IMG/VR virus record: IMGVR_UViG_3300037311_000474
Coordinates: 1 to 40,221 of that record
Origin: a virus
Lineage: Duplodnaviria; Caudoviricetes
Reading direction: 5' to 3' (one strand)
Length of the DNA stretch: 40,221 bases
In this document: piece after piece, positions 1-40,221 of the stretch
Layout: each line of letters starts with the position of its first letter
Position numbering within the stretch: position 1 is the first letter of the stretch
The notes under the pieces: model-generated
The model's database searches: none
Told to the model about the DNA's origin: nothing
Seen by the model: only the letters and a program-made list of their open reading frames with translations
Translations under genes and position numbers: made by a program

Positions 1-1035
1 TCACGGCGTGATCCTGTCCAGCGGGCTTACAGTGCCTCGTGCTGCCACAGATCCGACGACGTGTGTGTAGATCGTCGTCGTCTCGATGTCCTTGTGGCCC
101 AGGAGCTCCTGAATCGTGCGCAGATCGGTACCGGCCTGCAGTAGGTGTGTCGCGAAGCAGTGGCGCAGCGTGTGCGGCGAGGCTGGTTTGCCGATGCCTG
201 CGGCTTGGCTGGCGCTCTTCATGGCCCGCTGCACGGTCCAATCAAAGATGTGGTGTCGCCGATGCTCGCCAGTCTCGGGATCGACGTGATAGCCCTCAGT
301 GGCAAACACGTACTGCCAAGCCCATTCGCTGCCGGCATTCGGATACTTGCGAGCCAAGGCATGCGGCAGGCCGACGCTGGCGTGTCCAGTGGCAAGGTCC
401 AAGTGATGCCAGCGGCGCCGCTCTTCGAGCAGCTCGGTCAGGCGTGATACCAGGCAGCGCGGCACCATGGTGACGCGGTCCTTGTCTCCTTTCCCGCCGC
501 GGACGGTCAGTCGCAGCTGTGGCAGGTCCAGATCCTTGACCCGGAGGTTCTGACCTTCGGCCAAACGCAAGCCGGTGCCGTACAGCAGCTCAAGGAACAG
601 CCTGGCCCGGCCTTGGACGCGCGCCAGCAGAGCCTGGGTCTCCTGTACCGAAAGCACGACGGGGAGCCTCACCGACTGCTTGGCCCGAACGATGCCGTCG
701 ATCCAGCCAATGTCCTCTTCGTACACCTTCTGGTACAAGAACAGAAGCGCCGCCAGTGCTTGGCGTTGGGTGCTGGCTGACACCTTGCGCTCGGTGGCCA
801 GCCAACTCAAGAAGTCGCGAACCTCGGTGTGTCCAAGCTCACGCGGCGGTCGCCCCGCCCAGTGCGCGAACAGCTTGATCCAGTGCCAGTACGCGGAGAA
901 GGTGTGCCGGCTGTAGTGGCGCACTGCGCAGGCGGCCTGCACTGCCTCTCGAAGCGTGCGAGGCCGCGCGTCGCATAACGCCGGCGCGGCGCCGGTCATA
1001 ACGACGGGCTGTGCAGGTGCGACAAGGGCTTGCAT
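1..1035 (-). CDS. intI: Integron integrase (tyrosine recombinase, IntI family)
   Basis: N-terminal HYSxxTxxAYxxW. Box I LLYGTGLR, GGKGDKDR. IntI-specific insertion VGLPHALARKYPNAGSEWAWQYVF. Box II HTLRHCFATHLL...IQELLGH...TTTIYTHV. Confidence 0.97.
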   Translation of the reverse strand: MQALVAPAQPVVMTGAAPALCDARPRTLREAVQAACAVRHYSRHTFSAYWHWIKLFAHWAGRPPRELGHTEVRDFLSWLATERKVSASTQRQALAALLFLYQKVYEEDIGWIDGIVRAKQSVRLPVVLSVQETQALLARVQGRARLFLELLYGTGLRLAEGQNLRVKDLDLPQLRLTVRGGKGDKDRVTMVPRCLVSRLTELLEERRRWHHLDLATGHASVGLPHALARKYPNAGSEWAWQYVFATEGYHVDPETGEHRRHHIFDWTVQRAMKSASQAAGIGKPASPHTLRHCFATHLLQAGTDLRTIQELLGHKDIETTTIYTHVVGSVAARGTVSPLDRITP

Positions 1036-1046
1036 AGCTCGCCGAT

Positions 1047-1087
1047 GGTGTTATCCGACTTGGCTGTCTGCCGAATTCACGTTAGGC
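1047..1087 (+). other. attI: attI-like site, core GTTAGGC at 1081-1087 (crossover G/TT at 1081/1082)
   Basis: GTTRRRY 46 bp upstream of the intI start, with no upstream RYYYAAC partner. GTTAGGCC complements GGCCTAAC of the first attC. An extra GTTATCC lies at 1050-1056. The left boundary is approximate. Confidence 0.75.
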
Positions 1088-1365
1088 CCCGCGAGTTTGC
1101 GGCCCGCGTCAATCAGTGCGTTCATGCCTTCGCCGCCATCCTCGAAGTCCTCCAGATCCGCCACCGCCTGCAACGGCACCAGTGCGACGTTGATCCACGT
1201 CCGCAGAACGTCAGCTTCTCCGCGCAGCCGCTGAATCTCGTCACCATCGGCCTCGATGCGGTCTGCCGCTTGCCGGGCCCGGCTCACAAACTGTCGCAGC
1301 GTCATCGGGTCTGGGCTTTCCGGCATCGGCATGCGCAGCACGCCAAGCAGCATCACATCGCTCAT
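1051..1365 (-). CDS. Cassette 1 hypothetical protein; reads through attI
   Basis: 104 aa, GGAG RBS, phage-like AADRIEA...EIQRLR motif. The stop is 15 bp before the intI start. Confidence 0.75.
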   Translation of the reverse strand: MSDVMLLGVLRMPMPESPDPMTLRQFVSRARQAADRIEADGDEIQRLRGEADVLRTWINVALVPLQAVADLEDFEDGGEGMNALIDAGRKLAGPNVNSADSQVG

Positions 1366-1391
1366 GCTTTTTCTCCGGTTGGTTACGGCTG

Positions 1392-1494
1392 GCCTAACTG
1401 GTCGCTCAAGCGGCGACCCAGCACGGCGGGTTAGGTTTCCTTGGTACTCGTAGGCCTCGGCGCCGTGCAGGTCGCCTTAGCTCCTACGTTAGGC
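1392..1494 (+). repeat. attC: attC site 1 (103 bp, repeated family)
   Basis: GCCTAAC-N5-GCTCAAGCGGCGACC...GGTCGCCTTAGC-N6-GTTAGGC, with the extrahelical base in the left L box. Confidence 0.95.
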
Positions 1495-1857
1495 CTTACC
1501 GGGCCGCGCACGGGCGAAGGCGCCCACGCAACTCGTGTCGCTCTTGGCCTGCTGCCTCAGTTCGGCGGCCGTGGTCACTCGCGGAGCGGCATTCGTCGCG
1601 GCCTCTTCCCTGCGCGCATCCACAGCTTCGCCGAGGAACTGGAACGGGTGAACCCATCGCGCCAGCCCGGTGGCGACGGTGTGCTCGGCCAGCCACCGGA
1701 AACGCTCGGCATCTGCCGCGTAGGTCTCGGCTGCCTTCGCAAGCTCGCCGAGCAGCTCGCCGGCTTTCTCGGTGTGCTCAATGGTCCCGAAGGCCAGCGG
1801 GTGCGAGGTCATGCTCATCGCAAGTTGCCTCGCTTCTTCCAGTTTCTGCTTATCCAC
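1489..1857 (-). CDS. Cassette 2 phage hypothetical protein (Ead/Ea22-like DAERFRWL motif)
   Basis: 122 aa. The TAA stop lies inside the R' box of attC1. Confidence 0.7.
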   Translation of the reverse strand: MDKQKLEEARQLAMSMTSHPLAFGTIEHTEKAGELLGELAKAAETYAADAERFRWLAEHTVATGLARWVHPFQFLGEAVDARREEAATNAAPRVTTAAELRQQAKSDTSCVGAFARARPGKA

Positions 1858-1903
1858 GTCGTTTAGTCCTAGTACGGTTGCATTGCGCGCTTCGGCTACA
1901 GGG

Positions 1904-1955
1904 GCCTAACACTTCGTTCCAGCCGACCTACGGCGGCTGAACTCGGGCGTTGGGC
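1904..1955 (+). repeat. attC: attC site 2 (52 bp, very short)
   Basis: GCCTAAC ACTTC GTTCCAGCCG ACCTACGG CGGCTGAAC TCGGGC GTTGGGC. Confidence 0.9.
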
Positions 1956-2278
1956 GGCTTGCTGTCTGCCGAGGCTGCGGCCTCCTCGACGATCTGCCGC
2001 CGAATCAGGGCGCACTTATCGTCGCCCTCCCACAAACAGCAGATGTCCCAAACTTGGCGCCGCGAAACGCTGTAGCGCTTGCCGCTGAATTGCAAACTGA
2101 TGCCCAGTTTCACCGCCAGCCGCAGCGCATCGCCGTCGTCTTCCAGCGGGTTCCACGGCTCTTGCACGCCGACCAGCAGCAGGCCGCGCCCGTCGTCGCT
2201 CCAGCGCCCAACGCCGTAGCCTGCCGCCTTCGCCGCCTTCTCCACCAATCGCATATCGCGCAAGCTATCCATGCTCAC
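1928..2278 (-). CDS. Cassette 3 phage hypothetical protein
   Basis: AAGGAG RBS. AAKAAG...WNPLEDDGDALRLAVKL resembles phage early hypothetical proteins. Ends inside attC2. Confidence 0.8.
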   Translation of the reverse strand: MSMDSLRDMRLVEKAAKAAGYGVGRWSDDGRGLLLVGVQEPWNPLEDDGDALRLAVKLGISLQFSGKRYSVSRRQVWDICCLWEGDDKCALIRRQIVEEAAASADSKPPNARVQPP

Positions 2279-2301
2279 TCCTTCTCGCTTCGGATACGGC
2301 C

Positions 2302-2374
2302 GCCCAACTGCTCGCCCAAGGCCGACCCACTCCGGCCTGCGGCCTACGTGGTCGCCTTGCCTCGGGCGTTAGGC
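2302..2374 (+). repeat. attC: attC site 3 (73 bp)
   Basis: GCCCAAC...CCAAGGCCGACC...GGTCGCCTTG...GTTAGGC. Confidence 0.88.
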
Positions 2375-2375
2375 G

Positions 2376-2600
2376 TCAGCGCAACTCTTTCAGCGTGCTG
2401 GCGTCGTAGCACTTGAAGCCTTCCCATGCCCATGTGCCGCGCAGCCGTTTCCCGCCTTTGGCCTCGCAGTCGGCCTTTGCCGTAACTGCTCCGGTCAGCG
2501 TGATCGCAATCACCGCCAGCGCCACCACGATGAATGCTGCCTTGAGTTGATCTCTGCCAGTACACATGACGCCTAACCCTGCGTTCGAGCGGACGGCCAA
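2376..2600 (-). CDS. Cassette 4 small membrane or exported protein (TTG 2600 inside attC4, or ATG 2567)
   Basis: Hydrophobic AAFIVVALAVIAITLTGAV followed by a Cys pair (CEAKGG...FKC). Confidence 0.65.
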   Translation of the reverse strand: MAVRSNAGLGVMCTGRDQLKAAFIVVALAVIAITLTGAVTAKADCEAKGGKRLRGTWAWEGFKCYDASTLKELR

Positions 2601-2657
2601 TGGCCGTCCTTAGTTGTTGAAACGTCAAGCGGGCCTCCGCTCAACTCCACGTTAGGC
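2571..2657 (+). repeat. attC: attC site 4 (87 bp)
   Basis: GCCTAAC CCTGC GTTCGAGCGGACGGCC...GGCCTCCGCTCAAC TCCAC GTTAGGC. Confidence 0.93.
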
Positions 2658-2936
2658 GCTCGCAAAATCCTTCATCACCAACTCCGCAGCGCCTTCGGGC
2701 AGCAGTTCTGTGCACGTCGAATACTTAGCGTCCATCCATGGCTGTGCGGTGTCCGCGATCCTGGCGCGCAGGAACAAGCCTCTGTTCTCGTCGCCAGCTT
2801 CAGCGTGCGCCAGCGCTCGCGCTTCGGCCTCGGTTTCCGCGCGCACCACAAAGCCGAATGCCTTGTCGTACCACGGTTCCCACGGGTCGTCGTTCTTTGC
2901 CAGCCCGTCCACCGGGCGCAGCAGCCATAGCTTCAT
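2652..2936 (-). CDS. Cassette 5 phage hypothetical protein
   Basis: 94 aa, AAGGAG RBS, YDKAFGFVVRAETEAEAR motif. The stop lies in R' of attC4. Confidence 0.85.
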   Translation of the reverse strand: MKLWLLRPVDGLAKNDDPWEPWYDKAFGFVVRAETEAEARALAHAEAGDENRGLFLRARIADTAQPWMDAKYSTCTELLPEGAAELVMKDFASA

Positions 2937-2957
2937 CGTGTTTCTCCTTTAGTCCGC

Positions 2958-3060
2958 GCCTAACTGTTCGCTCAAGCGGCGACCCAGCACGGCGGGTTAG
3001 GTTTCCTCGGTACTCGTAGGCCTCGGCGCCGTGCAGGTCGCCTTGGCTCCTGCGTTAGGC
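2958..3060 (+). repeat. attC: attC site 5 (103 bp; about 4 mismatches to attC1)
   Basis: Near-identical to 1392-1494. Confidence 0.95.
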
Positions 3061-3386
3061 CGTACAAGGGCGCGCAAAGCCTTCCATGCTTCACAGTAGC
3101 GGCGCGTCCGTCGGTAAAGCGCGGCTTCGTTCTCTTGTTGCGTGCCGTTCAGGCCGCTGGCGCCGTTGTATTCGTCGTGCGCGGCAACAAACTCGGCCAC
3201 AACTGCGCGCAACCGCTCGATCTCGTCGGCCGCCTCGGTCAACAGCGGGTCTGGACTGTCGCGAAGTCCATCAAAGCCAAATAGCTCTTCGCCCTGCGCC
3301 GCTTCGCGCATCCGCTCAAGCATCGGCCTAACAGGCAAGTCAACCTGACCTGCGTCGGCGTTCGGCTTTTGTTCGGTATCAGGCAT
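2997..3386 (-). CDS. Cassette 6 phage hypothetical protein; starts in attC6, ends in attC5
   Basis: AAGGAGG RBS and ATG inside the attC6 loop. LLTEAADEIERLR motif. Confidence 0.75.
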   Translation of the reverse strand: MPDTEQKPNADAGQVDLPVRPMLERMREAAQGEELFGFDGLRDSPDPLLTEAADEIERLRAVVAEFVAAHDEYNGASGLNGTQQENEAALYRRTRRYCEAWKALRALVRPNAGAKATCTAPRPTSTEET

Positions 3387-3423
3387 TTTCACGCCTCCTT
3401 GTCAGGTTACTGGCGCGTTCGGC
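3326..3423 (+). repeat. attC: attC site 6 (98 bp, R' = GTTCGGC)
   Basis: GCCTAAC AGGCAA GTCAACCTGAC...GTCAGGTTAC TGGCGC GTTCGGC. Confidence 0.85.
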
Positions 3424-3424
3424 C

Positions 3425-3736
3425 TCACGCGGTACGCGCTGCGGCGTGCTGGCGCTTGATCCAGTCGGCCCACTCGGCGGCAAACTGCTCGCTGCCAGCC
3501 TTCCACGTTTCGTAACCGTGCGTCCACTCAACCACCACGGCGCGCGCAGCAGGCAATTCGTCGCCAGCCGCTTCGCAAATCCATCGGTTGGTGACGGTGG
3601 CCGCAAATTCGGCCAGGGGCTTGCTGGGGGCCGGAATAAGATCGTCCGGCCCCTCAATGTGCACAGCCCAGCACTTGATGCCGTCAAATGTTTCGCGTAT
3701 CGCTTTAGACAGCGGGCCCTCGGTTTCGTTGCTCAT
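3425..3736 (-). CDS. Cassette 7 phage hypothetical protein
   Basis: 103 aa, AAGGA RBS, WAVHIEGPDDLIPAPS motif. Confidence 0.8.
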   Translation of the reverse strand: MSNETEGPLSKAIRETFDGIKCWAVHIEGPDDLIPAPSKPLAEFAATVTNRWICEAAGDELPAARAVVVEWTHGYETWKAGSEQFAAEWADWIKRQHAAARTA

Positions 3737-3767
3737 GCTTACGTCCTTTTGATTGCAGATAACACCA

Positions 3768-3870
3768 GCCGAACTGGTCGCTCAAGCGGCGACCCAGCAC
3801 GGCGGGTTAGGTTTCCTCGGTACGCGTAGGCCTCGGCGCCGTGCAGGTCGCCTTAGCTCCTACGTTGTGC
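3768..3870 (+). repeat. attC: attC site 7 (103 bp family; R'' GCCGAAC, R' GTTGTGC)
   Basis: Near-identical core to attC1 and attC5. Confidence 0.93.
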
Positions 3871-3871
3871 T

Positions 3872-4489
3872 TCACGCGGCGCACGCAGCGGGCTCCGTCT
3901 CGCGCCGCAGTTCCGCGATGAACAGCGGCCACAGCGTGCGCCAAAAGTTCACCGCAAATGGCTTCGGCCGCGTCTGGATGTACTCCCACGGCTCGCTGAG
4001 AAACTTGGCCGCATCGGGCTTACTGTCAAGGCGCAGGCTTTGCGCAGCATCGTCCAGCGCGCGCACCCAGTCGTCCGGCGAGCTGGTCGCCCACTGTTCG
4101 CACTCCTTCAGGGCGTCCCACAAGGCGCGGGCGTCTTCCTTGCTCAGCCGAGTGTGCTTGCGGTTCTCAATTACCCGCTCGCGCATCGCCCGCATGCTGC
4201 CGTTGCCGTCGAACTGCTCCAGCTTGGCGCCCAAGAACTTGCCGAAGGCATAGTCGAACTCGACCTCCTGCAGGAACTCCTTGAACGGGTTGGCGCAGGC
4301 CGTCCAGATGTAGCCCCAGGTGCCGAAGCTCGATTGAATGGTGATCTCGCCGCAGTAGTAGGTACCCTCGTGCGGCGTGCCAACGTTGGCGCGGCGGTCC
4401 CAGCAGTGAAGCGTGATGTTTGCCCACTCACCGCCGCGCTTGCCGTCTCGCACTTCGTAGCACTCGCGCACGCTCTTGGTCACTGGCAT
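3872..4489 (-). CDS. Cassette 8 phage hypothetical protein (205 aa from MPVTK)
   Basis: Protein-like composition (GEITIQSSFGTWGYIW), with AAGGA upstream of ATG 4489. Confidence 0.8.
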   Translation of the reverse strand: MPVTKSVRECYEVRDGKRGGEWANITLHCWDRRANVGTPHEGTYYCGEITIQSSFGTWGYIWTACANPFKEFLQEVEFDYAFGKFLGAKLEQFDGNGSMRAMRERVIENRKHTRLSKEDARALWDALKECEQWATSSPDDWVRALDDAAQSLRLDSKPDAAKFLSEPWEYIQTRPKPFAVNFWRTLWPLFIAELRRETEPAACAA

Positions 4490-4519
4490 TCCGTCTTTCC
4501 TTCGCTTCGGATAAGTGAA

Positions 4520-4581
4520 GCACAACTGGTTAATCGAGAGGGACGCCCGCAGGCGGGCGCCCCTCATTGCCGGCGTTAGGC
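4520..4581 (+). repeat. attC: attC site 8 (62 bp), last site of the array
   Basis: GCACAAC TGGTT AATCGAGAGGGACGCCCG CAGG CGGGCGCCCCTCATT GCCGGC GTTAGGC. Confidence 0.85.
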
Positions 4582-4582
4582 T

Positions 4583-4864
4583 TCACGCCATAGCCCCAAC
4601 ACGCGCCGCGTACTGCCACACGGAGGTGGCCTGGCGCAGCGCGTTGCTCATGGGGGAGTCGGCGGCAGCGTAGTCGTCGCCGGTGCGCACTGCGCGGCCG
4701 CTGGCCACGAGGGACTGCAGGGCGCTGTGCACCTGTGCGCGGCTGAGTGCCACAACGGTGAGCACTGCGTCGATCGTCATCGATCCGTGGTCGTGCAGGG
4801 CCTGCAGCACAACCGGCTGAGTGGCCTTGATGGCAATGCGGCGGGCCGCAGTCTTGCGGGGCAT
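4583..4864 (-). CDS. Small winged-helix/HTH DNA-binding protein
   Basis: VVLQALHDHGSMTIDAVLTVVALSRAQVHSALQSLVASG pattern, GGAGG RBS. Confidence 0.6.
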   Translation of the reverse strand: MPRKTAARRIAIKATQPVVLQALHDHGSMTIDAVLTVVALSRAQVHSALQSLVASGRAVRTGDDYAAADSPMSNALRQATSVWQYAARVGAMA

Positions 4865-5064
4865 CAGGCACCTCCTGCCTGCGCGCGCGGCGCATCGTCG
4901 CGGCCGAGCTGGCCGATGCAGACCGTGGTGTCTCGGCCGACGTTGCCGGCCAGCGCACCGACAACTCGACGCTGCACCCGCTGGATCGCGTCCGCCACCT
5001 CGCCCTGGTTGGCGGCCAGGCGGACGACGGCGGTGGGGCCGTCGTGGAGGTGGGCGGTGGTCAT
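4864..5064 (-). CDS. Early hypothetical protein
   Basis: TGATG overlaps with both neighbours. Confidence 0.55.
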   Translation of the reverse strand: MTTAHLHDGPTAVVRLAANQGEVADAIQRVQRRVVGALAGNVGRDTTVCIGQLGRDDAPRAQAGGA

Positions 5065-5327
5065 CAGGCTTCCGTCGTGGTGGGGCTGAGATCGTTCGCA
5101 GCGGCCAGGCGCGCGTCGAACGGTGGGTGGGCGGCGCGCTGCTGTTGGCGGTACAGCGCGAGCGCCATGCCGCTCAGGACCTGGCCCTTGATCGGGTCGT
5201 TCATGGCGGCGGTGATGCTCTTGAACGCGCCCGCCGGGTCGATGCGGCGCAGCGCCTCGGCGAAGAGGGCCTCGTGTGTCTCGGGCGTGAGGCGCACGCG
5301 GTCGGCGGTGGTGCGGCGTGCGTTCAC
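5064..5327 (-). CDS. Early hypothetical protein
   Basis: GTGA overlap. C-terminal FDARLAAAND motif. Confidence 0.55.
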   Translation of the reverse strand: MNARRTTADRVRLTPETHEALFAEALRRIDPAGAFKSITAAMNDPIKGQVLSGMALALYRQQQRAAHPPFDARLAAANDLSPTTTEA

Positions 5328-5542
5328 CGCTGCCACCACAGAGCAATGGCCAGCCGAACGCGCTCCAGAAGCGGCAGGGGGCGGCAGGGCGTGATGGCTG
5401 CGCGCCCGGTACCGGGCACGGTTGGCGGCTCGGATGCTTCTTCCAGGAGCCCGGGCTGCGTCATGGACTCGTCGAAGGCCGGCACCTGGCAGCGGCGCTG
5501 CGGCCAAAGGCTGGGCCGGCTGAGCGGCTTGACGTTGGGCAT
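5324..5542 (-). CDS. Early hypothetical protein
   Basis: Tightly coupled within the leftward operon. Confidence 0.45.
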   Translation of the reverse strand: MPNVKPLSRPSLWPQRRCQVPAFDESMTQPGLLEEASEPPTVPGTGRAAITPCRPLPLLERVRLAIALWWQR

Positions 5543-5544
5543 GA

Positions 5545-5712
5545 TCAGACCCCCTGAGCCAGCAGCCAGCTGATGGCTGCGAACGCGCCGACGCCGGCCA
5601 CCCGCCAGCTCCAGCGCTCGAGCAACTCCACCACCCGGCGCTCGCGCCGCGGGTCGAGCTCGGTGTGCTGCGCCATTGCGAACGCGGCGCGGCGCTGCGG
5701 TGTGTCGTTCAT
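5545..5712 (-). CDS. Small membrane protein
   Basis: GGAGG RBS, ATGA overlap, C-terminal hydrophobic helix. Confidence 0.55.
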   Translation of the reverse strand: MNDTPQRRAAFAMAQHTELDPRRERRVVELLERWSWRVAGVGAFAAISWLLAQGV

Positions 5713-6038
5713 CGAGCACCTCCGTGCAGGTGTTGCTTGGCTGCGGCCGAGCAGGTCAGGAACCAGTGGCGCCAGAAGTCGGCGCGCATGCGCTCGGCCT
5801 GGATGTCGGTGCGGTGCTCGTGCCGGGCCAGCGTGCTGTCGAGCGCCATGTCGCTGGGGCAGGCGGCCTCGAGCTGGGCCGGCGTGGCCGGCTTCACGTA
5901 GGTGCCGGGCGGCTGCTCGTGCAGCGGCCGCGGCCAGCTCGCCGGCTGGGGTGCGGCGCAGCCCTGCAGCAGCACGATGACGGCGCATGCCAGGGTGACA
6001 AGGACGGATGCGGCGAGGTGCCGCCAGACCGGGCTCAT
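5709..6038 (-). CDS. Putative lipoprotein
   Basis: Signal peptide with lipobox-like LLQGC. Confidence 0.55.
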   Translation of the reverse strand: MSPVWRHLAASVLVTLACAVIVLLQGCAAPQPASWPRPLHEQPPGTYVKPATPAQLEAACPSDMALDSTLARHEHRTDIQAERMRADFWRHWFLTCSAAAKQHLHGGAR

Positions 6039-6226
6039 CGCGCCCACCTACGCTGGTTGGCGGAGAGCGGTCCGCGCGCTACATTGCGATTTCCAACCCG
6101 CAGTGTCCGCTTGCAAACCCGTCTCTCCATGAACGCGCCGCGTGAGAAGCCCCACCGGCAATGGGAACCGCCTGTGCCAGCGCCGCCGGCTCGGCCGCCC
6201 GCCCCGCCACCAGCCCCAGCAAAGCG

Positions 6227-6721
6227 ATGACCATGGACCGCAACGACACCACGCTCACCAACACCACCCGCACGCACGGCCAGGCCGTCGCCGAGGTTCA
6301 GTACGCCGTCGAGTTCGGCCGGCTGAACGAGCGCTTCTGGCAGCGGCTGGACACTGTGCTGAACCTGATGCAGGTATTGGCCGGCGCATTGGCCTTGGCA
6401 GGAGCGTTCTCCGCCGGGCAGTGGCTGCCCGTGGCCGGGGTGGTGTTGGCGGTGGTGTCGGCCCTGCAGATCACGCTGGCGCCTGGCCGCCGCGCGGCGG
6501 GCTTCCTCGTCGCGCGGCGCGACTTCAGCGCGCTGCTGATGCGGGCCTGGAAGCTGGACCCGGCAGACCTGGACGCCGAGCTCGAAGCGCTGCGCGCGCA
6601 GGCGCCGCAGGGCCTGGAGCTGCTGAGTGCCCCGGCCTTCAACAACACCAGCCGCCGCAACGGGCACGACACGACGCTGCCCGAGCGCTGGCCGCACCGC
6701 CTGGCGCGCGCGCTGGCCTGA
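6227..6721 (+). CDS. Two-TM membrane protein, SLATT-like architecture
   Basis: Helix, two TM segments, then a helical tail. Antisense to the early operon. Confidence 0.6.
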   Translation: MTMDRNDTTLTNTTRTHGQAVAEVQYAVEFGRLNERFWQRLDTVLNLMQVLAGALALAGAFSAGQWLPVAGVVLAVVSALQITLAPGRRAAGFLVARRDFSALLMRAWKLDPADLDAELEALRAQAPQGLELLSAPAFNNTSRRNGHDTTLPERWPHRLARALA

Positions 6722-6744
6722 GGCAAGGGCCCGCGAAGCCGGGC

Positions 6745-7110
6745 TCACAGCAGCGGCTCCGGCGAGCCCATGCGCACCTCGTGCGGCCACGGGCCGGCGA
6801 CGGTGTCGCCGCTGCCCCAGCTGGTGGGGCCCAGCACCGGCAGCACGCAGGCGCCGAGCACATCGACGCTGGGCACGGCCACCAGGGTGCCAAAGTCGTC
6901 CAGCACGGCCATGCCCATGGGCGCGCTGATCGAAGGCCCCGGCGGCACCACGATGTAGCGACCCGCGCGCTGGTCACGCACCGGCCACGCAAAGCTGCCG
7001 TCCGGGAACCTCGAGATCGGGCTCAGGTGCGGCGCCGTCTGGCCGCTGCGCTGTGTCTTCTGGCGACCTTGCCCCGGCGCCTCCAGCGCCGCCTCGACCG
7101 TGTTCTGCAT
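6745..7110 (-). CDS. First gene after PL, hypothetical
   Basis: GGAGG RBS, directly downstream of the predicted promoter. Confidence 0.55.
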   Translation of the reverse strand: MQNTVEAALEAPGQGRQKTQRSGQTAPHLSPISRFPDGSFAWPVRDQRAGRYIVVPPGPSISAPMGMAVLDDFGTLVAVPSVDVLGACVLPVLGPTSWGSGDTVAGPWPHEVRMGSPEPLL

Positions 7111-7145
7111 CGCTGCCTCCAGCGGGTGATCCCGCGATGGAGGAG

Positions 7146-7185
7146 AATCTACAACTGTTGTGGCCTGTGCGTCAACAGGTGTTGT
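7146..7185 (-). promoter_or_regulatory. PL-like promoter with OL operators
   Basis: Minus strand TTGACG-N18-TAGATT, overlapped by TCAACAGGTGTTGT (7172-7185) and ACAACTGTTGT (7151-7161). These match the cI/cro operators. Confidence 0.75.
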
Positions 7186-7188
7186 TCA

Positions 7189-7944
7189 TCAGCGAGGTGG
7201 CAACTCCTCTTCGAGGCATTTCGCGAATGCCACTACATCCGCGCGGTGAAGCGTCACGCAGTAGCCGACGAGTTCGTGGCAACGGGGCGCGCCGTCTCCC
7301 TGTTGCTGGCAATGCACGGTCGCGCTGGCCAGGAGGGGAGCAAAGTCTGGCGACGGATCTTGCCGCTGGGTCTTGCTGTGACGCGGTAAGCCCAGGGCGT
7401 CCAAAACTGGAGTGCGGGCATTTGCCAGGCTGAACGCGGTGTCGACCTGTCGCCCATCAAGGGTGAAGAAACGGACCAGCAACCGGCGCCCGCTAAGCAT
7501 GCTGGCAAGCTCGCTCCCAAGACCTTCGGCGTCGTTACCGTGCCAAACCACAAAGCTGGCCGAACGCAGCCCGGCCAGGTACATGGGCGGGTCGATGACG
7601 CGATCGGCCGACAGCTGGCGTGTCAGTTCTCGGTCGCGCGCTGGTTGGGTGTCTATCCGCGTCATCAACGCGCGAGCGGTCGAGAGCACTCCAACGAACC
7701 GATTGGACAAAGTGAATCGAACCCAGACGCGGCCGCCTTCGCCGCGATGAAGTAGCAGTTCATGCCCATCGACATTGACGGTCCTCGCGTAAGTCAGGAT
7801 CTCGTCGGACATGCGGTCACGCTCTACCTCCAGCCTCCAAGCTGCCTGAGCGTGCGCCGATTCGAAAAGCAGGAACAGCGCGGTCGTCGAAAAAACCAGC
7901 CCTCTTGCAAACCGCGAAGCGGCGCTGGCGCGGGCCCGCGGCAT
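7189..7944 (-). CDS. Exported protein (signal peptide); candidate superinfection exclusion
   Basis: TALFLLFESAHA-QAAW signal and cleavage site. Last gene of the cI operon. Confidence 0.6.
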   Translation of the reverse strand: MPRARASAASRFARGLVFSTTALFLLFESAHAQAAWRLEVERDRMSDEILTYARTVNVDGHELLLHRGEGGRVWVRFTLSNRFVGVLSTARALMTRIDTQPARDRELTRQLSADRVIDPPMYLAGLRSASFVVWHGNDAEGLGSELASMLSGRRLLVRFFTLDGRQVDTAFSLANARTPVLDALGLPRHSKTQRQDPSPDFAPLLASATVHCQQQGDGAPRCHELVGYCVTLHRADVVAFAKCLEEELPPR

Positions 7945-7948
7945 ACGG

Positions 7949-8809
7949 TCAACCTGCCCAGTCGCTGCCGAGCTGCCCGGTCGCGCGTGCGGCGCGGGCG
8001 ATGCGGTCGAGGTAGTCGGCCATGTCCTCGGCGTTCTCGGCCGCGACAAGGCGGCCGGCGGTGCTGAGCAGGTCCACGCTGCGGGCGGCGTGGCCGGCGC
8101 CGCTGCCGCTGACGACAACGTAGCACTGCGTCTTCTGGCCGAAGTGCTCGCGCGCCGCGCGCAGCACTAGGCACTTGGCCTGGGCCTCGAAGATCTTGCC
8201 GCGAACGCTCTCTTCCGCGACCTCGAAGTCCACCGTCTCGGTGATGTGCATCACCGAGTTCTGAAGCGCGAACTCCGCATTCAGCCCGTGCTTGGCGCTC
8301 ACCGGAAAGTTGCGTACCACCTTGTGGGCCGCGATGTCATCGGCGTGCCTGCCCATGATGCCCATGTTCTCGAACTGCCGGCGCAGGCGCGCCCGGGTGT
8401 GCTGGCGCACGCGGTGCACCTCGGGCGCCATGGCCGGCTTTTCTGCGGCCGGGGGCGGCAGCACCGACTCGGCCATCACCGCCTGCACCTGGGCATCGAA
8501 CGTGGCCTGGTTGCTGTAGGCGAAGCTGCCTTCGAACTCATGCAGCGCCAGCGCGCCCTTGCTGCCGGCCAGCACCTCGCGTACTGCGGCAAGGCTGTCG
8601 CACTGGGCCAGGTGCTCGCGCAGGTTGGCGCCCAGGCGCCGCATGCGCCCCTCGGGCGAGCTGGACACGGCGGCGAGCTTCTCGCTGCTGGGCAGCGTGG
8701 CGACGGTCCAGTGCCCGTCTGCCGCCTGAACGACGGCGCCGACGCAAAGCACGTCGATGCGTTCCGCATCGGGGCGAAGGGTCAGGAGGCTGTAGGTGGC
8801 TGTTTTCAT
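7949..8809 (-). CDS. DUF3037-like protein, partner of the HipA-like kinase
   Basis: N-terminal YSLLTLRPDAERIDVLCVGAVV. ATGA-coupled to the kinase. Confidence 0.75.
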   Translation of the reverse strand: MKTATYSLLTLRPDAERIDVLCVGAVVQAADGHWTVATLPSSEKLAAVSSSPEGRMRRLGANLREHLAQCDSLAAVREVLAGSKGALALHEFEGSFAYSNQATFDAQVQAVMAESVLPPPAAEKPAMAPEVHRVRQHTRARLRRQFENMGIMGRHADDIAAHKVVRNFPVSAKHGLNAEFALQNSVMHITETVDFEVAEESVRGKIFEAQAKCLVLRAAREHFGQKTQCYVVVSGSGAGHAARSVDLLSTAGRLVAAENAEDMADYLDRIARAARATGQLGSDWAG

Positions 8810-9519
8810 GGCAGGGCGGATTGTGCGGCGGCCAGCCGGCGCGCGCGAGCGATGGACACCCACCACTGGCGTAACAGCATGCGCGGCTGGGGCGCCAGCC
8901 AGGCGGGCGGCATGGGCGCAAGCACGTCACGCATCCACTCATCCGGCAGCGCCTGGATGGTGCCCAGCACGTCCACGGGGCGTCGATAGGGCATTGTGTC
9001 CTGGCTCAGCAGCAGGCGCAGGCACTGCATGGTGTTGCAGGCCGGCATCGGCAGGCCCGGCAGCGGCCAGCCCAGGACCAGCAGGGCGTGGCTGAAGTCG
9101 ATGACGCGGGCCACCACTTCGCCGTCGAGCTCGAGGTACAGGAAGTTGTCGTGGTGCCGATCCACGTTGTGGGCAAAAAGGTCCAGCGCGTGTGTCTTGG
9201 CGAAGACATCGGCGTTGCTGATGCGCCCGCGCGCCTCCACGAACGACACGCTGCCGCCCTGCCACTGCGAGCCGAAGTAGGCCACGCCCGGCTGATCGAA
9301 GCGCTCCACCACGCTGAAGGGAGGCACCGGCAGCCTGCACGCCTGCGCCAGGTGCGAGCAGATCCACTCGCTGGCCGGCACCATGGGGTGCTTGCCTTGG
9401 CCCTTGCACAGCCAGCGGTGCGTGGTGACGTTGTCGACGCCGATGAAATCGGCAGCGGCGGTGGAGGGCGGGGGCTTGATGCGATGGCAGATGACAGGCA
9501 GCAGACTGGTCTGGATCAT
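8806..9519 (-). CDS. HipA-like (HipA_2/CtkA-type) Ser/Thr kinase
   Basis: WLCK...SEWICSHLAQACRLPVP, NVDRHHDNFL catalytic loop, IDFSHA metal-binding motif. Confidence 0.85.
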   Translation of the reverse strand: MIQTSLLPVICHRIKPPPSTAAADFIGVDNVTTHRWLCKGQGKHPMVPASEWICSHLAQACRLPVPPFSVVERFDQPGVAYFGSQWQGGSVSFVEARGRISNADVFAKTHALDLFAHNVDRHHDNFLYLELDGEVVARVIDFSHALLVLGWPLPGLPMPACNTMQCLRLLLSQDTMPYRRPVDVLGTIQALPDEWMRDVLAPMPPAWLAPQPRMLLRQWWVSIARARRLAAAQSALP

Positions 9520-9995
9520 TCCCTGGGGCGCTCGGTCGTGCCGAGCTGTTGTGGTTGGAATCTGGGTGACTCGATGCTCGCCACTGGCGTGGTGGCCTTT
9601 GCGACGTCCGCGGCCACGGGATCGAGCAGCTCGGCCACGCGGTCGCGGTAGGGCTGCGCGCCCGTCACCAGCAGCGGCAGAAGCCGCTCAAGCTCGGCCC
9701 GGGCCGGGCACGCGGCTATGGCGTCGAGGACTACGGGCAGCGCGTTGCGCAGCGCTGGCGCTGGCGCCGGGGTGACAGTTGCCGACTCAAGATCGCGGGG
9801 GCCGATGCCGGACAGCAGCCACCGTAGGTGGACCTGAAAGTAGTCCGCCAGCGGTTGCGCGTGCACGGACCGCACCGAGTTGCGCTTGATGAGAGCGCTC
9901 AGGATTTGCTGCTCAATGCCTAGATCACGGGCCACCTGAGCTTGGGAAATCGCTCGGTCGTCCAGCAGGAGTTGGAGGCGTGAGCCGAGAGACAT
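9516..9995 (-). CDS. cI: CI-like XRE repressor (no S24 peptidase domain visible)
   Basis: LGSRLQLLLDDRAISQAQVARDLGIEQQILSAL...WLLSGIGP HTH, divergent from cro. Confidence 0.85.
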   Translation of the reverse strand: MSLGSRLQLLLDDRAISQAQVARDLGIEQQILSALIKRNSVRSVHAQPLADYFQVHLRWLLSGIGPRDLESATVTPAPAPALRNALPVVLDAIAACPARAELERLLPLLVTGAQPYRDRVAELLDPVAADVAKATTPVASIESPRFQPQQLGTTERPRE

Positions 9996-10077
9996 GCCTT
10001 GAGTCTGACAACTCGTGTTGTCGGAGGCAAACAACGTTGGTTGCACATGTGGCAACAGTTGTTGTAGGCTACGCGCC
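9996..10077. promoter_or_regulatory. OR region: three 14-bp operators with PRM and PR
   Basis: ACAACTCGTGTTGT (10008-21), ACAACGTTGGTTGC (10031-44), GCAACAGTTGTTGT (10052-65). PR is TTGCAC-N18-TAGGCT. PRM (minus strand) is TTGCCT-N17-CAGACT. Confidence 0.8.
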
Positions 10078-10359
10078 ATGACGCCACTCGCCCAAGCCAT
10101 CGAAGCCGTCGGCAGCCAGTCCGCGCTTGCAAGGAAGTGCGGCGTGGTTCAGCAGCACGTCTGGAATTGGCTGAACCGGGACGGCGCGCCTCCAGCCGAG
10201 CGCTGCCCCGACATCGAGCGCGCCACGGCGGGGCAGGTGACGGTGGAGGAGCTGCGGCCGGACGTGCGCTGGACGCGGGTGGCCGATGCGGAGTGGCCGC
10301 ACTCGGCCGGGCGGCCGTGCATTGATGTGGCGGCGCGGGAGGCGGTGAATGCAGGTTGA
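10078..10359 (+). CDS. cro: Cro-like (YdaS family) regulator
   Basis: AIEAVGSQSALARKCGVVQQHVWNWL...IERATAGQVTVEELRPDV. Confidence 0.9.
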   Translation: MTPLAQAIEAVGSQSALARKCGVVQQHVWNWLNRDGAPPAERCPDIERATAGQVTVEELRPDVRWTRVADAEWPHSAGRPCIDVAAREAVNAG

Positions 10360-10451
10360 AGACAACCTGGCGGTGATAGAGGTGATGCGTTCGTTCAGCT
10401 CGCCATCGTTCGCACAGGGCTTGGACGAGTTGTTCGACGACGTGGCCGAGA

Positions 10452-10703
10452 TCAGTGTGACCTTGTCGGTGGAGGCGTGTCTGGTGTGCGGCCAGTTGCT
10501 GCGCCGTAGAGGGTCTCGAGAGAGTCGATCACCTGTCGAAGTATTGCGGGCGGGATCCAGATCGACGGAAGTGGCTGAACAGTGCCCGCGCTGCGTACGA
10601 ACATCGTCAGAAGCACCATGACCTCGGTGGATTGGTCGCGTCGCGCCGCCTGCACCAGATCGGCGTGGAAGTGCTGCAACAGCAGCGGCTTTGCTTTTTC
10701 CAT
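10452..10703 (-). CDS. Hypothetical protein, antisense between cro and the CII-like gene
   Basis: AAGGAGG RBS before MEKAKP, 83 aa. Confidence 0.45.
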   Translation of the reverse strand: MEKAKPLLLQHFHADLVQAARRDQSTEVMVLLTMFVRSAGTVQPLPSIWIPPAILRQVIDSLETLYGAATGRTPDTPPPTRSH

Positions 10704-11026
10704 GGGCGCCCTCCTTCGGGCTGTGTGTCGGGGGACGTGCAGCGTAACTCCGAAGGCAGGGCTGCCCGCCATTGCCTCCGCCAGGTGCACGGGGTGTGTG
10801 CCTGGTCTTTGCGCCCTCTGGCCGCGGCGACGCGGCGCCCGGGATGCCCCTGCTGGGGCTCTCCTCCCCCTTGCCGCCGCGTGCGGCGCGGGGCTCGCGG
10901 GCGGCGCTCTTTCTCTGCTCCAAGCCGGCTTGCGCTGAGGCGCGGCGGGCGTCCGTCTGAACCTGGCGTTGCATGGCCGCAGTCTCGGCTCCGGCACTGA
11001 TAACGCCCGCACCTGGGAGATACGAA

Positions 11027-11428
11027 ATGCCATCGGGGGTTATCAGTGAATCGCAGCCGCGGCAGCTGACGCTGGCGCTCGACGAAGGCCTGGCGGACCG
11101 CTTCGGCTGCCTGCGCGAGGTGGTGGCGCAGGGGGTGTACCAGCGCGGGCTGAAGCGCGCGGCGGCCGACCTGGATGAGGCGCCCGGCAACCTGAGCGTG
11201 CAGCTCGCCGGCGACGGGCAGCGCAAGTTCAGTGTCGACCAGCTCGAGCGGTACATCCAGTGCACCGGCGACAAGACGCCGATCCTGTTCCTCGTGGCCA
11301 AGTACCTGGGCGACCAGGGCGCGGCGCGCGACGCGGCCATGGAGCAGGTGATGTCGATGCTGACCCAGCTTCCGGCCATGCTGGCCAGCGCTGGGCTCCC
11401 CACCGCACCCGCAAGGCGCCGCTCGTGA
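11027..11428 (+). CDS. Phage CII-like regulator
   Basis: GLKRAAADLDEAPGNLSVQL HTH-like segment, position after cro. Confidence 0.65.
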   Translation: MPSGVISESQPRQLTLALDEGLADRFGCLREVVAQGVYQRGLKRAAADLDEAPGNLSVQLAGDGQRKFSVDQLERYIQCTGDKTPILFLVAKYLGDQGAARDAAMEQVMSMLTQLPAMLASAGLPTAPARRRS

Positions 11429-12216
11429 AGGCGCGCACCACTGGGCTGAAGCAGGCCATCGCTGCGACCGAGCGCATCGCCACGGGCATGGCCGGCGTGG
11501 CGGCCCGGGTGATCAACGACCAGGCCTACGCTGCACGCAAGGAACTGCAGAGCGAGATGGCGCGTGTGTTCGATCGCCCGACGCCGTTCGTGCAGCGCAG
11601 CCTGTGGGTGGACCAGGCGTCGCCGGCCAAGCTGTCGGCCAGGCTGTGGCCGCGCAGCTTGGGTGGCAAGGGCGCGGACCCCGAGCGTGTGCTGGCGCCG
11701 CAGGTGTTTGGCGGTGACCGCGACCTGAAGCGCAGCGAGCGCGCGCTGCGGCGCGTCGGCATCCTGCAGCCGGGCTTTTGGACCGTGCCCGGGTCGGGCG
11801 CGCCGCCGGAGAAGATCGACCGCTTCGGGAATTTGAAGGGCAGCTTCATCGCGCAGCTGCTCAGCTACTTCCGCGCTCAGGGCGAACAGGGCTACCGGGC
11901 CAACATGACGGACCGCCGGCGCAAGGCGCTGGCGAAGAAGCGGCGCGGCGACAGCGGCTTCCTTCGCATCGAAGGCGTGGAGTATTTCGCCACGCAGGGC
12001 AGGCTTCGCGATGGCCCGGGCTCGCACCTTCGGCCGGGCATCTACTCGCGCAAGGGCACGCACGGCTCGGACATCAAGCCCGTGCTGGTGTTCGTGCGGC
12101 GGCCGAGGTACAGCAAGCGCCTGGACTTCGGCGGGATCTCGGAGCGCGTTGCAGGTCGCGTGGCGCCGGTGGCGTTCGAGCAGCGCATGCGGGCTGTGGC
12201 CAGGGTGCGTGGATGA
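11425..12216 (+). CDS. Basic phage protein, gpZ/HK97-gp10-like
   Basis: EMARVFDRPTPFVQRS motif and C-terminal PVLVFVRRPRYSKRLDF. Confidence 0.6.
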   Translation: MKARTTGLKQAIAATERIATGMAGVAARVINDQAYAARKELQSEMARVFDRPTPFVQRSLWVDQASPAKLSARLWPRSLGGKGADPERVLAPQVFGGDRDLKRSERALRRVGILQPGFWTVPGSGAPPEKIDRFGNLKGSFIAQLLSYFRAQGEQGYRANMTDRRRKALAKKRRGDSGFLRIEGVEYFATQGRLRDGPGSHLRPGIYSRKGTHGSDIKPVLVFVRRPRYSKRLDFGGISERVAGRVAPVAFEQRMRAVARVRG

Positions 12217-12307
12217 CGGTGCGTCGGCCTCGGGCGTTGAAGCCCCGACCCCCCTCGGTGATCCGCGGCGCTGGCGCGGTCGGCGTTGCCTGTTGCGCCA
12301 GCACGAC

Positions 12308-12350
12308 GGGTCCTTCCCGCAACGCCTCGGTGCGGGTGATTCGAGGCTCG
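12308..12350 (+). other. Putative cos region (cosQ-like GGGTCCT)
   Basis: GGGTCCT identical to lambda cosQ, intergenic, in a phage with a gpA-type terminase. Confidence 0.4.
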
Positions 12351-12418
12351 ACGGTGCGCCAGGCAACAGGCGGCCAGCATAGGCAACAGGGCCGCCAGGC
12401 CCAGGCAGGCGCCGGCTC

Positions 12419-14896
12419 ATGACCACCGCCAGCCTGGCGAACTACGTCGACGTCGAGCGCCAGCTGGCCGCGGCTGGGCTGCTGCTGGCCGGGTCGCTTG
12501 AGATCGGCACTGCGCGGCCGGTCCGCTGCCGCGTCGATGGTCAAGGGCGCGAGAAGCGCGGCTGGTACCGGCTGTACGAGATGCCGCTCGACGGTGGCGG
12601 CAGCCTGATCGTCGGCAGCTACGGCGTCTGGCAGGGCAACGACAACGGCGCCATCAAGATCGCGCTGCCCAAGGTCGAGCGCGACCGGATGACGGTTGGC
12701 CAGGCCGAGGCGCTGAAGGCTCGCATCAAGGCCGACCGCGAGGCGGTTGCCGCTGAGCTGGCGCGGGACTACGCGCGCGCCGCGGCGCGCGCGATGAAGG
12801 GCTGGGCGCACTGTTTACGCGAGGTGGCTGACGCTCCCTACCTGCGCCGCAAGGGTCTGCCGCCGGGGAAGCTGTACGGCGCCCGCGTCACCAAGGCCGG
12901 CAACCTGGTGATCCCGATCGCTGATGCCCGCGGCCGGATCCACGGCCTGCAGGTGATCTGGGGCGACCCGGCGGTCAAGGCGCGGAAGGGCCGCGACAAG
13001 GACTACTGGCCCAAGGGCCTGGCCAAGCTGGGCCACTGGCACATGATCGGCGCGGCCGGCCGCGGCAGTGTGATCCTCGTGTGCGAGGGCTTCGCCACCG
13101 GTGCCAGCCTGCATGAGGCCACCGGGCTGCCGGTGGCTGTGGCCTTCGACGCCAACAACCTGGGTCCGGTCGCCCGCGCACTGGCGGCGGCGTACAAGGG
13201 TGCGCGGCTGCTGCTGTGCGCAGACGACGACTGGGTCCAGAAGTGCTCGGCCTGCGGCGCGTACACCCGCGTCGAGCTGGGCCCGGACTGCGAGCATTGC
13301 GGGCAGCCGCACCGCAAGGGCAACGCCGGCGTCACCGAGTCCAGCTCGGCCGCGCTGGCGGTCGGTGGGGCGTGGGTCAAGCCGGAGTTCCCGACGCAAC
13401 GGCCGGCCGACCGCAAGGGCGACACGGACTTCAACGATCTGCACGTTCACCCGGAAGGGGGCCTCCCCTTGGTGGCCCGCCAGATCGAGGCGGTGTTGTT
13501 GCAGCAGGGATGGAAGGTCGCGCTGAAGGGCGCCGCGCCGGCGCCCGCTGCCGGGGGGGGAGGGGAGGCGCGGCCTCGCGCGTTGGCGGTGATGCCGCTC
13601 GACGATCTGGTGGCGCGATTCGTGCCGCTGGACGACGGCACTGGCGAGAGCCTCTTCGACACGTGGGCGCGCCGCATCGTGCGCGCGAAACAGGCCGTGG
13701 CGCTGCTGCCGGCCGGCGTCCGGTGGGACGACGTGAAGCGTCACCCGGTGTGGATCGAGCGCGGCGCGTACTACCTGGACCAGGTCGGGTTCGATCCAGC
13801 GGGCGAGGATCCGAACGTCCTGCTGAACGTCTGGCAGGGCTGGCCGATGCGGCCGAAGGCCGGCCAGTGCGAGCGGCTGCTGGGCCTGCTGCGCTACTTG
13901 TGCGGCGAGGACAACGGAGACGAGGTCTACTGGTGGCTGCTGCGCTGGCTGGCCTACCCGCTGCAGCACCCCGGCGCGAAGCTGCCGAGCGCCGTGATCA
14001 TGCACGGGCCGCAGGGCTCCGGTAAGTCCACGATCTTCAAGGCGATCGCACGGATCTACGGCAGCTACTCGACCGTGCTGAACCAGCGGGGGCTCGAGGA
14101 CAAGTTCAATGCCGACTGGGTGGACGGCAAGCTGTTCCTGCTGGCCGAGGAGGTGGTGACGCGCCAGGAGATGTGGCACATCAAGAACGAGCTGAAGGAG
14201 CTCGTCACCGGCGAGGTGGTGCGCGTCAACGGCAAGCACGTCGGCGCCTACCCTCAGCGCAACCACATCAACCTGGTGTTTTTGTCGAACGAGGGCCAGC
14301 CGCTGCCGCTGGACAACGATGACCGCCGGCACCTGGTCGTGTGGACGCCAGCCGAGCGCGAGCGCGATTACTACGACCGCATCAACGAGGAGATCGACGA
14401 AGGCGGAATCGAGGCGCTCTACCAGTACCTCCTGGACCTCGACCTGGAAGGCTGGAAGCCGCACCGGCGCCCGCCCATGACGCAGGCCAAGCGCGAGCTG
14501 GTGGAGGTGAGCAAGAGCAGCGAGCTGCGGTTCCTCGAGCGCTGGCTGGACTTCGACTCCGGGCTGGACCTTTCCGTGTGCCCGTGTCGAAGCGAGGACC
14601 TGTACCGCGCCTACGTGCGCTGGTGCCATCGCAACGGCGAGTCCAAGCCGCGCACGAGCGTGTTCTTCTTCAACTCCGTGAGCCGCCTGGCGGGGTGGGA
14701 AAAGAAGAAGGCCCGCGTCACCGACGGCGCGTCCAGTCGGCCGCTGAACGTCGTCATCCCGCCGCTGGAGCTGCTCCCGGAGGCCATGCGGCCAGAGGCC
14801 GCCGAGTCCGCGCCGGACTGGCTCGGCCGCTGCTGCCAGCTGTTCTCCGATTCGCTCACGCAGTCCAGCACGGAGGCCGCATGGGGCGAACGATGA
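12419..14896 (+). CDS. DNA primase-helicase (TOPRIM + D5/VirE-like NTPase)
   Basis: VCEGFATG and CADDD TOPRIM motifs, TDFNDL, Walker A GPQGSGKS. Confidence 0.9.
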   Translation: MTTASLANYVDVERQLAAAGLLLAGSLEIGTARPVRCRVDGQGREKRGWYRLYEMPLDGGGSLIVGSYGVWQGNDNGAIKIALPKVERDRMTVGQAEALKARIKADREAVAAELARDYARAAARAMKGWAHCLREVADAPYLRRKGLPPGKLYGARVTKAGNLVIPIADARGRIHGLQVIWGDPAVKARKGRDKDYWPKGLAKLGHWHMIGAAGRGSVILVCEGFATGASLHEATGLPVAVAFDANNLGPVARALAAAYKGARLLLCADDDWVQKCSACGAYTRVELGPDCEHCGQPHRKGNAGVTESSSAALAVGGAWVKPEFPTQRPADRKGDTDFNDLHVHPEGGLPLVARQIEAVLLQQGWKVALKGAAPAPAAGGGGEARPRALAVMPLDDLVARFVPLDDGTGESLFDTWARRIVRAKQAVALLPAGVRWDDVKRHPVWIERGAYYLDQVGFDPAGEDPNVLLNVWQGWPMRPKAGQCERLLGLLRYLCGEDNGDEVYWWLLRWLAYPLQHPGAKLPSAVIMHGPQGSGKSTIFKAIARIYGSYSTVLNQRGLEDKFNADWVDGKLFLLAEEVVTRQEMWHIKNELKELVTGEVVRVNGKHVGAYPQRNHINLVFLSNEGQPLPLDNDDRRHLVVWTPAERERDYYDRINEEIDEGGIEALYQYLLDLDLEGWKPHRRPPMTQAKRELVEVSKSSELRFLERWLDFDSGLDLSVCPCRSEDLYRAYVRWCHRNGESKPRTSVFFFNSVSRLAGWEKKKARVTDGASSRPLNVVIPPLELLPEAMRPEAAESAPDWLGRCCQLFSDSLTQSSTEAAWGER

Positions 14897-14899
14897 CCC

Positions 14900-15157
14900 G
14901 TGTTCCGGCTGTCGGCGCGCGTGTTCCGGCCTGCCGGAACACCGCAAGTGCTTGTTTTTCAACGCTTGTTCCGGGTGTTCCGGGTGTTCCGGGTCTCCCG
15001 CGCACACACGTGGGCGCATGCGTGCGCCTGCGCCTGTGCGCGTCCTCGCGCGCGCACCTCCACCCCGGAACACCCGGAACAGGAGGAACAAGTGAGTGAA
15101 ATCAACAAGTTGCCGCGTTCCGGGGAGCCGGAACAGTCTGCGGAAGCCCGGAACAGC
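14900..15157. repeat. Iteron cluster, probable replication origin
   Basis: About ten copies of TGTTCCGG/CCGGAACA in direct and inverted orientation, around AT-richer spacers, immediately after the primase. Confidence 0.7.
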
Positions 15158-15895
15158 CCGGCGGAAGAGTCATTTGCCGACTTCGCGCGCCGGCTGGGCG
15201 TGGCCCGCAGCACAGTGACGCGCGCCGCCCAGGCCGGCCGCCTGGTGCTGGTCGGGCGGCCCGGTGGCGGCAAGGCGGTGCGTGTGCTCGAAAGCCTGCA
15301 GCGCCTGGAGGCCACTCGTGGCCTGCGAGACGACGTGGCCGAGCGCCACGCAGCTCAGCGCGGCCAGCCGCTGCCGGCAGCCTCTGGCGTTGGTGTTGTC
15401 GGCGTTGCGGAGGTGTCGGCAACGGCCGCAACGGGCCCGAATCGCGGCGATGCGGGTGCGGGCCAGGGGGCAGGCCCTGCCGAGGCGGCGAACGCCGGCC
15501 TTCGGGCCGTGCATCAGCGCCGCGCGCTGAGCGCCAGCAATTCGCTGCTGCAGGTGACGCTCGAGCTGCAGCGCGGCGATCGGTTCCCGCGCGACGCCGT
15601 GCTGGCCGAGGCGCAGGGCCTGGGCACCAGCCTGCGTGCCGGCGTGGAGCGGTTGATCGACCAGACCGCGCCGCGCCTGGCCGCCGCGGCGGCCGGCGGC
15701 GGAGCCGAAGCCCAGGCAGCGCAGCGGCGCATCCTGCGCGAGGAACTCCGCGTACTGCGTGCCGCGCTGGCGCGCGACTTCCGCGTCGCACGGCGCCGCC
15801 TGCGCCCGCAGGCCGCGGCGGCCGGTGGCGCGGCGATGGCCGGCGCCCTGGCCCAGGCCGCCCAGGTGCAGCAAGCGGGGGAGGGCGCCGCGTGA
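15092..15895 (+). CDS. terS: Terminase small subunit-like protein
   Basis: AGGAGG RBS, wHTH SFADFARRLGVARSTVTRAAQAGRL, GTGA-coupled to terL. Confidence 0.7.
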   Translation: MSEINKLPRSGEPEQSAEARNSPAEESFADFARRLGVARSTVTRAAQAGRLVLVGRPGGGKAVRVLESLQRLEATRGLRDDVAERHAAQRGQPLPAASGVGVVGVAEVSATAATGPNRGDAGAGQGAGPAEAANAGLRAVHQRRALSASNSLLQVTLELQRGDRFPRDAVLAEAQGLGTSLRAGVERLIDQTAPRLAAAAAGGGAEAQAAQRRILREELRVLRAALARDFRVARRRLRPQAAAAGGAAMAGALAQAAQVQQAGEGAA

Positions 15896-18126
15896 CGCAT
15901 GCCGACCCGGCCGCCGTGCGCGAGGCGTCGCTCGCTGACCTCAAGGCCGAGCGCGAGCGGCTGCTGGCGCAGCGTGCCCAGCGCGAGCTCGCCGAGGCAG
16001 AAGCTGCCTCGCTGCGGGCGCCTGACGTGCTGCGCGCCGGCCTGGCGATGCTGGCCGAAGCCCGGGCCGTGCTCGAACAGCTTGAGGCTGTGTGGGCGCT
16101 GGATGTCGCAGGCCAGGGCGACGAGACCGCGGTGCACCACGCCATGAGCCGTGCGGCGCACCAGGTCCTCTCGGGCCTGGCGCGCCTGGGCCAGCAGCCC
16201 GATGCCGCGCTGCCTGAGGTCGGCGCTGCCTTCGCGCGCGGCGCAACGCCGCGGCGGCTGCTCACCGTCAGCCAGTGGGCGGCCCAGCACCGCTACCTGG
16301 TCAGCGGCACCAACAGCCCCGGGCAGTGGCGCAACGAGCTGACGCCGTACCTGACCGAGATCATGGACGCGCTCAGCGAGCACAGCCCGGTGCGCCAGGT
16401 GACCTTCATCAAGTCCAGCGGTGTCGGCGGCACGGAGGTGATGTTCAACTGGCTCGGCTACGTCATGCACCACCTGCAGAACCGCGACATGCTGGTGGTG
16501 CTGCCGACGCTGGAGCTGCGCGACCGGAGCTTCAACCCGCGGTTCGGCAAGTTGCTCGAGGAAACGCCGGTACTCACCGCGCTGGCGCCCACGGCGCAGC
16601 GCAACCGCAGCAATCGCGGCGATCTGCTGGAGTACGGGGGCCGCACCCGGGTCATCAAGGCCGGTGCCAACAGCCCGGACAGCCTGCGCTCGGACCACCT
16701 GCCGTACGTGATCTGCGACGAGGTCTCCGCCTTCCCGTGGGACGTCGGCGGCGAGGGCGACCCGATGACGCTGATCGACAACCGCCAGCGCACCTACAGC
16801 CGCGCCAAGACGTACCTGGTCAGCACGCCCACGCGCGAGGGTGCCTGCCGCATCGCGCAGCAGTACGCCCGCAGCGATCGGCGCCGGTACTACGTGCCAT
16901 GCCCGCACTGCGAAGAGACCCAGCCGCTGGAGTTCGGTGGGGCCGAGGTGCCGCACGGCCTGAAGTGGCGCACCGCGCCGCCCGAGCCCGGCCAGGCCGA
17001 TGTCCAGCGCGTGCTGTCGGCGTGGTACGTGTGCAAGCACTGCGGCGCCGAGATCGCCGAGAAGCACAAGCCAGACATGCTGGCGCGCGGGCGCTGGGTG
17101 GCGGAGCGACCCCAGGTGCGGCTGCACCGCGGTTACCACATCAACGCGCTGTACGCCCCGGTCGGCCTTGGCCTGGGCTGGAAGCAGGTGGCCGAGAAGT
17201 GGCTGGCCGCGCAGGGAGACAGTTCCGAGCTGAAGGCTTTCGTGAACACGTACCTCGGCGAGGTCTGGCGCGAGGAGGGCGACGAGCTGCAGCCTCAGAG
17301 TCTGCTGTCGCGGCTGGAGCCAGTCGATCGCGCCGGGCTGCCGCCGGTCATCATCGTGGCCGGCGTCGACGTGCAGAAAGACCGGCTCGAAGCCACCGTC
17401 GCGGCGATCAGCGAGCGCGAGGAGGCGTGGGTGCTCGACCACGTCATCGTGCCCGGCGACACCAACGACGCGCAGACCTGGCTCGACCTCGAGGAGCAGC
17501 TCGTCGAGGCCGGCGTCCAGGCCTGCGCTGTCGACAGCGGCTTCAACACCGGTGCCGTCTACGACTTCGTGCGGGCCCGCGCGTGGTGCACGGCGACAAA
17601 AGGCATCCCCGGCGCCGGGCGGCCATTCGTCGAGGACGAGAAGCGGCGGCGGCAACGCCTGCGCCAGCGGCGCCGGCGCGGCGTGCACCCGGAGCCCGTC
17701 GGTACCGACCAGGGCAAGACGCTGCTGTATGCCCGGCTGAAGATGGAGGTACCGGGCCCCGGGTACATCCACTTCGCCCAGAACGCCGCCTTCGACGACG
17801 AGTACTTCGCTCAGCTCGCCGCCGAGCGGCTGGAGCGCAAGCTGAAGGGCCACCGTCCGTTCCTGGAGTGGGTGCAGCTGCGCCCGCGGAACGAGGCGCT
17901 GGACTGCCTGCTGCTGTGCCTGGTGGCCGCGCGGCTGCACCGGCGCGGGCACCAGCGCCGGGACGGCGCCTCCGTCACGGTCGTGGCTGGCGCGCCCGAG
18001 CTGGTGCAGCCCGATCCGCGCGTGCCAGCGCCGGCTGTGCCGCGGCCGGCGCCCGCCGCGCCCGCGCGGGTCAACGACGCATTTGACCTGGCCAGCAGCC
18101 CGCGCTTCGGAGCGCGCCGCAAATGA
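15892..18126 (+). CDS. terL: Terminase large subunit, lambda gpA family
   Basis: PGQWRNELTPY, KSSGVGGTE, ICDEV, STPT, CPHC, GVDVQKDR, RNEALDC. Confidence 0.95.
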   Translation: MTHADPAAVREASLADLKAERERLLAQRAQRELAEAEAASLRAPDVLRAGLAMLAEARAVLEQLEAVWALDVAGQGDETAVHHAMSRAAHQVLSGLARLGQQPDAALPEVGAAFARGATPRRLLTVSQWAAQHRYLVSGTNSPGQWRNELTPYLTEIMDALSEHSPVRQVTFIKSSGVGGTEVMFNWLGYVMHHLQNRDMLVVLPTLELRDRSFNPRFGKLLEETPVLTALAPTAQRNRSNRGDLLEYGGRTRVIKAGANSPDSLRSDHLPYVICDEVSAFPWDVGGEGDPMTLIDNRQRTYSRAKTYLVSTPTREGACRIAQQYARSDRRRYYVPCPHCEETQPLEFGGAEVPHGLKWRTAPPEPGQADVQRVLSAWYVCKHCGAEIAEKHKPDMLARGRWVAERPQVRLHRGYHINALYAPVGLGLGWKQVAEKWLAAQGDSSELKAFVNTYLGEVWREEGDELQPQSLLSRLEPVDRAGLPPVIIVAGVDVQKDRLEATVAAISEREEAWVLDHVIVPGDTNDAQTWLDLEEQLVEAGVQACAVDSGFNTGAVYDFVRARAWCTATKGIPGAGRPFVEDEKRRRQRLRQRRRRGVHPEPVGTDQGKTLLYARLKMEVPGPGYIHFAQNAAFDDEYFAQLAAERLERKLKGHRPFLEWVQLRPRNEALDCLLLCLVAARLHRRGHQRRDGASVTVVAGAPELVQPDPRVPAPAVPRPAPAAPARVNDAFDLASSPRFGARRK

Positions 18127-18422
18127 GCAGCGACCGCGACATCATCCTGTGGCTGATCGAGTGGATGCAGCGGCACGAGCCCAGCATCACTGAGGAGCTG
18201 GCGCTGCGCTGCGAAGTCGAGGCTCGGCGCGAGTGGGGCGGCGAGCGGGTTGAGTACATCGCGAAGACGCCTGCTGCCCAGCGTGCCGCCAAGCGCCAGG
18301 CGCTGTCGGTGTTTGGCGAGGTGCGGCCGACGGAGACGGTCGATCAGGTGGCGCGTCGGCACGGCATCAGCCGCGCGACCCTGTACCGAGCGCTGAAGCG
18401 CGGCCCGGGGTCTGCAAAGTGA
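18123..18422 (+). CDS. Mor/C-like late transcription activator
   Basis: EWGGERVEYIAK plus C-terminal HTH VARRHGISRATLYRAL. Confidence 0.75.
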   Translation: MSSDRDIILWLIEWMQRHEPSITEELALRCEVEARREWGGERVEYIAKTPAAQRAAKRQALSVFGEVRPTETVDQVARRHGISRATLYRALKRGPGSAK

Positions 18423-18434
18423 TCCAGCCAGGCC

Positions 18435-18480
18435 GTGAGACGGTCCCCCTGATCGTCTCACCGCCGGCTGCCTAGAGTGC
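18435..18480 (+). promoter_or_regulatory. Late promoter copy 1 (dyad GTGAGACG-N11-CGTCTCAC + -10 TAGAGT)
   Basis: Near-identical to 26258-26303. Confidence 0.7.
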
Positions 18481-18504
18481 GCCGGCACCGGAGCCTACCC
18501 ACTC

Positions 18505-18735
18505 ATGAGCGGCATCACCCTGGCGCAAGCCGAAGCGCAGTTGGCCGCCTATCTGGCGGCGGAAACCGCCATCCTCACTGGCGCGCAGTCCTACGAGGTC
18601 GCCGGTCGCAGCTTCCGCAAGGCGGACCTGGCCGCCGTGCAGGCCGGTGTCAAGCTGTGGCAGGAGCGAGTTGCCCAGCTTGCTGCGCGCGTGCAAGGCC
18701 GAGGCCGCGCCGTCAGCGTCGTCATGCGGGGCTGA
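18505..18735 (+). CDS. gpW-like head-tail joining protein
   Basis: 76 aa, AETAILTGAQSYEVAGRSFRKADL, located between terL and portal. Confidence 0.8.
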   Translation: MSGITLAQAEAQLAAYLAAETAILTGAQSYEVAGRSFRKADLAAVQAGVKLWQERVAQLAARVQGRGRAVSVVMRG

Positions 18736-18741
18736 TGCACC

Positions 18742-20331
18742 GTGCGTGAAGTCCGCCAGCAGCCGCAGACCGAGCAGACGCTGCTCGACCGTGCCATCGG
18801 GTACTTCTTTCCGCGCGAGGCCGCGCGGCGGCTGGCAGCCCGAGGTCAGGTTGCACTGCTGAGCGGGTACCTCGGCGCCCGCCGCGACCGCGTCGCGACG
18901 GCTGGCTGGTCCACGGCGTCGAACGGTTCGCCGCAGAACGACGTGATCGTCGACATCGTCGATCTTCGCCAGCGCTGCGCGGACCTGGAGCGCAACGCTC
19001 CCGTGGCCGCCGCCATCGTCAACACCAACGCCGAGTACGTGGTCGGCACCGGGCTGGCGGCCGTGCCCACATTGGAGGCCGCCGTCCTGGGGTTGTCCGA
19101 AGCACAGGCCAGCGCATGGCAGGACAACACCCGCCGGCGGTTCGAGGCCTGGGCCGACTCGAAGGACTGCGACTTCGCCAGGTTCCAGAATTTCTACGGT
19201 CTGCAAGACTTGGCCTTGCGCGGCGTGCTGGTGCGTGGCGACATCTTCGCGCTGACGCCCATGGCCGACCGCGGCGCCGGGCCGCGCCTGACGCTGCAGA
19301 TGGTCGAGGCCGACCTCGTCAGCAATCCCGGCGGGCGCAGCGACACCGACACGTTGACGCAGGGCATCGAGCACGACTCGACCACCGGCGAGGCGGTGCT
19401 GTACCACGTGGCCAACCGCCACCCGTACGACCTGTCGCGCGGGCAGCCGCGCCGGTGGACGGAAGTGGCGGCCCGCGGCGAGCGCACAGGTCGGCGCAAC
19501 GTGCTGCACCTGTTTATGCAGCGGCGTCCGGGCTTGCGGCGCGGCGTGCCGATCCTGGCCCCGGTGATCGAGCCCATCAAGCAGGTGCTGCGGTACACCG
19601 AGGCCGAGCTGCAGGCCGCGATCGTCTCGGGCCTGTTCGCGGTGTTCTTCAAGATGGACCCCGAGGCGTTTCAGGACATCTTCGAGAAGCCGCAGCAGGA
19701 AGCGCTGATCCGCAAGGCCACGCAGTGGAGCGGCGAGATGGACTCCGGCCAGGCCGTCAACCTTCTGCCCGGCGAAGAAGCCCAGACTGTCAATCCCGGG
19801 CGTCCGAACGAGCAGTTCGACCCCTTCCTCGATGCCTGCTTCAAGCAGATCGGCATGGCTGTTGGCATGCCGCGCGAGGTGCTGCTGATGGCCTACAACA
19901 GCAGCTACAGCGCCGCGCGCGGCGCGCTGCTGATGGCGTGGCGCTTCTTCACCGGGCGGCGCGCCTGGTTGGCCCGCGAGTTCTGCCAGCCCGTGTACGA
20001 GCTGTGGCTGGCCGATGAAGTCGCCGCCGGACGGATCGCGGCGCCCGGGTTCTTCTCGGATCCGGTTGTCCGCTGGGCGTGGTCGCGTTGCCTGTGGGTC
20101 GGCGACGGGCCCGGCTCCATCGATCCGCAGAAAGAAGTTGCCGCGGCGCGCGAACGCGTCGCTCTCGGCATCAGCACGTTGGAGGCCGAAAGCCTGCTGC
20201 ACGACGGCGTCGCCTGGAGCGCCAAGCACCCGCAGACCGTGCGCGAGGCGACGCAGCGCCGCGAGGCGCGGTTGACCGTGCCTGGCGAACAGCAGGCCGC
20301 CGCAAAAGCGGCCGCCACTGATCAGGAGTGA
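18742..20331 (+). CDS. Portal protein, lambda family
   Basis: RPGLRRGVPILAPVI, YSAARGALL, FCQPVYELWL, IDPQKE. Confidence 0.95.
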   Translation: MREVRQQPQTEQTLLDRAIGYFFPREAARRLAARGQVALLSGYLGARRDRVATAGWSTASNGSPQNDVIVDIVDLRQRCADLERNAPVAAAIVNTNAEYVVGTGLAAVPTLEAAVLGLSEAQASAWQDNTRRRFEAWADSKDCDFARFQNFYGLQDLALRGVLVRGDIFALTPMADRGAGPRLTLQMVEADLVSNPGGRSDTDTLTQGIEHDSTTGEAVLYHVANRHPYDLSRGQPRRWTEVAARGERTGRRNVLHLFMQRRPGLRRGVPILAPVIEPIKQVLRYTEAELQAAIVSGLFAVFFKMDPEAFQDIFEKPQQEALIRKATQWSGEMDSGQAVNLLPGEEAQTVNPGRPNEQFDPFLDACFKQIGMAVGMPREVLLMAYNSSYSAARGALLMAWRFFTGRRAWLAREFCQPVYELWLADEVAAGRIAAPGFFSDPVVRWAWSRCLWVGDGPGSIDPQKEVAAARERVALGISTLEAESLLHDGVAWSAKHPQTVREATQRREARLTVPGEQQAAAKAAATDQE

Positions 20332-20335
20332 CCTG

Positions 20336-22315
20336 ATGCCGCTTACGCGCAACCGCAACCGCCCTTACGAAACCGACGACAACAACGGGTTGCCGCTGCA
20401 GCCGGGCGCTCGCGTGTATGAGGGCGCTGCGATGGGCTCCACGAGCAGCGGCGTGCGCCCGCTGGTCTTGGGCGATCCGTTCGCCGGGTTTGCGGTGGCG
20501 GCCAGCACGCCGCAGGACACCGCTTGCCGGGTGCGGACCCGCGGGCAGGTGCTGCTCAACGTAGCCGGCGTCGTCGCAGCGTCCGATTTCGGCAAACTCG
20601 TGTACGCCACCGATGACGACACATTCACGCTGACGCCGGGCCAAAGTGTTGTCGGACGCGTCATGCGGCATGTAAGCGGATCTCTGGCTTTGGTGCAGTT
20701 CGACGCTGCCTTGCCGGTTTTCAACGCTCAGCAGCAAATCGTTCTTGCCCCATCCGGAGGCGACGACGCTTTGCTGATGCAGCAATTCGTCAACGACATG
20801 GCCGCTTCGAAGCGACCGGCGGTTCTTGGTGCCGGCGACTTCATCATCGGTTCGCCGATGACCTGGAGAAGCCAACAGCGGCTCGGCAAGTGGGACAACA
20901 AAGGCATCGGTCTGCGTGTCCTGGGTCAGGGGCCCGAGAACACGAGACTGCTGTCTGCGATCGTTGGCAACGCGCCCATGATCTCGGTCAGTGCGCCGTC
21001 CTCGGCCGGCATCGGCAAGCGCAACTACCTCACCGAAATCGGCGGGATGTCGTGGTTGAGGGCGCCCGAAGGGGTCTTGATCCCGGCTGGCACCACCAGC
21101 GGCGAGGCGTTTCGCGCGATCCCAATCGTCGACACCTACGAGGTCAACGTCGCTGCACTGTTCCGCAACCTTTACATCGACGGCTTCGATCACTGCATCA
21201 CGCTCTCGGACAACACCATCGCCGAGCTCGAGGGCGTCTGGTTCATGGAGTTCTTGACCGGCGTGCGCCTGGGCTTCAACTGCGACGTGATCAAGATGCG
21301 CCGCTGCTGGTGGGGCAGTGAGCAGTTCGGAACCTCGTACCGCAACAACGCCGTGGCGGTGCAACCCGGGTTCGACGACGGGCGCGGCAACGGCAACGCC
21401 GGGCAAAACTGCATCGAGCTGGACCACTGCGCGATGGCCAAGATCGGCTGCGGAGTGGAATGTGCGGATGGCAGCACGGCCAGCGGCATCCTGTTCCACG
21501 AGGTGTTCTTCGAGGGTGTTCGGCAGTATTTTCACCACCTTGGCAACACCACGCAGGATTCGATCGTCACCTTCTCGCACTGCCACTTCTCCTCGGTCAC
21601 GATCAACGACACCACGCAGCACGACCCGACGCTGGCGGGCTACGAGGCCAAGATCCAGTTCGACGGTGACATCGCCGTCAGCGGCGGCAAGCGGCCGATC
21701 CTCACGCTGCGCAACTGCGTCTCCGACACCAACGCGCAGCCGGGCAACGCCTGGATCAGCTTCAACAACCGTGAGGGTTTCATCACTCTCGAAAACAACC
21801 GGCTGCGGCCCTCGGCTTCTTTTGGCATTGCACGTTGCATCCGCACCGGTTGGCAGACCTGGAAGAGCTTTCCGGTGGACTCTGCGCAGCAGGGTGGCAG
21901 TTTCCAGTTGGGCGATTCGCAGCAGGCCGGCCTGGGGATGCTCGCCGGACGCCCGATGCAGGTCAGCGCCACGATCACGCCGGGTTCGACATACGACCTG
22001 GACGTGCTTGCTGGCACCGAGTTCGCGCTCACGCTGCCGGACGGCGACTGCACGATCAACGTCTTCAACTTCACCGGCACCCCGCCGAACCGGATCGTCT
22101 CGGCTCTCACCGAGTTGAGCATTGTCTTGATCCTGCCCGCCAGCGTTACCGCCACACGCACGATCACCTGGGGCTCGCGGCTCAAGATGAACGCAGCGAC
22201 GTTGACCTACGGGGCTGCCGACGGCAACAAACGCGCCGTGTTCAAGGTCAAAGGCGCGGGCTTCGGCAACACGATGCTGTTGTCCACCGCTGGGCCAGTT
22301 TTTGCTTCAGCCTGA
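20336..22315 (+). CDS. Head-decoration-like N-domain fused to a putative beta-helix (pectate lyase-like) domain
   Basis: First ~120 aa paralogous to 22345 and 27426. APSGGDDA...QQF...VLGAGDF resembles a beta-helix cap. Confidence 0.65.
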   Translation: MPLTRNRNRPYETDDNNGLPLQPGARVYEGAAMGSTSSGVRPLVLGDPFAGFAVAASTPQDTACRVRTRGQVLLNVAGVVAASDFGKLVYATDDDTFTLTPGQSVVGRVMRHVSGSLALVQFDAALPVFNAQQQIVLAPSGGDDALLMQQFVNDMAASKRPAVLGAGDFIIGSPMTWRSQQRLGKWDNKGIGLRVLGQGPENTRLLSAIVGNAPMISVSAPSSAGIGKRNYLTEIGGMSWLRAPEGVLIPAGTTSGEAFRAIPIVDTYEVNVAALFRNLYIDGFDHCITLSDNTIAELEGVWFMEFLTGVRLGFNCDVIKMRRCWWGSEQFGTSYRNNAVAVQPGFDDGRGNGNAGQNCIELDHCAMAKIGCGVECADGSTASGILFHEVFFEGVRQYFHHLGNTTQDSIVTFSHCHFSSVTINDTTQHDPTLAGYEAKIQFDGDIAVSGGKRPILTLRNCVSDTNAQPGNAWISFNNREGFITLENNRLRPSASFGIARCIRTGWQTWKSFPVDSAQQGGSFQLGDSQQAGLGMLAGRPMQVSATITPGSTYDLDVLAGTEFALTLPDGDCTINVFNFTGTPPNRIVSALTELSIVLILPASVTATRTITWGSRLKMNAATLTYGAADGNKRAVFKVKGAGFGNTMLLSTAGPVFASA

Positions 22316-22344
22316 ACGCATATTTTTTCGACAAGGCAGATTCA

Positions 22345-23061
22345 ATGGCACTGGCGCGCAACCGCAATCGTCCATACGAGACCGATGACATCAACGGTTT
22401 GCCGTTGCTGGCTGGAGCGCGTGTCTTTGAAGGTGCGGCAATGGGCGCGACTGGCGCTGGCGTTCGGCCTTTGGAGCAGGGTGATCGCTTTGCAGGTTTT
22501 GCGATGGCAGCGAGCGTGCCGTCGGATGCCTTCTGTCAGGTGCGCACGCGCGGCCAGGTTGTGCTGAGCGTGGCCGGCGTTTCAGGAGGCGCTGACTTCA
22601 ACCGGCTTGTTTTCGCTTTTGACGACGACACCTTCAGCCTGACGGCCAACGCAAGCCCTGTAGGTCGCGTCATGCGGCATGTAACCGGTACCTTTGCGGT
22701 TGTGCAGTTCGACGCCGCAGGCCCAGAGCAGCTGTCGGCGTCCGAAGCCGCGACTGTCCGCGCCTGGGCGCTGGAGCCTGTGGTCGACGCCACCTCGCGC
22801 GCCATCACCGCTGCCGACAACGGCCGGCGCCTGGCGCCAGCGGCCGGCATCACCTACACCATCCCGGCGGGACTGAGCCCGAAGCCGGCTTTCAGCGTGC
22901 AGTGCCCGCCCAGCGGCACGGTGACGATCGCCGTGAGCGGTGGCGCCACCATCAACGGCGCCGGAACCGCGCTCACGCGGGCTCGCACCTCCAACCGCGT
23001 GGGCTTCGTGGTCGAGCCGTACACGGACGCTGGGGACGCCTACGGCGTGAGCGGGGCCTGA
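22345..23061 (+). CDS. Second head-decoration (DUF2190-like) paralogue
   Basis: MALARNRNRPYETDD...DDDTFSLT. Confidence 0.7.
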   Translation: MALARNRNRPYETDDINGLPLLAGARVFEGAAMGATGAGVRPLEQGDRFAGFAMAASVPSDAFCQVRTRGQVVLSVAGVSGGADFNRLVFAFDDDTFSLTANASPVGRVMRHVTGTFAVVQFDAAGPEQLSASEAATVRAWALEPVVDATSRAITAADNGRRLAPAAGITYTIPAGLSPKPAFSVQCPPSGTVTIAVSGGATINGAGTALTRARTSNRVGFVVEPYTDAGDAYGVSGA

Positions 23062-23065
23062 CGCT

Positions 23066-24658
23066 GTGGCAACCGCAGTCGCAGACGTCTACACGGCCGC
23101 GGTCGGGCCGGTGTTCGCTGGCATGGCCGATCCCAGGGCGACTGCGATCTCGATCACATCGCCCAGCCCTGCCAGCGGGGTGGTGGGAGTGCAGTCAGGT
23201 GTGTGGACCGTGCAGGTCAACGGGCAGCTGGACGCGGACCTCACCGTCACGCCCAGTGCCGGCGCTGGCGGAGGCACGTTCGCTCCGAGCTCGATGCTGA
23301 TCGCAGCATCGGCCACACCCGCGGCGGCGAGCTTTCGGTACACGCCAGCCAGCACCGGAGCGAAGTTGATCACGCTGGCCAACGACCGGGGATTGAGCAA
23401 CCCGGCGCCGGCGGCCTATACCTCGCTGGCGGTGCAGCCAAGCGCGCGCGTCGCACTCATGGGCGACAGCCTGACCGACCGGCGCGAGATCGCGCCCACG
23501 CGCAACTGGAGCCCGTTTTTCTGGAGCAACGGCCTGGGCACCAACGGCGGCCAGCAGCTGGTGCAGAACTGTGGCGTGAACGGCGACACCGTGGGTCAGA
23601 TGCTGGCCCGTGTGAACAACAGCTTCGCAGATTCCAGTCCCGGGCTAGCCGGCATCGCGCCGCTGGGCCATGTCTACATCCGTGCCGGCACCAACGACGC
23701 CAGAGCCCTCACGCCGATCGGCACTCTGGCGGCAGACCTGACCTCGTTGCTGCAGGCCTGCAAGAGCTACTGCACGAAGGTCATCATCCTCGCGGTGCCA
23801 CCGATGGGCCCAAGCGAGAGCAACTTCGCGGCCAAGAACGCGGTGGTCATCACCTACAACGCCTGGCTGGCGCAGTACGCGGCAGACAACGCAGCGGACT
23901 TCCTCTTCGTTGACGACTGCGTCAACCTGCGCGACGGCGCCGGGGCGCAGCTTGCGGGCTACTTCAACGTCGACGGCGTCCACAACGAGGGTCGAGCGAC
24001 CTGGCGCCAGGGTGTGGATGGCGCGGCGGCGATGGCCTCCTACTTTGCGACCTTCGCGCCGTACCCGAGTCCGCTGGTGCTGACTGCCGCGGACGTGCAC
24101 CCGACAACGGCCCAGTACGTGCCCAACGTGCTGATGGCCGGCAGCGGCGGGACGGCCGGCGCTGGCGTCACCGGCCAGGTGGCCGACTCGTGGACCATCG
24201 CTCAGACGGCCTCCGGCAACGAGGCCACGGTGAGCAAGGTCGCCGCGGATGTCGGCGACGCGAACCAGACGCCCTGGCAGCGCATCACGCCGACCCTCAT
24301 CACCAATGGCGGCGGGTTCCGCATGTCGATCCCCTTCGGCATCTCCAACCTGACCGCGGTGCAGACCGCGCTGGAGATGGTGATGGAAGTGCGGCTGGTG
24401 AACTGGAACGCGGCCAACTTCTCGGCCCTGCGTGCCTACGTGAACACCAGCATCGGCAAGGTCACGTGGAACCTCGATTTGAAAATGTCTGGCCCGGAGA
24501 CGCTCAACCACACGCTGGTCCTGCGGCATGCCCAGCCGCGCAACACCGCCACCACGCCCAGTAGCCCGGCCCTGTTCATCGACCTGCTTGCTGTGGTAGC
24601 CGCCAGCGGTGCGATGGGTTCGATCGATGTCCGAAACGCCAGCGTCAGGCAGCTTTGA
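23066..24658 (+). CDS. Virion-associated SGNH/GDSL hydrolase with Ig-like N-terminus
   Basis: GDSLT, G, GTND and DGVH blocks. Confidence 0.85.
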   Translation: MATAVADVYTAAVGPVFAGMADPRATAISITSPSPASGVVGVQSGVWTVQVNGQLDADLTVTPSAGAGGGTFAPSSMLIAASATPAAASFRYTPASTGAKLITLANDRGLSNPAPAAYTSLAVQPSARVALMGDSLTDRREIAPTRNWSPFFWSNGLGTNGGQQLVQNCGVNGDTVGQMLARVNNSFADSSPGLAGIAPLGHVYIRAGTNDARALTPIGTLAADLTSLLQACKSYCTKVIILAVPPMGPSESNFAAKNAVVITYNAWLAQYAADNAADFLFVDDCVNLRDGAGAQLAGYFNVDGVHNEGRATWRQGVDGAAAMASYFATFAPYPSPLVLTAADVHPTTAQYVPNVLMAGSGGTAGAGVTGQVADSWTIAQTASGNEATVSKVAADVGDANQTPWQRITPTLITNGGGFRMSIPFGISNLTAVQTALEMVMEVRLVNWNAANFSALRAYVNTSIGKVTWNLDLKMSGPETLNHTLVLRHAQPRNTATTPSSPALFIDLLAVVAASGAMGSIDVRNASVRQL

Positions 24659-24661
24659 GCC

Positions 24662-25852
24662 ATGCCGTACCTCGACAGTAAACGCGCCATCGGCGCCGGC
24701 ACAAGCCAGAGCGTCACGCTTGCCCTGGGCGCCTCGCCAGGCGCGGCCATCTTCGCCATTGCGGTGGCGGCCAATGCCGACTCGATCACTCTGACCGCGG
24801 CGACGCTCGGCGGCGCCAGCATTGCCAGCTCGGTGCAGGGGCCGTTCGTCATCGACGGCAACAACGTCTACATCATCAGCCACGTGACCCAGCTCACGGG
24901 CAACCAGGTGCTGTCGTGGACGGGATCTGGCTCGGCAAACCTGCTGCTCTTTGCACGTGCGGACTCGGGGCTCAACCAGGTCACGCCGCACAAGGCGATC
25001 ACGGTTCAGAGCAACGCGGACTACACCAACACGGCCGCCGAGTTTGCGCTTGCGACGGAGGTCGGTGAGGTCTGTATCGCGCTGTACCAGGAGAACCTTG
25101 GGCGCACCCTGAGCCTGACCTCTGGCAGCTCGTTCGTCGGCGGCTTCTCGGGCACTTTCGGGCAGGCCGTCGAAGAAACGGCGACGGGCGCATCCACTAC
25201 GATCGGGGGCAACTACACCGGCGGCGCGGTGAACCGCTTCTCGGCCGCGTGCGTGCTGAACCCCGCGGGGCCGGCGCCGGTGCTTTCGGGTGCCACGGGC
25301 GTCGCCACAGGAGCCACCACCGGCAGCGGCAGCGTCTCGACCGACACCGCCAACGGCACGTTGTACCGCCTCGCATCGACGACCGCACCGACGGTGGCGG
25401 AGGTCAAGGCCGCCAACCTGACCACGACGGTGACAGCTTCCGGCGCCCAGGCGGTGACGTTCACAGGGCTGACGACGGGCCAGACCTACCGGGCCTACTA
25501 CGTGCACCGCAGCGCAGCTGGGGTGGACAGCTTGCTGGCGACCAGTGGCACTTTCGTGCCGACCGCTGCGACGTACACCGCCGTCATCGGGGCGGGATCG
25601 CCCGGCGGCTTTGCGGGGGACACGGGCAGCGGCCGCCGAGCAGCGGGAGTTGCCTGCACCTACGTGGGGTTCCAGGTTGATGGCAGCAACCTGCCAATCG
25701 CGAACACCGCTGTCACGGGCTCGGCATCGCTCAATGGGTCCGGTCAACTCAGCGTGGCTGGGCTGCCGTCGGCCGGTCCGTGGCACTTCTTCGTGCTCTT
25801 CGGCGCGGCTGTCGGCGAGGGGTCGGCTCATGACGTGGTGACGGCCTCATGA
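24662..25852 (+). CDS. Ala/Gly/Thr-rich beta-sandwich (FN3/Ig-like) structural protein
   Basis: VTFTGLTTGQTYRAY FN3-like motif. Confidence 0.6.
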   Translation: MPYLDSKRAIGAGTSQSVTLALGASPGAAIFAIAVAANADSITLTAATLGGASIASSVQGPFVIDGNNVYIISHVTQLTGNQVLSWTGSGSANLLLFARADSGLNQVTPHKAITVQSNADYTNTAAEFALATEVGEVCIALYQENLGRTLSLTSGSSFVGGFSGTFGQAVEETATGASTTIGGNYTGGAVNRFSAACVLNPAGPAPVLSGATGVATGATTGSGSVSTDTANGTLYRLASTTAPTVAEVKAANLTTTVTASGAQAVTFTGLTTGQTYRAYYVHRSAAGVDSLLATSGTFVPTAATYTAVIGAGSPGGFAGDTGSGRRAAGVACTYVGFQVDGSNLPIANTAVTGSASLNGSGQLSVAGLPSAGPWHFFVLFGAAVGEGSAHDVVTAS

Positions 25853-26244
25853 GCGGCATCCTGCGCAACCTCCGCGAGCAGCTGGGCAGCGGCACGCTCA
25901 ACAGCGGCCTGCGTTACGCCGGCTACACGGGTGCGCAGATCCAGGCCGCGACAGCGACTGGTCATGCCGGGGCCGGCGTTGGCATCAACGACTCGCTCGA
26001 AGCGACCAAGCAGTACCGCTTCCGCCCGGCCCTGGGACCGGCGTGGCCAGGGCTGTTTCGCGATGACGGAGCGTTTCGGGCCAACACTGCCGTGAGCACC
26101 ACGTACCAACTCTACGAGGACAACGTGCTGGTCGGCTCGGCGGCCATCTCGGTGCAAATCGGTGCCGCGCCTCCACCGCCACCGCCTGCTGCCGCCAGCC
26201 TGGCCGGGCTGAGCCCGCGGCAGCGGAGGCTCGCCACCACGTAG
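25849..26244 (+). CDS. Hypothetical protein
   Basis: 131 aa, ATGA-coupled. Confidence 0.6.
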   Translation: MSGILRNLREQLGSGTLNSGLRYAGYTGAQIQAATATGHAGAGVGINDSLEATKQYRFRPALGPAWPGLFRDDGAFRANTAVSTTYQLYEDNVLVGSAAISVQIGAAPPPPPPAAASLAGLSPRQRRLATT

Positions 26245-26257
26245 TCGCGCCGACGGC

Positions 26258-26303
26258 GTGAGACGTTCCCCCTGATCGTCTCACTCCGGGCTGCCTAGAG
26301 TGC
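26258..26303 (+). promoter_or_regulatory. Late promoter copy 2
   Basis: GTGAGACG-N11-CGTCTCAC...GGCTGCCTAGAGTGC. Confidence 0.7.
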
Positions 26304-26311
26304 CGCTCAAC

Positions 26312-27388
26312 ATGCGCACCGCAGCCCATTCCAAGCCCGCCGATCAAAGCGCCCAACCGGCAGAAGCGTCGCTGCTGCTTACGGCGCCGCTGGAGCTCAA
26401 GGCGGCGGATGGCGGGCAGCTACCCACGCGCTTTGCCGGTGCCGCCTACACCGGTGGCATGGTCCCTGGCTACGGCGTCGTCATCGACATGGCGACGACG
26501 ACCTACAAGGACAAGCTCCCGCTGCTGGCCGAGCACTGGCGTTCTGACGTCGTCGGTGTCATCGAGCAGGCCGAGACGCGCGACTGGACGATGCTGGTCG
26601 CCGGCAAGCTGTTCAGCGACATGGAGGGCAGCCAAGCCGAGAAGATCGGTCAGCTCGCCTCGCGTGGCGTTCCGTTCGAGATGTCCGTCGGCCTGTATCA
26701 CTTCACGCGTGAGTTCGTGCCGGCCGGCAAGAGCGTGCAGGTCAACGGCCAGACCTTCCAGGGCCCCGTCGATGTGCTGCGCAACGGCGTAGTGCGCGAG
26801 GTCTCGATCGTCGTGCTCGGCGCGGATGCCGCCACGAACGCCAGCTTCTTCTCGGCCTCGCGGCCGCAATCCCCGCAACTGCACCCCGGAGCCCCGCTCA
26901 TGGACCTCGCCCAACTCCAGGCCCGCGTGGCCGAACTCGAAGCCGCTGCAGCCACGCACGCCGCGGCGCTTTCCGCCGCCCGCGCCGAAAGCGCAGCCGC
27001 CGAGCTGGCCCGCATCCGGGCTGTTCACGAGCAGGCGATGCCCGGCCACGAGAAGCTGCTGCTGCAGCTGATGTTCGACGGCAAGACCTCGGGTGCCGAG
27101 GCCGCCGTGCAGGTGCTGGCCGCCGAGCGGGCGCAGCTCGCCGCCAAGGGCCAGGCGCTGCAGCTCGACGCGCCGCGGCCGGTGACGCCGGCTGCCGCCC
27201 CGGCGGTGCCCGCCCAGCAGCAGCAGGCCACGGACGATTCGCTGCCGCTCGCGGAGCGCGCCAAGCGGCAGTGGGATGCAGACGCCAACGTGCGGCGCGA
27301 GTTTGCGACGCTGGACGACTACACCGCCTTCCTGAAGGCCGACGCGCAAGGGCGCGTCCGCCGCATGGTTGGCAAGGCCTCGGCCTGA
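26312..27388 (+). CDS. Prohead protease / scaffold
   Basis: LPLLAEH, FEMSVG, VREVSIVVLGAD, then an Ala-rich coiled scaffold. Confidence 0.85.
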   Translation: MRTAAHSKPADQSAQPAEASLLLTAPLELKAADGGQLPTRFAGAAYTGGMVPGYGVVIDMATTTYKDKLPLLAEHWRSDVVGVIEQAETRDWTMLVAGKLFSDMEGSQAEKIGQLASRGVPFEMSVGLYHFTREFVPAGKSVQVNGQTFQGPVDVLRNGVVREVSIVVLGADAATNASFFSASRPQSPQLHPGAPLMDLAQLQARVAELEAAAATHAAALSAARAESAAAELARIRAVHEQAMPGHEKLLLQLMFDGKTSGAEAAVQVLAAERAQLAAKGQALQLDAPRPVTPAAAPAVPAQQQQATDDSLPLAERAKRQWDADANVRREFATLDDYTAFLKADAQGRVRRMVGKASA

Positions 27389-27425
27389 TTCCGGCCTTCA
27401 CCCACCTCACACGGGACACCACGCC

Positions 27426-28196
27426 ATGCCCACCCTCGCCGCCAACAAGCCGCGTACCTACGAAATCGGCATCCGCAACGAAGTGCCGGTCATCGCCAGC
27501 GACATCATATTCGAGGGCGCCGCGGTCGGCGTCGTCGGCAGCAGCGGCCACGCGCGGCCTCTGGCGGCTGGCGACACCTTTGTCGGTTTCGCGGAGCGCC
27601 GCGCCGACAACGCCGCGGGCGCTGCCGCGGCGATCACCGTCGAGCTCATCGCCGCGGGCGAGGTGGTGTTGCCCGTCGCCGGCGTGGCCATCACCGATCT
27701 GCGTCAGCCGGTGTACGCCTCCGACGACGACACCTTCACCCTGTCGCCCGTGGGTACCGTGTTCGTCGGCTTCGTGAAGCGCTGGCTGAGCAGCGGTGTC
27801 GCCGTGGTCGCGTTCGACACCTTCAACCAGCGCGATCCGTATCAGCAGTGGACGGTGCGCGAGGTCATCAGCGCCAACAAGACGCTGGACGCCGAGGACA
27901 CCGGCAAGTTCTTCTGGGTCGACACCGATGCCGTGATCATCACCCTGCCGGCGATCGCCGACGGCCTGGGCGGCTGCGTGATCGTCAACGGCGGCGCGTT
28001 CGGCGCGGTGGCGGTGACGGTCAGCCCGAACGCGGCCGACCGCATCCACGGCCCGGACATCACGGCCGCCGACGACAAGGACCTCATCAACACCAAGGCC
28101 ACGGCGCGCCGCGGCGACCTGGTGCAGCTGGACCTCGGCGATGCCGACGGCTACGTCGTCACCGCGCTGCGCGGTGTCTGGGCCCGCCAGGCCTGA
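27426..28196 (+). CDS. Head decoration/cement protein (DUF2190-like)
   Basis: Located between protease and MCP; VYASDDDTFTL. Confidence 0.75.
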   Translation: MPTLAANKPRTYEIGIRNEVPVIASDIIFEGAAVGVVGSSGHARPLAAGDTFVGFAERRADNAAGAAAAITVELIAAGEVVLPVAGVAITDLRQPVYASDDDTFTLSPVGTVFVGFVKRWLSSGVAVVAFDTFNQRDPYQQWTVREVISANKTLDAEDTGKFFWVDTDAVIITLPAIADGLGGCVIVNGGAFGAVAVTVSPNAADRIHGPDITAADDKDLINTKATARRGDLVQLDLGDADGYVVTALRGVWARQA

Positions 28197-28259
28197 CCTG
28201 GCGCAGGCACACGCGACACCGGATCGAACACCGAACCTCCTTCGAAGGACGACATCACC

Positions 28260-29225
28260 ATGGACCAAAGCATCCTGTCGAGCCGCGCCATCATGGGCAT
28301 GTACTTCGCGCGGCTGGAAGCCAGCGCGGGCGCCGCCTGGGTCAACGCGGTCTCCAACCTGTTCACCAGCGACCAGGCCAGCGAGACCTACGCGTTCCTG
28401 GGCCAGAGCCCGGCCATGCGCGAGTGGATCGGCGGCCGGCAGGCGAAGGGCCTGTCCAGCAACAGCATCATCCTGCCGAACCGCCACTTCGAGGCCACGC
28501 TCGAGATCGCGGTGCGTGACGCGCGGCGTGACAAGACCCCGCAGATCCGGGCGCGTGTCGAGGAGCTGGCCGACCGCACGGTCAGCCACTGGGGCAGCCT
28601 GCTGAGCCAGCTGCTCCTCGCCGGCGAGACGACGGCCTGCTACGACGGCCAGTTCTTCTTCGACACCGACCACCAGGAAGGTGACTCGCCGGTTCAGAGC
28701 AACGACATCCAGTTCGACATCTCGGACGCGCCCACCATCGCCGCCAGTGGCGCCAAGGGCACGCCGACGAACCCCGGCGTCGAGATCCTGCAAGGCGGCA
28801 TCCTGCGCGGCATCACCCAGATCATGGGTTTGGTCGACGACCGCGGCGAGCCGATGAACGAGGAGGCCACCGACTTCCTCGTGATGGTGCCGACCAGCAT
28901 GCACCTGGCCGCGATGGCTGCGATGAACCCGCAGGCCACCATGGCCATGCAGCAGAACCTGAACGCCAACCTCAACCCGGGCATGCGCATCAGCGTGGTC
29001 AGCAATCCGCGGCTGAGCTGGACGGACCGCTTCGCGGTGTTCCGCGCCGATTCGCCGATCAAGGCGCTCATCCGCCAGAGCGAGCAGGACGTCGAGCTCA
29101 AGGCCAAAGCCGAGGGCAGCGAGTTTGAGTTCGACAACGACGCATGGCAGTTCGGCGTCGACAGCTGGCGCAACGTGACCTACGGCTACTGGCAGCGTGC
29201 CTGCCTGGTGACGCTGGTCGCCTGA
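28260..29225 (+). CDS. Major capsid protein, Mu gpT-like
   Basis: ETYAFLGQSPAMREWIGGR, CYDGQFFFDTDH, YGYWQ. Confidence 0.92.
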   Translation: MDQSILSSRAIMGMYFARLEASAGAAWVNAVSNLFTSDQASETYAFLGQSPAMREWIGGRQAKGLSSNSIILPNRHFEATLEIAVRDARRDKTPQIRARVEELADRTVSHWGSLLSQLLLAGETTACYDGQFFFDTDHQEGDSPVQSNDIQFDISDAPTIAASGAKGTPTNPGVEILQGGILRGITQIMGLVDDRGEPMNEEATDFLVMVPTSMHLAAMAAMNPQATMAMQQNLNANLNPGMRISVVSNPRLSWTDRFAVFRADSPIKALIRQSEQDVELKAKAEGSEFEFDNDAWQFGVDSWRNVTYGYWQRACLVTLVA

Positions 29226-29253
29226 CGCCGGCGCCGACACCGGCTCCCAACCG

Positions 29254-29278
29254 CAGCCGGCCTCGCGCCGGCTGTTTT
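29254..29278 (+). terminator. Rho-independent terminator
   Basis: CAGCCGGC-CTCGC-GCCGGCTG-TTTT after the MCP gene. Confidence 0.7.
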
Positions 29279-29306
29279 GCAGACAGACCCCTCTACGCAG
29301 CGCATC

Positions 29307-29594
29307 GTGTCTTTCGTTGAACCCGTCGGCCTGTACTTCGCGGACCTCGGCGTCGACGTGACGATCGACGGCGCATCGGCTCGCGGCATCTTCGACGACG
29401 ATTACGTCGGCGCCGGCGGTGGCGCGTTCGACGGCGTGGCCAGCAGCGGCCCGCGGCTTCTGATCGCGGCCAGCGCGGCGCCGAGTGTCCAGCAGGGCAC
29501 CAGCGTCGTGATCGGCGCCAGAACGTACCGCGTGCGCGTGCCGCAGCCGGACGGCACGGGCATGGTCAACCTGCCCCTGGAGCGCATGTCGTGA
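29307..29594 (+). CDS. Head-tail adaptor (gpFII-like)
   Basis: RGIFDDDY...YRVRVPQPDGTGMVNL. Confidence 0.75.
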   Translation: MSFVEPVGLYFADLGVDVTIDGASARGIFDDDYVGAGGGAFDGVASSGPRLLIAASAAPSVQQGTSVVIGARTYRVRVPQPDGTGMVNLPLERMS

Positions 29595-30031
29595 CCCACC
29601 ACCGCCAGACCATCCGCGCGGCGGTCGTCGCAGCACTGGCCGCTGGCGGCACCGCGGCTGCCACGCGCGTGTTCGACACGCCGTGGAACGCGCGCGTCGA
29701 GCTGCCTGCGCTGGTGGTCGAAGACGAGGGCGAGCAGCAGCGCAGCGTGGCCGTCTACTCCAGCACGAAGCGGCCCATCGAGCGCACGCTGCTGCTGCTG
29801 GTCACCGTCGAGGTGCGGCAGAGCGACACCTACGCGGCCGCGCGCGACGAGCTGGTGGCCGACGTGGAGCGCATCGTCGCCACGGCCGCGCTGCCCGGCG
29901 TCAAGGCGGTGTCGCCGGCCGGGTACGAGCCCGACCTGGCCATGGACGGCGACAAGCCCATCGCGATCGGACGGCAGCGCTTCGCCGTCACCTACTTCAC
30001 GCCGCAGGACGACCCGTCCACGGCGCTCTGA
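29591..30031 (+). CDS. Tail terminator (gpU-like)
   Basis: HHRQTIRAAVVAAL start and gene position. Confidence 0.7.
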   Translation: MTHHRQTIRAAVVAALAAGGTAAATRVFDTPWNARVELPALVVEDEGEQQRSVAVYSSTKRPIERTLLLLVTVEVRQSDTYAAARDELVADVERIVATAALPGVKAVSPAGYEPDLAMDGDKPIAIGRQRFAVTYFTPQDDPSTAL

Positions 30032-30053
30032 CCTTACCCCCGGAGACCGCAGC

Positions 30054-31247
30054 ATGGCCATCCAATCCGACATCGGCGTCCTGATCGCCTACCGCCGCGA
30101 AACCACCGCGGGCACGCTGGCGACGAACGACAGCACGGCGAAGGTCATCCCCTACGTCTCGCACTCGCTCAACCTCAGCAAGACGGGCATCGCCAGCCAG
30201 GAGAAGCGCGGGAGCTACCAGCGCTCCACCATGCGCCACGGCAACCGCGCCGTGGGCGGCGATCTGTCGCTGCAGCTGCAGTGCGGCACCTACCGGGAGC
30301 TGATGGAAAGCGCCGTGCGGCGCGACTTCACCACCGTCACCAACATCGCGCTGAGCAACGTCACCGCCAGCGCCAGCGCGCCGCACTTCGTGCGCGCCGC
30401 CGGCAGCTGGATCACCGATGGCCTGTGCGTCGGCATGACCATCCGCTTCGCCGGCTGGACGACCGGCGGCGTGGCCAACAACGCGCGCAACTACACCATC
30501 ACCGCGCTCACGGCCACCGGCATCACGGTGGCCGAGCCGGTGGCCGCCAAGGCCTCCGGCGACTCGCTCACCATCAGCGTGCCGGGCCGTGTCACGTTCA
30601 TGCCCGTCACGGGCCACACGCAGACCTCGTACACCGTCGAGGAGTGGAACCCCGACGTGCCGCGGTCCAACCGCTTCCTGGGCCTGCGCGTCAACACCAT
30701 GGGCGTGGAGCTGCCGCCGAACGACCGCGCCACGCTCACTTTCGGCTTCATGGGGCGCGACCGGGCCAAGAACACCTCGCAGCACTTCACCTCGGCCACG
30801 ACGCCGGCGCTGAGCGTGATGCAGGTGGGCCACACCGGCGTGCTGCTGGTCAACGGCGTTCCCACCGGCACGGTCACCGGCCTGAGCATGACGGTGACGA
30901 ACAACATGCAGGTCGGCGCGGCGGTCGGCAGCTCGATCACGCCGGACGTGTTCCACGGCGCGATGGAGGTCACGGGCCAGCTGCAGGCGTACTTTGACAG
31001 CACGGCGCTCGACGACATCTTCGACGACGAGACGGAGATCAGCCTGATCTTCCGCGCCACCGACGACACCGCCATCGGCGGCAACTTCCTGTGCTGCTGC
31101 CTGCCGCGCATCAAGCTGGCCGGCGGCAGCTTCAGCACGCAGAACGAGAGCCGGATCCAGTCGTTCGACTTCACCGCGCTCGAGCATCCCGGCACCAACG
31201 GCAACCGGGCCACGACGCTGCACATCCAGGACAGCACGCTGGCCTGA
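30054..31247 (+). CDS. Major tail tube protein
   Basis: 397 aa, Thr-rich, YRRETTAGT, SYTVEE, LPRIK. Confidence 0.85.
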   Translation: MAIQSDIGVLIAYRRETTAGTLATNDSTAKVIPYVSHSLNLSKTGIASQEKRGSYQRSTMRHGNRAVGGDLSLQLQCGTYRELMESAVRRDFTTVTNIALSNVTASASAPHFVRAAGSWITDGLCVGMTIRFAGWTTGGVANNARNYTITALTATGITVAEPVAAKASGDSLTISVPGRVTFMPVTGHTQTSYTVEEWNPDVPRSNRFLGLRVNTMGVELPPNDRATLTFGFMGRDRAKNTSQHFTSATTPALSVMQVGHTGVLLVNGVPTGTVTGLSMTVTNNMQVGAAVGSSITPDVFHGAMEVTGQLQAYFDSTALDDIFDDETEISLIFRATDDTAIGGNFLCCCLPRIKLAGGSFSTQNESRIQSFDFTALEHPGTNGNRATTLHIQDSTLA

Positions 31248-31261
31248 CCGGAGATCGCCCC

Positions 31262-31723
31262 ATGTTCGACATCTCCGCCCACCCCGCCGTCTCCGTCGCC
31301 AGCGAGCAAGGCCACACCTTCGAGCCGGTGTTCCCGGATGGCAAGCCGCTGGGTGCCACCATCACCGTCCGCGGGCCCGAGTCCGACGCAGTGCGCCGCA
31401 CGCTGCGCGCCATCATGGCGCGCCAGCAGCAGCGTGAAACCGCAGCCCGCAAGACTGGGCGCGACGCCGTGCAGCCGCCGAGCATGGACGAGCTGGAGGT
31501 CGAGACACTCGACCTGGCCGTTGCGCACACCTTGAGCTGGGATGGCTTCACCGACGCCGGCCAGGTGCTGGAGCCGACCGACGCCAACCTGCGCCGCCTC
31601 TACACCCAGCACAAGTGGCTGCGCGGGCAGGTGCTTTCCGAGGGCCAGACCCTGGGAAACTTCGTCAGGAGCAGCTCGCCGAGCTGCTCGCGCACGCCCG
31701 AGCCGAGTTCCGGCTCGACCTGA
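31262..31723 (+). CDS. Tail assembly chaperone (gpG-like)
   Basis: ITVRGPES motif; located before the tape measure gene; carries a slippery site. Confidence 0.8.
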   Translation: MFDISAHPAVSVASEQGHTFEPVFPDGKPLGATITVRGPESDAVRRTLRAIMARQQQRETAARKTGRDAVQPPSMDELEVETLDLAVAHTLSWDGFTDAGQVLEPTDANLRRLYTQHKWLRGQVLSEGQTLGNFVRSSSPSCSRTPEPSSGST

Positions 31724-32076
31724 CGCGCGAGGGCAAGTGCTCGCTGCGCGCGCACCTGCAGCACGTGCAGGCCACCACCGGGGTGCGCCCGCGCGAGCTG
31801 GACACGCCGGCGCCGCCGCAGTCGCTGCTGTACCTGGTGGCCGCGTTTCAGGACGTGGCGCGCGGCCGGCAGCCGGGGTTCGCCGGCCCGGGGGCCATCA
31901 CCTGGGGCGAGATCCAGGCCTGGTGCTTGCTGAACCAGACGCCGCTGGAGCCGTGGGAAGTGCGCGTCGTGCGCGATCTGGACTGTGCCTGGCTCGATGC
32001 CTGGGCCGATGCCAACCCCACCAAGCAGCACCAGCCGCCGGCGCCCAGCGGCCATCCACGCCCGCCGCGGCTTTGA
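31654..32076 (+). CDS. gpT-like -1 frameshift extension of the chaperone
   Basis: G GGA AAC at 31654-31660 shifts into the -1 frame ORF (ITWGEIQAW...LEPWEV). Confidence 0.8.
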   Translation, partial: GKLRQEQLAELLAHARAEFRLDLTREGKCSLRAHLQHVQATTGVRPRELDTPAPPQSLLYLVAAFQDVARGRQPGFAGPGAITWGEIQAWCLLNQTPLEPWEVRVVRDLDCAWLDAWADANPTKQHQPPAPSGHPRPPRL

Positions 32077-32089
32077 ACGGAGCGCACCG

Positions 32090-35000
32090 ATGACCTTCAA
32101 CGTCGAGACCAAGTTCACCGCCAGCGGCGTCGAGCAGGCCAAGCGCCAGGTCGACGAATACGGCCGCTCGCTGCGCAGCGTGGAGATGTCGGCCGAGGAA
32201 ATGAGCGCTGCGCTGTCGCGCGCGTTCGCCAACGTGGGCATCTTCGGCGGCGGTGTGCTGCTGGGCGTGCCCGCGCTCTCGAACATGATCGCGCAGGCCA
32301 TCGGTGCGGCCGACGCGGTGACGACGCTGCGCAACCGCCTCGAGCTGGCCACCGGCAGCACCACGCAGGCGGTGCGGGCCTACGAGGATCTGTACCTCGC
32401 CGCGCAGCGCTCGCGCACCAGCTTCACCGAGCTGGGCAGCGTCTACAGCACCATGGCGCGTGCCGGCTACGGCAACATGACCGTGGTGCAGGCCATCGGC
32501 AATGCCATGGCCGTGAGCGGCGGCAGCGCCGAAGGCATGCGCGCGGCGCTGGTGCAGCTGGGCCAGGGCATGTCTGCCGGCGTGCTGCGCGGCGAGGAGC
32601 TCAACAGCGTCATGGAGCAGGCGCCGCGGCTGGCGCAGGCCCTGGCGGACGGCATGGGCGTGCCGATTGGGTCGCTGCGCCGGCTGGGCGAGGAGGGCGA
32701 GCTCACGGCCAAGCGGGTGATGGATGCGCTGGCAGCCTCCGCGCCGCGCCTGGCCGAGGAAGTGGCCAAGTCCACGCCCACGGTGTCCCAGGCCTTCACG
32801 GTGCTGGGCAACGCCACCACCCGATTCATCGGCGACGCCGACAAGGCCACCGGCTTCACGCGCGGCCTGTCGCTGGCCATCACCGGGCTGGCGGATGGCA
32901 TCGACGTGCTGGGCGACATCATTCGCCGCAACGAGACGGCGTTCAGCATCTTCGCCACCGGCGCGCTGAGCGTGGCTGCGGCGGGCGGGATCATGCTGGT
33001 GAGCAAGTCGGTCGCGGTGCTCACGGGCACCGTCACGGCGCTCGGCGTCGCCTTGGCGGCCAATCCGGCCGTGCTGGCGCTGCTGGGCATCGGCGCAGTC
33101 GTCGGCGGGGGTGTTGCTGCGTTGCGCGCAAGATCGCGAACCGAGACTGGCATTGCTGAGGCCATCCGCGCGTTGGAACTCCAGAACGAGGGCTCCGTGC
33201 AGGCGCTTGCGCGAGCGGAGGCTGGTGGGCGCAGCGCTGGTGCTGCCCAAATCCGCGCGACGATGGAGAGTCGGCGCGAGCAGATTCGAATGCTTCAAGC
33301 CGAGCTTGGCGCGTTGACCGCGCGAGCGGGACAAGCCGATGTGCGGCGCGTCGACAACGGCATCGACGCCGTTGCCATGCAATCCCAAGAGCAGGCGGCG
33401 CTGCGCCTGCTGGAGATTCGACGACAGCTGTCTGGTGAGGACAAGCGCTACGGCAAGGCCGTGCAGGAGCTTGCGCAACTGCATCAGCAGGGCGTGTTGA
33501 GCTACACGGAGTACGTCGAGCTGACGCGCCAAGCATGGACTGCCAGCAAGGGCGGCGCCGAGGCGAAGCTCGCTGAGGTTGCTGCGGCCAAGCGGCAACG
33601 CGAGCAGGTCGAGGCCGAGGCCCAGCAGCTCAAGGACATCATGGGCTTGCGCGAGTACGAGGCGAAGATGAGCCTGCTGGCGCTCAGGCGCGAGCAGGAT
33701 CAGATTGAGGCTGCCGACCGAGCGCTGATGAAGGCCGCTGAGCAGGTGGGGGCGATTCAGTTCGACACCCAGTTGCTCAAGCTGAACAACGAAGAACGCG
33801 AGGTCGCGATCGCGCTGCGGCAGCTTGAGGCCAACGGCATCGCGAAGGGCACGTCCGCGTACGAGGAGTACGCAAAGCAAATCCGGCAGGCTGTCGTGGA
33901 TCGCGAGAGGGTGCGCGAGAGCGTCGAGGGCATGCGCAGCTTGGGTGAAGCCTGGAAGCGCATCAGCGACGAATTCGGGCAAAGCCTCAGTGACTCCCTG
34001 ATGCGGGCCTTCGAAAGCGGCAAGGGCTACGGCGACACGTTCCTGAGTTCGCTTCGAAACAGCTTGAAAACGCTGATAACCCGAGCGATCTTGCAGGGGC
34101 CGATGGAGCAGATTCGAGCGTACTGGACTCAGGCTGCGGGCTGGCTCGGTGGAATGCTCGGGCAGCAGTCCGGAGCGGCGGCGCAGGCGCGGCTGATCGA
34201 TGGTGCACCAAAGAGCGGGGTCAACACGCAAGACGCTGCCGGCGCGGCCGCGGCCAGCAGTTACTGGGGGTGGATCGCGGTGGCGCTGTCGAAGGCCAGC
34301 CAGGACTACGACGACGGCTGGCGCAGCAACGCGCTCGATCAAGGCTGGCTGCGGGAGTTCAAGAAGCAGGGCGACTTCCTGCTCTTCCCCGGCGCGAGGG
34401 ACCTCAACCGCCGCGGCATCCTGAGCGACAAGCACTTCGATCTGCTCACCAACGCCACCGGCTTTGCCCGCGTGTTCGGCCGCAAGCCGGCCGAGGCGCG
34501 CGACAGCGGCATCACCGGCAGCTTCAGCGGTGGCGGCTTCTCGGGCAGCTCGTTCGTGGACTGGTTCGCCAAGGGCGGCTTCCTGCGGCGCGACAAGAGC
34601 GGCACCAACTACGGCGCGCTCGACGAAGGCATTGCCGCCGTCATGGCCGCCGGCGCCCGGGCCATGCTGGAGCAGACGCTGCAGCAGGCCACCACGCTGG
34701 GGCTTGGCACCGCCGGGCTCAGCGGCGTGAGCAGCAGCACGCGCATCGTGCTCGGCGCGGACGAACAGGCCAACCAGGACGCCGTATCGAAGGCCGTGGC
34801 CGCGTACGGCGATCAGCTCGCACAGAGTCTGGAGCCTCAGCTTGGCGCGTTCCGCCGCGCCGGCGAATCGGTGAGCCAGACGCTCAGCCGCCTGAGCGGC
34901 CTGCAGATCTTCAGCAACAACCTCAACCAGCTCGGCGGCGTGTTCTCGCGCCTGGCCGGCATGAGCGTCGAGGTGCGCGAAGGCTTCATCGCCATGGCCG

Positions 35001-35488
35001 GCGGCATGGAATCCCTGCAATCGCAAGCCATGGGGTTCGTGCAGGAGTACTACACCCGCGACGAGATCGCGGGCCTCAAGGCGCGGGAGCTGCAAAGCGT
35101 GCTGGCCGGCGCCGGCATCACCGGCGACGTGAACACGCGCGAGCAGTTCCGCGCGCTGGTGGACGGCGCCGACGTGAGCACCGAGACCGGCCGGCGCCAG
35201 CTCGCCGCGCTGCTGGGCATCTCGGGCGACGCCACGCAGGTGTTCGACTTCCTGCAGGAGACCGGCGGCACCCTGTCAGGCACGGCCGCGCAGGCGCCTG
35301 CGGTCACCGCGCTGGGCACACTGTTCGGCGCGGCCAACGGCCAGGCGCAGGTCGATGCGATCAACGGCGTCACCTCGTCGGTAAACGGCGTGCGCGATGC
35401 CATCGAGGTGCTCACCGACGTGACGCGCGGGCTCTTGCGCGGCGGCCGGGCGCTGATCCCCGGCAACTGGGAGGTCGTGCAGCCATGA
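32090..35488 (+). CDS. Tape measure protein
   Basis: 1132 aa; ALVQLGQGMSAGVLRGEELNSVMEQ tape-measure domain. Confidence 0.95.
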   Translation: MTFNVETKFTASGVEQAKRQVDEYGRSLRSVEMSAEEMSAALSRAFANVGIFGGGVLLGVPALSNMIAQAIGAADAVTTLRNRLELATGSTTQAVRAYEDLYLAAQRSRTSFTELGSVYSTMARAGYGNMTVVQAIGNAMAVSGGSAEGMRAALVQLGQGMSAGVLRGEELNSVMEQAPRLAQALADGMGVPIGSLRRLGEEGELTAKRVMDALAASAPRLAEEVAKSTPTVSQAFTVLGNATTRFIGDADKATGFTRGLSLAITGLADGIDVLGDIIRRNETAFSIFATGALSVAAAGGIMLVSKSVAVLTGTVTALGVALAANPAVLALLGIGAVVGGGVAALRARSRTETGIAEAIRALELQNEGSVQALARAEAGGRSAGAAQIRATMESRREQIRMLQAELGALTARAGQADVRRVDNGIDAVAMQSQEQAALRLLEIRRQLSGEDKRYGKAVQELAQLHQQGVLSYTEYVELTRQAWTASKGGAEAKLAEVAAAKRQREQVEAEAQQLKDIMGLREYEAKMSLLALRREQDQIEAADRALMKAAEQVGAIQFDTQLLKLNNEEREVAIALRQLEANGIAKGTSAYEEYAKQIRQAVVDRERVRESVEGMRSLGEAWKRISDEFGQSLSDSLMRAFESGKGYGDTFLSSLRNSLKTLITRAILQGPMEQIRAYWTQAAGWLGGMLGQQSGAAAQARLIDGAPKSGVNTQDAAGAAAASSYWGWIAVALSKASQDYDDGWRSNALDQGWLREFKKQGDFLLFPGARDLNRRGILSDKHFDLLTNATGFARVFGRKPAEARDSGITGSFSGGGFSGSSFVDWFAKGGFLRRDKSGTNYGALDEGIAAVMAAGARAMLEQTLQQATTLGLGTAGLSGVSSSTRIVLGADEQANQDAVSKAVAAYGDQLAQSLEPQLGAFRRAGESVSQTLSRLSGLQIFSNNLNQLGGVFSRLAGMSVEVREGFIAMAGGMESLQSQAMGFVQEYYTRDEIAGLKARELQSVLAGAGITGDVNTREQFRALVDGADVSTETGRRQLAALLGISGDATQVFDFLQETGGTLSGTAAQAPAVTALGTLFGAANGQAQVDAINGVTSSVNGVRDAIEVLTDVTRGLLRGGRALIPGNWEVVQP

Positions 35489-36012
35489 CGCGCCTCGTCA
35501 ACCTCGTCAGCGAGTGGGCCTGGGAGCTGAACGCCGATGTCCCCCAAAGCGGCATCCTGGTCGAGATCGCCTGGCCGGGGACGCCGCTGCGCTGGTCGAG
35601 CTTCGATAACCGCACGTTTCAGGGCAACGAGTTCGTGCGCACGCCGTTCGAGGTGGAGGATCTGGTTCTGGACGGCCTGCGCGTCGGTGGCACGCTGATC
35701 GTCAACAACGCAGACCTGGCCTTCGGGTCGAGCGTGCTGGCCAACGGGTTGCGCGGCCGGTCGATCAAGATCTGGACGTACCTGCCGCGGTTGTCCGGGG
35801 ACCGCTTCGTCACGCTGTTGACTGACCTGGCCGTCGCCGGCGGCGTCGAGATCGGGCCCGACGTCGTCAGGATCACGCTGCGCAGCCGCGTGGAGTTCCT
35901 GCGTTCGCCTCGCAGCTATGTGGGCCCGCAGGCCGGCTTTAACACGATGCTGCCCGCCGGCACGGTGCTGCGGATCAACGGCCAAAACATCCGGCTGGAT
36001 CGGCGAGGCTGA
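35485..36012 (+). CDS. Minor tail / tail-tip protein
   Basis: ATGA-coupled after the TMP, 175 aa. Confidence 0.65.
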   Translation: MTRLVNLVSEWAWELNADVPQSGILVEIAWPGTPLRWSSFDNRTFQGNEFVRTPFEVEDLVLDGLRVGGTLIVNNADLAFGSSVLANGLRGRSIKIWTYLPRLSGDRFVTLLTDLAVAGGVEIGPDVVRITLRSRVEFLRSPRSYVGPQAGFNTMLPAGTVLRINGQNIRLDRRG

Positions 36013-36014
36013 GC

Positions 36015-36335
36015 GTGGATTACCCGTCCCTGACCATCATGCAGGAGAGCCGCTGGCGCCGGCTTGGCGGCATCAACTCGCAGCGCTCCACCAACGGCAT
36101 GCTGCGCAGTCGCCGCCTGTACTCGAACACCATCACCGAGTACACGCTGGTTCACTGGTTGTCGCCCGCCGAAAAGTCCACGCTGGACTCGCACTACGGC
36201 AGCTCGGCCGACGGCACGTTCAGCTTCACATGGCCCGGCCAGGCCCCTGTGTTCGTGCGCTACCTCGAGGCGCCGCAGTACGAGGAGCGAAACGGCTGGT
36301 GGATCGCCACCGTCCAGCTCGCGCAGGTGTCCTGA
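36015..36335 (+). CDS. Distal tail protein (gpM-like)
   Basis: 106 aa, FSFTWPG motif. Confidence 0.65.
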   Translation: MDYPSLTIMQESRWRRLGGINSQRSTNGMLRSRRLYSNTITEYTLVHWLSPAEKSTLDSHYGSSADGTFSFTWPGQAPVFVRYLEAPQYEERNGWWIATVQLAQVS

Positions 36336-36336
36336 C

Positions 36337-38268
36337 ATGGTGACGCCTATCTTCGGCGGCCTGCGCATCCCGGCGGCTGGCACGCTCAACGGGGCTTCCG
36401 CCGGCGCCGACGCGCGGCAGCTGCCCGCGGCGGGCGAGCGCAGCCTGATCCCGGTGGTGTATGGCGACGACCGGATCGGAGGCCTCCTGCTCAACGTGCT
36501 GCCGGTCTCCTCCGGCGTGACGGCTGGCTGGCTGATGATGCAGGTGCTGTGGTGCCACGCCTGCACCAGCATCACGTCGCTGCGGCTCAACGGCAACGCG
36601 CTGCCCAGCGAGGCCGTCGTGATCCACTATCTCGGCAGCCAGGTCACGGCGAACGCCGACATGGTCGTCAGCATGGCCGCGCAGGGCATCACCTACGCCG
36701 ACGCGCTGACCGGCTTTGCGTACTCGGTGATTCAGATGCCGATGCGCCGCTTTGACGGCCGGCTGGACTTCACGGCGCTGATCGGCGGCCGTGCGGTGTA
36801 CGACCCGCGCCTGGATTCCACCGTCCCCGGCGGCTCGGGCTCGCAGCGCCTAGCCACGCCCAGCACTTGGGCGAAGAACTACAACCCGGTCGTCAACCTG
36901 GCGGACTTCTTGGCCTCCACGGTCTACGGGGCCGGTGTGCCGGTGGTCTGGCGCGAGGAAAGCATTCCGCCTGGGCCGGGCTTTGCCGGCGTCACCGACG
37001 ACAGCAAAAGCGTGTTCGTCAACGCCAGCATTTGCGACCAGCTAATCGGCAGCCCCGCCGAGGCGCGCCGTCGGCTCTCGGGCCTGACCCTGAGCACAGC
37101 CGCGTCAGTGCTCGAGGTGGCCGAGGTGCTGCGTGCGCACGCTGGCGTCTGGCTGGTGCAGACGCCCAACGGCGTCGGCATGCAGCCCGACTTGATCGGC
37201 GCTTCGATTGCCGCCACCTACGACCACGACCTTGGAGACATCGCGGCCATTGAGTCGTTGCAAGTGCCCGACCTGGGGGATGCGCCGACGGTGGTGGAGG
37301 TGATCTACACCGACGCGCGGCAGGTGCCCTGGCGCGACGCCATGGCGCGCGCAGCGCTGACCGGCGTCGGCAGCACGCTGCCGGAGCGGCTGAGCCAAGT
37401 GCGCATGCCCGGCATCCAGCGTCACAGCGAGGCCTACCGTGAGGCCTATCAGCGGCTGTCCACGCTGAACCAGAACGGCGCCAGCGCTACCGTCGAGCTC
37501 TTCGATTGGGGGCTCGTGCGCGAGCCGGGCGACGTGGTGGCCATCACGCACCCTATCGGGTTCTCGGCTGCGGAGATGCGCGTGGTCGGCGTCAGCATGG
37601 CCAGCATCGGCCGCTGGCGCCTGGCGCTGCGCGCGCACACGGACGACGTCTACAGCGAGGACGTCGTCGCGGCGCCGTCGCTGGGCCAGACCGGGCTGGA
37701 CATGGGCGACCTTCGCACCCCGCGCATCTATCGCCAGACGGCAACGCCCACCGGCGATCTCATCGAAAACGACGTGTGGATCGACACCGACGACGGCGAC
37801 CGCATGTACGTTCGCAAATCCGGTGTCTGGGAGGCGTTGCTGTTCGGCACCTCGGCGCTGGCCAGCCGCGCCGTCACCCGCACGACGACCGACAACTTCA
37901 CCTACGCGCCGCTCAACATCAACGGCGCGCTGGGCAACCAGCTGGTGCGGTCCTGGGTGTTGACGCCGGAGGTCACGTGCGACCTGTACCTGGCAATGGA
38001 GATCGAAGCGGCGCGCGTGCAAAGCGACAGCGGCTACGTGCTGTTCGTGCGCATCACGCCGTCCGGCGGCAGCCCGGTTTCGGTGTGGCAGGCCTACAGC
38101 GCATCGCTCGATGCACCGCCCCCCAAGACGTTTCTGGGCGAGATTCTGTACCCCGCCACCGGCGGTGTGGCGCTGACCATCGAGATCATGGCCAGTGTGT
38201 ACGTCGGCGCGCCGAACCCGATGGTCATCTACGCGTCGCGGCTGCGCGGGCTGGAGCTCAAGCGATGA
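36337..38268 (+). CDS. Tail tip / host-specificity protein (gpJ-like)
   Basis: IPVVYG, GRAVYDPR, EPGDVVAITHP, NDVWIDTDDG. Confidence 0.85.
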   Translation: MVTPIFGGLRIPAAGTLNGASAGADARQLPAAGERSLIPVVYGDDRIGGLLLNVLPVSSGVTAGWLMMQVLWCHACTSITSLRLNGNALPSEAVVIHYLGSQVTANADMVVSMAAQGITYADALTGFAYSVIQMPMRRFDGRLDFTALIGGRAVYDPRLDSTVPGGSGSQRLATPSTWAKNYNPVVNLADFLASTVYGAGVPVVWREESIPPGPGFAGVTDDSKSVFVNASICDQLIGSPAEARRRLSGLTLSTAASVLEVAEVLRAHAGVWLVQTPNGVGMQPDLIGASIAATYDHDLGDIAAIESLQVPDLGDAPTVVEVIYTDARQVPWRDAMARAALTGVGSTLPERLSQVRMPGIQRHSEAYREAYQRLSTLNQNGASATVELFDWGLVREPGDVVAITHPIGFSAAEMRVVGVSMASIGRWRLALRAHTDDVYSEDVVAAPSLGQTGLDMGDLRTPRIYRQTATPTGDLIENDVWIDTDDGDRMYVRKSGVWEALLFGTSALASRAVTRTTTDNFTYAPLNINGALGNQLVRSWVLTPEVTCDLYLAMEIEAARVQSDSGYVLFVRITPSGGSPVSVWQAYSASLDAPPPKTFLGEILYPATGGVALTIEIMASVYVGAPNPMVIYASRLRGLELKR

Positions 38269-38465
38269 GCACGCCCGAGCAGCTCGCCGTGTTCGTCCGG
38301 CTCGATCGCAACCGCATGTTGACGGAGTGCGACTGGACTCAGATCCCAGACGCTCCGCTCGATGCGGCCGCGCGCCAAGCCTGGGCCCAGTACCGCCAGG
38401 CGCTGCGCGATCTGCCGCAGCAGCCCGGGTTCCCAACAGTGACGTGGCCCCAAAAGCCCTCGTGA
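38265..38465 (+). CDS. Tail fibre assembly chaperone
   Basis: RNRMLTECDWTQIPD...WAQYRQALRDLPQQPGFP..WP. Confidence 0.9.
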   Translation: MSTPEQLAVFVRLDRNRMLTECDWTQIPDAPLDAAARQAWAQYRQALRDLPQQPGFPTVTWPQKPS

Positions 38466-38467
38466 TC

Positions 38468-38731
38468 ATGAGCGACGACCTGTATCGCACGCGCCTGCTG
38501 TGGGTTGGCATCCGCGGCGTGGCCAAGCTGGACGGCGTCGAGCGCCGCCTCACGCAGCCGCCGCAATGCCTGCCGGGCGTGAAGGTGGACTGCATCGACT
38601 GGGCGCCCGGGATCCACTGCGCCATGGTCATGCCCGCGGCGAGCGGGTGGCGCCACTTGACGGCGGCCGAGATCGAGGCGGTGCGTGTGTGGCTGCGCGC
38701 CTTCGTCAACAACGACAAATCTGCGCCATGA
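38468..38731 (+). CDS. Hypothetical protein
   Basis: 87 aa, coupled to both neighbours. Confidence 0.55.
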   Translation: MSDDLYRTRLLWVGIRGVAKLDGVERRLTQPPQCLPGVKVDCIDWAPGIHCAMVMPAASGWRHLTAAEIEAVRVWLRAFVNNDKSAP

Positions 38732-39009
38732 GAACAAACCCGATCGATCCTGCAGCATCGGACGCTGCCGCGGCTGGCAGCGCAAAGGCGTTGAGCGCCA
38801 CCCTCGGTGGCAGCGGAGTGCTGTTTTTTGGCGGCTACACCGCCAACGACTTGGCCATGCTGATCGGCGCCGTGGTGGCGGTGCTGGGCTTGCTGGTGCA
38901 GTGGTACTACCGCCACCGCGAGCACGGCATGCGCAAGCGCGAGCACGAGGCCAGGATGGCGGCGCACAGCCGGATGCCGGCGCACACCGACCTTGAGGTC
39001 GACGAGTGA
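38728..39009 (+). CDS. Holin (HP1-like)
   Basis: TM segment LIGAVVAVLGLLVQWYYRHRE, directly before the lysozyme. Confidence 0.85.
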   Translation: MRTNPIDPAASDAAAAGSAKALSATLGGSGVLFFGGYTANDLAMLIGAVVAVLGLLVQWYYRHREHGMRKREHEARMAAHSRMPAHTDLEVDE

Positions 39010-39506
39010 GCCGCCTGCGCATCGCCATCGGTGCGCTGACGCTGAGCGCTGCGGCGCTGGTGGGCATTGCCACCCACGAGGGCTACACCGATCGCGCCGT
39101 CCGCCCGCTGCCGACCGACGTGCCGACGGTGGGTTTTGGCAGCACGCGGCGCGCCGACGGCTCGCCGGTGCGCATGGGCGACGCCACCACGCCGCCGGCC
39201 GCGCTGGCCCAGAAGCTGCGCGACGTGCGCGCGTTCGAGGGCGAGCTCAAGGGCTGCGTGACGGCACCGCTGACGCAGGGCGAGTACGACTCGCTGGTGA
39301 GCCTGGCGTACAACGTGGGCGGGGGCCCGGTGTGCCGCAGCACCATGGTCCGGCTGCACAACGCCGGCCGGCACGCCGAGGCGTGCGCGCAGTTCGAGCG
39401 CTGGGTCTACTTCCAGGGCCGCGACTGCCGCGATCCAGCCAACGGCTGCGGCGGCCTGCCCAGGCGCCGCGCCGCCGAGCAAGCGATGTGCGAGGGGCGC
39501 GGGTAG
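39006..39506 (+). CDS. SAR endolysin, GH24 lysozyme
   Basis: N-terminal Ala/Gly-rich SAR helix, HEG...DVPTVGFGST, AYNVG, GLPRRR. Confidence 0.93.
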   Translation: MSRLRIAIGALTLSAAALVGIATHEGYTDRAVRPLPTDVPTVGFGSTRRADGSPVRMGDATTPPAALAQKLRDVRAFEGELKGCVTAPLTQGEYDSLVSLAYNVGGGPVCRSTMVRLHNAGRHAEACAQFERWVYFQGRDCRDPANGCGGLPRRRAAEQAMCEGRG

Positions 39507-40021
39507 TGGACCCGATCCCGTGGATCCGCCGCGCCTGGCGCCTGCTGCTGGTGCTGGCCATCTTCGGCGCCGGCTGGACGCTGCACGGCTGGCGCCACCG
39601 CGCCGAGCTGGCCGAGGCGCGCCAGCAGCACCAGGCCGACCGCGAAGCCTGGGCCCAGGGCGCCCGGCAAGCCGCCGAGCAGTACCGAGCCATCGAAGCC
39701 GCGCGCGCCGCGGCGCACCGGGAGATCGTCGATGACGCCCACGCCCAAGCCCAGCGCCTGGCGCGCGACCTGGCTGCTGCTCGCGCTGCTGCTGGCGGCC
39801 TGCGCCACGCCGCCGCGGCCGCTGCCGCCCGTGCCTGTCCCGCCCCCGGCGATCCCGTCGCTGCCGGCGGTGGCGCGCCAGCCCGATCTCCCGCCCTGGT
39901 GCTCGCCGACGTGCTCGGCCGGGCTGACGCGGCTGCGGGAGAGCTGGCAAAAGCTGTTGACCGAGCCCGAGCGGCCGGAGCGGACTGCGAGCGAGCCTAC
40001 GGGGCGTTGAGCGGGCCCTGA
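39506..40021 (+). CDS. Rz: Rz-like inner-membrane spanin
   Basis: N-terminal TM, coiled coil, C-terminal ADCERAY. Confidence 0.8.
   Translation: MDPIPWIRRAWRLLLVLAIFGAGWTLHGWRHRAELAEARQQHQADREAWAQGARQAAEQYRAIEAARAAAHREIVDDAHAQAQRLARDLAAARAAAGGLRHAAAAAAARACPAPGDPVAAGGGAPARSPALVLADVLGRADAAAGELAKAVDRARAAGADCERAYGALSGP
39732..40010 (+). CDS. Rz1: Rz1-like outer-membrane lipoprotein spanin, embedded in Rz
   Basis: LLLALLLAAC lipobox, Pro-rich, WCSPTC, nested in the +1 frame. Confidence 0.8.
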   Translation: MTPTPKPSAWRATWLLLALLLAACATPPRPLPPVPVPPPAIPSLPAVARQPDLPPWCSPTCSAGLTRLRESWQKLLTEPERPERTASEPTGR

Positions 40022-40221
40022 GCTGGCCCGCGCAGCACAGAGCCTGCTGCGGCCTGCATCGGGTCGTCTGGCACATGCCTGCACTCCAACGAGCCGGGCA
40101 CTGGCTCGGCTGTTGGGTCCATCGCCTTGGCGTCCCCTTCGGTCATCCGCCAGCGCGTCGGCCGGCGCTGGCCGGTGACGCGGTCGGTGATCTGCCAGCG
40201 GTAGAGGTGGAGTGTGGCCAT
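39997..40221 (-). CDS. Hypothetical protein
   Basis: 74 aa ORF at the window edge. Confidence 0.55.
   Translation of the reverse strand: MATLHLYRWQITDRVTGQRRPTRWRMTEGDAKAMDPTAEPVPGSLECRHVPDDPMQAAAGSVLRGPAQGPLNAP

What the first reader, a model, noticed from the sequence alone, without database searches (positions are those of the whole stretch)
1..7185. Phage-encoded integron with an inverted cassette array forming the end of the early leftward operon
Seen: a full-length IntI with the integron-specific insertion, an attI-like core at 1081 and eight attC sites (1392, 1904, 2302, 2571, 2958, 3326, 3768, 4520). The array runs without a gap into coupled phage early genes at 4583. The L-box extrahelical base (CTCAAG...CTTAG) makes + the attC top strand, yet all eight ORFs are on the minus strand, the same strand as intI and the PL operon. 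Established: integron cassette ORFs normally lie on the attC top strand and are read from Pc away from intI, and complete integrons are rare in phages. Inference: this phage has domesticated an integron to acquire, delete and reorder its own early accessory genes, expressed from PL rather than Pc.
Basis: partly seen in the sequence, partly recalled or inferred. Interest (0 to 1): 0.97.

Follow-up and report, generated by a model that had tools for sequence, protein, structure and literature searches.

The report
Phage-owned integron with flipped genes
A temperate phage carries an intact integron whose eight small genes sit backwards relative to their recombination hairpins, so that the phage's own early promoter likely reads them; its integrase belongs to an almost purely phage-borne lineage whose members differ by cleanly gained or lost cassettes, which suggests phages use the bacterial gene-capture machine to swap their own accessory genes.

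Summary
Confirmed. The window is a lambdoid phage with an intact integron integrase (TIGR02249, 390 bits, cut-off 265), an attI at 1081 and eight attC sites, all with + as top strand, while all eight genes lie on the minus strand with intI. It is not a one-off. Among 170 distinct integrases, a clade of 74 (69 viral contigs, this window, 4 genome loci) has antisense cassette genes in 91 of 98 segments; bacterial arrays outside it are sense in 33 of 51. A separate phage integrase follows intI in 46 of 66 clade loci, so IntI is not the prophage integrase and probably not the last gene of the operon. Three of four sister pairs with identical IntI differ by whole cassettes, including one new cassette at attI. 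Contig breaks in the likely source run fit an attC4-to-cassette-1 junction (inferred; the junction was not displayed). Not shown: reordering, transcription from PL, enzyme activity, cargo function. Integrons in phages are published, but as host-type pieces; eight literature searches found no report of this lineage or polarity. This scan noted similar arrays on other DNA before (e1-3299080 and others).

The parts
1..1035 (-). intI, integron integrase, intact, 344 aa; member of the phage clade
1036..1087 (+). attI region; core GTTAGGC at 1081-1087, crossover G|T at 1081/1082
   Evidence: conserved to the core in 9 relatives, divergent after it
1051..1365 (-). cassette 1 gene, 104 aa; reads through attI in frame and stops 15 nt before the intI start
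   Evidence: no family hit
1392..1494 (+). attC1 (103 nt, repeat type shared with attC5 and attC7)
   Evidence: 38.6 bits
1489..1857 (-). cassette 2 gene (start at 1857 or 1818); stop codon inside the R' box
1904..1955 (+). attC2 (52 nt)
   Evidence: 53.5 bits
1928..2278 (-). cassette 3 gene, phrog_5086; reads into attC2
2302..2374 (+). attC3 (73 nt)
   Evidence: 38.2 bits
2376..2567 (-). cassette 4 gene, about 63 aa, hydrophobic N-terminus (start uncertain)
2571..2657 (+). attC4 (87 nt); partner of the inferred junction to cassette 1
   Evidence: 49.9 bits
2652..2936 (-). cassette 5 gene, 94 aa; stop inside the R' box; close relatives are antisense cassettes elsewhere
2958..3060 (+). attC5 (103 nt)
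   Evidence: 29.9 bits
2997..3386 (-). cassette 6 gene, 129 aa; starts inside attC6 and reads into attC5
3326..3423 (+). attC6 (98 nt); weakest by model, clear R and L boxes
   Evidence: 13.3 bits
3425..3736 (-). cassette 7 gene, 103 aa
3768..3870 (+). attC7 (103 nt)
   Evidence: 25.1 bits
3872..4489 (-). cassette 8 gene, 205 aa, phrog_13202 / PF26211 (Phage_phiTE_072)
4520..4581 (+). attC8 (62 nt), distal end of the array
   Evidence: 41.5 bits
4583..6038 (-). six overlapping or abutting phage early genes without attC sites, GC about 0.72 against 0.64 in the array
6230..6721 (+). opposing moron-like gene (weak two-transmembrane effector hit) between the array and the PL-like promoter
   Evidence: E 0.0017
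6745..7110 (-). first gene after the PL-like promoter
7146..7182 (-). PL-like promoter (TTGACG-18-TAGATT) overlapped by operator-like motifs at 7151-7161 and 7173-7182; the same 10-mer lies at 10053-10062 between cI and cro

Best explanation
This is a phage-owned integron: an intact IntI, an attI and eight attC-bounded cassettes in ordinary integron geometry, but with each gene built antisense into its cassette, so that cassette genes and intI would be read as one leftward phage early transcript and IntI likely adds and removes phage accessory genes. Shown from sequence: geometry, polarity, intact enzyme, phage-type cargo, and cassette-precise differences between sister phages. Inferred mechanism: when the repressor is lifted, PL would express the cassette genes, then intI, then (as in relatives) xis and the phage integrase. 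IntI would recombine folded attC bottom strands as in bacteria, excising cassettes and inserting new ones at attI, which here is the promoter-distal end. Each attC therefore acts as a 5' leader of its gene rather than a 3' trailer. Genes end at the crossover core or read through it in frame, which would keep translation running across the hairpins. Control by the phage repressor would replace the usual LexA box.
For: Enzyme; dN/dS about 0.13 against L001; in-frame stops in 3 of 74 clade integrases. Sites. History of circular cassettes: each R'' matches its own cassette's start core 7/7 in 8 of 8, against 7,6,6,7,7,6,5,5 for the adjacent R'; clade-wide 72 of 99 against 13 of 99. Lineage: 74 of 170 integrases form one clade, SH 100; 20 of 20 sampled members group at 99/98 in IQ-TREE on 53 rows. 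Polarity: clade 91 antisense, 1 sense, 6 unclear of 98; genome loci outside 33 sense, 3 antisense, 15 unclear of 51. Separate phage integrase within 2.5 kb downstream in 46 of 66 clade loci with room, 0 of 55 outside genome loci; lysis, tail or terminase genes beyond it in L001, L003, L004, L006, L008, L015, L076. Sister pairs: L008/L009 are 99.98% identical over 8,586 nt yet L009 has two extra cassettes, one at attI, with breakpoints at the R cores; L023/L026 and L169/L170 also differ. Cargo: 25 of 25 viral homologs of gene 3 lack flanking attC sites; of 18 homologs of gene 5 the three closest are antisense attC-led cassettes with other neighbours, 15 have no model hit beside the gene. Read-through ORFs cross the core in frame in 43 of 43 (background 64%). 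Strict LexA box 0 of 60 clade loci against 7 of 61. Contig breaks 1078/1107 and 2628/2657 in run X1 are reproduced by 1 of 72 simulated att junctions, attC4 to cassette 1.
Against: No activity, transcription or virion data. The junction contig was not displayed (searches list no such joint), and two independent branch points from related DNA in the sample could give the same breaks. Reordering is not seen in any pair; L164/L165 match over their overlap. An opposing gene at 6230-6721 lies between the promoter and the array, and the promoter is only a 9/12 consensus match (2 found, 0.8 expected). The LexA contrast is weak because most outside loci also lack a strict box. Bottom strands fold better than top strands in only 4 of 8 sites as they lie in the array. 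Antisense cassettes also occur outside the clade (6 segments in L033, L211, L214, L219). Gene and attC calls come from my own heuristics, not IntegronFinder.
Confidence: 0.85

Rival explanations
1. The array is real but changes mainly through host IntI or homologous recombination between similar attC sites; the phage IntI is a maintained passenger or does something else.
For: attC1, 5 and 7 are 87-93% identical. The same gene carries different attC cores in different phages, which bottom-strand recombination alone does not explain. Hosts of related prophages have their own IntI. Earlier scan notes report antisense arrays without IntI (unchecked).
Against: IntI is intact and under purifying selection. 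A new cassette sits exactly at attI in L009. attI sites are recognised only by their cognate integrase (abstract of PMC2095811 as listed). Breakpoints lie at the 3-nt core, also between unlike attC sites.
Confidence: 0.1
2. A prophage landed in, or was mis-assembled onto, a host chromosomal integron.
For: The contig starts at the intI stop; the array is lower in GC than its flanks (0.636 against 0.722); the attC sites look like host sites; Qi 2023 describes such captured pieces.
Against: Host arrays are sense (33 of 51), these are antisense; cargo is phage-type; relatives have phage genes on both sides of intI; the IntI clade holds almost no host integrons; one contig bridges 4581.
Confidence: 0.02
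3. IntI serves as the phage's integrase, and the phage behaves as one giant cassette.
For: No other integrase among 51 window ORFs scanned; intI sits where lambdoid int sits.
Against: In the closest relative L001 xis overlaps the intI stop and is followed by a phage integrase and a tRNA-Ser-like attachment core; no attC at the far end of the window.
Confidence: 0.02
4. The polarity is only a filter: cassettes of either polarity enter, and those facing against PL are purged because they break expression of intI, xis and int; the cargo need not benefit the phage.
For: One sense cassette (L007) and one apparently gene-less AT-rich cassette (L026) occur in the clade. No cargo function is known.
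Against: The cargo matches ordinary phage early genes, including methyltransferases, PAPS-reductase-like and DHH proteins in relatives, and keeps ribosome-binding sites and frame. This rival is compatible with the best explanation on mechanism and differs only on benefit.
Confidence: 0.25

Closest known systems
Integrons and attC clusters in phage genomes (Qi et al. 2023, PMC9892861; parts 1-4 of 7 read, i.e. the main text; supplements not seen)
   Same: intI, attI and attC cassettes inside phage DNA; phage cassettes with DNA methyltransferases; phage attC sites shown to recombine with IntI1.
   Different: Its 3 complete integrons are described as a subset of a Vibrio host array, class 1 pieces on P1, and a Shewanella-type integron in a cryptic prophage. 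In the annotations I fetched, Shewanella M16-3 cassette genes face away from intI behind a LexA site, and 4 of 5 genes before intI do so in the Vibrio phage. No phage-specific IntI clade or uniform antisense array is described in the main text.
Sedentary chromosomal integrons of Beta- and Gammaproteobacteria (Cury 2016, PMC4889954, passages; loci L053, L107, L113, L236)
   Same: IntI 48-56% identical; same attC architecture; intI opposite to the attC top strand.
   Different: Genes are on the attC top strand and read from Pc away from intI; here they are on the bottom strand and run toward intI. The IntIs fall outside the phage clade even within one genome (L236 against L051).
Inverted-integrase integrons (Cury 2016, passage; Treponema group)
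   Same: intI and cassette genes point the same way.
   Different: There intI is flipped and the gene-to-attC relation stays ordinary; here intI-to-attC is ordinary and the gene is flipped inside the cassette. A second phage group found here (L029, L031, L034, L036, L038, Rctr41k) uses the inverted-integrase layout.
Cassettes inserted backwards by top-strand recombination (Nivina 2016, PMC5027507, passages)
   Same: [quoted passage not shown]
   Different: In that case attC and gene invert together. Here the attC keeps its correct orientation, so the inversion lies in how the cassette was built. Single antisense genes with their own promoter, such as toxin-antitoxin cassettes, are known (recalled).
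T4-type promoter early stem-loop cassettes (recalled, not searched)
   Same: Short phage early genes separated by related hairpins and shuffled as modules.
   Different: No site-specific recombinase, attI or attC structure is recalled for them.

Membership tests
Integron | IntI tyrosine recombinase with the integron-specific insertion and intact catalytic residues | tested here: met
Integron | attI site next to the 5' end of intI | tested here: met
   cassette inserted at the matching point in L009
Integron | attC sites with R''/L''/L'/R' boxes and an extrahelical base at position 16 | tested here: met
   8 of 8 by pattern; 7 of 8 over 25 bits with a host-trained model, attC6 13.3 bits; IntegronFinder itself not available
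Integron | Cassettes are discrete mobile units | tested here: met
   own-core complementarity 8 of 8; cassette-precise differences in 3 of 4 sister pairs
Integron | IntI-catalysed attC x attI and attC x attC recombination | not testable with these tools
   only indirect: inferred junction in run X1
Canonical integron | Cassette genes on the attC top strand, read from Pc away from intI | tested here: not met
   8 of 8 genes on the bottom strand; no + strand promoter match near attI
Canonical integron | LexA box in the intI promoter | tested here: not met
   no CTGT-N8-ACAG in the window; 0 of 60 clade loci
Canonical integron | Bottom strand of attC folds more stably and has purine-rich unpaired spacers | tested here: inconclusive
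   bottom strand lower in energy in 4 of 8; spacer purine share over 0.5 in 7 of 8
Inverted-integrase integron | intI on the same strand as the attC top strand | tested here: not met
   intI on -, attC top on +
Host integron piece captured by a phage (Qi 2023 type) | IntI nested among host chromosomal IntIs, cargo a subset of a host array | tested here: not met
   cargo homologs are phage genes; the host genome itself is not available
Temperate lambdoid phage | cI/cro switch, terminase, portal, capsid, tail, lysis genes, own integrase | tested here: inconclusive
   all but the integrase found; integrase region lies beyond the contig end, present in relatives

The most novel reading that the evidence does not exclude
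These phages run a cassette factory with its own gene pool. IntI turns ordinary phage early genes into cassettes by placing attC at natural in-frame AAC or TAA-C points at gene ends, and the flipped polarity insulates the pool: host anti-phage cassettes captured at the phage attI would be silent under PL, and phage cassettes silent under a host Pc. If so, the unexplained step of how integron cassettes are born can be watched in a 40-kb inducible phage.
Probability: 0.35. Interest if true: 0.93.

Novelty: new variant of a known kind. Interest (0 to 1): 0.83.

Why it matters
Integrons are treated as bacterial tools, and recently as stores of anti-phage genes (Darracq 2024, passages; Kieffer 2025, search listing). 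A phage lineage of IntI, found in siphovirus-like and baseplate-encoding phages, means the other side of the arms race may use the same machine, giving a programmed source of the mosaic early regions of temperate phages. It breaks the usual link between attC polarity and gene direction, marks a pool of hundreds of small phage genes that are swapped as units, and offers the same gene family both as a plain operon gene and as a cassette, which bears directly on the open question of how cassettes form.

Tried and rejected
Rfam: no match. Pfam, NCBIfam and PADLOC give no hit for any of the eight cargo proteins; PHROGs hits 2 of 8, both of unknown function. Viral scan with the gene 8 protein: no locus; INPHARED with the same: none. 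Exact scan for the attC1/5/7 motif in viral contigs: 0. Metagenome scan for the attI motif: 2 hits, both chance matches inside unrelated genes. No RNA holder listed for the stretch. Neither read-laying run displayed a cassette-excision joint; the joints listed at 85% likeness had sides under 40 nt and were set aside. Breaks at 70/94 and 775/799 in intI are unexplained. My first orientation caller (window codon model) left 40 of 62 bacterial segments uncalled and was replaced. The R''/own-core match was considered as a strand test and rejected, because it is symmetric; strand rests on the extrahelical base, spacer lengths, the model and the attI boundary. The full 113-row IQ-TREE run did not finish; FastTree and a 53-row IQ-TREE were used. 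The second Atlas query did not complete. No close relative of this phage's own backbone with another array was found; L001 shares only intI and attI within the DNA held. Look-up of earlier findings by place gave nothing.
Full report
Setting. The window is a whole virus record of 40,221 bases. PHROGs on 51 ORFs gives a lambdoid layout: leftward early genes, cI, cro, cII-like, primase, terminase, portal, capsid, tail, holin and lysis genes, with intI as the only recombinase. The record begins at the intI stop codon. Run X1, a freshwater metagenome that may be the source sample, covers 1-7500 without differences apart from short gaps at the repeated attC sites in the listed pieces; one 19,952-nt contig bridges 3837-7500, and a 1,718-nt contig of the same depth runs 1,624 nt past base 1. 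The host is unknown; relatives lie in Beta- and Gammaproteobacteria, so a proteobacterial host is an inference.

Observation. IntI scores 390 bits on TIGR02249 (cut-off 265) and aligns to the solved VchIntIA with catalytic residues and the integron insertion in place. My pattern scan finds exactly eight attC sites in the window, all between 1392 and 4581 and all with + as top strand; shuffles give 0.06 in that region. As an independent check I built a covariance model from 28 bacterial attC sites of 55-72 nt (28 of the 34 of that length). It scores seven sites at 25-54 bits on + and attC6 at 13.3, near background. Nine relatives align through the intI start up to the G|TT core at 1081 and diverge after it, which fixes attI and the strand. 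All eight genes are on the minus strand. Each R'' box is a perfect complement of its own cassette's starting core in 8 of 8, but of the adjacent R' in only 3 of 8, the mark of cassettes that were once circles. That test does not tell the strand.

It is a lineage. After dropping partial and identical sequences, 170 integrases remained. One clade of 74 has SH support 100: 69 viral contigs, this window and 4 genome loci. A 53-row IQ-TREE run keeps its 20 sampled members together at 99/98, apart from class 1, Vibrio, Shewanella and host integrases. Of the genome members, L076 and L056 (the latter identical to L022 and so counted once, as viral) carry repressor, primase and integrase genes and L052 has a phage integrase and a tRNA downstream; L050 is a short contig, and L051 has host genes directly downstream with no integrase. 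Within the clade, segments between attC sites hold antisense genes in 91 of 98, sense in 1, unclear in 6. Genome loci outside it are sense in 33 of 51, antisense in 3, unclear in 15. Viral loci outside it with upstream arrays are mixed (6 antisense, 8 sense, 4 unclear), so the polarity is not unique to the clade. The genome that holds L051 also has an ordinary sense array with an IntI outside the clade.

IntI is not the prophage integrase. A separate integrase lies within 2.5 kb downstream in 46 of 66 clade loci with at least 1.5 kb of room, found with ten query integrases, and in 0 of 55 outside genome loci. In L001 (85% identical IntI) an excisionase-like gene overlaps the intI stop, followed by the integrase, a tRNA-Ser-like core and then lysis and tail genes. 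Seven loci checked have lysis, tail or terminase genes beyond the integrase, the layout of an excised genome, so intI and its array travel inside the phage. The gene just upstream of intI points the same way in 43 of 53 clade loci.

The arrays change. Four pairs of contigs have identical IntI and at least 1.4 kb upstream. L008 and L009 are 99.98% identical over 8,586 nt, yet L009 has one extra cassette at the distal end and one at attI, with breakpoints at the R cores. L023 and L026 are 99.9% identical over 7,165 nt, then carry several cassettes against one, and rejoin at attI. L169 and L170 differ by several cassettes. L164 and L165 match over their overlap. Shared cassettes keep their order, so gain and loss are shown and reordering is not. 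L007 carries a two-gene cassette twice. For this phage, a de Bruijn simulation of the window reproduces all listed X1 contig ends in the array except 1078/1107 and 2628/2657. One of 72 simulated att junctions reproduces both exactly: attC4 joined to cassette 1, as in a circle or tandem copy of cassettes 1-4. Depth is slightly higher inside (12.3, 10.9) than outside (9.5, 9.5). The junction itself was not displayed, so this is a lead. IntI is under purifying selection (dN 0.10, dS 0.79 against L001).

Cargo. Two of eight proteins match phage families of unknown function; none matches Pfam, NCBIfam or PADLOC in the local copies. All 25 viral homologs of gene 3 are plain operon genes without flanking attC sites. 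Of 18 homologs of gene 5, the three closest (80-85%) are antisense cassettes with other attC sites and neighbours; the other 15 have no model hit beside the gene. Relatives carry methyltransferases, PAPS-reductase-like and DHH proteins in cassettes. Among 99 clade segments, the gene stops before the core in 25, uses the TAA inside it in 17, reads through it in 43 and was not called in 14; all 43 cross the AAC in frame, against 64% for such triplets in phage genes (segments are not independent). Bacterial sense cassettes read through in 1 of 53.

Expression. A promoter-like site on the minus strand at 7175-7146 is overlapped by a 10-mer that recurs exactly between cI and cro (four matches with one mismatch, 1.07 expected; motif chosen after seeing it). 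No strict LexA box occurs in the window or in 60 clade loci, against 7 of 61 outside; passages of a review (PMC8946536) describe LexA control as highly conserved in integrons. An opposing gene at 6230-6721 lies in the path, so a single transcript is inferred. The abstract of PMC11511950 reports that translation of upstream cassettes, not distance, sets array expression, which fits the in-frame read-through.

Comparison. Qi 2023 (main text read) found 3 complete integrons, 1 lone integrase and 17 attC clusters in 10,705 phages, and showed recombination of phage attC sites by IntI1; its supplements, not seen, may list gene directions. INPHARED holds IntI matches in 9 of 50,697 records. Passages of Cury 2016, Neron 2022, Nivina 2016, Darracq 2024 and PMC13323075 describe the regular and inverted-integrase layouts but not genes flipped inside correctly oriented cassettes. 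The abstract of Loot's attG preprint shows IntI can insert cassettes at genomic sites, the basis for the genesis idea. Eight searches found no report of this clade; the library lacks most subscription papers. Earlier notes of this scan describe like arrays on other DNA; they are leads, not support.

Verdict. It works like an integron and meets the structural tests of one, but fails the canonical tests of gene polarity and LexA control. I class it as a new variant of a known kind, with confidence 0.85 in the phage-owned, IntI-driven reading and interest 0.83.

Noticed in passing
L029, L030, L031, L034, L036, L038 and L155 (KX853513.1, Virus Rctr41k, 4680-10101): A second phage IntI group (6 loci plus L028, SH 99) with the array downstream of intI, attI right after the intI stop, sense genes and attC sites with a 7-nt spacer: an inverted-integrase solution to the same one-direction operon problem. 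Rctr41k has this layout, annotated only as xerD; it did not group with them (long branch).
   Followed up: partly
window 1392-1494, 2958-3060, 3768-3870; L240, L241; run X4 record 28: One attC type sits on three unrelated genes here, while close relatives of genes 3 and 5 carry other attC cores: attC cores appear to be exchanged between genes, which bottom-strand recombination alone does not explain.
   Followed up: partly
L241:1402-1790: A lone antisense cassette homologous to cassette 5, between phage genes with no array around it, apparently at a secondary site.
   Followed up: no
L026:9537-9920: An apparently gene-less, AT-rich cassette with a long near-perfect palindrome at the attI position.
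   Followed up: no
L007:6655-7263: The only sense cassette gene called in the clade, preceded by an AT-rich stretch that may be its own promoter; possibly host-type.
   Followed up: no
window 7949-9519 (-): HipA-like kinase gene (weak Pfam hits) coupled to a phrog_5137 gene just downstream of cI; a candidate prophage defence or toxin-antitoxin pair (pairing recalled, not tested).
   Followed up: partly
window 6130-6721 (+): Moron-like unit opposing the early operon: a short proline-rich ORF and a two-transmembrane protein with a weak PADLOC effector hit (E 0.0017).
   Followed up: partly
window 20336-28196: Three copies of a phrog_1731 structural domain with a 72-nt DNA repeat, and a GDSL-lipase-like gene (23066-24658), lie between portal and capsid genes.
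   Followed up: no
window 18434-18480 and 26257-26303: A 47-nt repeat (91% identical) with an internal palindrome, upstream of the portal and of the head protease genes.
   Followed up: no
G001 (genome of L051): Four full-length integron integrases in one cultured strain's genome, including one of the phage clade and one ordinary host array; a possible test system.
   Followed up: partly
L013, L014, L019, L076, window 3326-3386: Some cassette genes start inside the attC loop (14 of 99 clade segments), so their N-termini are encoded by the hairpin arm.
   Followed up: partly

What the first reader, a model, noticed from the sequence alone, without database searches (positions are those of the whole stretch)
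1051..4489. Cassette cargo looks like phage early genes, not typical bacterial cassette genes
The cargo carries motifs I recognise from lambdoid accessory proteins (DAERFRWL, EAADEIERLR, WNPLEDDGDALRLAVKL, WAVHIEGPDD). No resistance, GNAT or toxin-antitoxin genes are evident. Most ORFs have their own minus-strand RBS. Inference: a phage-specific pool of reverse-oriented cassettes, which could also be a source of the orphan cassettes seen in bacterial integrons.
Basis: partly seen in the sequence, partly recalled or inferred. Interest (0 to 1): 0.8.

Follow-up and report, generated by a model that had tools for sequence, protein, structure and literature searches.

The report
Phage integron with backward gene cassettes
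This freshwater temperate phage carries a complete gene-shuffling integron whose eight cassettes hold small phage-type genes mounted back to front; the phage's own early promoter likely reads them, and the arrangement marks a whole phage lineage that likely swaps these cassettes, occasionally with bacterial integrons.

Summary
Confirmed and wider than reported. The window is a lambda-like provirus. Its left end holds an integron integrase (TIGR02249, 390 bits against a cut-off of 265), an attI site and eight attC-bounded cassettes (1082-4575). All eight genes lie antisense to the canonical attC polarity and run with intI and the early operon.

A contig from another study lacks exactly cassette 8 (711 nt), with no mismatches on either side (one 151-nt contig, depth 2). 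Related integrases with reversed arrays form one clade (29 rows, bootstrap 98). A separate phage integrase lay downstream of intI in 18 of 18 selected loci.

Cargo is phage-like but mostly unnamed: 2 of 8 genes have strong PHROG hits, and none matches a resistance, toxin-antitoxin or defence profile. No homologue lay in a forward cassette. Two reversed cassettes in bacterial chromosomal-type arrays have reversed relatives in viral contigs, so exchange seems to occur but to be rare. The 'lambdoid Ea22/Ead-like' naming was not confirmed. Expression and integrase activity are untested.

Phage-borne integrons are published (Qi 2023); eight literature searches found no reversed lineage. This scan noted similar arrays on four other genomes.

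The parts
1..1035 (-). Integron integrase IntI, 344 aa, with the integron-specific insertion and the catalytic R-K-H-R-H-Y residues
   Evidence: TIGR02249 390 bits, cut-off 265; aligned with class 1, Vibrio and Shewanella IntI
1050..1087 (+). attI site, crossover G|TTAGGC at 1081/1082; upstream GTTATCC repeat and GAATT box
   Evidence: Conserved in 7 relatives up to the GTT, divergent after it; the motif found 22 viral stretches, several heading reversed arrays
1082..1488 (+). Cassette 1; reversed ORF 1051-1365 (104 aa) reads through attI and stops 15 nt before the intI start
   Evidence: no profile hit
1392..1494 (+). attC1, 103-nt family shared with attC5 and attC7 (93% and 87% over 119 nt)
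1489..1949 (+). Cassette 2; reversed ORF 1489-1818 (109 aa, DAERFRWL); stop codon formed by the core site
   Evidence: 157 homologues with mosaic N-termini
1904..1955 (+). attC2 (52 nt)
1950..2368 (+). Cassette 3; reversed ORF 1928-2272 (114 aa), stops inside attC2
   Evidence: phrog_5086 E 7e-18; 27 isolated phage records; 0 of 25 IMG/VR homologues beside attC
2302..2374 (+). attC3 (73 nt)
2369..2651 (+). Cassette 4; reversed ORF 2376-2600 (74 aa, hydrophobic stretch), likely start and RBS inside attC4
   Evidence: weak PHROG hit only (E 0.017)
2571..2657 (+). attC4 (87 nt)
2652..3054 (+). Cassette 5; reversed ORF 2652-2936 (94 aa); stop codon formed by the core site
   Evidence: 18 IMG/VR homologues, 2 beside reversed attC
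2958..3060 (+). attC5 (103-nt family)
3055..3417 (+). Cassette 6; reversed ORF 2997-3386 (129 aa, EAADEIERLR), RBS and start inside attC6, stop inside attC5
   Evidence: no profile hit
3326..3423 (+). attC6 (98 nt)
3418..3864 (+). Cassette 7; reversed ORF 3425-3736 (103 aa, WAVHIEGPDD)
   Evidence: 5 homologues at 67-80% besides itself, unnamed; Atlas hits under 0.9
3768..3870 (+). attC7 (103-nt family)
3865..4575 (+). Cassette 8 (711 nt); reversed ORF 3872-4489 (205 aa), Phage_phiTE_072 family PF26211; absent with exact ends in one contig of run X4
   Evidence: phrog_13202 E 1.5e-23; PF26211; junction contig
4520..4581 (+). attC8 (62 nt), distal end of the array, abutting the leftward early operon (HTH gene 4583-4864)
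7146..7175 (-). Candidate leftward early promoter (TTGACG-18-TAGATT) with a CAACNGTTG palindrome at 7152-7160; the only other copy lies between cI and cro (10053-10061)
   Evidence: consensus match only, function inferred

Best explanation
The left arm of this temperate phage holds a complete integron (intI, attI, eight attC-bounded cassettes) whose genes all lie antisense to the attC sites, and the phage's leftward early transcript likely reads the cassettes and then intI. Shown: attC polarity is canonical towards attI, so cassettes would enter at 1081/1082 and leave by attC x attC recombination at G|TT as in bacterial integrons; one contig from another study lacks exactly cassette 8. Each cassette brings its own ribosome-binding site, in two cases inside the attC loop, and core sites or attC arms supply several stop codons. 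Inferred: there is no Pc promoter; a repressor-controlled pL about 2.6 kb beyond the array drives the genes, so cargo and integrase are made after infection or induction and not in the lysogen. IntI does not integrate the phage, since relatives keep a separate phage integrase just downstream. The result would be a site-specific exchange system for small early accessory genes, shared across a phage lineage. By analogy with early genes of other phages, the cargo most likely acts on the host or on competing elements, but no single function was identified.
For: IntI passes TIGR02249 with catalytic residues intact. 8 attC, 0 in 20 shuffles. Core/R'' complementarity 8 of 8 here, 24 of 28 in other reversed arrays and 35 of 41 in forward arrays. 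Bottom strands of phage attC fold more stably than top strands, mean -1.5 kcal/mol (n=63) against -1.8 in chromosomal sites (n=71). attI is conserved up to the GTT in 8 of 8 aligned sequences. The rest of the window is a full lambda-like siphovirus: repressor, cro, primase, terminase, portal, capsid, tail, lysis. Reversed-array IntIs form one clade of 29 rows (SH-aLRT 86, bootstrap 98) with no forward array inside. In 24 clade loci (77 attC) genes are reversed 67 to 1 by codon model and 43 to 6 by longest ORF (28 undecided); non-clade genome loci are forward 73 to 7 (13 undecided). A second, phage-type integrase followed intI in 18 of 18 selected loci. A 151-nt contig of run X4 matches 3792-3862 and 4574-4653 without mismatch and skips 711 nt, the length of cassette 8. 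Cassette 8's gene sits beside reversed attC in 8 of 21 metagenome loci at E under 0.1 and in a ninth weakly, never forward. Promoter-like site and shared palindrome.
Against: The window itself shows no second integrase, because the record ends at the intI stop codon. The X4 junction is a single contig at depth 2.1 with 4 ambiguous bases; it could predate insertion or be a chimera. PHROG enrichment of reversed over forward cargo is modest: 21 of 87 against 5 of 65 at E 1e-10 (p 0.009, threshold chosen after seeing the table; one of the 21 is from the chromosomal-type locus L064) and 30 of 87 against 14 of 65 at E 1e-3 (p 0.10). In the window, top strands fold slightly more stably than bottom strands for 4 of 8 sites. 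The palindrome count alone is weak (8 of 100 shuffles reach 2), and a convergent plus-strand gene (6161-6721) lies between the candidate promoter and the array. Several reversed arrays have a truncated intI or none (L183/L189, L190, L196, L185/L198, L195). The 18 downstream integrases were picked from loci already judged phage-type; L023/L026 and L054 show none nearby.
Confidence: 0.8

Rival explanations
1. The array is a real but mostly spent structure. Cassettes were shuffled in the past, many attC sites now decay into ordinary operon spacers, and IntI is seldom made or active.
For: Truncated or missing intI beside reversed arrays; a collapsed attC in L204 and a degenerate remnant in L159; most homologues of cassettes 3 and 5 lie in plain operons (0 of 25 and 2 of 18 beside attC); intI has no clear ribosome-binding site.
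Against: Intact IntI, 8 of 8 perfect core/R'' pairs, an exact cassette-8 deletion form with no other difference in another study, and different arrays behind close IntI relatives.
Confidence: 0.1
2. This IntI recombines the other attC strand, or both strands. The mobile unit is then the gene plus the attC downstream of it in reading direction, and the cassettes only look reversed.
For: The attC body beside R'' differs between homologous cassettes: cassette 5 against L158/L159, cassette 3 in run X3 and cassette 8 against L201/L207/L209. Top and bottom strand energies are within 2.6 kcal/mol for all 8 window sites. Some wild-type attC sites recombine the top strand at low frequency (PMC5027507, passages).
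Against: The first cassette joins attI without an attC body, the X4 deletion removes the gene with attC8 and keeps the attC7 body, the extra C is in the plus-strand L'' box at all 8 sites, and bottom strands are more stable on average in 63 phage sites.
Confidence: 0.06
3. The integron belongs to the host chromosome and was included in the provirus call because IntI looks like a phage integrase.
For: intI is at the very edge of a record classed as provirus; the identical cassette-7 protein is on a 150,764-nt contig; published phage integrons were largely captured pieces of host integrons (PMC9892861).
Against: The array abuts the early operon with no integrase between. The closest relatives (L001 86%, L003, L004, L006) have a phage integrase beyond intI. 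Chromosomal arrays are forward, and the IntI falls in a clade of mostly viral contigs.
Confidence: 0.04

Closest known systems
Classical integrons (intI, attI, Pc, attC cassettes; class 1 and sedentary chromosomal integrons)
   Same: IntI family integrase, GTT crossover at attI, attC hairpins with R and L boxes and the extrahelical base, canonical geometry of intI against attC, one small gene per cassette.
   Different: Genes are antisense to attC and run with intI; no Pc and no CTGT-N8-ACAG LexA box found; reading frames start and stop inside attC and attI; cargo is phage-type. In classical integrons bottom-strand selectivity serves to place genes under Pc (PMC5027507, passages).
Phage-borne integrons and CALINs of Qi, Rajabal, Ghaly, Tetu and Gillings 2023 (PMC9892861; parts 2-4 of 7 read: methods end, results, conclusion)
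   Same: intI and attC arrays in temperate phage genomes; phage attC sites were shown there to recombine with attI1; DNA methyltransferases among the cargo (also seen here in a relative, L014).
   Different: Their 3 complete integrons and 1 In0 among 10,705 genomes are host Vibrio, class 1 or Shewanella integrons picked up by phages. The parts read describe no dedicated IntI clade, no all-reversed arrays and no place in the early operon.
[quoted passage not shown]
   Same: Cassette genes run in the same direction as intI.
   Different: There the integrase is flipped and genes stay forward to attC. Here intI and attC keep the regular geometry and the genes are flipped inside each cassette. A second phage clade seen here (L029, L031, L038) fits the inverted type.
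Lambdoid left-arm accessory region (ea22/ead, morons) - recalled, not from a call
   Same: Small, mosaic, leftward genes between the immunity region and int; homologues of cassette 2 have interchangeable N-terminal modules.
   Different: Here each gene is bounded by site-specific recombination sites and the phage encodes the recombinase; no Ea22/Ead profile matched.

Membership tests
Integron (complete) | Integron integrase with the family-specific insertion and catalytic residues | tested here: met
   TIGR02249 390 bits over a cut-off of 265; alignment
Integron (complete) | attI site with GTT crossover next to the 5' end of intI | tested here: met
   Conservation ends at G|TT in 8 aligned sequences
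Integron (complete) | Array of attC sites with R''/L''/L'/R' boxes and extrahelical base, all in one polarity | tested here: met
   8 sites, 0 in shuffles. Own model and own scanner; IntegronFinder's attC model was not available
Integron (complete) | Cassettes move as units cut at G|TT | tested here: met
   Core/R'' complementarity 8 of 8; exact 711-nt deletion form, one low-depth contig
Integron (complete) | Cassette genes on the attC top strand, read from Pc | tested here: not met
   8 of 8 genes on the bottom strand; no plus-strand promoter-like site near attI
Integron (complete) | IntI-catalysed recombination and bottom-strand selectivity | not testable with these tools
   Needs a recombination assay; folding bias is only indirect
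Integron (complete) | LexA box at the intI promoter (common, not universal) | tested here: not met
   0 exact CTGT-N8-ACAG in the window; other box types not tested
Inverted-integrase integron | intI on the same strand as the attC top strand | tested here: not met
   intI minus, attC top strand plus
Host integron captured by a prophage (Qi 2023 type) | IntI nested among chromosomal IntIs, with forward host-type cassettes | tested here: not met
   Clade of mostly viral rows with reversed arrays
Ea22/Ead-like lambdoid accessory proteins | Profile or structural match to a named family | tested here: inconclusive
Phage_phiTE_072 (PF26211), cassette 8 | Family match over the whole protein | tested here: met
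   Precomputed PF26211 on 81 of 82 homologues; Atlas 0.93 with 217 shared features; the local Pfam copy gave no hit

The most novel reading that the evidence does not exclude
Phage early operons are cassette factories. The phage IntI drops attC hairpins between ordinary phage genes, or swaps attC bodies at R'', and so turns operon genes into mobile cassettes. These circulate among phages and enter host chromosomal integrons as antisense cassettes. This would be a concrete, testable route for cassette formation. It fits four observations: the same families occur both as plain operon genes and as cassettes, one attC family serves three unrelated genes here, one gene carries different attC bodies in different phages, and two phage-type reversed cassettes sit in bacterial arrays.
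Probability: 0.25. Interest if true: 0.92.

Novelty: new variant of a known kind. Interest (0 to 1): 0.78.

Why it matters
Integrons are known as bacterial devices that place genes under the Pc promoter, and their cargo includes many anti-phage systems. Here a phage lineage has its own integrase clade and cassette pool, wired backwards into the lytic early operon. That gives phage mosaicism a site-specific mechanism and suggests a source for antisense or seemingly empty cassettes in bacterial arrays. How cassettes form is named as an open question in PMC8618304 (passage); gene families found both inside and outside attC bounds make it testable. The arrays are also a ready list of small early phage genes to screen for host-takeover or counter-defence activity.

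Tried and rejected
Rfam found nothing in the window.

tblastn against 50,697 annotated phage records found no match for cassettes 5, 7 and 8 or for the L064 and L073 genes. Cassettes 1, 2, 4 and 6 were not searched there. The array against PLSDB plasmids gave one 56-nt match inside gene 3 and no attC array. The single-sequence scan for cassette 8 in IMG/VR found nothing; the alignment scan found 7 distant loci, none with an adjacent attC.

Structure gave no function. The cassette 8 model (pLDDT 88) had no PDB match and three unnamed viral matches. The cassette 5 model (pLDDT 85) reached Z 4.6 at best, which is background. The Atlas gave only scores of 0.81 for cassette 7.

No RNA holder was listed, so expression is untested. 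Joints and 69 other than the cassette-8 one have sides under 30 nt and were set aside. The X6 joint is the ordinary attC1-cassette 2 junction.

The idea that IntI is the phage's own integrase was rejected because relatives keep a second integrase. My codon model failed on chromosomal cassettes, so a longest-ORF rule was added; it is noisier in GC-rich phage DNA. Of 19 reversed or undecided frames in chromosomal arrays, 1 had a PHROG hit; by eye most of the rest are shadow frames. The covariance model was built from 33 sites of the window and viral loci, so its matches there are partly by construction; matches in genome and cargo loci are independent.

Literature: eight searches found no description of reversed arrays in phages. 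Subscription journals are largely missing from the library, and the supplements of Qi 2023 were not read; one of its CALINs could be of this kind.
Full report
Setting. The window is a whole IMG/VR record classed as a provirus, 95% complete. Right of 4.6 kb it reads as a lambda-like siphovirus: leftward early genes, repressor (9516-10100), cro, a cII-like gene, primase, terminase, portal, capsid, tail and lysis genes. The only recombinase is at 1-1035 on the minus strand. It passes the integron integrase model TIGR02249 at 390 bits against a cut-off of 265 and keeps the catalytic residues and the integron-specific insertion when aligned with class 1, Vibrio and Shewanella integrases.

The array. 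A scanner for R''-L''-L'-R' boxes found eight attC sites between 1392 and 4581, none elsewhere, and none in 20 shuffles at the same score. The 5-nt spacer, the 8-nt L'' box with its extra C and the 7-nt L' box all put the top strand on +. Alignment with seven relatives shows conservation from inside intI up to G|TT at 1081/1082 and divergence after it, which places attI. In 8 of 8 cassettes the opening core site is the exact complement of the cassette's own R'', including the three unusual pairs GTTGGGC, GTTCGGC and GTTGTGC. The same test holds in 24 of 28 cassettes of other reversed arrays and 35 of 41 of forward chromosomal arrays.

The genes. All eight lie on the minus strand, antisense to attC and in line with intI and the early operon. 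They score as phage coding sequence, while the longest plus-strand frame in every cassette scores negative. Genes 2 and 5 use the TTA of the core site as their stop. Genes 3 and 6 stop inside the next attC. Genes 4 and 6 start inside their own attC, and gene 1 reads across attI to stop 15 nt before intI.

What the cargo is. Two of eight genes have strong PHROG hits of unknown function (phrog_5086, phrog_13202); three have weak hits (E 0.017-0.095) and three none. Pfam, NCBIfam and PADLOC give nothing above threshold. Gene 3 has relatives in 27 isolated phage records of Pseudomonas, Acidovorax and Aeromonas. Gene 8 belongs to Phage_phiTE_072. Gene 2 has 157 homologues with interchangeable N-terminal modules; of the 120 listed, 15 begin and 13 end with peptides that look like attC read backwards, by a rough motif count. 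Folding genes 5 and 8 gave no function. In relatives, reversed cassettes include phage PAPS-reductase-like, DHH phosphoesterase and DNA methyltransferase families. Reversed cargo hits PHROGs more often than forward chromosomal cargo: 21 of 87 against 5 of 65 at E 1e-10 (p 0.009; threshold set after viewing) and 30 of 87 against 14 of 65 at E 1e-3 (p 0.10). So 'phage-like' is fair, but it rests more on context than on named families.

Where homologues sit. Gene 3: 0 of 25 IMG/VR loci beside an attC. Gene 5: 2 of 18 beside a reversed attC, plus a degenerate remnant in L159. Gene 8: 8 of 21 metagenome loci beside a reversed attC at E under 0.1 (two are near duplicates), a ninth weakly, none forward; 0 of 7 distant viral loci. 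In L207 the gene-8 cassette sits in another phage integron with different neighbours. Among other loci, 17 of 86 reversed cargo proteins recur in a different phage-type locus, and 0 of 94 hit any of 75 chromosomal-type loci. The same families thus occur as plain operon genes and as reversed cassettes, and were not seen as forward bacterial cassettes.

A lineage. IMG/VR gave 49 loci with a relative of this protein, about 38 of them full-length IntI-like; GTDB gave the best 80 of 570. A tree of 119 integrases put all reversed arrays in one clade of 30 rows (SH-aLRT 96). A second tree of 77 rows, without 13 long or distant rows and with unlabelled genome rows thinned to 14, gave 29 rows at SH-aLRT 86 and bootstrap 98. 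No forward array falls inside. In 24 clade loci with 77 attC sites (a few loci are duplicates), genes are reversed 67 to 1 by codon model and 43 to 6 by longest ORF with 28 undecided. Non-clade genome loci are forward 73 to 7 with 13 undecided. In 18 of 18 selected phage-type loci a gene just downstream of intI is a phage integrase, 16 tyrosine and 2 serine, so the integron lies inside the phage and IntI is not the phage integrase. The window ends at the intI stop, so this could not be seen here. The attI motif alone retrieved 22 viral stretches, including new reversed arrays, some with truncated or missing intI.

Signs of movement. Run X4, from a different study than the probable source run, has a 151-nt contig (depth 2.1) that matches 3792-3862 and 4574-4653 without mismatch and skips 711 nt, exactly cassette 8. 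Other X4 pieces match the phage without differences, so a near-identical phage lacks this cassette at the predicted crossover. It is one contig and cannot tell excision from a state before insertion. Run X3 holds cassette 3 at 8 differences in 361 nt, bounded at its two core sites, with another attC body, and holds the 103-nt attC family joined to other genes. That attC bodies change at R'' is unexplained by the canonical model.

Mechanism. Shown: geometry, sites, gene strand, clade and one exact deletion form. Inferred: expression from a leftward promoter. A sigma-70-like site at 7175-7146 points towards the array and contains a CAACNGTTG palindrome whose only other copy lies between cI and cro, as expected for repressor operators; the count alone is weak. 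No LexA box was found. Cargo and IntI would then be made after infection or induction. [quoted passage not shown]

Exchange with bacteria. Two chromosomal-type arrays carry reversed, RBS-bearing genes: L073 (Thiobacillus MAG) and L064 (Nitrosomonadales MAG). The L073 gene is 70% identical to a reversed cassette in a 41.5-kb viral contig with nearly the same leader. The L064 gene has phrog_24897 (E 7e-17) and relatives at 74% and 59% beside reversed attC sites in viral contigs. I did not annotate those viral contigs further. This is 2 cases among about 90 cassettes scored, and the direction is unknown. It supports occasional exchange, not a general source of forward orphan cassettes.

Comparison with what is known. 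Qi et al. 2023 (PMC9892861; parts 2-4 of 7 read) report 3 complete integrons, 1 In0 and 17 CALINs among 10,705 phage genomes and show that phage attC sites recombine; their complete cases are host integrons picked up by phages. PMC5027507 (passages) states that bottom-strand selectivity serves expression from Pc, which this array does not follow. PMC8618304 (passages) lists cassette formation as open. PMC13323075, PMC13366799 and bioRxiv 10.64898/2026.03.17.712381 (passages) say nothing on reversed arrays. Eight searches found no description of them. Four unchecked notes of this scan report similar arrays on other genomes; I saw them after forming this reading and do not count them as evidence.

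Verdict. The system works like an integron and meets the structural tests except gene orientation and Pc, so it is best filed as a new variant: a phage-resident integron with reversed cassettes. Confidence 0.8, interest 0.78.

Noticed in passing
L028-L031, L034, L036, L038: A second phage IntI clade (support 99). L029, L031 and L038 have attC sites downstream of intI on the same strand, with forward genes where called: a separate way to line cassettes up with a phage operon.
   Followed up: partly
IntI tree, L176 and L119: The class 1 integrase and one Propionivibrio IntI group as sister to the reversed-array phage clade (99/99) in the 77-row tree, but not clearly in the 119-row tree. Sampling was centred on the query.
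   Followed up: no
window 969-1001 and 1050-1059: GTCGCATAAC inside the 5' end of intI is a conserved inverted copy of the GTTAT(C/G)CGAC box of attI in the aligned relatives; possibly an extra IntI binding site for autoregulation.
   Followed up: no
L204 3115-3165; L159 2900-3300: An attC collapsed to its two core sites, fusing two genes into an operon (L204), and a cassette remnant with a degenerate attC in a phage baseplate/tail region with no intI nearby (L159): cassettes can become ordinary genes.
   Followed up: partly
L007 7262-8989: The same two-gene cassette occurs twice in one array, separated by another cassette, as expected from replicative cassette movement.
   Followed up: no
L054 (Denitromonas halophila SFB-3): A cultured isolate with a clade IntI and three reversed cassettes, directly beside host genes that look like phaR/phaB by recall, at a contig edge and with no second integrase.
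   Followed up: partly
L010 10467-14756: Clade IntI followed by a large primase-like gene and an integrase; possibly a satellite rather than a full phage.
   Followed up: no
KX853513 (Virus Rctr41k, L052) 4680-5678: A divergent IntI-like gene (44%) inside a phage operon with methyltransferase genes; my attC model found no site there.
   Followed up: partly
window 7949-9519: Two leftward genes after the repressor (phrog_3162, phrog_5137) that look by recall like a HipA-like kinase with a DUF3037-type partner; not tested.
   Followed up: no
window 20336-26244: Several large unnamed genes, one with a lipase-family PHROG hit (23201-24658), sit between the portal and the head protease genes.
   Followed up: no

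What the first reader, a model, noticed from the sequence alone, without database searches (positions are those of the whole stretch)
4520..4600. Open-ended array terminus: the phage body may be a giant cassette, with IntI as its integrase
After attC8, the R' GTTAGGC is followed directly by the stop of phage gene 4583-4864. It has the same context as cassettes 7 and 8 (minus strand GCGTGA-R-GCNNAAC). I found no further attC, and there is no other integrase in the window although the phage has a lysogeny switch. Three alternatives: IntI integrates the phage and a closing attC lies beyond 40221; the array grew from a secondary GTT site in the phage; or a separate integrase lies just outside the window.
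Basis: inference. Interest (0 to 1): 0.7.

Follow-up and report, generated by a model that had tools for sequence, protein, structure and literature searches.

The report
Fixed end of a phage integron
This temperate phage carries its own integron with eight back-to-front gene cassettes; the array's open end is likely just its fixed anchor, and the phage likely enters the host chromosome with a separate, ordinary integrase just outside the sequenced piece, not as one giant cassette.

Summary
attC8 (4520-4581) is the last of 8 attC sites, its R' GTTAGGC is followed after 1 nt by the stop of gene 4583-4864, and the window holds no further attC and no second recombinase. The junction scores like a real cassette start (above all 1837 control GTT sites).

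The giant-cassette idea is very unlikely. The record is a trimmed provirus that stops exactly at intI's stop codon, and DNA continues beyond it. All 7 closest IntI relatives have a second integrase: tyrosine or serine, either behind intI or at the other prophage end. In the wider phage clade 23 of 28 have one within 3 kb. Two complete circular phages read array-intI-xis-int. One prophage is bounded by tRNA-Val att copies. A sister phage keeps array, terminus and serine integrase but lacks intI. Related phage pairs share one fixed terminus behind different cassette sets.

The flanks of this provirus were not seen, so its own integrase is inferred. What is unusual is the system: a phage-adapted integron lineage with reversed cassettes in the early operon. 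This scan noted that lineage before on other DNA (e1-3299080).

The parts
1..1035 (-). intI, integron integrase (344 aa); the record begins exactly at its stop codon
   Evidence: TIGR02249 390 bits, cutoff 265; catalytic motifs TGLR, GKGDKDR, HTLRH, LGH..TT.IY present
1040..1087 (+). attI-like site; conserved GAATT(N3) directly before the R box GTTAGGC; predicted crossover G1081/T1082
   Evidence: motif shared by 14 aligned relatives; relatives with identical attI have different first cassettes
1051..1365 (-). cassette 1 gene (cassette 1082-1488); its stop lies inside attI
1392..1494 (+). attC1
1489..1857 (-). cassette 2 gene
1904..1955 (+). attC2
1928..2278 (-). cassette 3 gene (phrog_5086); its stop lies inside attC2
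2302..2374 (+). attC3
2376..2567 (-). cassette 4 gene (small, hydrophobic N-terminus)
2571..2657 (+). attC4
2652..2936 (-). cassette 5 gene
2958..3060 (+). attC5 (same repeat family as attC1 and attC7)
2997..3392 (-). cassette 6 gene; starts inside attC6 and ends inside attC5
3326..3423 (+). attC6
3425..3736 (-). cassette 7 gene
3768..3870 (+). attC7
3872..4489 (-). cassette 8 gene (phrog_13202)
4520..4581 (+). attC8, the last attC; R' GTTAGGC, crossover G4575/T4576 = fixed array terminus
   Evidence: an attC7-like site joined directly to 4574 in run X4
4583..4864 (-). terminal gene, 93 aa, predicted winged-HTH; cassette-type 3' end, but start overlaps the upstream gene's stop (TGATG) and no attC follows
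   Evidence: singleton in protein search; DUF977/HTH look-alikes; junctions; GC 0.695, GC3 0.84
4864..6038 (-). five small, tightly coupled backbone early genes with no attC between them
   Evidence: no PHROG family
7146..7186 (-). pL-like promoter consensus with an operator-like repeat; likely drives the early operon, the cassettes and intI
   Evidence: consensus scan; CAAC-N3-5-GTTG repeats at 7173, 10009, 10032, 10053; function inferred
9516..10100 (-). repressor (Cro/C1-type HTH) of the lysogeny switch
   Evidence: PF13443 and phrog_4

Best explanation
The junction at 4575/4576 is likely the fixed far end of an integron that belongs to the phage, and the phage likely integrates with a separate conventional integrase lying just outside the trimmed record. 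Shown: intI, an attI-like site and eight chained cassettes sit at the distal end of the leftward early operon, with their genes pointing towards intI. Inferred from integron biochemistry: IntI inserts each new cassette at attI (G1081/T1082), pushing older cassettes outwards, so the last attC is always followed by whatever first stood to the right of attI. Here that sequence has the form of a cassette start, most simply a former cassette end whose own attC was lost when it became fused to the backbone operon. Inferred from relatives: a xis-int module follows intI beyond position 1, or a serine integrase lies beyond 40221, and it acts on an ordinary attP. IntI's job is predicted to be shuffling the phage's accessory early genes, with intI co-transcribed from the pL-like promoter.
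For: The record is a provirus that begins at intI's stop and ends at a start codon. A contig of run X1 runs 1624 nt past position 1. geNomad extends provirus borders to the closest integrase within 10 kb, using tyrosine-integrase profiles only (PMC11324519 passage); that this record was cut that way is my inference. In a quick tree the IntI falls in an 8-row subclade (SH-aLRT 99) inside a 32-row phage clade (93). All 7 subclade relatives have a second recombinase: a tyrosine integrase behind intI in L001, L003, L004, L006 and L007 (L006 is below the Pfam cutoff), and a large serine recombinase at the opposite record end in L002 and L005. 23 of 28 clade loci with >=1.4 kb downstream have a second recombinase within 3 kb, against 2 of 66 other loci. 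Complete circles G011 and G012 read array-intI-excisionase-integrase, and the scorer finds no attC near the late genes. Prophage G006 lies between an intact tRNA-Val and a 47-nt, 83% copy of its 3' part 37.7 kb away. L001, the closest relative, has int followed by a tRNA-Ser-like site and lysis genes. In G007 a sister variant keeps 4 attC, the same terminal gene and the serine integrase but has no intI. Three pairs of related phages share one terminus behind different cassette sets: L002/L005, L008/L009, L026/L023. A 151-nt contig in run X4 joins an attC with 2 differences from attC1 (attC7 differs from attC1 at exactly 2 places there) straight to 4574, as excision of cassette 8 would. The terminus scores 7.1 bits on a cassette-start matrix, above all 1837 backbone GTT controls. 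In L009 the last cassette has only an R'' plus 7 nt before the next R', a decayed attC.
Against: Neither flank of this provirus was read; the second integrase is inferred. The X1 contig that crosses position 1 was not among the 8 of 200 pieces listed when X1 was laid on L001's xis-int region at 80%, so no likeness to L001's integrase was shown. Three incomplete records with one identical IntI (L023, L024, L027) have no second integrase between intI and the lysis genes, although their sister records L025 and L026 do. L051 has none within 10 kb and L010's lie 3.4 and 5.5 kb away. The terminal gene looks like backbone, not like a former cassette: TGATG coupling, GC 0.695 against 0.60-0.67 for the cassette genes, and no attC remnant. 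The X4 joint is one contig of depth 2.1 and its mismatching letters were not shown. G007 is a MAG contig and could be a chimera of related phages. Clade members are not all independent: L008/9, L022/56 and L023-27 share identical IntI. The integrase HMMs were built from 20 proteins of these loci, so Pfam is the independent check.
Confidence: 0.85

Rival explanations
1. Giant cassette: intI and the array belong to the host, and the 36-kb phage body is a ninth cassette closed by an attC beyond 40221, excised and integrated by IntI.
For: The terminus is a cassette-type start. No other recombinase lies in the record. [quoted passage not shown]
Against: The IntI belongs to a phage clade in which complete circles contain intI, the array, xis and int. 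The cassettes hold phage-type genes (2 of 8 match PHROGs) co-directional with the early operon. Clade prophages sit at tRNA att sites. A sister phage lacks intI but keeps its integrase.
Confidence: 0.03
2. The integron is phage-borne, but this particular phage has lost or lacks a second integrase and uses IntI to integrate, for example via a site between intI and the lysis genes, or at host attC or attG sites.
For: L023, L024 and L027 carry IntI with no second integrase before the lysis genes. IntI can insert at GWT genomic sites (attG; 10.1101/2022.09.11.507474 passages).
Against: attI is intact and internal in this provirus, so it was not the integration site. The scorer found no attC downstream of intI in L023-L027, and those records are linear fragments not shown to be integrated. 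All 7 closest relatives have a second recombinase.
Confidence: 0.06
3. The array grew from a secondary GTT (attG-like) site at the end of a backbone phage gene, so the terminus is the right half of that site and was never part of a cassette. This is compatible with a separate integrase.
For: The terminal gene is backbone-like in coupling and GC. Termini differ between phage groups, and three score like background (L002, L007, L020). attG needs only GWT.
Against: The window's terminus scores above all 1837 control GTT sites and within the top fifth of 81 true cassette starts. 13 of 17 array ends exceed the control 95th percentile. That count is rough: the walker stopped early in L005 and L009, and L052 is an N run.
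Confidence: 0.15

Closest known systems
Classical integrons (intI, attI, attC cassette array), including chromosomal integrons of Betaproteobacteria
   Same: TIGR02249 integrase above cutoff. attI with a GTT R box lies upstream of intI. attC has R''/L''/L'/R' with the extra C in L''. Each cassette's R'' complements its own start (8 of 8, 7-12 bp). Related arrays differ first at the attI-proximal end.
   Different: Carried by a temperate phage lineage. Cassette genes are reversed (65 R, 12 F, 4 unclear in the clade, against 10 R, 57 F, 10 unclear in other loci) and point towards intI. They are likely read from the phage early promoter rather than Pc, so the newest cassette is furthest from the promoter. 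Genes often start or stop inside att sites.
Integrons and CALINs in phage genomes (Qi et al. 2023, PMC9892861; parts 1-4 of 7 read, supplements not seen)
   Same: Complete integrons and attC clusters inside temperate phage genomes; a Vibrio prophage bounded by attC sites.
   Different: Their complete integrons are captured pieces of host or class 1 integrons (3 complete and 1 In0 among 10,705 phages). Here the IntI forms a phage clade with its own attI motif, phage-type reversed cassettes and a neighbouring xis-int. None of the 9 GenBank phage records hit by this IntI exceeds 54% identity.
qacE-delta-1 / 3'-conserved segment of class 1 integrons (recalled, no call)
   Same: An array ending in a cassette-type start whose attC was lost by fusion to the next gene.
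   Different: Here the fixed gene is a phage early HTH gene coupled to the backbone operon, and its cassette origin is inferred, not shown.
Lambdoid xis-int-attP integration modules (tRNA-targeting tyrosine integrases; large serine integrases)
   Same: In relatives the early operon ends in xis-int, followed by attP or attL at tRNA-Ser, -Cys or -Val, or in a serine integrase.
   Different: An integron (attI-intI) is inserted directly in front of xis-int. For this window the module is predicted, not seen.

Membership tests
integron | IntI tyrosine recombinase of the integron-integrase family | tested here: met
   TIGR02249 390 bits, cutoff 265; catalytic motifs
integron | attI site next to intI where new cassettes enter at G/TT | tested here: met
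   Conserved GAATT(N3)GTT in relatives; identical attI with different first cassettes in L008/L009 and L023-L027. Comparative evidence only, no recombination assay.
integron | attC sites with paired R and L boxes and an extrahelical base; cassette ends complementary | tested here: met
   8 of 8 sites, extra C in L'' on the + strand; 8 of 8 cassettes chained with 7-12 bp complementarity
integron | Cassette genes oriented away from intI and expressed from Pc | tested here: not met
   8 of 8 genes are reversed; the scan found no Pc-like consensus near attI. This is the usual arrangement rather than a strict requirement, so the system is filed as a variant.
integron | IntI-catalysed recombination via folded single-stranded attC | not testable with these tools
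   Indirect only: one depth-2.1 contig consistent with cassette 8 excision
gene cassette (phage body as giant cassette) | Starts with TTRRRY after an R' | tested here: met
   TTAGGC at 4576; 7.1 bits, above all 1837 controls
gene cassette (phage body as giant cassette) | Closed by an attC whose R'' complements that start (GCCTAAC) | tested here: inconclusive
   Absent from 4582-40221; right flank not available; no closing attC in the complete circular relatives G011 and G012
gene cassette (phage body as giant cassette) | The excised unit excludes intI and has no integrase of its own | tested here: not met
   Tested in relatives, not in this provirus: complete circles include intI, xis and int
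temperate phage with conventional att integration | Dedicated integrase and attL/attR repeats at the prophage ends | tested here: inconclusive
   Not inside the record; flanks unseen; present in 7 of 7 closest relatives; tRNA-Val att copies in G006

The most novel reading that the evidence does not exclude
These phages are cassette factories. The array terminus is the front where backbone early genes and cassettes interconvert: a gene already formatted with an R' at its stop, like 4583-4864, becomes a mobile cassette once an attC is placed at its start, and cassettes become backbone by attC decay, as in L009. That would give a phage-based route to the unknown origin of integron cassettes.
Probability: 0.2. 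Interest if true: 0.85.

Novelty: new variant of a known kind. Interest (0 to 1): 0.55.

Why it matters
The specific claim, a phage moving as a giant cassette, would have been striking but does not survive comparison with relatives. The open array end is the normal anatomy of an attI-grown array.

What remains matters. A clade of temperate phages appears to keep an integron as an accessory-gene shuffler wired into the early operon in front of xis-int, with reversed cassettes that hold phage-type genes. That extends integrons from bacterial adaptation to phage genome mosaicism. It also offers a tractable place to study how cassettes are born and lost.

Five literature searches of the held library found only Qi et al. 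2023 on integrons in phages; I judged this from search listings and abstract starts. In the parts I read, that paper does not describe such a lineage. Subscription journals are mostly missing from the library, so it may be in print elsewhere.

Tried and rejected
Reading the flanks of this provirus failed.
- An exact-pattern scan of metagenome contigs found nothing.
- An IntI scan of metagenome contigs returned no near-identical locus; the best was 68%.
- Laying run X1 on L001's xis-int region did not list the contig that crosses position 1 (8 of 200 pieces shown).
- A homolog search with L001's integrase listed no protein on a contig of the parent's length among the 120 of 1786 hits shown.
- The right end was never laid with reads, because both lay calls were used.

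Searches for relatives of the terminal gene and the cassette genes gave little.
- The terminal gene has no relative in viral contigs and only itself in the protein search.
- The cassette 8 gene has no relative in viral contigs or GenBank phages.
- tblastn of 13 window genes against 149 loci gave no hit. So I could not test whether the terminal gene is a cassette elsewhere.

Other dead ends.
- A first orientation test was mis-specified, because genes start and stop inside att sites; one search replaced it.
- Exact far-repeat searches missed the imperfect attR-like copy in G006, which short-word BLAST then found. No attR was found in G004 or G010, which are trimmed records.
- Virus Rctr41k (44% to IntI) was only looked at by its annotation and not analysed further.
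- The small read shares in runs X2, X3 and X5 are not used as habitat evidence.
- The tree is the quick version without bootstrap. 8 of 120 IntI-like rows were left out for a short match or an internal stop, including L016, L039 and L050.

Full report
1. The observation. The window is the whole record G000, a provirus rated 95% complete. It is a lambdoid temperate phage with repressor, primase, gpA terminase, portal, tail and lysis genes. It starts at the stop codon of intI (1-1035, minus strand; TIGR02249 390 bits, cutoff 265) and ends at the ATG of a 74-aa ORF. My attC scorer finds 8 sites, all with the extra C of L'' on the + strand, at 1392-1494, 1904-1955, 2302-2374, 2571-2657, 2958-3060, 3326-3423, 3768-3870 and 4520-4581. 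It finds none at score >=24 in the remaining 35.6 kb on either strand; 20 Markov controls gave 1 hit in all. Each cassette's R'' complements its own start over 7-12 bp, including the unusual pairs GTTCGGC/GCCGAAC and GTTGTGC/GCACAAC, as expected of units that circularise. All 8 genes are on the minus strand, so reversed relative to classical cassettes. After attC8's R' come 1 nt and the stop of gene 4583-4864, as after the R' of cassettes 7 and 8. No + strand GCCTAAC lies beyond 3326, and there is no second tyrosine or serine recombinase in the record.

2. Why the record has only IntI. The DNA does not end at position 1: a 1718-nt contig of run X1 matches 1-94 and continues for 1624 nt, letters not shown. 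The terminal gene's protein is on record from a 150,764-bp contig. geNomad extends provirus borders to the closest integrase within 10 kb, using tyrosine-integrase profiles only (PMC11324519, passages read). That IMG/VR records are cut this way is recalled, and that this record was is inferred; it would explain a border exactly at intI. Relative G003 likewise ends 9 bp after intI. I could not read either flank.

3. What relatives show about integration. The IntI retrieved 49 viral, 80 genome and 80 metagenome loci. In a quick tree of 112 rows (8 of 120 dropped) it falls in a 32-row clade of viral records and four genome contigs (SH-aLRT 93), and in an 8-row subclade (99). All 7 subclade relatives have a second recombinase. 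It is a tyrosine integrase behind intI in L001, L003, L004, L006 (below the Pfam cutoff) and L007, and a large serine recombinase at the other record end in L002 and L005. Across the clade, 23 of 28 loci with at least 1.4 kb downstream have one within 3 kb. The comparison figures are 2 of 66 other loci and 4 of 44 metagenome loci, all four with the phage-type attI motif and two of them the same contigs as L004 and L015. The HMMs were built from 20 proteins of these loci, so Pfam is the independent check. The five exceptions are L010 (recombinases 3.4 and 5.5 kb away), L051, and L023/L024/L027, three fragments with no integrase between intI and lysis although their identical-IntI sisters L025/L026 have one. 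Two complete circles, G011 and G012, read array-intI-excisionase-integrase-lysis, so the integron travels in the phage. Prophage G006 runs from an intact tRNA-Val to a 47-nt, 83% copy of its 3' part 37.7 kb away. L001 (86% IntI identity) has a small xis-like ORF (my reading, not scanned), an integrase, a tRNA-Ser-like site and then lysis genes. L003, L007, L018 and L019 have tRNA-Cys or tRNA-Val behind the second integrase. In G007 a tandem variant keeps four attC, the same terminal gene and the serine integrase, but has no intI; this MAG contig could be chimeric. The integration module changes freely while IntI stays, and IntI can be lost while the integrase stays. IntI is therefore very unlikely to be the phage's integrase.

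4. What the terminus is. By established integron biochemistry, insertion at attI splits the R box between G and TT and pushes the right-hand side outwards, so every array ends in an R' followed by fixed DNA. Loot et al. (10.1101/2022.09.11.507474, passages) note that changes in the right part of attI1 did not hamper recombination, and that folded attC sites are easily deleted. Three pairs of related phages share an identical terminus behind different cassette sets: L002/L005, L008/L009 and L026/L023. For this phage, a 151-nt contig of depth 2.1 in run X4 joins an attC with 2 differences from attC1 directly to 4574-4653. attC7 differs from attC1 at exactly 2 places in that stretch, so this is consistent with precise loss of cassette 8, though the letters were not shown. 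On a matrix from 81 cassette starts (including the window's own 8) the terminus scores 7.1 bits, above all 1837 backbone GTT sites. 13 of 17 array ends exceed the control 95th percentile, with the caveat that the walker stopped early in L005 and L009 and L052 is an N run. A random secondary site is therefore a poor fit. A former cassette start that lost its attC fits better, and L009 shows such decay (R'' plus 7 nt, then R'). Against that, the terminal gene's body looks like backbone: its ATG overlaps the upstream stop, no attC remnant is present, and GC is 0.695, between cassettes (0.60-0.67) and backbone early genes (0.71-0.74). It is a singleton with predicted winged-HTH look-alikes.

5. 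Likely working. Shown: the anatomy, chained cassettes, variable arrays and second integrases in relatives. Inferred: a pL-like promoter at 7146-7175, next to an operator-like repeat also found at the repressor switch, drives backbone genes, then cassettes, then intI and probably xis-int. IntI would then be made when repression lifts and would reshuffle accessory early genes during phage growth. One opposite-strand gene (6161-6721) interrupts this run. Reversed genes dominate the clade (65 R, 12 F, 4 unclear) but not other loci (10 R, 57 F, 10 unclear), by a heuristic ORF and ribosome-binding-site score.

6. Comparison and novelty. The system works like an integron and meets the IntI, attI and attC tests, but not the usual gene orientation. 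Searches (listings and abstract starts only) found no description of a phage-adapted IntI clade with reversed cassettes. No GenBank phage carries an IntI above 54% identity to this one. Earlier notes of this scan describe the same lineage on other DNA; my notes show I had reached this reading before seeing them.

7. Verdict. The giant-cassette hypothesis has about 3% left and IntI-mediated integration by another route about 6%. The terminus itself is ordinary integron anatomy. The surrounding system is a new variant of a known kind. Interest 0.55.

Noticed in passing
window 2997-3392, 1928-2278, 1051-1365: Cassette genes use att sites as coding sequence: the cassette 6 gene starts inside attC6 and ends inside attC5; genes 1 and 3 stop inside attI and attC2. 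Their C-termini would change with the neighbouring cassette. Read-through into attC is common across the clade.
   Followed up: partly
window 1392-1510, 2958-3076, 3768-3886: Three attC copies 87-93% alike carry unrelated genes, suggesting one attC was reused to format several cassettes.
   Followed up: no
G007 (L133) 8039-11608: Phage variant with a four-attC array and a serine integrase but no intI; an endonuclease VII-like gene stands where attI-intI would be. A possible origin of phage CALINs.
   Followed up: partly
L009, about 1440 nt upstream of intI: Cassette whose attC is reduced to R'' plus 7 nt plus R', apparently immobilised.
   Followed up: partly
L023, L024, L027 downstream of intI: Variants in which the SSB / integrase module of L025 and L026 is replaced by RusA and small genes; no integrase before lysis.
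   Followed up: partly
L028-L031, L034, L036, L038: A separate, well-supported viral clade of IntI-like proteins (45-50% identity) with no upstream attC array by my scorer; some have attC-like sites downstream.
   Followed up: no
window 7949-9519: HipA-like kinase gene (weak Pfam, below cutoff; phrog_3162) and a partner ORF (phrog_5137) next to the repressor; possibly a lysogen-expressed defence pair.
   Followed up: no
window 20336-22315 and 27369-28519: Two phrog_1731 virion-protein matches, related 72-nt repeats (D2) and a 47-nt repeat at 18434 and 26257 suggest a duplicated or interrupted head module, with a GDSL lipase gene between them.
   Followed up: no
L001 in run X1: The closest relative's phage is present at 100% identity in the same run that holds this window, at higher depth, so two IntI phages co-occur and could exchange cassettes.
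   Followed up: no
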